Sequence record: SRR31147125_13840
Reading direction: 5' to 3' (one strand)
Length of the DNA: 33,972 nt
Below, in pieces: positions 1-33,972 of the stretch. The notes beneath the pieces were generated by a model. That model made no database searches and had not been told where the DNA came from. It saw nothing but the letters and a program-made list of their open reading frames with translations. The position numbers and the translations under genes are program-made. The first letter of the stretch is position 1, and each line of letters starts with the position of its first letter.

Positions 1-2
1 GA

Positions 3-365
3 AAAGTTGAACTATTACTTAGAAGTTTAATTCTTTTATGCTTGCTCATTGTGTCTATAAACTTTTTATTAAATAATGAACATCTTATTTTTTCTGTGAT
101 ATGGTTAGTGTTATTTATGATTAATATTATAAGTTTAGTTCGGCATTTAAGATTTAGAAGAACTGCGATGTTTGTTATAAAAAAAGATATGCTGTATTTA
201 TATGTTGAGACTTTATTTATTCGAAGATTTAAAGTTGAATCTGTGCGTGAAGAAGACGATTTTATTCAAATAACAGGGTTTAACCAAAAATTTTTCTACA
301 TACCAATTCATGCAGATGCTCATGAACTTCAAACTTTCTTAGAACAAATCAAACATAGTATTTAA
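3..365 (+). CDS. Small membrane protein, 5'-truncated by the window edge
   Basis: The frame is open from base 3 (KVELLLRSLILLCLLIVSIN...) into the listed 42..365 ORF; two hydrophobic stretches; followed by a terminator. Confidence 0.7.
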   Translation, partial: KVELLLRSLILLCLLIVSINFLLNNEHLIFSVIWLVLFMINIISLVRHLRFRRTAMFVIKKDMLYLYVETLFIRRFKVESVREEDDFIQITGFNQKFFYIPIHADAHELQTFLEQIKHSI

Positions 366-380
366 TTAGATTTTTTAGTT

Positions 381-414
381 AACAACCTCTCGCTATCTGA
401 AGGGTTGTTTTTTT
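381..414 (+). terminator. Intrinsic terminator
   Basis: AACAACCT...GGGTTGTT stem followed by a T-run, just after the stop at 365. Confidence 0.75.
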
Positions 415-571
415 AAAAAACCAGTCTAATTCACATAAAAACGATAAAAACGTTTGTGATGGTGCATAGTTTGTTACTTTGTGAAAAGCAGTTTTTTCCT
501 CATACAGTGTGTTATAATGAAAGTAACAAGACAATGCCGCGCAAACGATCATTTATATGGGAGTGGATAAT

Positions 572-2653
572 ATGTTAGAATTTATGACACTTATGTTAGT
601 GTTTATTGTTGTGATGACGATGAATATCATCATCTTTTTTGCATTTTTTAAATACTCTGATGTAACATATAGTGATTTTAGGTTTTGGATTATAGCATAC
701 GCACTACATACACTAGGATTGAGTGTCTATATGATTAGTGCCCATCAATTTAGTATATGGTTGGTCTTACTTCAAAACTTTTTAATTTTTGGAGCTGGCT
801 TGTTTAAAATATATGGAGTCAATCAATTATTAAATAAAAAGATTTGTTATAAATGTGGTTTTTTGCTCTTACTTTTTATACCTATCATTTTTTTAGAAGT
901 TTTTGATCTCATAAGTATTGCAGTAAGAATATCTTTAATTGCAATGCTAAATATTATCATGTATGCAGTTGCGTTATACTTTGTAAGTAAGCGTACAACT
1001 AAAATTAATAAAAGTTTTTTAAAGAGTTTTCAAATCACAATCATATTATTTATCGTGTTAAATATATTTAGAGGATTTACTGTATTATTAAATTTAGAGA
1101 ATACTTATGTTGATAGAAACATATTTAATGCTATCATAGTACTCATTGGTATTGGACTACATACTTTGTTTGCGTTTTCTATTATTTTTGTGATTTATGG
1201 TCGATATCAATATCGTTTTGTTGACCTTGAATTTAAAATGCAAAAACAAGAAGCAACTCAAAAAATAGAACAACAGTTTAAACAATTATTTGAAGAATTA
1301 CCACTTGGTGTTGCAGTGCATCAAATGATATTTGATCAGTCGCATAAAGCTATAGACTATCGCTTTTTAGATATTAATAAAGGATTTGAAGAACACACAT
1401 CACTGAGAAAAGAAGATATCTTGAATAAAACATTAAAAGAAGTCTTGCCAGGTACCGAACACATCTGGATTCAGCGTTATGAACATGTTGTTAAAGAGAA
1501 AAAAGTGATGAATTTTTCAGGTTATTCTAAAGAAATAGATAGATATTTTAATGTCGTCGCATATCCTATCGATCAAGATGGGTTTGTTACCATTGTTCAT
1601 AACACGACAAGTGAAATTAATCGTAAGCAACAACTTAAATTTTTATCAACACATGACTATTTAACAGGATTAAAAAATAGACATGAGTTTATTAATGATC
1701 TTGAAACGTTAACACATGCTAATGATATTAAAACAACACTAATTATTTTTGATATTGACGGATTACAATTGTTTAATGATGCGTTTGGTAGTGAAGTTGG
1801 CGATGAGATTTTAATTAAAGTTGCAGAAAAATTACTAGAAACAGTTACAAACAAATATTATGTTTATCGCATATCTGGAGATTCATTTGCAGTTATTCTA
1901 ACAAATGATACAATCGGTTTAGATGATAGAGCGATGACATTGAAAAATAAAATTGAAAGTATTTCTCATCAGGATTTCAATGTATCAATAACTTATGCAA
2001 TCAAAGAAAGACAACAAGAAAATACGAATGAACTCATCATTGAAGTTGAAAAAGAATTACAAAAAAGCAAGACTAAAAACAAGAATAGTAAATATGCAAC
2101 AAGAATTACAGCTATACTTGATGCTCTTACTGCGAAATATGATGACGAAAAACATCATTCTGAACAAGTGAAGAAACTATGTAAGAAAGTAGGAACAACA
2201 TTAGGACTTGATAAAACAGCAATTGATCACCTTGTCATGGCAGGTCATCTTCATGATATTGGTAAAATTGCGATACCTGAAGAAGTGCTACATAAACCAG
2301 GCAGACTCACAGAAGAAGAATATGAAATTGTTAAAACGCATGCTGAAATTGGATATCGCATATTAAATGCAGTTGATGAATACGAAGAGATAGCGGTTGC
2401 GACACTTCATCATCATGAACGCTATGACGGTAAAGGTTATCCTAAAGGATTAGAAGGTGAGGATATACCGCTCATCTCTAGAATAATCAGTGTGGTTGAT
2501 GCATATGAAGCGATGACATCAGATAGAGTTTATCGTAAATCATTAGGAAAAGACTTTGCGATTAAAGAATTAAAAGCTTGTAGTGGGAGTCAGTTTGACC
2601 CGCATATCGTTGATGTTTTTATTCGATGTATAAATAAAAAAAGTATAAGATAA
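572..2653 (+). CDS. Membrane sensor with PAS, degenerate GGDEF and HD-GYP domains (probable c-di-GMP phosphodiesterase)
   Basis: About 7 N-terminal TM segments; PAS-like DYRFLDIN..FE; HDYLTGLKNR, DIDGLQLFND and RISGDSF (GGDEF site); HDIGK and HHERYDGKGYP. ATG 572 follows GGGAGTGG (alternative start 557). Confidence 0.9.
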   Translation: MLEFMTLMLVFIVVMTMNIIIFFAFFKYSDVTYSDFRFWIIAYALHTLGLSVYMISAHQFSIWLVLLQNFLIFGAGLFKIYGVNQLLNKKICYKCGFLLLLFIPIIFLEVFDLISIAVRISLIAMLNIIMYAVALYFVSKRTTKINKSFLKSFQITIILFIVLNIFRGFTVLLNLENTYVDRNIFNAIIVLIGIGLHTLFAFSIIFVIYGRYQYRFVDLEFKMQKQEATQKIEQQFKQLFEELPLGVAVHQMIFDQSHKAIDYRFLDINKGFEEHTSLRKEDILNKTLKEVLPGTEHIWIQRYEHVVKEKKVMNFSGYSKEIDRYFNVVAYPIDQDGFVTIVHNTTSEINRKQQLKFLSTHDYLTGLKNRHEFINDLETLTHANDIKTTLIIFDIDGLQLFNDAFGSEVGDEILIKVAEKLLETVTNKYYVYRISGDSFAVILTNDTIGLDDRAMTLKNKIESISHQDFNVSITYAIKERQQENTNELIIEVEKELQKSKTKNKNSKYATRITAILDALTAKYDDEKHHSEQVKKLCKKVGTTLGLDKTAIDHLVMAGHLHDIGKIAIPEEVLHKPGRLTEEEYEIVKTHAEIGYRILNAVDEYEEIAVATLHHHERYDGKGYPKGLEGEDIPLISRIISVVDAYEAMTSDRVYRKSLGKDFAIKELKACSGSQFDPHIVDVFIRCINKKSIR

Positions 2654-2797
2654 AACTCAAATAAACTGTTTAAAACAGCCGTTGTTATTACTCGAAAAAA
2701 GTATAAAGCAAACATACGAATTAGTACCTTAAAAACGGACACTAATAAAAAAGAGACTGAAGAGCTTGATTCCTATATTTAATAGGAGCGATCTCTT

Positions 2798-3589
2798 TTA
2801 TTTTTCTTGTAAACGTTTGTTGTTATAATAACACATATAATTCTCAATAACAGTATAAGCGTTTGATTTATATAATTGTTTTTCTCTATAAATACATTCT
2901 GTCTTTAAAATAGCGAAGAATGATTCAATCGGTGCGTTATCTACACTGCTACCTTTAGCTGATATAGATTGGGTAACACCTTCAGATAATAATCGTTCTT
3001 TATAGAATTGATGGGTAAAATGCCATCCTTGATCTGAATGCATTATCAACGAAGTTCTTTGTTCATAAGGTATGATCTTAAAAGCTTTATCGATTGTATC
3101 TAGCACTAACTTTAAATCAATACGTTCTGATAGACGCCATGCGATGATGGATTTATCATATTGATCTTTGATGGCACATAAATAACTCAGTCCATCTCTA
3201 AGAAAGATATATGATATATCAATTGACCATTTCTCATTGGGTTTATTTGTGGTAAAATCTCTTTGTAAAACATTAGGTATATCATGGTTGCTAGCTTTCG
3301 GATATGATTTTTGTTTTACGCGAACAGTGGCCTTTAGGTCATTGATCTTCAAATAGCGGTATACGGTTGTATTGGTCAAAATAACCCCGTATGCCGCTTT
3401 TATATGCATGCTTACAGATCTAATACCTCTACGATCATCTGCTTCATACATTTCTTTAACCATTTGATTAATTACTTCATTAAACGCCTTATGTTTTGGC
3501 CTACCTAATTTTATCCAATCATAATATCCACTTCTAGAACAGTCTAATGTCTTACATAAGAGCTTAACTGAATATTTTTCTCTCATCAT
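2798..3589 (-). CDS. IS3 transposase OrfB (DDE/rve); last ~16 codons out of frame
   Basis: WSIDISY, HSDQG, DNAPIESFF motifs. After RLQEK the expected tail IKEIAPIKYRNQALQSLFY continues in the -1 frame (T5 at 2801-2805). Confidence 0.9.
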   Translation of the reverse strand: MMREKYSVKLLCKTLDCSRSGYYDWIKLGRPKHKAFNEVINQMVKEMYEADDRRGIRSVSMHIKAAYGVILTNTTVYRYLKINDLKATVRVKQKSYPKASNHDIPNVLQRDFTTNKPNEKWSIDISYIFLRDGLSYLCAIKDQYDKSIIAWRLSERIDLKLVLDTIDKAFKIIPYEQRTSLIMHSDQGWHFTHQFYKERLLSEGVTQSISAKGSSVDNAPIESFFAILKTECIYREKQLYKSNAYTVIENYMCYYNNKRLQEK

Positions 3590-3615
3590 TTCAATGATTT
3601 GATAGTATGCTTTGG

Positions 3616-3948
3616 TTAACCTTTCTTTAGGTAGGCTAGGAATTTTTTTATATCTTCATATAACCTCACTTTTTCGATCAACGCTTTCTTACTTAATGAT
3701 TCTAAATCTTCCTCATATTTTCTGGGTCTTCCTTTTCTTGGGTTATCAGCTTTGGTTGCTTTCCCTCTAAGATCAATCACTGTCCCATATGTTTGATATT
3801 GTTTGACCCATTTGTATACTTGTGACTTGCTTCCAATATCATAGCGACGTACAATATCTGCTATACCTATATGATCATCTAGATATAATAATACGATTTG
3901 ATTTTTTTCTTCGATACCATGACTTGTATGTTTCTCATTCTTTCTCAT
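3616..3948 (-). CDS. IS3 transposase OrfA (HTH)
   Basis: HTH-like IADIVRRYDIGSKSQVYKWVKQY; GRPRK; lies upstream of orfB. Confidence 0.85.
   Translation of the reverse strand: MRKNEKHTSHGIEEKNQIVLLYLDDHIGIADIVRRYDIGSKSQVYKWVKQYQTYGTVIDLRGKATKADNPRKGRPRKYEEDLESLSKKALIEKVRLYEDIKKFLAYLKKG
3643..3649 (-). other. Programmed -1 frameshift site A-AAA-AAA joining OrfA to OrfB
   Basis: Minus strand reads ATA AAA AAA TTC; the -1 frame reads IPSLPKERLTKAYYQIIE straight into MMREKY of OrfB. Confidence 0.85.
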
Positions 3949-3970
3949 CTAATACTGTTTTTAGTATATC

Positions 3971-4009
3971 AAAAAAGACATACTAGATTTCTAATATGTC
4001 TCTTTTTTT
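3971..4009. terminator. Bidirectional terminator-like hairpin inside the IS end upstream of orfA
   Basis: AAAAAAGACATACTAG-ATTT-CTAATATGTCTCTTTTTTT. Confidence 0.55.
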
Positions 4010-4051
4010 ATCGTGTCCGTTTTAAGGTAACGGATTCTACTTAAGGATTTT

Positions 4052-4720
4052 TTATTTTAATTGATGTATGAGATTAAAAGCTGATTCAAGTTCAACATAA
4101 TCATCAACAGTAATTGAAAATGCTATGTCTAAATCATCTTTTAGTGTTTGAAAATCAACAAACACGATAGGATAAGATGGGTACAACTGATAAATATATG
4201 TTTGAAGTGTCTCCAATTGATTGATATCTTCATAGGATAATGTGATAGAAGTTCTATATTCATAGTAGGTTTGCTTAGAAATAGAAATGTATTGATTAGA
4301 TGATGCTAATGATTTTAATGTGTTAAATACTATAATATCAGTTATCGTAGGTGTTAAATCTATATCATCAAGTAAAGACTGAAATTCAGATGAATCAAGT
4401 GATAAAATATCAAGGTAGGTTTGACTTCCTTCAGTGTACAATCGCTCCATTAAAGCAAATAAATCCACATATGATTGCATAGCTTCATCTGATAGAGGTT
4501 CTGCGTATACTTGTTGATGCAAAATGTTTATATCATCAATAGGTGTACTCGTTTGGCTAAATATATCATCAAAAGCTAGATTTGTAAAAGTAAGTGTATG
4601 CCAATCATATGAAAGAGATGATGCCATCGTAGGTTCACTTATGCCATCATAATCAGCTGAACATGAGACAAGTATGAGACTGAGTATCATCAATATGAAT
4701 GTAGTATATAATTTTTTCAT
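4052..4720 (-). CDS. Acidic lipoprotein, unknown function
   Basis: MKK, hydrophobic core and LVSC lipobox; AAGGAGGTG RBS. Confidence 0.8.
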   Translation of the reverse strand: MKKLYTTFILMILSLILVSCSADYDGISEPTMASSLSYDWHTLTFTNLAFDDIFSQTSTPIDDINILHQQVYAEPLSDEAMQSYVDLFALMERLYTEGSQTYLDILSLDSSEFQSLLDDIDLTPTITDIIVFNTLKSLASSNQYISISKQTYYEYRTSITLSYEDINQLETLQTYIYQLYPSYPIVFVDFQTLKDDLDIAFSITVDDYVELESAFNLIHQLK

Positions 4721-4776
4721 TTCGCACCTCCTTACATATATATCTTATATGTTAGTTATGTCAAAGTCATGACATT

Positions 4777-6189
4777 TTATTCTTTTATTGCAATAATGAT
4801 TTTAGCAGTAACGTAACCATTATCATTAAAAATCTTATATGGATATTGATATAAGCTACAAATTTGTTTTACAATATGTAAACCTAAACCACTACCTTTA
4901 ACATGTTCTTTATGCCTATTTGATCGATAGAATGACTCAAAAAGTTTTTCAATTTCTTCATCAGGAATATATCCTTTATTTTTTACAGTAATGACATATT
5001 GGTTATTATTTTTTTGACCTTGGATTGTAATGTGACTGTCATCACTATAAATCACAGCATTCTTTACAAGATTTGAAATAACAATGAGTAATAATTCCTT
5101 ATCCATCTTAAGAGTTGCAGGAGAAATATCTTTGTTGATTGACACAAAGTGTTGAGCAGAAAATAAAGACATTGATTCTAAGTGCTTAAGCATGTCATCT
5201 GTGTGACTTACTTTTGTATAATCAACTTTATCTTCTAACTTAAGAGAGTAAGTTAAATCATTGGTGATTTGTTCGATAGCATCCACTTGTTTCATGAGTT
5301 CTTTTAAGTATGTATCTTTGTCCTTATAACGGCCAACACCATCAATCATACCTTCAATCATACCCTTCATGACAGCAAGCGGTGTTTTAAGTTCATGATT
5401 GATGGTCATGATTAAATCTTTTTTCTTTTCCTCTTGAATTTTTTCTTGATCAAAGTCTTCAGATAATTTTTGATTTGCTTGATCAAAATCGTGATAAGAT
5501 TTCTTTAGATTGTATGTCATTTCATTAAGCGATGTGTTGAGTTCTCTAAATTCATCATGTCTTTTTAAATTTAGCGAAGTAGAAAAATCGAGTGATGATA
5601 TACGTTTTGCATATTGATTAATTTTTTTGATAGGCCGAGCAGTATTAAGTGAAAGCATCACAGACAATAATGTAACTGCAACTATCATAAAGATAGATTG
5701 TGTCATATTAATCTCATTTAAAACAAGATCAATATTTTGTAATGACTGTATGCGTGTTGATATGATTAAATAATGATTAATATCAAATGTATAAATATAG
5801 TTAATCTCATAAATATCATCATTTAATACAACAGTATAAGACAGCTTATCCTCTACAATTGTATCTTCATGATCAAAGATATCGATGACAAAAGGTAGAA
5901 GATCGGATTCATTTAAAAAATCAGGTCCAATCTCTTCAACAATTTGATTATCCTCATATAAAATAAATGAAGTTTCACTTGAAAGTGATTTAAGTTTTGT
6001 CTCTGAAAGTGGTACATCATTTAATAAGTCATCTGTCGATAATAAAATCGAGGATTTCACACGCTCTATATTTTTTTCAATATATAGGGGTGAAAACCTC
6101 TGATAAGAAATATATATATTTAATAATAATACAATAGAAAAGGATAAGAGCAGCATGAAAAAAGTTTTAACAAAAATACTTATTTTCAT
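4777..6189 (-). CDS. Sensor histidine kinase (2 TM, HAMP, HisKA, HATPase)
   Basis: HELKTPL H-box, NLVKNA N-box, LFESFYR, GSGLGL. Confidence 0.95.
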   Translation of the reverse strand: MKISIFVKTFFMLLLSFSIVLLLNIYISYQRFSPLYIEKNIERVKSSILLSTDDLLNDVPLSETKLKSLSSETSFILYEDNQIVEEIGPDFLNESDLLPFVIDIFDHEDTIVEDKLSYTVVLNDDIYEINYIYTFDINHYLIISTRIQSLQNIDLVLNEINMTQSIFMIVAVTLLSVMLSLNTARPIKKINQYAKRISSLDFSTSLNLKRHDEFRELNTSLNEMTYNLKKSYHDFDQANQKLSEDFDQEKIQEEKKKDLIMTINHELKTPLAVMKGMIEGMIDGVGRYKDKDTYLKELMKQVDAIEQITNDLTYSLKLEDKVDYTKVSHTDDMLKHLESMSLFSAQHFVSINKDISPATLKMDKELLLIVISNLVKNAVIYSDDSHITIQGQKNNNQYVITVKNKGYIPDEEIEKLFESFYRSNRHKEHVKGSGLGLHIVKQICSLYQYPYKIFNDNGYVTAKIIIAIKE

Positions 6190-6212
6190 GATGTACCCTC
6201 CAATCTATCTGA

Positions 6213-6881
6213 TTATTTTTCGAATTTATAACCTGTTTTGTAAACAGTTTTTACATATTGAGATGCAGTACCTAACTTTTGTCTAAGTCTTTTAATATGT
6301 GTATCTATGGTGCGGTCATAACCCATATAGTCATAGCCCCAAATAAGATTAAGCAGTTCATCTCTCGTATAGATTCTTCCTGGATGCTTGATAAATAGAG
6401 AAAATAGTTCCCACTCTTTTTTGTTTAATTTTACAGGTGTGTTTTCAACTTTAACTACTTGATTATCTAATTGATAAGTAATGATGCCATATGTGAATTG
6501 TTGATTGGGTGTGTGTTGTTCATATCTTGATAAGACTGATTTTATTTTTTTAACAACAATTTTAGGACTATAAGGTTTTGTAACATAGTCATCAATACCT
6601 AGGTTAAAACCTTTTAGTTGATTTTCCTCATCGCTTAGTGCAGATAACATAATGATTGGCATGTCATGTTTTTTGCGAATATGCTTGCATATTTCGAAAC
6701 CGTTCATATGAGGCAACATGACATCCAATAGTATGAGTTCGAATGTTTGTGTGTTTATCGTTTCAAGTGCGATGATGCCATCATAGCATTGTGTTATAGC
6801 TGCTTGCGGGAATTCTTCAAGTATATAATCATGTAATAAATCATTTAATTGTTTTTCATCTTCAACAATAAGGATATTCAT
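6213..6881 (-). CDS. OmpR/PhoB-family response regulator
   Basis: ILIVEDE, LLDVMLP, DDYVTKP, RTIDTHIKRLRQKL. Confidence 0.95.
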   Translation of the reverse strand: MNILIVEDEKQLNDLLHDYILEEFPQAAITQCYDGIIALETINTQTFELILLDVMLPHMNGFEICKHIRKKHDMPIIMLSALSDEENQLKGFNLGIDDYVTKPYSPKIVVKKIKSVLSRYEQHTPNQQFTYGIITYQLDNQVVKVENTPVKLNKKEWELFSLFIKHPGRIYTRDELLNLIWGYDYMGYDRTIDTHIKRLRQKLGTASQYVKTVYKTGYKFEK

Positions 6882-6942
6882 CAGAGTTCCCCCTTTTCTA
6901 ATATTTTAGCATATATATTTAATAATCGTATACATGCGTATA

Positions 6943-7066
6943 TTTGTGACAAAAAAGTGCAAATAACAATTTGTCACAAAAAAGTGCAAACAAAGCGTTT
7001 GTCACAAAAAGTGCAAATGACAATTTGTCACAATTTATTCACAGAAAAGACATATTTTTGTCACAA
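6943..7066. repeat. Tandem ~27 bp repeat array (3 full units, 2 core-only) in the divergent promoter region
   Basis: TTTGT(C/G)ACAA at 6943, 6970, 6998, 7024 and 7057; the first three continue A-run-GTGCAAA. Confidence 0.9.
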
Positions 7067-7113
7067 CTTTTTATTATGATAGACATATCAAAAGAGAAAT
7101 GAGGGAAAAAGTG

Positions 7114-8631
7114 ATGAAAAAAATAAGTTTATTAAGTGTATGTTTTATGTTATTAATGGTCTTAGTATCTTGCGCAAGTGATATGGATGGCGTCTATGAC
7201 AATTATGGGTATGAACCAACGATGTCAAGTGGAGAAAATTATGCAGAAATTATTGAAAATGAATTTATCAATACAGAAGATATGCCAGTATCTACATTTT
7301 CATCAGATGTTGATACAGCATCATATTCAAATATTAGAAGAATGATCAATAATGGATTTCTTCCTCAACCAAACGCAGTAAGAATAGAAGAGATGATTAA
7401 TTATTTTGATTATGGTCTAGACAAACCTGAGGAAGATGAAGACATTAGAGTCACATCAGAACTAAGTGATGCACCGTGGAATGATGAACATCAATTACTC
7501 ATGTTGGGATTAAAAACTGAAGATATCGTTTTTGAAGAAACTGAAGGTATGAACTTGGTCTTTTTAATTGATGTATCTGGATCTATGTCAGCAGATGACA
7601 AATTACCGTTATTAAAAGATGCATTTGAAGTTTTAATTGATCAATTAAGACCAGATGATGCGATATCTATTGTTGTATATGCCGGCGCAGCGGGCGTTGT
7701 ATTAGAAGGATCAGATAGTGAAACTGAAATTAGAGACGCCCTCAATAATCTTAGAGCAGGCGGCTCAACTGCTGGTGCACAAGGTATTGAACTCGCATAT
7801 CAAATCGCAGAGAAGTATTATATTGAAGGTGGAAATAATCGTATCCTTTTAGCCTCTGATGGTGATTTCAATGTAGGGATGACAAATGTAGACGCTTTAG
7901 AAAACCTTATTGCTGAAAAAAGAGATACAGGTGTCTATTTATCTGTACTAGGATTTGGAACGGGAAACCTTAATGATGAAGTGATGGAATCACTTGCAGA
8001 TCATGGTAATGGTATCTATTTCTATATTGATTCATTAAATGAAGCTGAAAAAATATTTGAACATGAACTAAGTGGATCAATGATTACTGTGGCTAAAGAT
8101 GTAAAACTTCAAATTGAATTTAATCCAACACATGTTAAAGCTTACAGGTTAATTGGTTATGAAAATAGAGTATTAGATTATGATGATTTTGATGACGATG
8201 ATGTTGATGCAGCAGATATGGGTGCTGGACATGAAGTAATCGCATTTTATGAGATTATTACAACCGATTCAACAGAAGAAGTTGAAGCTAAAACATATGA
8301 TATACCACAAGATCTTCGATATGATGGTACAAATTATAGTGATGAGTTTGCTACATTATCTATAAGATATAAAACACCTGAAGAAGAGGTGTCAGCAATC
8401 ATAGAACATTACATTTATGAAAATGCATATAGCATGGAACAAAGTGAAGCATTTAGATTTGCAAGTAGTGTCGTTGAATTTGGTTTATTATTAAGAGATT
8501 CAAATTATAAAGGAAGTGCAAGTTATGAAGAAGTACTTACACGATCAGAACAAGCACTAGGCGATGATGAACTAGGATATCGCATTGAGTTTTATGAACT
8601 CGTTAGAAAAGCACAACAACTCGCGGATTAA
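7114..8631 (+). CDS. vWA-domain lipoprotein (YfbK / DUF3520 type)
   Basis: LVSC lipobox; STFSSDVDTASYS, VRIEEMINYF, MIDAS DVSGSM, SDGDFNVG, YRLIGYENR. Confidence 0.9.
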   Translation: MKKISLLSVCFMLLMVLVSCASDMDGVYDNYGYEPTMSSGENYAEIIENEFINTEDMPVSTFSSDVDTASYSNIRRMINNGFLPQPNAVRIEEMINYFDYGLDKPEEDEDIRVTSELSDAPWNDEHQLLMLGLKTEDIVFEETEGMNLVFLIDVSGSMSADDKLPLLKDAFEVLIDQLRPDDAISIVVYAGAAGVVLEGSDSETEIRDALNNLRAGGSTAGAQGIELAYQIAEKYYIEGGNNRILLASDGDFNVGMTNVDALENLIAEKRDTGVYLSVLGFGTGNLNDEVMESLADHGNGIYFYIDSLNEAEKIFEHELSGSMITVAKDVKLQIEFNPTHVKAYRLIGYENRVLDYDDFDDDDVDAADMGAGHEVIAFYEIITTDSTEEVEAKTYDIPQDLRYDGTNYSDEFATLSIRYKTPEEEVSAIIEHYIYENAYSMEQSEAFRFASSVVEFGLLLRDSNYKGSASYEEVLTRSEQALGDDELGYRIEFYELVRKAQQLAD

Positions 8632-8636
8632 ATATT

Positions 8637-8669
8637 AGGAACTAAACGTAATCGTTTAGTTCCTTTTTT
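8637..8669 (+). terminator. Intrinsic terminator
   Basis: AGGAACTAAACG-TAAT-CGTTTAGTTCCT followed by T5. Confidence 0.9.
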
Positions 8670-8748
8670 CTCATCTACATGAAACATCACAAATTATCAT
8701 GTATAATAGATGTATACGTATAACGATATCAAACAAATGAGGTATAAC

Positions 8749-9467
8749 ATGGAAGAAGTAAGAAAAAAATAGCATTACTCATAGACTATGATAATTTTAA
8801 TCAAGAAAAATATTTACCCGTTCTCTTAGACGAACTCAATGAAATAGGAGACGTATTAATTAAATATGCTTTTTATTCAAACCTAAACGATGGAACAATT
8901 CGCGAAAAATTTATTAAACACGGGATAGAACCTATGAGCCAAATCGCTTATTCAAAAGGTAAGAATGCAGTCGATATTAGAATGACCATAGAAGCCATGA
9001 ATCTTTTAAGTAAAGATTATATTGATGGCATATGTATTGCATCAAGCGATAGTGACTTCACACCACTTGTTTATCAATTACAAAAAAACAATCGATATGT
9101 TATCGGTGCTGGTGATAACAAAGCATCAAGTACATATATGAATGTATTTAATGATTTTATCAGTGTTGAAAAAATTAGTGGCCCAGCAGAAGAAACAAAA
9201 ACAAATAAAAAAACACCTAATAAAAATAAATACATTGAAAATCTTGTATTAAGAGTTAATAAAATTATTGATGCAAATCATGATGAGGAAGGCTATGCTG
9301 ATTTTTCATATGTGGTTAATATGTTAAAAAGCCAAATGAAAGATTTTAGTCCTAAAAACTATGGTGCTAAAAACAAACAAGCATTACCATTCTTTAAATT
9401 CAAATTAAAGAATTACTATATGTTAAAGCATGAAGGTACATTGTGGTTTATCAAACCAAAAAAATAA
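8749..9467 (+). pseudogene. NYN (LabA/DUF88) domain protein with a C-terminal LOTUS/OST-HTH, frameshifted near the start
   Basis: GAGGT RBS and ATG 8749 (MEEVRKK*). One more A in A7 (8763-8769) gives IALLIDYDN in frame with KNAVD, SSDSDFTPL and FSPKNYG. Confidence 0.85.
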
Positions 9468-9474
9468 TGATTAT

Positions 9475-9499
9475 AAAAAAAGCACTTGGTGCTTTTTTT
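9475..9499 (+). terminator. Intrinsic terminator
   Basis: A7-GCAC-TTG-GTGC-T7. Confidence 0.8.
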
Positions 9500-9511
9500 A
9501 ATGCATATTTA

Positions 9512-9563
9512 TTGAACAAATAATATCTTAATGTTAAGATAATATTATCTTAATACAAAGATA
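9512..9563 (+). promoter_or_regulatory. Sigma-A promoter overlapped by two MarR-type operator palindromes
   Basis: TTGAAC(9512)-17 bp-TAAGAT(9535) with extended TG; TATCTTAATGTTAAGATA (9524-9541) and TATCTTAATACAAAGATA (9546-9563). Confidence 0.8.
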
Positions 9564-9576
9564 AAAAGGAGTGCTC

Positions 9577-10008
9577 ATGAAAAAAGAAAGATTAATGATG
9601 ACGATTAGTCAACTAAATACGACATTACTTAAACGCATAGGAGAAGATATTTATCAATACGGCATTACACCCACAGAGTTTCGTATTTTATCACATCTAA
9701 AAAGTGCAGGTAAAACAAAGACTCAAAAAATTGGTGACATCGCATTTATTACTAGTGGTGCTATCACTTATATGTTAAAAAAATTAAAATCAAAAAATTA
9801 TATTATAACGTATAAAGATACTATAGATAAACGTATCACTTGGGTGGCATTGTCTGAAGAAGGAAAAATATTTTATCAAAATATGTATGCTAAACATATC
9901 AAACATGTCGAAAAAGTATTTCAAGCATTTAGTGAAGATGAACTCGAATCACTTCAAGTACACATTAAAACATTTGAAAAGAAATTAAGGAGAAATGAAA
10001 TAAAATGA
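9577..10008 (+). CDS. MarR-family regulator (MhqR-like)
   Basis: GITPTEFRILSHL, ITSGAITYMLKKL, DKRITWVALSEEG; AAAGGAG RBS before ATG 9577. Confidence 0.9.
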   Translation: MKKERLMMTISQLNTTLLKRIGEDIYQYGITPTEFRILSHLKSAGKTKTQKIGDIAFITSGAITYMLKKLKSKNYIITYKDTIDKRITWVALSEEGKIFYQNMYAKHIKHVEKVFQAFSEDELESLQVHIKTFEKKLRRNEIK

Positions 10009-10700
10009 AGCTAAGAGAGTTTAAAGGACTATTTAAAACAGCGAAAGTTAAATTTATAGAAGCTAATCACATCGAAGATGATTATTACGAAGTACGTTTA
10101 GAAGCGCCTCAAGGTCTTACCTGGCGTGCTGGAGAACATGGCATATTTACTATACCGAATAAAAAAATTGAAGATAAGACATATCGTGCATTCTCAATTG
10201 CATCAACATCAGAAGAAGGTGTGATATTATTGGGATTTAGAACAGGTGAAAAAATAAGTAGTTTCAAAAAAACTTTAATTTCATTAAATGCTGGAGATGA
10301 AGTTAAAATGAGAGGACCATTTGGTTGGTTTACAGTTCAAGATGATACATCACCGATGGTGATGATTGCACTTGGAGTTGGTGTAACACCCATTCGATCA
10401 TTACTTAAAAATCTTGGAAATACAAAGAAAGAAATAGATGTAATTTATGCTTCAAACTACTATTTATTTAAAGATGATATAGATAAAGCTATAAGTTTGC
10501 AATCAAATGCAAATGTTCATTATGTACAAACTATTGAAGAAACAAAAGAAGCATATACAGCAGCAGCAAAAACACATGGTAATAAAGCATACTACTACAT
10601 CAGTGGAAATAAAGCATCGATTGATGCTATATCAAGTCAATTAAAAGCTTTAGGTATTAAAAAATCTAGACTTGTATTTGATCCATTCTTAGGTTACTAA
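10005..10700 (+). CDS. FAD-binding ferredoxin-NADP-reductase-type oxidoreductase
   Basis: RAFSIAS, GPFGWF, ALGVGVTPIRS, YISG, C-terminal FLGY; overlaps the marR stop. Confidence 0.9.
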   Translation: MKLREFKGLFKTAKVKFIEANHIEDDYYEVRLEAPQGLTWRAGEHGIFTIPNKKIEDKTYRAFSIASTSEEGVILLGFRTGEKISSFKKTLISLNAGDEVKMRGPFGWFTVQDDTSPMVMIALGVGVTPIRSLLKNLGNTKKEIDVIYASNYYLFKDDIDKAISLQSNANVHYVQTIEETKEAYTAAAKTHGNKAYYYISGNKASIDAISSQLKALGIKKSRLVFDPFLGY

Positions 10701-10726
10701 AAACACAAATTTTTGTGTTTTTTTTT
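10699..10726 (+). terminator. Intrinsic terminator
   Basis: AAACACAAA-TT-TTTGTGTTT followed by a T-run. Confidence 0.7.
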
Positions 10727-10870
10727 ATATGATGGTAAATATGGCAAGTTTTTAGTTGAGAATTAACTTTTTTTAATATGTAAAACATATTGATAGGGTT
10801 TTATTTTTCGTTTTGTTAAAATATAACCATAGGAAATATAGTATATATACAAAAAGGAAACGGTGATTTC

Positions 10871-11794
10871 ATGTCAGAAAACAGACAAAACGCATATTCT
10901 AAAATGCGTACGCCAAGAAATCTTCTTTTAGTGTCGATTTCGTTAGGTGTTTTACTTATTGCATCAGCCTTCATCTTTGGATTTTATGTATTACTTGTAG
11001 GGTTGGTTGCAGTCATCATCGCTGGTCTTGTTGAACTATTATTCTCACGCGTGAGAAAAATAGAGTTTGATCAGTTTTGGTTTGTCACACCATTGGTATT
11101 TACTTTGTTATTACCACCTTCAGTACCTTTATGGATTGCTGGTGTTGGTTCTGCATTTGGATACTTTTTTGGTAAATCAATTTTTGGGGGTGCAGGCAAA
11201 ACAGTCTTTAATCCAGCACTTGTAGGTATTTTATTTGTAACAATTTCTTTTCCACAGTTTATTTCAACTGCTTGGCTAGATCCGGTGACAAATGTTATTG
11301 GAACATCGACACCGCTTGGTGCACTTAATGCAGGTGGGAGTTTTCCTTATTCATGGGGTGATCTATTATTTGGGATGACACCTGGTTCTATTGGAGAAAC
11401 TTTTAGAATTGGTATTCTTATTTTAGGGGTTGCACTTGTTGCACTTCGTGCCATTGATTGGAAAATACCTGTTGGGATTTTAGGTACTGTCTTCTTAGTG
11501 ACACTTGTTGGTTATTATGTATATCCTGATGGGTTTGCCAATCCATATTATACATTGTTTACAGGTTCTATATTGTTTGCAGCATTCTTTGTAGCAACTG
11601 AACCCGTATCAGCACCAGCAACACCTGCTGGTAAATGGTATTATGCGATAGGTATTGGTTTGCTTGTTGTTTTAATTAGAAATTTTGCAACATTCCCAGA
11701 AGGTACAGTATTTGCAATTGTCTTGATGAATGTTGTAGGAACTTTATTTGATTCAGGAAAACCATTAACAAAGGAAGGTGAAGAGAATGAGTAA
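10871..11794 (+). CDS. NqrB/RnfD-family membrane flavoprotein subunit
   Basis: LLLPPSVPLW, FGGAGKTVFNPA, TSTPL (FMN-Thr position), GSIGET, FFVATEPVSAP, LIRNFATFPEG. Confidence 0.9.
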   Translation: MSENRQNAYSKMRTPRNLLLVSISLGVLLIASAFIFGFYVLLVGLVAVIIAGLVELLFSRVRKIEFDQFWFVTPLVFTLLLPPSVPLWIAGVGSAFGYFFGKSIFGGAGKTVFNPALVGILFVTISFPQFISTAWLDPVTNVIGTSTPLGALNAGGSFPYSWGDLLFGMTPGSIGETFRIGILILGVALVALRAIDWKIPVGILGTVFLVTLVGYYVYPDGFANPYYTLFTGSILFAAFFVATEPVSAPATPAGKWYYAIGIGLLVVLIRNFATFPEGTVFAIVLMNVVGTLFDSGKPLTKEGEENE

Positions 11795-12401
11795 GAATTT
11801 AAAACTTGTGATCTTTATTATATTAATGGGAACCATTACATCAGTCTTATTACAAGGTACATATACATTAACTAAAGATCGTATTGCAGAAAATGCTGAT
11901 ATCAAATTAAAATCAGCTGTACTTGATGGATTTGATATTGCATATACAACTGCAAATATTCATGATGTATTTGATGAAGAAGTAACCATTATCACTTATG
12001 AAGATGATGCAAATGGAGATTTTACTTTTTATGTCGATGATACAACTGGTGCTATATCATTTGAATATGCCGGTGGCGGTGTTTGGGATGAAATATCTGG
12101 GGTATTAACATTAGAATCAGATTTAATCACGATTCAAAAAGTTGCAGTTTTAGCACAAGCTGAAACTCCAGGTTTAGGTGCGATTGTTGCAACCGATGAT
12201 TATCTTGCAACATTTGTTGGGATTAAAATGACACCACAATTAGAAATCAATAAAGATGATTCAGAAAATGCTGATAACGAAGTTGATACCATCACAGGTG
12301 CGACACGTACATCAAAAGCATTTGAAGATATGTTGAATCAAACATATACAACAGCAATGAATATTTGGGAATCTGAAGGATATGGAGGTACAATCTCATG
12401 A
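11787..12401 (+). CDS. nqrC: NqrC/RnfG-family FMN-binding subunit
   Basis: N-terminal TM; GGGVWDEISG..LESD (NqrC type), ETPGLG, DTITGATRTS flavinylation motif. Confidence 0.85.
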   Translation: MSKNLKLVIFIILMGTITSVLLQGTYTLTKDRIAENADIKLKSAVLDGFDIAYTTANIHDVFDEEVTIITYEDDANGDFTFYVDDTTGAISFEYAGGGVWDEISGVLTLESDLITIQKVAVLAQAETPGLGAIVATDDYLATFVGIKMTPQLEINKDDSENADNEVDTITGATRTSKAFEDMLNQTYTTAMNIWESEGYGGTIS

Positions 12402-13027
12402 AAAAACTTATACGTTTAAAATATACAAAAACATATAATATTATGAGAAATGGTATTTCTATGGAAAATCCAATTGCCATTGCAGTTCTTGGTATTTGTT
12501 CAGCTTTAGCTGTAACAAATAAAGTTGAAAATGCGATTGCGATGGGTCTTGGTGTGACATTTGTCATCATGGCATCATCACTCATGATCTCAATGCTTAG
12601 AAATTTTATACCATCTAAAGTTAGAATGATCACATATATGGTTGTGATTTCATCATTTGTGATTATTGTACAATTATTCTTAGAAGCATATTTTCCTACA
12701 ATTGCTGAATCACTTGGTGCATATGTTGGATTAATTATTACCAACTGTATCGTGATGGGACGACAAGAAGCATTTGCTGCTAAGAATCCTGTGAAGTATT
12801 CAGTGATTGATGGTTTTGCAAGTGGTATGGGTTATGCACTGATTTTAGTGGTCACTGCATCAATTCGTGAAGTTTTAGCATTTGGTACATTCTTAAATAT
12901 GCAAGTGGTACCTGATGGATGGGTTAATTGGGTTGTCATGGCAATGGCTCCTGGTGGATTCTTCGTGCTTGGTATGTTCATTTGGGGATTACGCCAATGG
13001 ACAAAAAACTTTGAAGAAAGTATATAG
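12398..13027 (+). CDS. nqrD: NqrD (RnfE paralog) membrane subunit
   Basis: VLGICSALAVT, VGLIITNCIVMGR. Confidence 0.9.
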   Translation: MKKLIRLKYTKTYNIMRNGISMENPIAIAVLGICSALAVTNKVENAIAMGLGVTFVIMASSLMISMLRNFIPSKVRMITYMVVISSFVIIVQLFLEAYFPTIAESLGAYVGLIITNCIVMGRQEAFAAKNPVKYSVIDGFASGMGYALILVVTASIREVLAFGTFLNMQVVPDGWVNWVVMAMAPGGFFVLGMFIWGLRQWTKNFEESI

Positions 13028-13038
13028 GAGGATAACAT

Positions 13039-13611
13039 ATGAACTTATTTGAATTATTTATATCGTCTATATTAAATAATAATATAGCATTAGTGTTTAT
13101 CCTTGGTATGTGTCCATTAATCGCGATTTCAACAAATGTTAAAAACGCGAGGGGTATGGGACTTGCAGTTGTATTAGTTGTTACACTTACAGCGATGATT
13201 AACTGGCCAATATATCAGTTATTGTTAAAAACAAATACAGAATATATTAGTTTAATTGTATTTATTATTACGATTGCTGCAACTGTACAAATATTAGAAA
13301 TTTTAATTGAAAAATATATTCCAAAACTATATAACGCATTTGGTATATTCTTACCACTGATTACAGTAAACTGTGTTGTTTTAGCGGTATCACTATTCTT
13401 TGTGAATAGAGATTACAACTTTGTACAAACAACAACATTTGCCTTTGGTTCATCAGTAGGTTGGTTGCTTGCGATAGTACTTATTGCAGGTATTCGTGAA
13501 AAAATGCATAAAATTGCAAACCCACCAAAAGGTTTACGTGGAAAAGCAATTGTATTTTTTATTCTTGGTGTAATTGCTCTAGCATTTATGGGCTTTACAG
13601 GATTAGTATAG
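13039..13611 (+). CDS. nqrE: NqrE (RnfA paralog) membrane subunit
   Basis: LGMCPLIAIS, FLPLITVNC, LIAGIREK, ALAFMGFTG. Confidence 0.9.
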   Translation: MNLFELFISSILNNNIALVFILGMCPLIAISTNVKNARGMGLAVVLVVTLTAMINWPIYQLLLKTNTEYISLIVFIITIAATVQILEILIEKYIPKLYNAFGIFLPLITVNCVVLAVSLFFVNRDYNFVQTTTFAFGSSVGWLLAIVLIAGIREKMHKIANPPKGLRGKAIVFFILGVIALAFMGFTGLV

Positions 13612-13618
13612 GAGGTAT

Positions 13619-14704
13619 ATGATGGATTGGTTAATTTTACCTGCTATATTGGTTGGTTTTATGCTTTTGATAGCAGGCATACTTATTTTAATTGAAAAAG
13701 CTGTAGGTGGCGATAAAGAAAAAAACATCTACATTAACGATGATCAAGTCATTCCTTTTCAAGGGAGTGACACTGTATTAAATGCTTTATCAGAAGAAGA
13801 TATATTTATTCCTAGTGCATGTGGGGGTAAAGCAACTTGTGGATTATGTAAAGTGAGATTGTTTGAAGACGATGGACCACTTAAACCAACTGAAGAAGCA
13901 TTCATATCAGATGAAGAAGCAAAAGAAGGTGTAAGACTTTCTTGTCAAACAAAAGTCCAAGATAATATGAAAATCATATTACCTAAAGGACTATTGTCAG
14001 CAAAAGCTTACAAAACAAAAATTACACATATCGAAGATTTAACTTATGATATCAAACTAGTTAGATTTCATTTAGTTGATCCACAAACCATGGACTTTAA
14101 ACCTGGACAATACGTTCAAATTAAAGTGCCAGGTATCGAAGCAATTCGTGCATATTCAATCGCAAGTAATCCAAAAAACAATACAGACATCGAATTACTG
14201 ATTCGATATGTACCTAATGGACAAGCAACAACGTTTGTACATAAAGCTTTAGAAGTTGGTGACAACTTAGAAGTAACTGGTCCATATGGCGATTTCTTCT
14301 TAAGAGAAGAATCAAATAAAGAAATGATTTGTATTGCTGGTGGATCTGGGAAAGCACCAATTCGCTCAATCCTTGCATATTTAAAAGATCAAGGCATGCC
14401 TAGAAAAGTTAAATATTTCTTTGGTGCACGTTCAAAAAGAGATCTATATTATACGGAGGAATTTGAAAAACTAGCAAAAGAATATCCAAATTTCGAGTAT
14501 ATTCCAGCATTATCAGAACCTTTAGAAGAAGATAACTGGACAGGTGAAGTTGGTTTAATTACAGATGTTGTTGATAGACATACCAAAGACTTATCTGATG
14601 CTGAAGGTTATTTATGTGGATCTCCAGGGATGATTAACGCATGTATTAATGTCTTGTCAAAACATGACATGAAAGATGAAAATGTATTATTTGATAAATT
14701 TTAA
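13619..14704 (+). CDS. nqrF: NqrF-like 2Fe-2S/FAD/NADH oxidoreductase subunit
   Basis: N-terminal TM; SACGGKATCGLC..RLSCQ; RAYSIAS; GPYGDFF; GGSGKAP; FGARS; YLCG; terminal FDKF. Confidence 0.88.
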   Translation: MMDWLILPAILVGFMLLIAGILILIEKAVGGDKEKNIYINDDQVIPFQGSDTVLNALSEEDIFIPSACGGKATCGLCKVRLFEDDGPLKPTEEAFISDEEAKEGVRLSCQTKVQDNMKIILPKGLLSAKAYKTKITHIEDLTYDIKLVRFHLVDPQTMDFKPGQYVQIKVPGIEAIRAYSIASNPKNNTDIELLIRYVPNGQATTFVHKALEVGDNLEVTGPYGDFFLREESNKEMICIAGGSGKAPIRSILAYLKDQGMPRKVKYFFGARSKRDLYYTEEFEKLAKEYPNFEYIPALSEPLEEDNWTGEVGLITDVVDRHTKDLSDAEGYLCGSPGMINACINVLSKHDMKDENVLFDKF

Positions 14705-14709
14705 GATAG

Positions 14710-14735
14710 AAAAGCGCCAATTGGTGCTTTTTTTT
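14710..14735 (+). terminator. Intrinsic terminator
   Basis: AAAAGCGCC-AATT-GGTGC followed by T8. Confidence 0.85.
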
Positions 14736-14795
14736 ATCATAAACATAAAATATATGATAAAGTTAATCGCAGGGGGATGTAAAAGGAGTATTAAA

Positions 14796-15644
14796 ATGAA
14801 AACAGCTATTATTACAGATTCAGCATCGAATTTACAACCGGATTTTATTGAAAAGCATGACAATTTATTTGTCATACCGCTACTTATTGTTTGTGATGGT
14901 GTTAATTACAGAGATCAAATTGAGATGACAGCAGAAGAAGTCTATAATCAAATTGATAATCACAAATTATCAACAAGTCTACCAGATACTAATGATTTAT
15001 TAAAAGTGGTAGAAGAGATTAAAAAAGAAGGATATACAGATATATTATGCATTAATGTATCTTCAGGATTAAGTGGAACATTTAATGCGTTTCGACTAGT
15101 TTTCGAACATGTAGAAGATATTAACATCACACACTATGATTCATTAACAATTGGTGGTGGACTTGGTTATATTGTAGAGTATGCATTAGAATTAGTCGCA
15201 AAAAATGAAAATCCAAAAGATATCTTACCAAAACTTAATCACTTAAGATATGAAGATAGTCTATCGTTATATACCATTGGAACACTTAAGTATTTAAGAA
15301 GAGGTGGTCGTATTGGACGAGTTGAAGGAACTATAGGTGATCTTCTTCATCTTAAACCAGTCATTGGTATGAATGATGAAGGCGTATATGTCACAGTGGC
15401 AAAAGCATTTGGTATTAAACGTTCATTACTATTGATGAAAGAGCACATTGTCAATAAGTTTAAAAAAGATCTTGTTGATTTAACCATTCATTATGGTAGA
15501 GGAAAAGAGATTGCTTTAGTGCTTGCAAGTAGAATTAAAAAAGATTTAAACATTAGAACATTGACATTATCACCACTTACACCTGTACTTGGTATACACG
15601 CAGGTCCTGAAATGTTTTCATATGTTGCAAGACGTATTAAATAA
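14796..15644 (+). CDS. degV: DegV/FakB-family fatty-acid-binding protein
   Basis: MKTAIITDS, STSLP, SSGLSGT, YLRRGGRIG, LGIHAGP; AAAGGAG RBS supports ATG 14796. Confidence 0.92.
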   Translation: MKTAIITDSASNLQPDFIEKHDNLFVIPLLIVCDGVNYRDQIEMTAEEVYNQIDNHKLSTSLPDTNDLLKVVEEIKKEGYTDILCINVSSGLSGTFNAFRLVFEHVEDINITHYDSLTIGGGLGYIVEYALELVAKNENPKDILPKLNHLRYEDSLSLYTIGTLKYLRRGGRIGRVEGTIGDLLHLKPVIGMNDEGVYVTVAKAFGIKRSLLLMKEHIVNKFKKDLVDLTIHYGRGKEIALVLASRIKKDLNIRTLTLSPLTPVLGIHAGPEMFSYVARRIK

Positions 15645-15657
15645 ATATAGACCATGT

Positions 15658-15683
15658 AAAAAAGCACCCAAGGTGCTTTTTTT
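15658..15683 (+). terminator. Intrinsic terminator
   Basis: A6-GCACC-CAA-GGTGC-T7. Confidence 0.85.
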
Positions 15684-15747
15684 GTATATGTTTTTTTTAG
15701 TATTTAATGATATACTAAAAGAAAACAAGTGATTTTAAGGGAATAAC

Positions 15748-16182
15748 ATGGATAAAAAACATATGATATATATGTTAATATTTTTCGTTGCAAGTATGAT
15801 GATATTAATCATTTTTGTGCCTAACAAAAGTAATCCAAATCTGGTTAATGAAGCAAACGATCAAATAGTGTTTGGATTTAGACGATTATATGATGCATAT
15901 GATGATGAAATGTATGAGTTTTCAAGTGTAACCATATATGAATATAATGGTGAAACTTTTGTTGCTATTGCGTATGATGTGATATCGGATGATTCTTTAA
16001 TTTTAGAAGACTTATATATTAAAATTAATGATAATCCACCTAGTTATTATTTTAAGACAACTGAAGATTTAGTACGTAATATATTACGTGTTGAGCAGTT
16101 TAATCAAGCACAAGAAAATTATAGTTCTAAGTATGATTTAACATCAGATGAAATAGAAATGTATCGGAGCATATATGGTTAA
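15748..16182 (+). CDS. Membrane-anchored hypothetical protein
   Basis: Single N-terminal TM; AAGGGA RBS. Confidence 0.7.
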   Translation: MDKKHMIYMLIFFVASMMILIIFVPNKSNPNLVNEANDQIVFGFRRLYDAYDDEMYEFSSVTIYEYNGETFVAIAYDVISDDSLILEDLYIKINDNPPSYYFKTTEDLVRNILRVEQFNQAQENYSSKYDLTSDEIEMYRSIYG

Positions 16183-16630
16183 TATGAAAGAAATACAAAT
16201 AGAAGATCAAGAAACTAGTGATATATTAAGATTATCTAAATGCTGGGAAATAGAGCAAAACGCTTATGGGTATGTAGCAAATACTATAAATGACTTAAAA
16301 GACCACAAGATGTTTATCATTAAAGATGATAAACATCTTTTTGGATATCTTTTAGGACATGTTTATGTCAATGATAAAAAAGTATCTGCATTAGCATATC
16401 AAAGTGAAGTTTTTGAAATTGATGAAATCTATATAGAGAAATCATATCGTTCAAAAGGATATGGTATGCAATTATTTCAAAAGGTTGAACAAATCATGTC
16501 AAACAAAGTATCCTACATAGTGTTATCAAGCTCAAATAAAGATAGTAAACGTATATTAAAATTTTATCAAGATAACATGAATATGCGTATTTGGTCTACA
16601 AGGCTATTTAAAAAAACTAGAAAAATGTGA
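16175..16630 (+). CDS. GNAT-family acetyltransferase
   Basis: IDEIYIEKSYRSKGYG acetyl-CoA motif A; LKFY. Confidence 0.85.
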   Translation: MVNMKEIQIEDQETSDILRLSKCWEIEQNAYGYVANTINDLKDHKMFIIKDDKHLFGYLLGHVYVNDKKVSALAYQSEVFEIDEIYIEKSYRSKGYGMQLFQKVEQIMSNKVSYIVLSSSNKDSKRILKFYQDNMNMRIWSTRLFKKTRKM

Positions 16631-16634
16631 TTTC

Positions 16635-16771
16635 TTGTATAAGGTCATATATTATGGTAATATAAGTATGCTTCTTATGAATGAGTGTAAAAGGTGAGGA
16701 GTTATAGTTAAGTCATGTATAAACATTAACTTGTTAAAGCGTTGTCTAGCTAAAATAGACAACGCTTTTTT
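16635..16771 (+). promoter_or_regulatory. Promoter and 5' leader with an internal terminator (attenuator) upstream of the DEAD-box helicase
   Basis: TTGTAT(16635)-17 bp-TAATAT(16658) with extended TG; AAAGCGTTGTCTA-GCTAAAA-TAGACAACGCTTT followed by Ts at 16736-16771. Confidence 0.7.
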
Positions 16772-16811
16772 GTTGGACTTTTTCATTCAAATTTAAACAT
16801 AAGGAGAAATA

Positions 16812-18122
16812 ATGAATTTTAAATCATTAGGGATCATTGATCCCATATTACAAGCTTTAGAAGCAAAAGGGTATGTTGAACCAACACCTATTCAAGAACA
16901 GGCTATTCCTGTTTTAATTGACCAAAAAGATATGTTAGCAAGTGCACAGACAGGTACAGGTAAAACTGCATCTTTTTCGATTCCGATTATTCAAGGATTA
17001 TATGAAAATCCAAGTCGCACAAGACCGAGAGTCATTCGTGCATTAGTGCTTGCACCTACGAGAGAGTTAGCAGAACAAATTAAAGATAGTTTTAGACTAT
17101 ATAGCAAAGGCATGGATTTAAAAATCGATGTCATTTATGGTGGCGTTAAACAACATAAGCAAGAAATCTCAATTAGAAGAGGACTTGATGTGTTAGTAGC
17201 AACACCAGGACGTTTAATTGATTTAATGAATCAAGGGATTGTAAGATTAAATATGGTTAAGTATTTTGTCTTAGATGAAGCAGACCGTATGCTTGATATG
17301 GGTTTTATCAGAGATGTTAGAAAAATAGAAGCCAAATTAAAAAAAGAAAGACAAACTATGCTCTTTTCTGCAACTATGCCAAAAGAGATATTAGGGTTAG
17401 CCAATGAGTTATTAAATGACCCTGTACGTATTGAAATTACACCACCAGAGATGATGATTGATAAAATTGATCAATCTGTATATTATGTGGCTAAATCTAA
17501 AAAAACAGATTTACTCATTGATTTATTAGTCAATCCACATATGCGAAGAGTCTTAGTATTTACACGAACAAAAAATGGAGCAAATCGTTTAGTTAAAGGA
17601 TTATTAGCATATGGTGTTAAGTGTGATGCTATTCATGGGAATAAATCTCAAAATCAAAGAACAAAAGCGTTGGCTAATTTTAAAAATAATAAATTAAGAG
17701 TGTTGGTTGCAACTGATATTGCAGCAAGAGGTATTGATGTTGATGATTTAACACATGTGATTAATTATGATTTACCAGAAACACCAGAAACATATGTACA
17801 TAGAATAGGTAGAACTGGTAGAGCAGGACTTAGTGGTATTGCTATATCTTTTTGTTCACAGGAGGAATCTCATTTATTACAAGCTATACATAAGCATAAT
17901 AAGATGATGATACCACTTGTTAAAAAACAACCTTTCCATATTGAAATACGTTTTGGGCAAACAAAAAACGAAGTAAAACAATTAAAAGGGAAAAGTGGAC
18001 AAAGAGGAAGAAAGAATCAAACAAGCAAGAATAAAAGAATGTCTAATAAGCAATATAGTAAAAATACAAATAAGAACTCTAAATCTAATAATTTTAGATC
18101 AAGTAGAAGTAAGAAAAGATAA
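16812..18122 (+). CDS. DEAD-box RNA helicase (RhlE-like)
   Basis: AQTGTGKT, PTRELA, DEAD, SAT, HRIGRTGR; basic disordered tail. Confidence 0.97.
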   Translation: MNFKSLGIIDPILQALEAKGYVEPTPIQEQAIPVLIDQKDMLASAQTGTGKTASFSIPIIQGLYENPSRTRPRVIRALVLAPTRELAEQIKDSFRLYSKGMDLKIDVIYGGVKQHKQEISIRRGLDVLVATPGRLIDLMNQGIVRLNMVKYFVLDEADRMLDMGFIRDVRKIEAKLKKERQTMLFSATMPKEILGLANELLNDPVRIEITPPEMMIDKIDQSVYYVAKSKKTDLLIDLLVNPHMRRVLVFTRTKNGANRLVKGLLAYGVKCDAIHGNKSQNQRTKALANFKNNKLRVLVATDIAARGIDVDDLTHVINYDLPETPETYVHRIGRTGRAGLSGIAISFCSQEESHLLQAIHKHNKMMIPLVKKQPFHIEIRFGQTKNEVKQLKGKSGQRGRKNQTSKNKRMSNKQYSKNTNKNSKSNNFRSSRSKKR

Positions 18123-18193
18123 ACTGTAATAAAGTTTAAAAATATTTTGTGGTATTGAAAAAAATATGTATAATTAAGATAAGGCAGATTGAT

Positions 18194-18256
18194 AAAGCAA
18201 CTTGGGGAATGATTGCACTTATATGACGATAAAACGACATTTAGGTGTCGTTTTTT
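18194..18256 (+). promoter_or_regulatory. Conserved GGGGAATG leader / attenuator, copy A
   Basis: TATAAT 18169; GCAAC-TTGGGGAAT-GATTGC hairpin; terminator AAAACGACAT-TTAG-GTGTCGTTTTTT; homologous to the copies at 28548 and 32199. Confidence 0.8.
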
Positions 18257-18275
18257 AGTGTATTTAGGAGGAATT

Positions 18276-21200
18276 ATGAAAAATTGGATAAAAAAGAGAA
18301 AAATAAAAAACAAACAAGTGAAATTGACACAACCGAATAATTATGGAAATAGTATTGAAGCTGATTTTTTAAAAAATGCTGTTAAACAATCAGCTAAAAA
18401 TATTGGGGTAATTGGCCCCAATGGTTCAGGGAAGAGTAGCATAATTCAATCATTTTTGAAATCATTCAAGGATAAATATAGAGTTGTTTCAGTTTCTTCA
18501 AATCCTAGTAAACAAGACAAATCTGAAAATAATGTTGGGCAAACAATAAAACATTATGAGCAAAATATATTACAACAGTTATTATTATCAGGTGCACCAT
18601 CAAAGTTTATTCATTCAAAAATTCAAAGAATCCCAAGCAAGAAGGAGCGATATCATCGTATCATAGTAGGTATTTTTATATATGGGTTGGTATGTTCATT
18701 ATGTGTATATTTAATAAATAAATACTTTAATGACTTTATATCAAATATTTTAAGGAACTCGGAAAACGAAATATCAATACCAGAAACATCATTTATTAAT
18801 GATATTTTTAGTTTCCTTTCTAATAATAAAAGTTATATACTCTTTGGGTTTTCAGCATTGTTTATTGTGATATTGCTGAATTCAATATATAAGATAATAA
18901 AAATGATGTCAGTCACTAGACTTAAAGTCGGCGGTATGGAAATCGAAAGTAAAGATTTGAAAAACGCATTGATAGATAGGTTTACTAAAGAACTGATATA
19001 TTACATCAAAACAGCAAAAATTAAAGTAATTGTTTTCGAAGATTTAGATAGGATAATTCAAAAAGATTCTACACTACAAGACGGATCAAAATCTAAATCA
19101 ACACAAAAAAATGATTTTCAATCAACGCAAGAAATCTTATATAATTTAAAAGAGTTGAATGAAGTGCTTAATAAACAAATGAATTGTAATGTTACATTTA
19201 TATATGCACTTAGTAATAAAATTTTAAAGAACTTAAATACGCAAAGCAAATTTTTTGATTATGTACTATCTGTTAGTAATGAAAGTCTGAAAACTCCAAT
19301 GATTAAAGAAATAAGAAAAATTTTACAGTTGAATGATTTTGATTCAACAGATAACCTTAGATTTATCGAAACTATAATAAGTTTAGTAGGACATGATATG
19401 AGAAGTCTGATATTTACTAGAAATGAATACATTTATTTACAGCGAAAGTATAATATAAATATAGAAAAAGATTCTGAAAAAAGAGAACTACTTGCAATAT
19501 CTTTATATAGGATGAAGTTTCCGGAAGACTTTAATAACATAAACAACGAAGAAAGTGTCTTTTATAACATAGTAGAAAAAACAAAAGATATTTCTAATAA
19601 AACATCTATTTATCGAGCAGGAAAAGATATAGACTATTATTTATTTAATGAAAAAATACATTTCGAATCAAATACATCTCAGAGTGAGGTGTTTAAGTTT
19701 TTAAAAACGTTGATTATAAATAAAATTTTCACAAGTGAAACATATACATTGATATTAAATTTATTTTCAAATGGGAATGACTCTATAATTGATAAAATTA
19801 ATAGAGGTGAATTATTAGCCATTGATAAGGATATTGACGATCCTGGATACATTATTAAAAAAACATATCCAAAATCCTATAAGAATGTAGATATATTTAA
19901 TTTTGCATTGTTCACATTCATGTTTGACAATGAAGATAGTGGATATAATGAATATTTATTCTATTATAAGAAATCATTGTCAAAAAAATTCAAATATCAA
20001 ATGAAATCGCTAATTTAATTTATAATTTTTATTTTAATGAAGAACATACCAAAATTCAAATTTATTTATATCATAGTGAATATTCATCATTTCTAGAATA
20101 TCTTAGATATAACGAAAATGCTGTGTGGAATTTTTTAGCTGGGTGTGAAGTTGAAGAAATAGTTACAAACAAAAAAGCTGAACTATTAAACATCATTGCA
20201 GACACTGTTAATAATGTAACTGGAGTTGAAAAATCAAATAACAAAGACAATGTACTGGATGTGTTGTCAAAACTAGAGATAAAATTTAAAGAATTAGAAA
20301 AAGTAACTGAAAAAAATGCAGTATTTAATAAGCACTTAAGCGATAATTTTTATGAAGTTAATGAAAAGAATCTTGATACAATAGCACAATATTTTAATAA
20401 ATCAATTTCAGATGGAGACTTTTATACATTTATTTCATCTGAAAACATTAATGTATACAGTTATATAAAAAAGAATTTAGAAAGATACTTGGCAATTCTC
20501 ATCAATCGAAATGTGAAGTTAAACGAAAGCATGGATAAATTAAATGAATTATACTCATGTGCCAAAGAAAACAATAACACTAATGCCTTATTTGAATTAG
20601 TTGAAAATAGGTCGTTATCTGAATTCGATGAAATGGATGACGAATTAATTCAAAGTCTAATCGATAGTGATAAGTATATTCAAACAGTTGAAGTCTACGA
20701 ACGTATATTTAGTACTCAATACAAAACAGAAACTTATAGTAAACTTTTAGACATCAAACTAAATGCTGAGGAGTTTGAAGATTTCGATGCCTTAATTAAT
20801 TGCATTAATGATCATAAAATCAATATAGATACATATAATTCTATAATATTAGAAAATTTCAACACATTAACAAACTTTAAGTACATATTGACACATTTGA
20901 AATTAGGCAATATAGAGTTTAATTCACTTCAGAGAGATAATAAAGAACACATCACACGGAATAAGAATAAAAGAATTTTAGATTATTTACTTACTCATTT
21001 GAACGTGTCTGATGAAGTGATTCACTTGATAAATATTAATGACATTTTCGAGTTTAATTTATCAGACAATGCGAAAATTAATTACTTGAACAACTTAGAA
21101 GATTTAGAAGATCTTGAATCTTTTAATTATGTAAACGAACTTGCTGTTTTGTTAAATGTTGAATATACTAAAGACACTTGCAATATTAGTGAAAACGTGC

Positions 21201-21475
21201 TAGAAAAATTATTAGATTTAAAATTCACAAATAGCGATTTGATTAAACTTTTATACAAATACTCCAATCACGTATCTAAAAATTTTTTAATTACTAAATT
21301 AAGTAGTACAAACAACAAATGGTCCGGTTTTTTCAATAATGGTGTTATAAGTAAAGGTGTTAAATATTTCGAAGATATTGAAGACCATGAACAGTGGCTA
21401 ATAAAACTTGAAAAAATTGGAATAGTGAAAAAAACTGGAAGAAAAGATCCAAGAATAAAAAAATATATAGATTAA
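18276..21475 (+). pseudogene. KAP/YobI-type membrane P-loop NTPase (about 1066 aa if restored), split by a -1 frameshift
   Basis: AGGAGG and ATG 18276; Walker A GPNGSGKSS, two TM helices, Walker B VIVFEDLDR, KFFDYVL. One more A in A7 (19982-19988) fuses it to the 20123..21475 ORF with no stops. Confidence 0.8.
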
Positions 21476-21552
21476 AAAGTAAGTGACAGGAAATTCTTGT
21501 AATTTGTTTTATGCTATAATATTTATGTGAATTCTAGATCGGGGGTTCTTTC

Positions 21553-24293
21553 ATGAATTATATACAAACTGAAGCAGCACTAGAAAATGAAATGATAAAA
21601 TCTTTAGAGGGGATGAGTTACGAACGTATATCTATACCTGATGAAGAAACATTATTACAAAACTTTAAAAATAAAATATCAGAACACAATTTATCAACTG
21701 AACTTAATAATCAACCACTCTCAGATACTGAGTTTGAAAGATTATTAAATGAAATGCTAGGTAAAGGTGTTTTTAATAGTGCATATAACTTAAGACAAAA
21801 GCAAACCATCACTAGAGATGATGGTTCTATTGCTTATATTGAGTTAATCAATAAAAAAGAATGGTGTAAAAATATATTTCAAGTTACAAACCAAATCACA
21901 GTGAATGCAAGACGTGTTAATCGTTATGATGTTACTATATTAATTAATGGTCTTCCTCTTGTTCAGATTGAACTAAAAGAAGAGGCATGGAACTTAAACA
22001 AGCATTTAACCAAATCAATCGATATAAATCCGAATCATATACGGGTTTATTTAAGTATGTACAAATATTTGTCATATCAAATGGTGTATCAACAAAGTAT
22101 ATATCAAATGATGAAACAAGATTAAATTATAATTTTGCGTTTAAATGGACGGATGATAAAAACAATGATATTCAAAATATTGCTGAATTCACAAGAACTT
22201 TTTTATCACCTTGTCAAATAGCTAAAACTATTTCAAGATATATGATTACCAATAAGTTTGATAAAAAACTTATGGTGATGCGTCCTTATCAAATTTATGC
22301 AGTTGAAAAATTAATGGATTGTGCAGAAAATACTAAACAAAATGCATATGTATGGCATACAACGGGATCTGGTAAAACTTTAACATCGTTTAAACTCGCA
22401 CAATTACTATCAGAATTATCTGATGTAGAAAAAGTGATTTTTTTAGTTGATAGAAAAGACTTAAATGCTCAAACTGTTGAAGAGTTCAACAAATTTCAAA
22501 TTGATGATATTTCAGCAGCGAAAAATACATATGATTTAACGAAGCAATTTAATGATGAGAGTATTCCTTTAATTGTAGCAACCATTCAAAAAATGAATAA
22601 TGCTTTGAAAAAACCAGGATATATGAAAAAAATGGAGAAATTCAAAGAGAAACGCATTGTGTTTATTATTGATGAATGCCATCGATCTCAATTTGGAGAC
22701 ATGCATAAAGTCATTAAAAAATACTTTAACCAAGCACAATACTTTGGATTTACTGGGACTCCAATTTTTAGTGAATATGCTGGCAATGGATTAGCAACAG
22801 GTAATCTATTTAACAAACAAGTCCATAATTATTTAATTAAAGATGGTATTCGTGATAAAAATGTTCTAGGATTTAAAGTAGATTATTTTAAAACCATGTC
22901 AATGAGTGCTCATGCAACTGATGATGATGTTGAAAACATTGATAAAGAAGAAGTTCTAGAATCTGATGAAAGAGCAATGCTTGTCGTAGATCAAGTGCTA
23001 AAAATTCATCCGACAAAAACACATCAACAAGCATATAATGCTATATTTGTAGCATCTAATATACCGATGGCAGTTAAATATTATAATTTTTTCAAAAAAG
23101 TTGATCATGATTTAACGATTGCTTCAATCTTTAGTTTTTCACCAAATGCTGATACATCAAAAGAAGATAAACTTCAAAGAGATATGTTAGAAGATATTAT
23201 CAAAGATTATAATCATAGATTTCAAACCAATTATTCAACCGATACTTATAGTAATTATTTTAGTGATCTTTCGAAACGATTTAAGCGTAAAGAGATTGAT
23301 ATACTAATTGTTGTTAATATGTTTTTAACAGGATATGATTCTAAACTACTTAATACTTTATATATTGATAAAAAACTTAAAATGCATACGTTGATTCAAG
23401 CTTTTTCAAGAACGAATCGTATACATACTGAAAAGAAAATGTTTGGTAATATCGTTTCTTTTGCAACACATAAAGCGGATGTTGAAGAAGCTATTAAAGT
23501 ATATAGTGATACAGATAATACTGATGTTGTTGTATTAGAGACTTATCAAACATATGTTGACCAAGCGAAAAAGAAAATCGATGAATTATTAAGTATAGTA
23601 CCTACTGTTGCAGATGTTGATAGGTTAGAAAGTGAGACTGCACAAAAAGAATTTATTATTGCATATCGTTCTTTAGTGCATGTGATAACTGCTTTACAGA
23701 ATTTCATAGAGTTTGAGTTTGATGAATCAGAAATTGGTATGTCTAGACAACGTTATGAAGATTATCGTTCGAAGTATCTTGATTTAAACAGACGCGTGTC
23801 ACAAACAGATAAAGCATCAATTCTAGTTGATGTGAGTTTTGATATGGAATTAGTGTCAACCGATATTATTAATGTTGATTACATATTAGAATTGCTTGCA
23901 CAGATTAATTATGGTGATCATAAGCAAAGGGATCTTGGCTTAGAACATTTAAAGAAAGTCCTTGATAGAAACGACAGTAAAGAACTTCATAGTAAAATTG
24001 AATTGTTAAGAAGATTCATTGAGAAAGAAGTGCCTACTATTTATGATGGTAGTACTGTAGAAGAAAGATATGAAGAATTTCTTGAAAAAGAAAAAAATAA
24101 TGTTATTTATCAGATGAGTGAAAAAGTTCATGTTGGTGAACTTGTTCTTAAGGAAATGATAAATGCTTATCATTACACAAGTATTATTCCTAATGATGTA
24201 ATTAGAGAACATGTTAAAGGAAAATATTTAGAGAAAAACAAAGCGATCAATGAAATCAAAGATTTTATTGTAGAGGTATCTGAATTGTATTAA
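21553..24293 (+). pseudogene. hsdR: Type I R-M restriction subunit, split by a -1 frameshift
   Basis: RYDVTILINGLPLVQIELK; one more A at A4 (21975-21978) restores ELKRRGMELKQAFNQI; HTTGSGKT, DECHRS, FTGTP, QAFSRTNR. Confidence 0.93.
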
Positions 24294-24308
24294 AATCATG
24301 CTATTTAA

Positions 24309-24356
24309 AAAAATATCAAATTTAGTCTTGACTAGGTTTGATATTTTTGTTATGAT
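24309..24356 (+). promoter_or_regulatory. Inverted repeat (likely hsdR terminator) overlapping the promoter of the half-hsdS-hsdM-hsdS operon
   Basis: 19 bp arms, 17/19 matching (24309-24327 and 24330-24348); TTGACT(24328)-17 bp-TATGAT(24351) with extended TG. Confidence 0.75.
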
Positions 24357-24399
24357 GGAATTGTAATGATATTTCATAAAATAGCAAAGGAGGGATTAT

Positions 24400-24987
24400 A
24401 TGGAATTGATTCAAGAAATGACACACGGTTTTTTTGTTAATCGCCTTAAGCGCAAAGGTGATGTTTGGAAAACAATGAGAGTCCTTCATATGCAAGACGT
24501 TGCATATTTTACAGGTGATCAAGTTGTAAAACCAGAAAAAAGCGAAATGAAAATTTATGAATCAGATAAAGATGCTATAGTTGTAGGTCATGTTGGTGAT
24601 GTTGTATTAGGAAAAACCATGGGGAGTGCTATGGTCATTGATGAAGCATTTGATGGATGTTTAATCAATTCAAATTTTGTATTGATTAAAATTGATAAAA
24701 AATGTTCACCATACTTTTTAGCATGGTATATGAATGAAAGTAGTGCATTTAAAAGATATCTTTTTGTTAATCAGCAAGGATCAACGTCTACAAAAGTATT
24801 ATCAATTACAGATTTAAAGGCTTTTAACTATAAAAGTATAGATTATGTTAATGAAAATTTAATTGGTGAAATTTATAAAAAACAAGTACAAAGAAAAAGA
24901 TTATTAGTAGAGCAAGAACAATTAGAAATAAAACTTATGAACCAACACTTTAAAATAAGTAGAAAGAAGGAAAATGAAAATGAATAA
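24400..24987 (+). CDS. Single-TRD (half) HsdS-like protein
   Basis: GDVVL, LINSNFVLIK, PYFLAWYMN, QGST..LSITDLK and a C-terminal coiled coil; overlaps the hsdM start. Confidence 0.7.
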   Translation: MELIQEMTHGFFVNRLKRKGDVWKTMRVLHMQDVAYFTGDQVVKPEKSEMKIYESDKDAIVVGHVGDVVLGKTMGSAMVIDEAFDGCLINSNFVLIKIDKKCSPYFLAWYMNESSAFKRYLFVNQQGSTSTKVLSITDLKAFNYKSIDYVNENLIGEIYKKQVQRKRLLVEQEQLEIKLMNQHFKISRKKENENE

Positions 24988-26533
24988 ACAATCAGAACAA
25001 CAAGCAACACTACATAAACAATTATGGGCAATGGCTAACGAATTAAGAGGGAACATGGATGCCAGCGAATTTAAAAATTATATATTAACGATTATATTTT
25101 ACAGATACTTAAGTGAAAATATTGAAAAAATTGTTAGTGATTTTCTTAAAGAAGATCACATGACATATGAACAAGCATGGGAAATACCAGAGTATAGAAA
25201 AGCATTAATTGATGACTTAACAAATAGTAGTGATATCGGTTATTTAATTGAGCCAGAATATTTATATGCATCACTTGTTAAAAAGATTAAAACAAATAGT
25301 TTTGATATTGCTATGTTAAGTAAAGCAATTAATAAACTTAGTGAATCTACATTAGGACAATCGTCACAAGAAGATTTTGAAAATCTATTTGATGATTTAG
25401 ATTTAAACTCTTCACGTTTAGGTAGAGGAGAAACTGAAAGATCATTATTGATGGGAAAGATTATTTTAAAAGTTAATGAAATTGATTTTATGCATGGTGA
25501 TAGTGAAATTGATGTATTAGGTGATGCATACGAATACCTTATTGGTAAGTTTGCAGCAAATGCTGGAAAGAAGGCGGGGGAGTATTACACGCCTCAAGCA
25601 GTGTCAGAGTTACTTGCAAGAATTGTTACTTTAGGCAAGAAAGAAATCAAGAGTGTCTATGATCCTACATGTGGATCAGGATCACTATTATTACGTATTA
25701 GTAAACATGCTAAAGTCGTTAAATATTTCGGTCAAGAAAAAACACCAACGACTTATAATTTAGCAAGAATGAATATGATGTTACATAAAGTAACATTTGA
25801 TAGATTTAATATTTACCAAGAAGATACTTTAGAAAGACCTTGTCCTGCTCATGAAGGATTAAAATTTGAAGCAGTAGTTGCAAATCCGCCTTATAGTGCG
25901 AAATGGAGTGCTGATGCTAAGTTTGAAAATGATGATAGATTTTCTGGTTATGGGAAGCTCGCACCTAAATCTAAAGCGGATTACGCATTTGTTCAACACA
26001 TGATTCATCATTTAGATGATGATGGTACGATGGCAGTTGTATTGCCACATGGTGTATTGTTTAGAGGTGGAGCAGAAGCTGTGATTAGAAAATATCTTAT
26101 TGATAATAAGAATTATTTAGATGCAGTCTTAGGACTGCCTGCAAATATATTCTTTGGAACATCAATTCCTACGACTGTTTTAGTGTTTAAAAAATGTAGA
26201 GAAAACAAAGACATATTATTTATTGATGCATCTAAAGGCTTTAAAAAAGAAAAAAACCAAAATGTATTAATACCTGAATATATTGACAAAATCGTTGATA
26301 CATATAAAGAAAGAAAAACAATTGATAAATATTCATTTTTAGCAAGTCTAAAAGATATAGAAGAAAATGATTACAATTTAAATATTCCAAGATATGTTGA
26401 TACATTTGAAGAAGAAGAACCTGTAGATCTTGATGAAGTGAGAAAGCAATTAAAAGCAGTTGATCAAGAAATCGAAGAAATTACTAAAGAGATTAATACG
26501 TATTTGGATGAATTAGGAGAACCTAGATTGTGA
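24980..26533 (+). CDS. hsdM: Type I R-M m6A methyltransferase
   Basis: LWAMANELRG, GEYYTP, DPTCGSGSLL, NPPY, YNLNIPRYV (alternative start 24974). Confidence 0.97.
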   Translation: MNKQSEQQATLHKQLWAMANELRGNMDASEFKNYILTIIFYRYLSENIEKIVSDFLKEDHMTYEQAWEIPEYRKALIDDLTNSSDIGYLIEPEYLYASLVKKIKTNSFDIAMLSKAINKLSESTLGQSSQEDFENLFDDLDLNSSRLGRGETERSLLMGKIILKVNEIDFMHGDSEIDVLGDAYEYLIGKFAANAGKKAGEYYTPQAVSELLARIVTLGKKEIKSVYDPTCGSGSLLLRISKHAKVVKYFGQEKTPTTYNLARMNMMLHKVTFDRFNIYQEDTLERPCPAHEGLKFEAVVANPPYSAKWSADAKFENDDRFSGYGKLAPKSKADYAFVQHMIHHLDDDGTMAVVLPHGVLFRGGAEAVIRKYLIDNKNYLDAVLGLPANIFFGTSIPTTVLVFKKCRENKDILFIDASKGFKKEKNQNVLIPEYIDKIVDTYKERKTIDKYSFLASLKDIEENDYNLNIPRYVDTFEEEEPVDLDEVRKQLKAVDQEIEEITKEINTYLDELGEPRL

Positions 26534-26546
26534 GGGGGATGTATAG

Positions 26547-27755
26547 ATGGAGAAATTAAGATTTAAGGATGAAAATGGGAGTACATATCCTAAATGGGAA
26601 ACTAAATACTTTTCAGAAACATATTATAAAGCAAAAGAAGGGGGAACACCAAGTACTAAAAACAATAATTACTATTTGGAAGGGAAAATACCTTTTGTTA
26701 AAATAGATGATTTAAAACAAAAATACCTTTTTAATTCAACTTCTTATATTAATGAATTGGGTATTAAAAATTCAAGTGCTTGGAGAATACCAATTAATTC
26801 TTTATTACTATCAAATGGAGCAACAATTGGAGAGTCTTCTATAACAAAACTAGAAGTAACAACTAAGCAAGGAATATTAGGGATAATTCCTAAAATAAAT
26901 GTTGAATTTCTATATTATTTAGTAGCAACACAAAAATTCAAAAAGCTAATAAAGAGAATCACAACAAAAGGTACAATGGATGCGGCTTATATTAAAGACA
27001 TAGCAAACATAAAAGTTGATATTCCATGTGAAAACGAACAAAATAAAATTGCAGATTTTCTTAGTGTTTTTGATTTTAATATTGAGAAGGTTACTCAAAA
27101 AATAGAACAGTTGCAACTACTTAAAAAAGGCTATTTACAAAAAATGTTCCCTAAAAAAGGTGAAAATACTCCAGAAATCAGATTTAATGGATTTACTGAT
27201 GCTTGGGAACAGCGTGAACTAGGAGAGTTGACAGAAATTTACGATGGCACTCATCAAACTCCACAATATACTGATAATGGTGTGATGTTTTTATCAGTTG
27301 AAAATATCACCACTTTAAAGTCTAAAAAGTTTATATCTGAAGAAGCATTTAAAAATGAGTTTAAAATATATCCGGAAAAAAATGACATACTTATGACTAG
27401 AATTGGTGATATAGGAACAGCTAATATTGTAGCCGATAACGAACCCAAAGCATATTATGTTAGTCTCGCTTTACTTAAAAACTCCAAATTAGATCCACAT
27501 TTTCTTATGGAATCCATATCATCAGTAAATGTGAAGAGAGAGATTTGGCATAGAACATTACATATTGCTTTTCCAAAAAAGATTAATAAAAATGAAATCT
27601 CAAAAGTTCAACTCTCTTATCCTAAAAATAAAGTAGAGCAATCTCAAATCGGTAGAACACTTAACCAGTTAGAAAATCTTATCACCCTTCATCAGCGTAA
27701 GCATGAATTGTTGATTAAAATAAAACAAGGTTATATGCAAAGACTGTTCAGCTAA
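26547..27755 (+). CDS. hsdS: Type I R-M specificity subunit (two TRDs)
   Basis: LRFKDENG..YPKWE; EQNKIADF; MFPKKGENTPEIRFNGFTDAWEQR; LITLHQRK. Confidence 0.95.
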   Translation: MEKLRFKDENGSTYPKWETKYFSETYYKAKEGGTPSTKNNNYYLEGKIPFVKIDDLKQKYLFNSTSYINELGIKNSSAWRIPINSLLLSNGATIGESSITKLEVTTKQGILGIIPKINVEFLYYLVATQKFKKLIKRITTKGTMDAAYIKDIANIKVDIPCENEQNKIADFLSVFDFNIEKVTQKIEQLQLLKKGYLQKMFPKKGENTPEIRFNGFTDAWEQRELGELTEIYDGTHQTPQYTDNGVMFLSVENITTLKSKKFISEEAFKNEFKIYPEKNDILMTRIGDIGTANIVADNEPKAYYVSLALLKNSKLDPHFLMESISSVNVKREIWHRTLHIAFPKKINKNEISKVQLSYPKNKVEQSQIGRTLNQLENLITLHQRKHELLIKIKQGYMQRLFS

Positions 27756-27778
27756 AGATAAAAATATTAGGTGCCAAT

Positions 27779-28468
27779 ATGAATTTAGATAATATAGAAA
27801 ACAAATTGAATCAAATAGAGAACATTGAAGATGATCAGAAGTTTATTATTTATTTAATAATGAAAAAATGTACGGTTCTTTTAAGACAAGCTAAAAATCT
27901 CATTGATCAACATCGAGGTACTTTTATTTCTCCTCTATTAAGACAAGTTTTTGAATATACTATTATAACTGCGGGGTTTGATGGATTTATTACACTTGAT
28001 GATTTTATTAATCACCAAAAAAATGCCAAACTAGTAAAAAAAATTAGAGATAAGTTTGATGATTTCATTATAAAAAATCATGGCCAGCAACACAAAAACA
28101 CATTTAAAGCATATACAAAAATGATTTATAGTGTTTTAAGTGAGTATACACATTCAAATATAGATAATCTAGTTAGATTTTCACTTGATGAGTATTGTGA
28201 TAATCAAAAAATGTTAAGCGAAGAAGCTAATGTACTCTATACAATGGTTGAACAACTATTCTTCATACTAACAAACGAGTATTTAGATACTAATATTGAG
28301 ATTAAAGAAATTGATACAAATGATTTGTTAAATCTAATAAAAAAATCTAGAAGTATAAATGATATAAGTGATCCAGTTCTTAAACATCTTTTAGAAATAA
28401 AAGGAATAGATCAAAGATATAAAAATAAGACGAAGAAAATCATAAATCAACTGAAACATTGTAAATAA
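27779..28468 (+). CDS. DUF5677-like / HEPN-like helical protein
   Basis: LLRQVFE and YSVLSEYTH motif pair; AGGTG RBS; family assigned by motif recognition only. Confidence 0.55.
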   Translation: MNLDNIENKLNQIENIEDDQKFIIYLIMKKCTVLLRQAKNLIDQHRGTFISPLLRQVFEYTIITAGFDGFITLDDFINHQKNAKLVKKIRDKFDDFIIKNHGQQHKNTFKAYTKMIYSVLSEYTHSNIDNLVRFSLDEYCDNQKMLSEEANVLYTMVEQLFFILTNEYLDTNIEIKEIDTNDLLNLIKKSRSINDISDPVLKHLLEIKGIDQRYKNKTKKIINQLKHCK

Positions 28469-28502
28469 AAACTTTTAATTCCATATTTAAAACATAATAA
28501 AT

Positions 28503-28536
28503 TTGACATCTATAAATATTCATGATCTAATATAAT
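28503..28536 (+). promoter_or_regulatory. Sigma-A promoter
   Basis: TTGACA(28503)-17 bp-TCTAAT(28526) with extended TG; a perfect TATAAT also at 28531. Confidence 0.7.
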
Positions 28537-28547
28537 CAAAGAGATAA

Positions 28548-28626
28548 TAAACAACTTATGATTGTAGCTTAGGGGAATGGATACACTTTGATGTTAAAAG
28601 ACGACATTGTAGTGGCGTCTTTTTTT
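28548..28626 (+). promoter_or_regulatory. Conserved GGGGAATG leader / attenuator, copy B
   Basis: TGTAGCT-TAGGGGAAT-GGATACA hairpin; terminator AAAAGACGACAT-TGTA-GTGGCGTCTTTTTTT. Confidence 0.8.
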
Positions 28627-28650
28627 ACTAAAAATATTAAGGAGTTATAT

Positions 28651-30516
28651 ATGAAATGGAAATTCACTGAAATCAATCACATTGAAAAACTAACATTTGA
28701 TCAAACACTAGAAAGGTTTTATAATCAAGGAATTAGTGGATTAGTAAGAGAAAACATACAAAATTCATTGGATGCAAGATTAGATAAAAACAAACCAATT
28801 AAAGTAATTATCAAAACAGGCGAACATGATATGAATGATGTTCCGGGGTCTAATGAAATAGTAAATCATATTTCATCTTTAAAAGGTGGAAATGAATATA
28901 CTAGAGAAATCATAACTGATATGAAAAATCATATATCAGATCATAAATTTAACTATATCTCTTTTGAAGACACGAACACAAAAGGATTAACAGGATCAAA
29001 ATACGGACAGCAAGCTGATTCTAAATATTCATATGGTGCATATGCATATGCCACTGGTTATCATTTTGTAGATAGCGATGATCAAGTTGAAAAAATAAGA
29101 GGTGGTTCGCATGGAGTTGGTAAAATAGCATCTAATGCAGCTTCAATGTTTAACACGATGTTTTTTGCAAATCTTGATGAGACGGGACACAACACATTAG
29201 GTGGCACTATTCAACTTATAGAGCACACAATGAATGGTGATACTTATCGTTCGACAGGTTATTTTACTAATATGAATGATGAACAACGATTTATACCTTA
29301 TGTTAATGAAAACTACGCTAATATATTTGAAAAGAAAACGAGAGGTTTAAAAATTATTATACCGTTTTTAAAAGAGAAATTTAATGATAAAGAAGAAATA
29401 ATGAGAACTATATGTGATAGTTTTCTTTTAGCCATATTAAATAAAATATTAGTTGTACAAATCAATGATTCTATGATTGATCATGAAAATATTGAAGATA
29501 TTATATCTTCAACTATTTTTGATGATCATGAAATAGATTTACAATACTATACAAGAGCTTATTTAAAAACTCTAGAAACCGAACCACTAATAATCGAAAT
29601 ACCAAAAATAACTGAACCTTTTCATCAATTTAATTTATATTTAAGATATGATGAATCAATTGTCAAAGGTCGAACAGGTGTATTTAGATCTATTGGTATG
29701 AAAATAGAAGACAAATTAATTTCAGGGTATAGTAGAAAACCATATAATGCTATATTAGTACCACTTGAAGCGGATGGTGATCAATTTTTAAAATCGCTAG
29801 AAAATGAATCACATACTAAATTACAACATAGTCATTTTAGAAAAGAAGATTTATCTAGAGATGCTAAAAGATTCATCAATAAATTAAGTGAAGTTATAGG
29901 CCATCTCATTGATCAAAAAATTGATCAACAAAATCCTTCAGAAGGTATTATGGATACTTCTGATGTTTTATATGAACTTGACGATGCATTTAAACACTTT
30001 GCTGAAAAGAAATATTCTAAAGTAAATATTGGTATGGGAAAAACATCAAAAACACTAATAAAGACATCTGATACAGATGAAACTGGATTAACAGCTCGCA
30101 CAAAGAAAAACAAAGGATCAGGAAAAGGCACTAAATTCAAAAAAGTTAAGAAAACATTTGATGGACATAAGTATACATATTACTATGAAATTCCAAGTAG
30201 CAAAATCAAAAGACTTTCTGGGGATAAAGAAGATTATATAGAAATTAATATAGAAGATCAAGACATTGTTGAACAATACAACCTTGTTAATGTATATATA
30301 ACCTTGGTTGATGGTAATGGTAAAGAATATGTTAATGAATATAATTTAAAGTCAATATATCATCAAATACTAGATTTGAGCAGTAAAGAATTCAAAGATA
30401 ATACCAATAATGGTATATTAAACGTTTCAATAAAAAGTAATAAAATCAAGTTAAATTTATATCGATCAGATATAGATAAAGAATTATCAAAATTGAAATT
30501 TTACTTGGAGGCATAA
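28651..30516 (+). CDS. GHKL (MORC/MutL/Hsp90-like) ATPase, 621 aa
   Basis: RENIQNSLDA, EDTNTKGLTG, GGSHGVGK, TRG boxes; AAGGAG RBS supports ATG 28651 rather than 28588. Confidence 0.8.
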   Translation: MKWKFTEINHIEKLTFDQTLERFYNQGISGLVRENIQNSLDARLDKNKPIKVIIKTGEHDMNDVPGSNEIVNHISSLKGGNEYTREIITDMKNHISDHKFNYISFEDTNTKGLTGSKYGQQADSKYSYGAYAYATGYHFVDSDDQVEKIRGGSHGVGKIASNAASMFNTMFFANLDETGHNTLGGTIQLIEHTMNGDTYRSTGYFTNMNDEQRFIPYVNENYANIFEKKTRGLKIIIPFLKEKFNDKEEIMRTICDSFLLAILNKILVVQINDSMIDHENIEDIISSTIFDDHEIDLQYYTRAYLKTLETEPLIIEIPKITEPFHQFNLYLRYDESIVKGRTGVFRSIGMKIEDKLISGYSRKPYNAILVPLEADGDQFLKSLENESHTKLQHSHFRKEDLSRDAKRFINKLSEVIGHLIDQKIDQQNPSEGIMDTSDVLYELDDAFKHFAEKKYSKVNIGMGKTSKTLIKTSDTDETGLTARTKKNKGSGKGTKFKKVKKTFDGHKYTYYYEIPSSKIKRLSGDKEDYIEINIEDQDIVEQYNLVNVYITLVDGNGKEYVNEYNLKSIYHQILDLSSKEFKDNTNNGILNVSIKSNKIKLNLYRSDIDKELSKLKFYLEA

Positions 30517-30517
30517 C

Positions 30518-31381
30518 ATGATTTATGACAAAGAAGTAAGTTTTCCATATCCTATACTATCTAGATTAACTGAAGACTATCCTCATTCTAAATTTGAAAT
30601 AGTTACACATCTCTATGAAGAAGACCAGTCATATAGAATCGAAATTGATTATGACTTAAACAGTTCTTACTTAAAGAGTTTATTGATGAGTCATAAAGCA
30701 GATCTAAAAGCTATCGTAAGCTCTAAAGATAGCAAAATTTATACGTTAGATCATAATGATCAAACACAAACGATTAGGATTGAAAAAAAACGATTAGCGC
30801 TTAACAATGCGTTAAAAATACAATTGTTTATTGTATCAACAACTGATATTAATTTCAGATATAACGCTGATCTTGATCAGTTTTATAGAAAGCACAAAAA
30901 GAATATCAATGTAGGAAGGAACAATATCTTAGCATTTTCCAATGTAGAAAAATATAATGGAGATATAAGAAAACCTTTTGATATTATCGAAACAAAAGTT
31001 GATGAACGTTTGAAATCAGAGATTAAGATTGATATAGGAACGGAATTGATTACAATCACTTTCAAAGATAAAAAATATCAATTCTTGGAATTTGCAAATA
31101 AAAGACCTTTAAAAAACCATTATATTTATATGGCCTTACAAAAAGTATTAATGATTATGGTTAAAGAAATTTCGCAAAAAGAAGAACAAATCATAGTATC
31201 AAATGTTAATGAAGATGACCAGACAGAATTATATAGTAAAATGCTTGGCCTCCTTAAAAATAAAGGTGTATCTGTGGTAGACTTTGAAAACATTGATGAA
31301 GTTATATATCAAATAACTGATCATATTATTGATAAACATTATTTCGGTATATTAAAGGAAAGTGACCATTATGATAGTTAG
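30518..31381 (+). CDS. Hypothetical protein, second gene of the GHKL operon
   Basis: GGAGG RBS, starts 1 nt after the previous stop; N-terminal SFPYPIL...DY. Confidence 0.85.
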   Translation: MIYDKEVSFPYPILSRLTEDYPHSKFEIVTHLYEEDQSYRIEIDYDLNSSYLKSLLMSHKADLKAIVSSKDSKIYTLDHNDQTQTIRIEKKRLALNNALKIQLFIVSTTDINFRYNADLDQFYRKHKKNINVGRNNILAFSNVEKYNGDIRKPFDIIETKVDERLKSEIKIDIGTELITITFKDKKYQFLEFANKRPLKNHYIYMALQKVLMIMVKEISQKEEQIIVSNVNEDDQTELYSKMLGLLKNKGVSVVDFENIDEVIYQITDHIIDKHYFGILKESDHYDS

Positions 31382-32111
31382 ATTATTAAAGAAAGAATAT
31401 ATTCAAAGTGATTTATTTTATAATGATTTTAAGAATGATAAGGTGAAACAATTGAACCATTTTTCTTCAGAAAGTTATGAAATAGATCAATCGTATATTC
31501 CATTTTTTCCGATTTATATTAGTTACAGTGATGATCATAAGAGATATAAGAATTACTTAGAAGCTATTCATGTGATGATTGATTATATTGATAGTTTAGA
31601 TAGAACGATTGTTATGAATCATGATTTTTGGATATCTTTGATGGTCGTTAACTATCGTGATGAACTTATTAATAAATATCCACCTATTGTTAAAAAAAGA
31701 ACTTCTTTTGATAATATTATATTAAAAAAATTTAATTGGGAAAATTATGTTTATAAAATGCTATTAATGGCCCAATTTTTAGTTGATCATATTTATCCAT
31801 CTGAATACGATAACTACATTAGATTAATGAGTGATAATATGGATGTGTATAATTATATGATTAAATACCCAGTTTATCGAAATGATATATTTGTTTTAAG
31901 AGTTTTAAAGATTATAGATAAGTATGATATATCATCTGTTTTAAAGAAAAAAATACAATCTAGATATAGAGATGATAAAGATTTAAGAGTTGGTAGGAAA
32001 GTAATTTTCGAGTTTAATAAAAACTATCCTATCATTATTCCTCATATGATGAGTGATGAAGAGTTTGAGGTCCAGTTTATGAAGTTTGTGAAAATGTATG
32101 CAAATGAGTAG
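31371..32111 (+). CDS. Hypothetical protein, third gene of the GHKL operon (possibly divergent DUF6339-like)
   Basis: ATG 31371 overlaps the previous stop; NHDFWISL..YP, VIFEFNK; family guess is weak. Confidence 0.75.
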   Translation: MIVRLLKKEYIQSDLFYNDFKNDKVKQLNHFSSESYEIDQSYIPFFPIYISYSDDHKRYKNYLEAIHVMIDYIDSLDRTIVMNHDFWISLMVVNYRDELINKYPPIVKKRTSFDNIILKKFNWENYVYKMLLMAQFLVDHIYPSEYDNYIRLMSDNMDVYNYMIKYPVYRNDIFVLRVLKIIDKYDISSVLKKKIQSRYRDDKDLRVGRKVIFEFNKNYPIIIPHMMSDEEFEVQFMKFVKMYANE

Positions 32112-32198
32112 TAAAAGTGTCATCACGTATTAATGATTCGAGTGATTGCATATAGAAAATTATGGTGACATACTATATAATAAGATTATAAGTAAATC

Positions 32199-32271
32199 AA
32201 ACAACTAGAGCTGCATTTTGGGGAATGATTGTACTAACATGTTATAAAGCGGCATTTTAGTCCGCTTTTTT
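32199..32271 (+). promoter_or_regulatory. Conserved GGGGAATG leader / attenuator, copy C
   Basis: TATAAT 32176; TGCA-TTTTGGGGAATGAT-TGTA hairpin; terminator AAAGCGG-CATTTTAGT-CCGCTTTTTT. Confidence 0.8.
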
Positions 32272-32312
32272 GTATATTAATTCAATGATATAAAAATGAA
32301 AGGATAAACTCT

Positions 32313-32476
32313 ATGAGATTATATTATAATCCTGATTTATTATTTAAACATACACCTAAAGAGAAAAGAGAAATCTATTTAATAAGATTGTTGATTTGAG
32401 TAAAGCTATTGACAAAGAGAATATGATTAATCGAAAATTAATAAATAAAATATTATTAAAAAAGGGGGATAAATAA
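32313..32476 (+). pseudogene. Probable 54-aa basic small protein interrupted by a -1 frameshift
   Basis: AAAGGA RBS and ATG 32313 (MRLYYNPDLLFKHTPKEKREIY...). The -1 frame FNKIVDLSKAIDKENMINRKLINKILLKKGDK ends at TAA 32474-32476, abutting the next ATG. Confidence 0.5.
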
Positions 32477-32793
32477 ATGGAAAAGATAAACAAAAATTTT
32501 ATGGACGTTGCTGAGGTTGGCGATATAATTGAACTGGTAGAATTAACGACAAATAAAATCATAAAACGAAGACTAATCAGAGTTTCTCAACGAGTAGTAC
32601 CAATAATTATAAATGCGGTTAATTCAAATTATGATAAGTATAAATTAGAATCGACACATTTAACAAATCCTGAAACAGAAATAAATATAGAATCAGAAAT
32701 TGGAAAAAAATAAATGGAAAAAAAATAGGAGAAACATTTGCATTTCATCACAAAGAGTATCAGATTATTAATTTAATAAAAAACAGAGAATAA
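32477..32793 (+). pseudogene. Stand-alone GreA/GreB C-terminal-domain-like protein (about 105 aa if restored), frameshifted
   Basis: AEVGDIIEL...; one more A in A7 (32704-32710) gives INIESEIGKKINGKKIGETFAF..EYQIINL, matching the Gre-CTD pattern ISxxSPxGxALxGKxxGD. Confidence 0.6.
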
Positions 32794-32802
32794 TTTGGGG
32801 TT

Positions 32803-32831
32803 TTGTCATTTTAGGTTCATTTAAGGTTCAT
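32803..32831 (+). promoter_or_regulatory. 11-bp-periodic direct repeats (OmpR/PhoB-type box) upstream of the lipoprotein gene
   Basis: (G/T)TCAT at 32805, 32816 and 32827; AGGTTCAT twice. Confidence 0.5.
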
Positions 32832-32876
32832 CATGTATCATGTTCATATAAAACATGAAATGAAAGGGTGACCTTA

Positions 32877-33626
32877 ATGAAAAAGAAAATAATGTTATTC
32901 ATTTTAAGCATATCTTTTGTGAGCTTACTTGTTAGTTGTTCTAGTGATGATGTAGAACAATCAGTTGAAGGATATTTGGCAACATTTGTTTTAGATGAAC
33001 ATGTAAGTGTAACTATTTATGATACACAAGCATATACCGATGGATATGAATCAGTAACTGCTTATGCAAAAGACTCTGATACAGGTGAAGTTTTAACAGA
33101 TGGTGAAGGACAAATTAATTTTTTTGTTAGTGTCGATGAAGGTTATGAAATTGACACATTACTTGTCACACCTACAGATAATTATAAAAACTTAAAAGAT
33201 CCGGAAGAACTTGAACTTGATGATACATATCGTATCACAAAAGTTGAAGGTGATGTAACAGTGACTATTACTTCTAAAGAAGAAGGCAGTGAATCAACAA
33301 TCACTTCATTTGTAGGTACATTTATATTAGATGAACATGTCACAGTAACTGTTTATGATACCAGTGAATACATAAATGGTGAAGTAACAACTACAGCTTA
33401 TGCAAAAGACTCTGATACAGGAGAAGTATTAACAGATGGTAGTGGTCAAATTAATTTTGTAGTTACTGTCGATGAAGGTTATGAAATCGATACAGTAGTT
33501 GTTGTATCTGAAGATAATTATAAAAACTTAAAAGATCCAGAAGAATTAGAACTAGATGATACGTATCGTATTACTAAAATCACAGGAGATTTAACTATCA
33601 CGATTACAACTTCAAGTTCAAATTAA
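32877..33626 (+). CDS. Acidic lipoprotein with two tandem beta-rich repeat domains
   Basis: MKKK, hydrophobic core and LVSC lipobox; two ~100-aa near-identical repeats. Confidence 0.85.
   Translation: MKKKIMLFILSISFVSLLVSCSSDDVEQSVEGYLATFVLDEHVSVTIYDTQAYTDGYESVTAYAKDSDTGEVLTDGEGQINFFVSVDEGYEIDTLLVTPTDNYKNLKDPEELELDDTYRITKVEGDVTVTITSKEEGSESTITSFVGTFILDEHVTVTVYDTSEYINGEVTTTAYAKDSDTGEVLTDGSGQINFVVTVDEGYEIDTVVVVSEDNYKNLKDPEELELDDTYRITKITGDLTITITTSSSN
32982..33609 (+). repeat. Intragenic direct duplication, 336 bp offset
   Basis: For example GCTTATGCAAAAGACTCTGATACAGG at 33060 and 33396. Confidence 0.92.
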
Positions 33627-33657
33627 ACAAATACCATGTCATAATAACCCCACATAT

Positions 33658-33683
33658 AAACATCTCAGTTGAGATGTTTTTTT
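33658..33683 (+). terminator. Intrinsic terminator
   Basis: AAACATCTC-AGTT-GAGATGTTT followed by T4. Confidence 0.88.
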
Positions 33684-33729
33684 GTTTATCAAGGATTTTG
33701 TTATAATAAAAACATAGAGGAGGTGCACC

Positions 33730-33972
33730 ATGAAACAACACAAACTAAATGCTGGACCTTTATTAAACAATAAGGGAGAATTAATAGAATCAGGATATCA
33801 CACATCGTTGATTAAGACATATGACAAATCATTAGTTAAACATAAGCGTATGCGTTTAAAAGAATGGGATTACTATTATATAGGAAACAATGACTATGGA
33901 TTAGCACTTACTGTTGCAGATAATGGCTATATGTGGCTATTAAGTGTAACACTTCTTGATTTAAATTTAAAA
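33730..33972 (+). CDS. DUF2804-like protein, 3'-truncated by the window edge
   Basis: GAGGAGGTG RBS; MKQHKLNAGPLLNNKGELIESGY...RLKEWDYYYI..ALTVADNGY. Confidence 0.75.
   Translation, partial: MKQHKLNAGPLLNNKGELIESGYHTSLIKTYDKSLVKHKRMRLKEWDYYYIGNNDYGLALTVADNGYMWLLSVTLLDLNLK

Follow-up and report, generated by a model that had tools for sequence, protein, structure and literature searches.

An RNA leader family with an intrinsic terminator ahead of defence-type genes in Acholeplasmataceae, and a candidate small RNA partner

In plasmid rep attenuation of the pT181, pIP501 and pAMbeta1 type, an abundant small RNA pairs loop to loop with a hairpin of the leader and so determines the action of the terminator. 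PMC3753616 treats, among other subjects, attenuation of plasmid rep transcription driven by antisense RNA. The leaders described here share with these systems an intrinsic terminator ahead of the gene and, as we propose, a loop–loop contact. The plasmid regulator, however, is a cis-encoded and fully complementary countertranscript, whereas our candidate is encoded elsewhere, matches over 9–10 nt and would face many unrelated cassettes. The alternative (‘pre-emptor’) helix of the plasmid attenuators has a possible counterpart here that does not covary above shuffles. Among the C-rich-loop small RNAs of Gram-positive bacteria, 6C of Actinobacteria binds several mRNAs via C-rich loops (PMC6486639) and Staphylococcus aureus RNAIII contacts coa mRNA at two regions far apart (PMC2837412). 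The candidate sRNA resembles the hairpins of 6C, LhrC (Listeria), RsaE/RoxS and RNAIII in its pyrimidine- or C-rich loops, but its proposed target is a hairpin loop 60–75 nt upstream of the ribosome-binding site and before the terminator, not the ribosome-binding site itself.

The order of parts (promoter, structured leader, intrinsic terminator, ribosome-binding site, and possibly a helix overlapping the terminator) is also that of riboswitches and protein-dependent attenuators. Unlike these, the leader has a very small conserved fold and lies before unrelated defence systems rather than the genes of one pathway. PMC9122589 and PMC12255303 describe WYL-domain BrxR/CapW and RptR as regulators common to several of an island's defence systems. 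Such proteins are repressors that bind DNA at operators, whereas the common element here is an RNA leader on each such cassette, and no BrxR/CapW- or RptR-type gene was seen beside the leader cassettes. Integrons likewise group exchangeable, unrelated cassettes in arrays at a hotspot, with a short conserved structured element bounding each of them. Most integron cassettes lack a promoter, their attC lies at the 3′ end and an integrase is adjacent, in contrast to the promoter and 5′ leader of each cassette here; the window frames scanned include no integrase.

The window, a stretch of 33,972 nt (SRR31147125_13840), carries three mutually alignable elements, A, B and C, on the + strand (mean column identity 63 per cent over wider stretches of the alignment). 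Each consists of a promoter and a leader of about 80 nt that ends 18–39 nt before a start codon. An exact match to GGGGAATGNNTNNACT is present in the window at these three sites only (with up to two mismatches, 4 matches against 1.27 expected from shuffles), and covariance model R1 scores the elements at 64.5–91.1 bits, compared with 25.2 bits for the next-best match in the window. The original prediction of three homologous intergenic elements is borne out by their positions, alignment and scores. The 25.2-bit match, at 10658–10727, is an ordinary terminator and not a further leader copy.

All three elements have a TATAAT −10 box, an (A/G)CAACT box, a 4-bp P1 stem around GGGGAAUG(A/G), a terminator hairpin and a T-run; the promoters were read from the sequence. 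In copy A, TATAAT (18169–18174) is part of an extended −10 box, TGTATAAT (18167–18174), and the leader (18193–18258, 64.5 bits) contains the 5′ box AAAGCAACT, P1 arms GCAA (18197–18200) and TTGC (18213–18216), the G-loop GGGGAATGA (18204–18212), a terminator pairing 18231–18239 with 18246–18254 (−8.0 kcal/mol) and a T-run at 18251–18256. Copy B has its −10 box at 28531–28536 and its leader at 28548–28627 (91.1 bits), with box AACAACT (28550–28556), P1 arms TGTA (28563–28566) and TACA (28582–28585), G-loop GGGGAATGG (28572–28580), terminator 28598–28606/28613–28621 and T-run 28620–28626. The corresponding parts of copy C are the −10 box at 32176–32181, the leader at 32197–32274 (76.9 bits), box AACAACT (32200–32206), P1 arms TGCA (32212–32215) and TGTA (32230–32233), the same G-loop as copy A (32220–32228), terminator 32247–32253/32262–32268 and T-run 32266–32271. 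Copy C is one G shorter than in other strains, as contigs from two other runs have an extra G after 32261. Folded singly, A, B and C are no better than shuffles (z = −1.58, −0.73 and −0.70), so structural support comes from homologues.

Behind copy A, 18 nt past the leader, starts a + strand gene for a YobI-like P-loop NTPase of 580 aa (18276–20018; Pfam PF20693, E = 5.7e-42; PADLOC Tmn, E = 1.3e-11), followed on the same strand by a 450-aa gene from a GTG start (20123–21475) without a Pfam or PADLOC family. Copy B precedes a + strand cassette at 28651–32111, without a Pfam family, made up of PDC-M33A (28651–30516; PADLOC E = 9.1e-52), PDC-M33B (30518–31381; E = 3.2e-17) and, as third gene, an unknown one of 249 aa (31362–32111). 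It had been claimed that such leaders head every cassette of the island, which is too strong on two counts. The type I restriction-modification genes (21553–27755, + strand) have no leader of their own, with no R1 match above noise in that stretch; they comprise hsdR, split at 21987–22125 (Pfam HSDR_N, SWI2_SNF2, T1R_D3 and EcoR124_C), and downstream an S-like fragment (24400–24987), hsdM (24974–26533; N6_Mtase, E = 1.7e-109) and hsdS (26547–27755; Methylase_S, E = 8.3e-28). Behind copy C there are only + strand frames of 29 codons (32313–32402) and 78 codons (32477–32713), the latter with a GGGGG ribosome-binding site (32464–32468) and no PADLOC or Pfam family.

Elements A–C have no match in Rfam, and a covariance-model search found 13 further copies in six Acholeplasmataceae genomes (G001, G023, G062, G071, G079, G093), giving a set of 16 with those of the window. 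The leader is a new RNA family, a cis leader at the RNA level, of narrow distribution in a small group of wall-less bacteria. It is present in five of ten species of one genus, and copies cluster within 10–30 kb in G071, G079 and G062. Every copy has a −10-like box about 40–50 nt upstream of GGGG. As the original prediction anticipated, the genes behind it are nearly always of defence type: the first or second downstream gene has a PADLOC defence match at E ≤ 1e-10 for 9/16 copies, namely Tmn/YobI, PDC-M33A/B, two DdmD-like genes, a Mokosh-like helicase, PDC-M03B/HIRAN, PDC-S46, a CBASS cyclase followed by Cap15, and PDC-M50A with a ThsB-like TIR protein. The other seven precede an NYN nuclease, DUF6119, LRR_5, three unknowns and the short frames of copy C.

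The way in which cargo varies behind these leaders bears on another reading, which we consider rather unlikely: that the element senses no signal and is a constitutive attenuator and insulator doubling as a recombination handle. Each imported cassette would bring its own promoter, a leaky terminator would damp potentially toxic genes and stop read-through from the cassette upstream, and the conserved ~130 bp would let homologous recombination swap cassettes. Near-identical leaders do precede unrelated genes, and one chromosomal hotspot, flanked by genes for a DUF4097 protein and a DEAD-box helicase, is occupied by a leader with DUF6119 in G001 and by a leader with an unrelated 666-aa gene in G079, and is empty in G062. 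In two other runs the island has a depth of 3–20 compared with about 50 on its flanks, and one contig from other runs joins 18122 to 32946. The + strand of the window has no other terminator-like site separating cassettes, and several T-runs are interrupted, suggesting leaky stops. However, a plain terminator and promoter would give no reason for 9 loop nucleotides to stay the same in different species on top of a covarying P1 stem, and the sequence conservation of the terminator loop is equally unexpected. No recombinase adjoins the cassettes, and all that is seen is an IS3-family element 14 kb away.

The exchangeability of the cassettes, together with TGCA ... TGCA boxes that can also be read as repeats, would suit a DNA-level site, either a repressor operator or the attachment site of a site-specific recombinase at an integron-like cassette boundary. 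We find this very improbable. Where the P1 arms differ they are inverted and not direct (TGTA/TACA, GTAA/TTAC), their G-U pairs (TGTG/TACA, TGCA/TGTA) make sense in RNA only, and their spacing varies from 18 to 21 nt. Moreover, no tyrosine or serine recombinase was identified among the 39 window frames scanned with Pfam, and the element lies 5′ of genes with its own promoter, unlike attC.

Across the 16 copies the terminator hairpin is 94.5–96.9 per cent paired, with compensatory changes in three of its eight pairs, and its covariation score was reached by 0/500 shuffles on both the model-fitted and the MAFFT alignment. P1 is 94.6 per cent paired, with C-G replaced by U-A in three copies as well as G-U pairs; its covariation is modest, as 10/500 shuffles reach it. 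By itself P1 has marginal stability (−1.4 to +5.1 kcal/mol), which fits a hairpin that needs a partner. A third stem, an antiterminator helix, had been argued for on the grounds that sequences differ while pairing is kept. This helix can pair in 84.2 per cent of cells (77.5 per cent on the MAFFT alignment), but shuffled partners match it in 127/500 and 150/500 trials on the two alignments, and the argument fails as evidence. In every copy the helix is weaker than the terminator (−5.6 to +3.9 against −4.6 to −12.5 kcal/mol), and two of its inner positions are unpaired in 8–10 of the 16. The three-state anti-antiterminator model, furthermore, depends on a 2-nt overlap between P1 and this helix. 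What stands of the proposed switch is a cis leader with an intrinsic-terminator hairpin between promoter and ribosome-binding site.

A switch of the kind first envisaged would have a host or phage antiterminator or terminator-promoting RNA-binding protein, or a metabolite, recognize the P1 loop, CACU...AUG and the CAUUNUAGGUG boxes, and so bias the choice between alternative helix and terminator. About 45 nt of the leader are conserved in sequence beyond the needs of a plain terminator, which favours such recognition. The alternative helix is also present at minimum energy in 8/16 copies when the nascent RNA is truncated ahead of the 3′ strand of the terminator; P1 abuts it, and stacking of the two could give a small fold resembling an aptamer. 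The second G001 copy, at locus L041, has a single compensatory change (AUG to UUG with CAUU to CAAU). Besides the failings of the helix itself, no regulator gene is common to the leader loci compared, CsrA is absent from 10/10 genomes of the genus, and there is no Rfam riboswitch match; we consider this switch rather unlikely.

The reading we favour, at a tentative probability of about 40 per cent, is that the leader is a portable attenuator whose G-rich loop docks an sRNA with a C-rich loop. Each element would act as a portable module for expressing a defence cassette, with a promoter and a ~80-nt leader in which a weak 4-bp P1 displays GGGGAAUGA and an intrinsic terminator lies just upstream of the ribosome-binding site. 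With a terminator ahead of the cassette, transcription must read through a stop signal, i.e. attenuation. A chromosomal small RNA of the 6C/LhrC/RsaE kind could then dock on the P1 loop through its own C-rich terminator loop (UUCAUUCCCCCCCAAG), and 9–10 bp of loop–loop pairing, on the nascent or the finished leader, would set how much of the cassette mRNA is completed, translated or degraded. Such docking does not account for the conservation of the upper part and loop of the terminator (CGACAUUUAGGUGUCG), nor for that of the boxes CACU, AUG and (A/G)CAAC.

A stand-alone small RNA with this loop is encoded in all five leader-bearing genomes of the genus; it came from searching genomes for the loop complement, so that its match to the P1 loop is partly post hoc. 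At least nine contiguous Watson–Crick pairs form between the sRNA loop and 12/16 leaders, which are related, such that their common loop is one observation and not 16. Copy B reaches 8 pairs (10 with G-U), computed, as for A and C, with the sRNA of related genomes and not of the organism carrying these copies. A shuffled sRNA loop does as well in 0–11 of 1000 trials per leader. The match is poor for L037 (7 pairs), G023 (6) and L038 (5), and the variant P1 loop of G023, GGGGGUAAC, is not compensated in the C-loop RNAs of that genome. There are 30 occurrences of TCATTCCCC in the five leader-bearing genus genomes, compared with 5 for its backwards control; 10 of the 30 are leaders on the opposite strand and 5 are the sRNA sites, each located within the 16 nt of the terminator loop of a conserved gene whose promoter is near consensus. 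Some complementarity is expected, because C-rich sRNA loops pair with any G-rich Shine–Dalgarno-like word and G-runs are common ribosome-binding sites in these genomes.

In the sRNA the loops of the two hairpins are rich in pyrimidines or in C, there is a pyrimidine linker, and the hairpins covary (compensatory changes in 4 pairs; 0/500 shuffles). Its best Rfam matches, 6C (22.7 bits) and LhrC (19.9 bits), are far under the gathering scores of 47 and 110, and it belongs to neither family. The ‘UUCCCC antisense RNA’ suggested as one possible effector has in this sRNA a concrete candidate, conserved and with a loop exactly complementing P1, though known from related genomes.

The same complementarity could be turned around, with the terminated leader being the product itself: a ~80-nt trans sRNA in 2–4 copies per genome, which might, for instance, sponge up the C-rich sRNA or act on a phage transcript, with cassette expression being a by-product of read-through. 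The element is a promoter-to-terminator unit without a conserved reading frame (frames from its two AUGs vary in length and stop in every copy), and its loop is complementary to the seed loop of an sRNA whose usual targets should be ribosome-binding sites rich in G. Yet in 16/16 copies the next gene is on the same strand, starting 12–144 nt past the end of the model match, which argues for a cis role; no copy was found away from a gene start, and phage records, plasmid records and viral contigs contain no match. We regard a trans product as distinctly unlikely.

Returning to docking on the leader, we infer that sRNA and leader encounter each other in the cell, with an effect on read-through or stability, and we lean towards repression on the model of the attenuation that antisense RNAs drive in Gram-positive plasmids. 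The presence of the leader ahead of unrelated defence genes and its loop match to the sRNA point to one shared RNA control of many immune genes. Among ten genomes of the genus, five have both sRNA and leader, two the sRNA only, three neither, and none the leader without the sRNA, a weak co-occurrence (one-sided Fisher P ~ 0.08). Homologous sRNAs with the loop ACAUCCCCCCC are found in other genera; in five such genomes no matching G-loop partners turned up and five of the six GGGGGGATGT matches are the sRNA genes themselves, so the long match is specific to the leader-bearing clade.

Copies A (18193..18258), B (28548..28627) and C (32197..32274) of the leader all lie on the + strand of the window, and their positions and mutual homology agree with the original prediction of three homologous elements at these places. 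Each comprises a -10 box, an (A/G)CAACT box, a 4-bp hairpin called P1 that encloses GGGGAAUG(A/G), a CACU and an AUG box, and last a T-run preceded by a hairpin whose top and loop (CGACAUUNUAGGUG) are conserved. From the end of the element to the next start codon there are 18 nt (A), 24 nt (B) or 39 nt (C). Across the whole window, the exact word GGGGAATGNNTNNACT is found only at these three elements. A covariance model of the leader (R1) scores them at 64.5–91.1 bits, and the next best match in the window (10658-10727, 25.2 bits) is an ordinary terminator. Copy C is one G short: contigs from two other runs carry a G after 32261 (within 32260-32262), and with this extra G the top of its terminator reads AGUG, like the rest of the family. 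Folded singly, A, B and C do no better than shuffled sequences. Scanning the whole window against Rfam 15 gave no matches at the gathering threshold, the best permissive ones (E > 1) being STnc240 (18.4 bits, threshold 55) and GibS (17.6 bits, threshold 115). No family there matches the leader, which leaves standing the novelty that the original prediction had staked on such a scan.

A word scan of 185,579 species genomes returned nine stretches, one of them real and located in an Acholeplasmataceae MAG. When R1 was run on 151 sampled genomes of this family it matched sixteen places in nine genomes; judged by eye, thirteen places in six genomes were real, and the other three (L022–L024) were plain terminators or a tRNA end. 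Five of the six leader-bearing genomes belong to a single genus of ten species, and the leader is absent in its other five. An order-wide sample of 151 genomes contained no further leader-bearing genome. Metagenome contigs (13 stretches) and a first viral scan (one stretch) produced chance hits only, with no covariance-model matches and agreement by eye; two looser viral scans (71 and 14 stretches) also gave no covariance-model matches, and blastn against phage and plasmid records did not match the leader. Only a few Acholeplasmataceae, all uncultured, are known to carry the leader family. The NqrF-like protein of the window is 84 per cent identical to the G079 counterpart, which makes the source of the window a fairly close relative. 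As in the window, the copies in G071, G079 and G062 are clustered within 10–30 kb.

In the model alignment of 16 copies, P1 and the terminator together are 96.2 per cent paired and have a covariation score of 0.293 (0.170 when shuffled), which none of 500 shuffles reached. The 8-bp terminator stem alone is 94.5–96.9 per cent paired, with compensatory changes in three pairs and again 0 of 500 shuffles reaching its score, a result repeated on an independent MAFFT alignment. Terminator energies range from -4.6 to -12.5 kcal/mol, and the T-runs are 5–7 long in most copies and interrupted in four. Two oligo-dT RNA runs labelled as another organism yielded 0 reads on this DNA. By sequence and covariation, the hairpin and its U-run are a predicted intrinsic (factor-independent) terminator. 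P1 alone is 94.6 per cent paired, with one pair changed from C-G to U-A in three copies and some G-U pairs; its covariation is modest (10 of 500 shuffles reach the score), and its energy lies between -1.4 and +5.1 kcal/mol.

Measured against shuffles, two of the three stems originally proposed are thus upheld, the terminator clearly and P1 modestly, but the third, an antiterminator overlapping both (CACUNNNNAUG with CAUUNUAGGUG), is not. It can pair in 84.2 per cent of cells (77.5 per cent on MAFFT), but its covariation is no better than with shuffled partners, which did equally well or better in 127 of 500 and 150 of 500 trials. Two of its inner positions are unpaired in 8–10 of the 16 copies, and in none of the 16 is it as strong as the terminator. 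For eight copies the nascent RNA does contain it in its minimum-energy fold, so a terminator/antiterminator switch is possible on these folding models. We consider it unlikely that the leader is a switch controlled by a protein or ligand: no Rfam family corresponds to it, the third stem covaries at shuffle level, and CsrA is excluded as the binding protein. Binding of CsrA/RsmA to a GGA in the loop was rejected on the profile PF02599, found in none of the ten genus genomes while control genomes were positive. We also rejected a leader peptide (frames from both conserved AUGs vary in length and stop in every copy, and GGGG-to-AUG spacings of 2 and ~15 nt disfavour it too), kissing between the P1 and terminator loops (AAUG with CAUU; by eye, lost in L037, L038 and L043) and a P1 lengthened by intra-loop pairs (by eye, inconsistent between copies).

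All 16 leaders stand 12–144 nt before a start codon on the same strand; that the leader is itself a trans-acting sRNA or a sponge is, in our estimate, improbable. The first or second downstream gene is a PADLOC match (E ≤ 1e-10) in 9 of the 16 copies. The matched cassettes carry Tmn/YobI, PDC-M33A/B, two DdmD-like proteins, a HATPase protein then a Mokosh-like helicase, a CBASS cyclase then Cap15, a ThsB-like TIR protein with PDC-M50A, a HIRAN protein (PDC-M03B) then a DdmD-like protein, and PDC-S46 then a Mokosh-like helicase. The other seven leaders precede a NYN nuclease, DUF6119, an LRR_5 protein, an uncharacterised 666-aa gene and a duplicated unit (two copies), or are copy C. The same conserved leader RNA is found with nine or more kinds of defence-type system. 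The duplicated unit, in G071 (L034:4350-6971 and L036:1239-3860), consists of the leader, an uncharacterised 87-aa gene, a racemase-like gene and two further genes; its near-exact copies each follow an EamA transporter gene, and it is the only leader-headed unit that does not look defence-like. Defence genes usually make up a small share of a genome, and the apparent enrichment behind the leaders is judged against this usual share.

The window has a G+C content of 29 per cent. Ordinary genes occupy 1-18122 (GGDEF/HD protein, IS3-type insertion sequence, two-component system, VWA protein, NYN fragment, MarR regulator, Nqr/Rnf subunits, DegV, GNAT and DEAD-box helicase), and the defence island begins at 18123, directly after the helicase gene ends at 18122. 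The island holds a YobI-like P-loop NTPase (PF20693, PADLOC Tmn) and a gene without family; a type I restriction–modification system (split hsdR, S-like fragment, hsdM and hsdS), then an uncharacterised 229-aa gene; PDC-M33A/B and one gene without family; and two short frames. In contigs of two other public runs, depth over 18128-32791 is 3–20, against about 50 on the flanks, and one contig (run X6) joins 18122 directly to 32946. The island therefore differs between strains, and in most cells of those samples it is absent or replaced by another. The hsdR gene is frameshifted at a four-A run (21975-21978, within 21970-21980) where contigs of two other public runs have one A more, so the break reflects either a difference between strains or a homopolymer error of the assembly.

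The intergenic spot between the DUF4097 and DEAD-box helicase genes is empty in G062, and it holds a leader with DUF6119 in G001 and a leader with the unrelated 666-aa gene in G079. Because this hotspot is empty in one genome and differently filled in the others, promoter, leader and gene move as a single unit. Such movement bears on a reading that we find doubtful, in which the leader is a constitutive attenuator also serving as a recombination handle; no recombinase was seen beside the cassettes. It bears also on the leader as a DNA site, which is very improbable. An integron attC boundary was rejected: the 39 window frames scanned contained no integrase family and only the IS3-type rve transposase, and the element stands 5' of genes with its own -10 box, whereas attC lies 3' of promoterless cassettes.

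A partner sRNA would carry a loop complementary to GGGGAAUGA. The complement of the P1 loop occurs 30 times in the five leader-bearing genomes of the genus, compared to five times for the backwards control. Ten of the 30 matches are the leaders themselves, and five lie in the terminator loop of a conserved stand-alone gene, a candidate sRNA; as it was found by searching for the P1-loop complement, this match was sought. The promoter of this gene is close to consensus, and behind it come a first hairpin (loop CUCACCUUUUUUGA), a linker UUUCCUUC and a terminator hairpin with a 16-nt loop (UUCAUUCCCCCCCAAG); the RNA, of about 85 nt, has two hairpins and three pyrimidine-rich single-stranded stretches. 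Copies are found at L089:1536-1620 (+), L090:1500-1585 (-), L091:1503-1587 (-), L092:1500-1585 (-), L093:1512-1595 (+), L094:1505-1587 (-) and L095:1499-1585 (-). Both hairpins covary, with four compensatory pairs (reached by 0 of 500 shuffles).

This sRNA is present in the leader-bearing genus members G001, G062, G071, G079 and G093 and also in G052 and G086, of the same genus and with no leaders; it was not found in the other three members. Across the ten genomes, co-occurrence of the predicted sRNA with the leader is weak. A homologue with loop ACAUCCCCCCC is more widespread, and the sRNA covariance model (R3) matches 25 of the 151 family genomes overall. Eight sRNA loci had no Rfam match at gathering level; the nearest families, 6C (RF01066, 22.7 bits, threshold 47) and LhrC (RF00616, 19.9 bits, threshold 110), score far under their thresholds.

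At least nine contiguous Watson–Crick pairs can form between the genus sRNA loop and 12 of the 16 leaders. Copy B has eight (ten counting G-U), and the three poorest leaders have seven, six and five. Shuffled sRNA loops equalled the match of the good leaders in 0–11 of 1000 trials, the 16 leaders being related and hence not independent of each other. It is in related genomes that a predicted small RNA exposes a loop complementary to that of the leader hairpin. In whole-molecule duplexfold predictions of sRNA with leader, shuffles score alike. The variant leader loop of G023 is uncompensated (TTACCCCC occurs 15 times, none of these places being sRNA-like, and the control 13 times), and the C-loop RNAs of that genome match only the G-run of the leader loop.

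The leader is a conserved promoter–leader unit with a terminator between the promoter and the ribosome-binding site and with a conserved hairpin loop; it is linked to defence genes, and a complementary sRNA loop exists in related genomes. The reading that we favour, at a probability of about 0.4, is that of a portable attenuator whose G-rich P1 loop docks the C-rich-loop sRNA. Transcription of the cassette would be attenuated at the leader terminator, the sRNA would dock on P1 through loop–loop pairing, and docking would set read-through, translation or decay of the cassette RNA; the pyrimidine linker of the sRNA could cover the ribosome-binding site too. In antisense-RNA-driven attenuation the regulator is a countertranscript from the strand opposite the leader, whereas the candidate sRNA is encoded elsewhere in the chromosome than the leaders. 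We lean towards repression as the direction of the effect, by analogy with attenuation of that kind in Gram-positive plasmids (PMC3753616). Several conserved leader boxes are not accounted for by the sRNA reading, and everything that we say about the function of leader and sRNA we infer from sequence.

How costly or toxic defence systems are kept quiet, and how hosts control new ones, is largely an open question. With the matching sRNA the hypothesis becomes concrete and open to test by mutation. In its broadest form, which we hold to be speculative and rather unlikely, the G-loop leader would be a portable RNA 'plug' that wires acquired immune systems into a single host small-RNA circuit. An abundant C-loop sRNA would restrain many unrelated defence systems, and its loss or titration (e.g. 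through phage shut-off of host transcription or RNA degradation) would free them all together. We know of no earlier case of many unrelated defence systems being tied to one sRNA by an RNA leader that their cassettes carry, and this would be the first if true. It would amount to RNA-based master control of the immune gene pool, borne by the cassettes themselves, and would offer a small modular regulator pair for engineering. Terminator-bearing leaders are a known kind; this family is absent from Rfam and unusual in its gene set of many unrelated defence systems and in its candidate trans-acting sRNA partner. The literature that we searched describes protein regulators of defence islands and C-rich-loop sRNAs and no such leader. 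Two such regulators of defence islands, BrxR/CapW (PMC9122589) and RptR (PMC12255303), are DNA-binding repressors, whereas the shared element here is a conserved leader RNA.

In G001, G079 and G062 an intergenic terminator hairpin (L066 ~1480-1530; L067 and L068 ~1485-1525) likewise has the word GGGG(GGG)AAUGAG as its loop. One such hairpin follows an uncharacterised 462-aa gene, and in the other two genomes the hairpin is flanked by ruvX-DUF1292 and an SPFH/Band 7 gene; the C-loop sRNA may have additional targets in these hairpins. By eye, several other occurrences of the G-rich word are ribosome-binding regions. Runs of five Gs in the window (21541-21545, 26534-26538 and 32464-32468) lie 8–9 nt before the starts of hsdR, hsdS and a 78-aa frame, and G-runs seem to act as ribosome-binding sites in its lineage. 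Given the G-rich word in terminator loops and ribosome-binding regions, and these G-run sites, the sRNA would seem to be a general anti-Shine-Dalgarno regulator, and the leaders to have acquired an unusually long match to it.

Among the ordinary genes, a GGDEF and HD-GYP-type (HD_5) protein (557-2653, +) makes it probable that the window organism uses c-di-GMP signalling. The IS3-family insertion sequence (2798-3948, -) encodes an HTH OrfA of 110 aa and an rve OrfB of 263 aa (rve transposase 2798-3589), and the surroundings of the G079 hotspot (L031) contain related copies at three sites. The NYN-domain fragment (8934-9467, +, 177 aa) covers profile positions 65-144 only and has no leader before it; its identity to the NYN nuclease that goes with a leader in G071 (L037:1094-1939) is 28 per cent.
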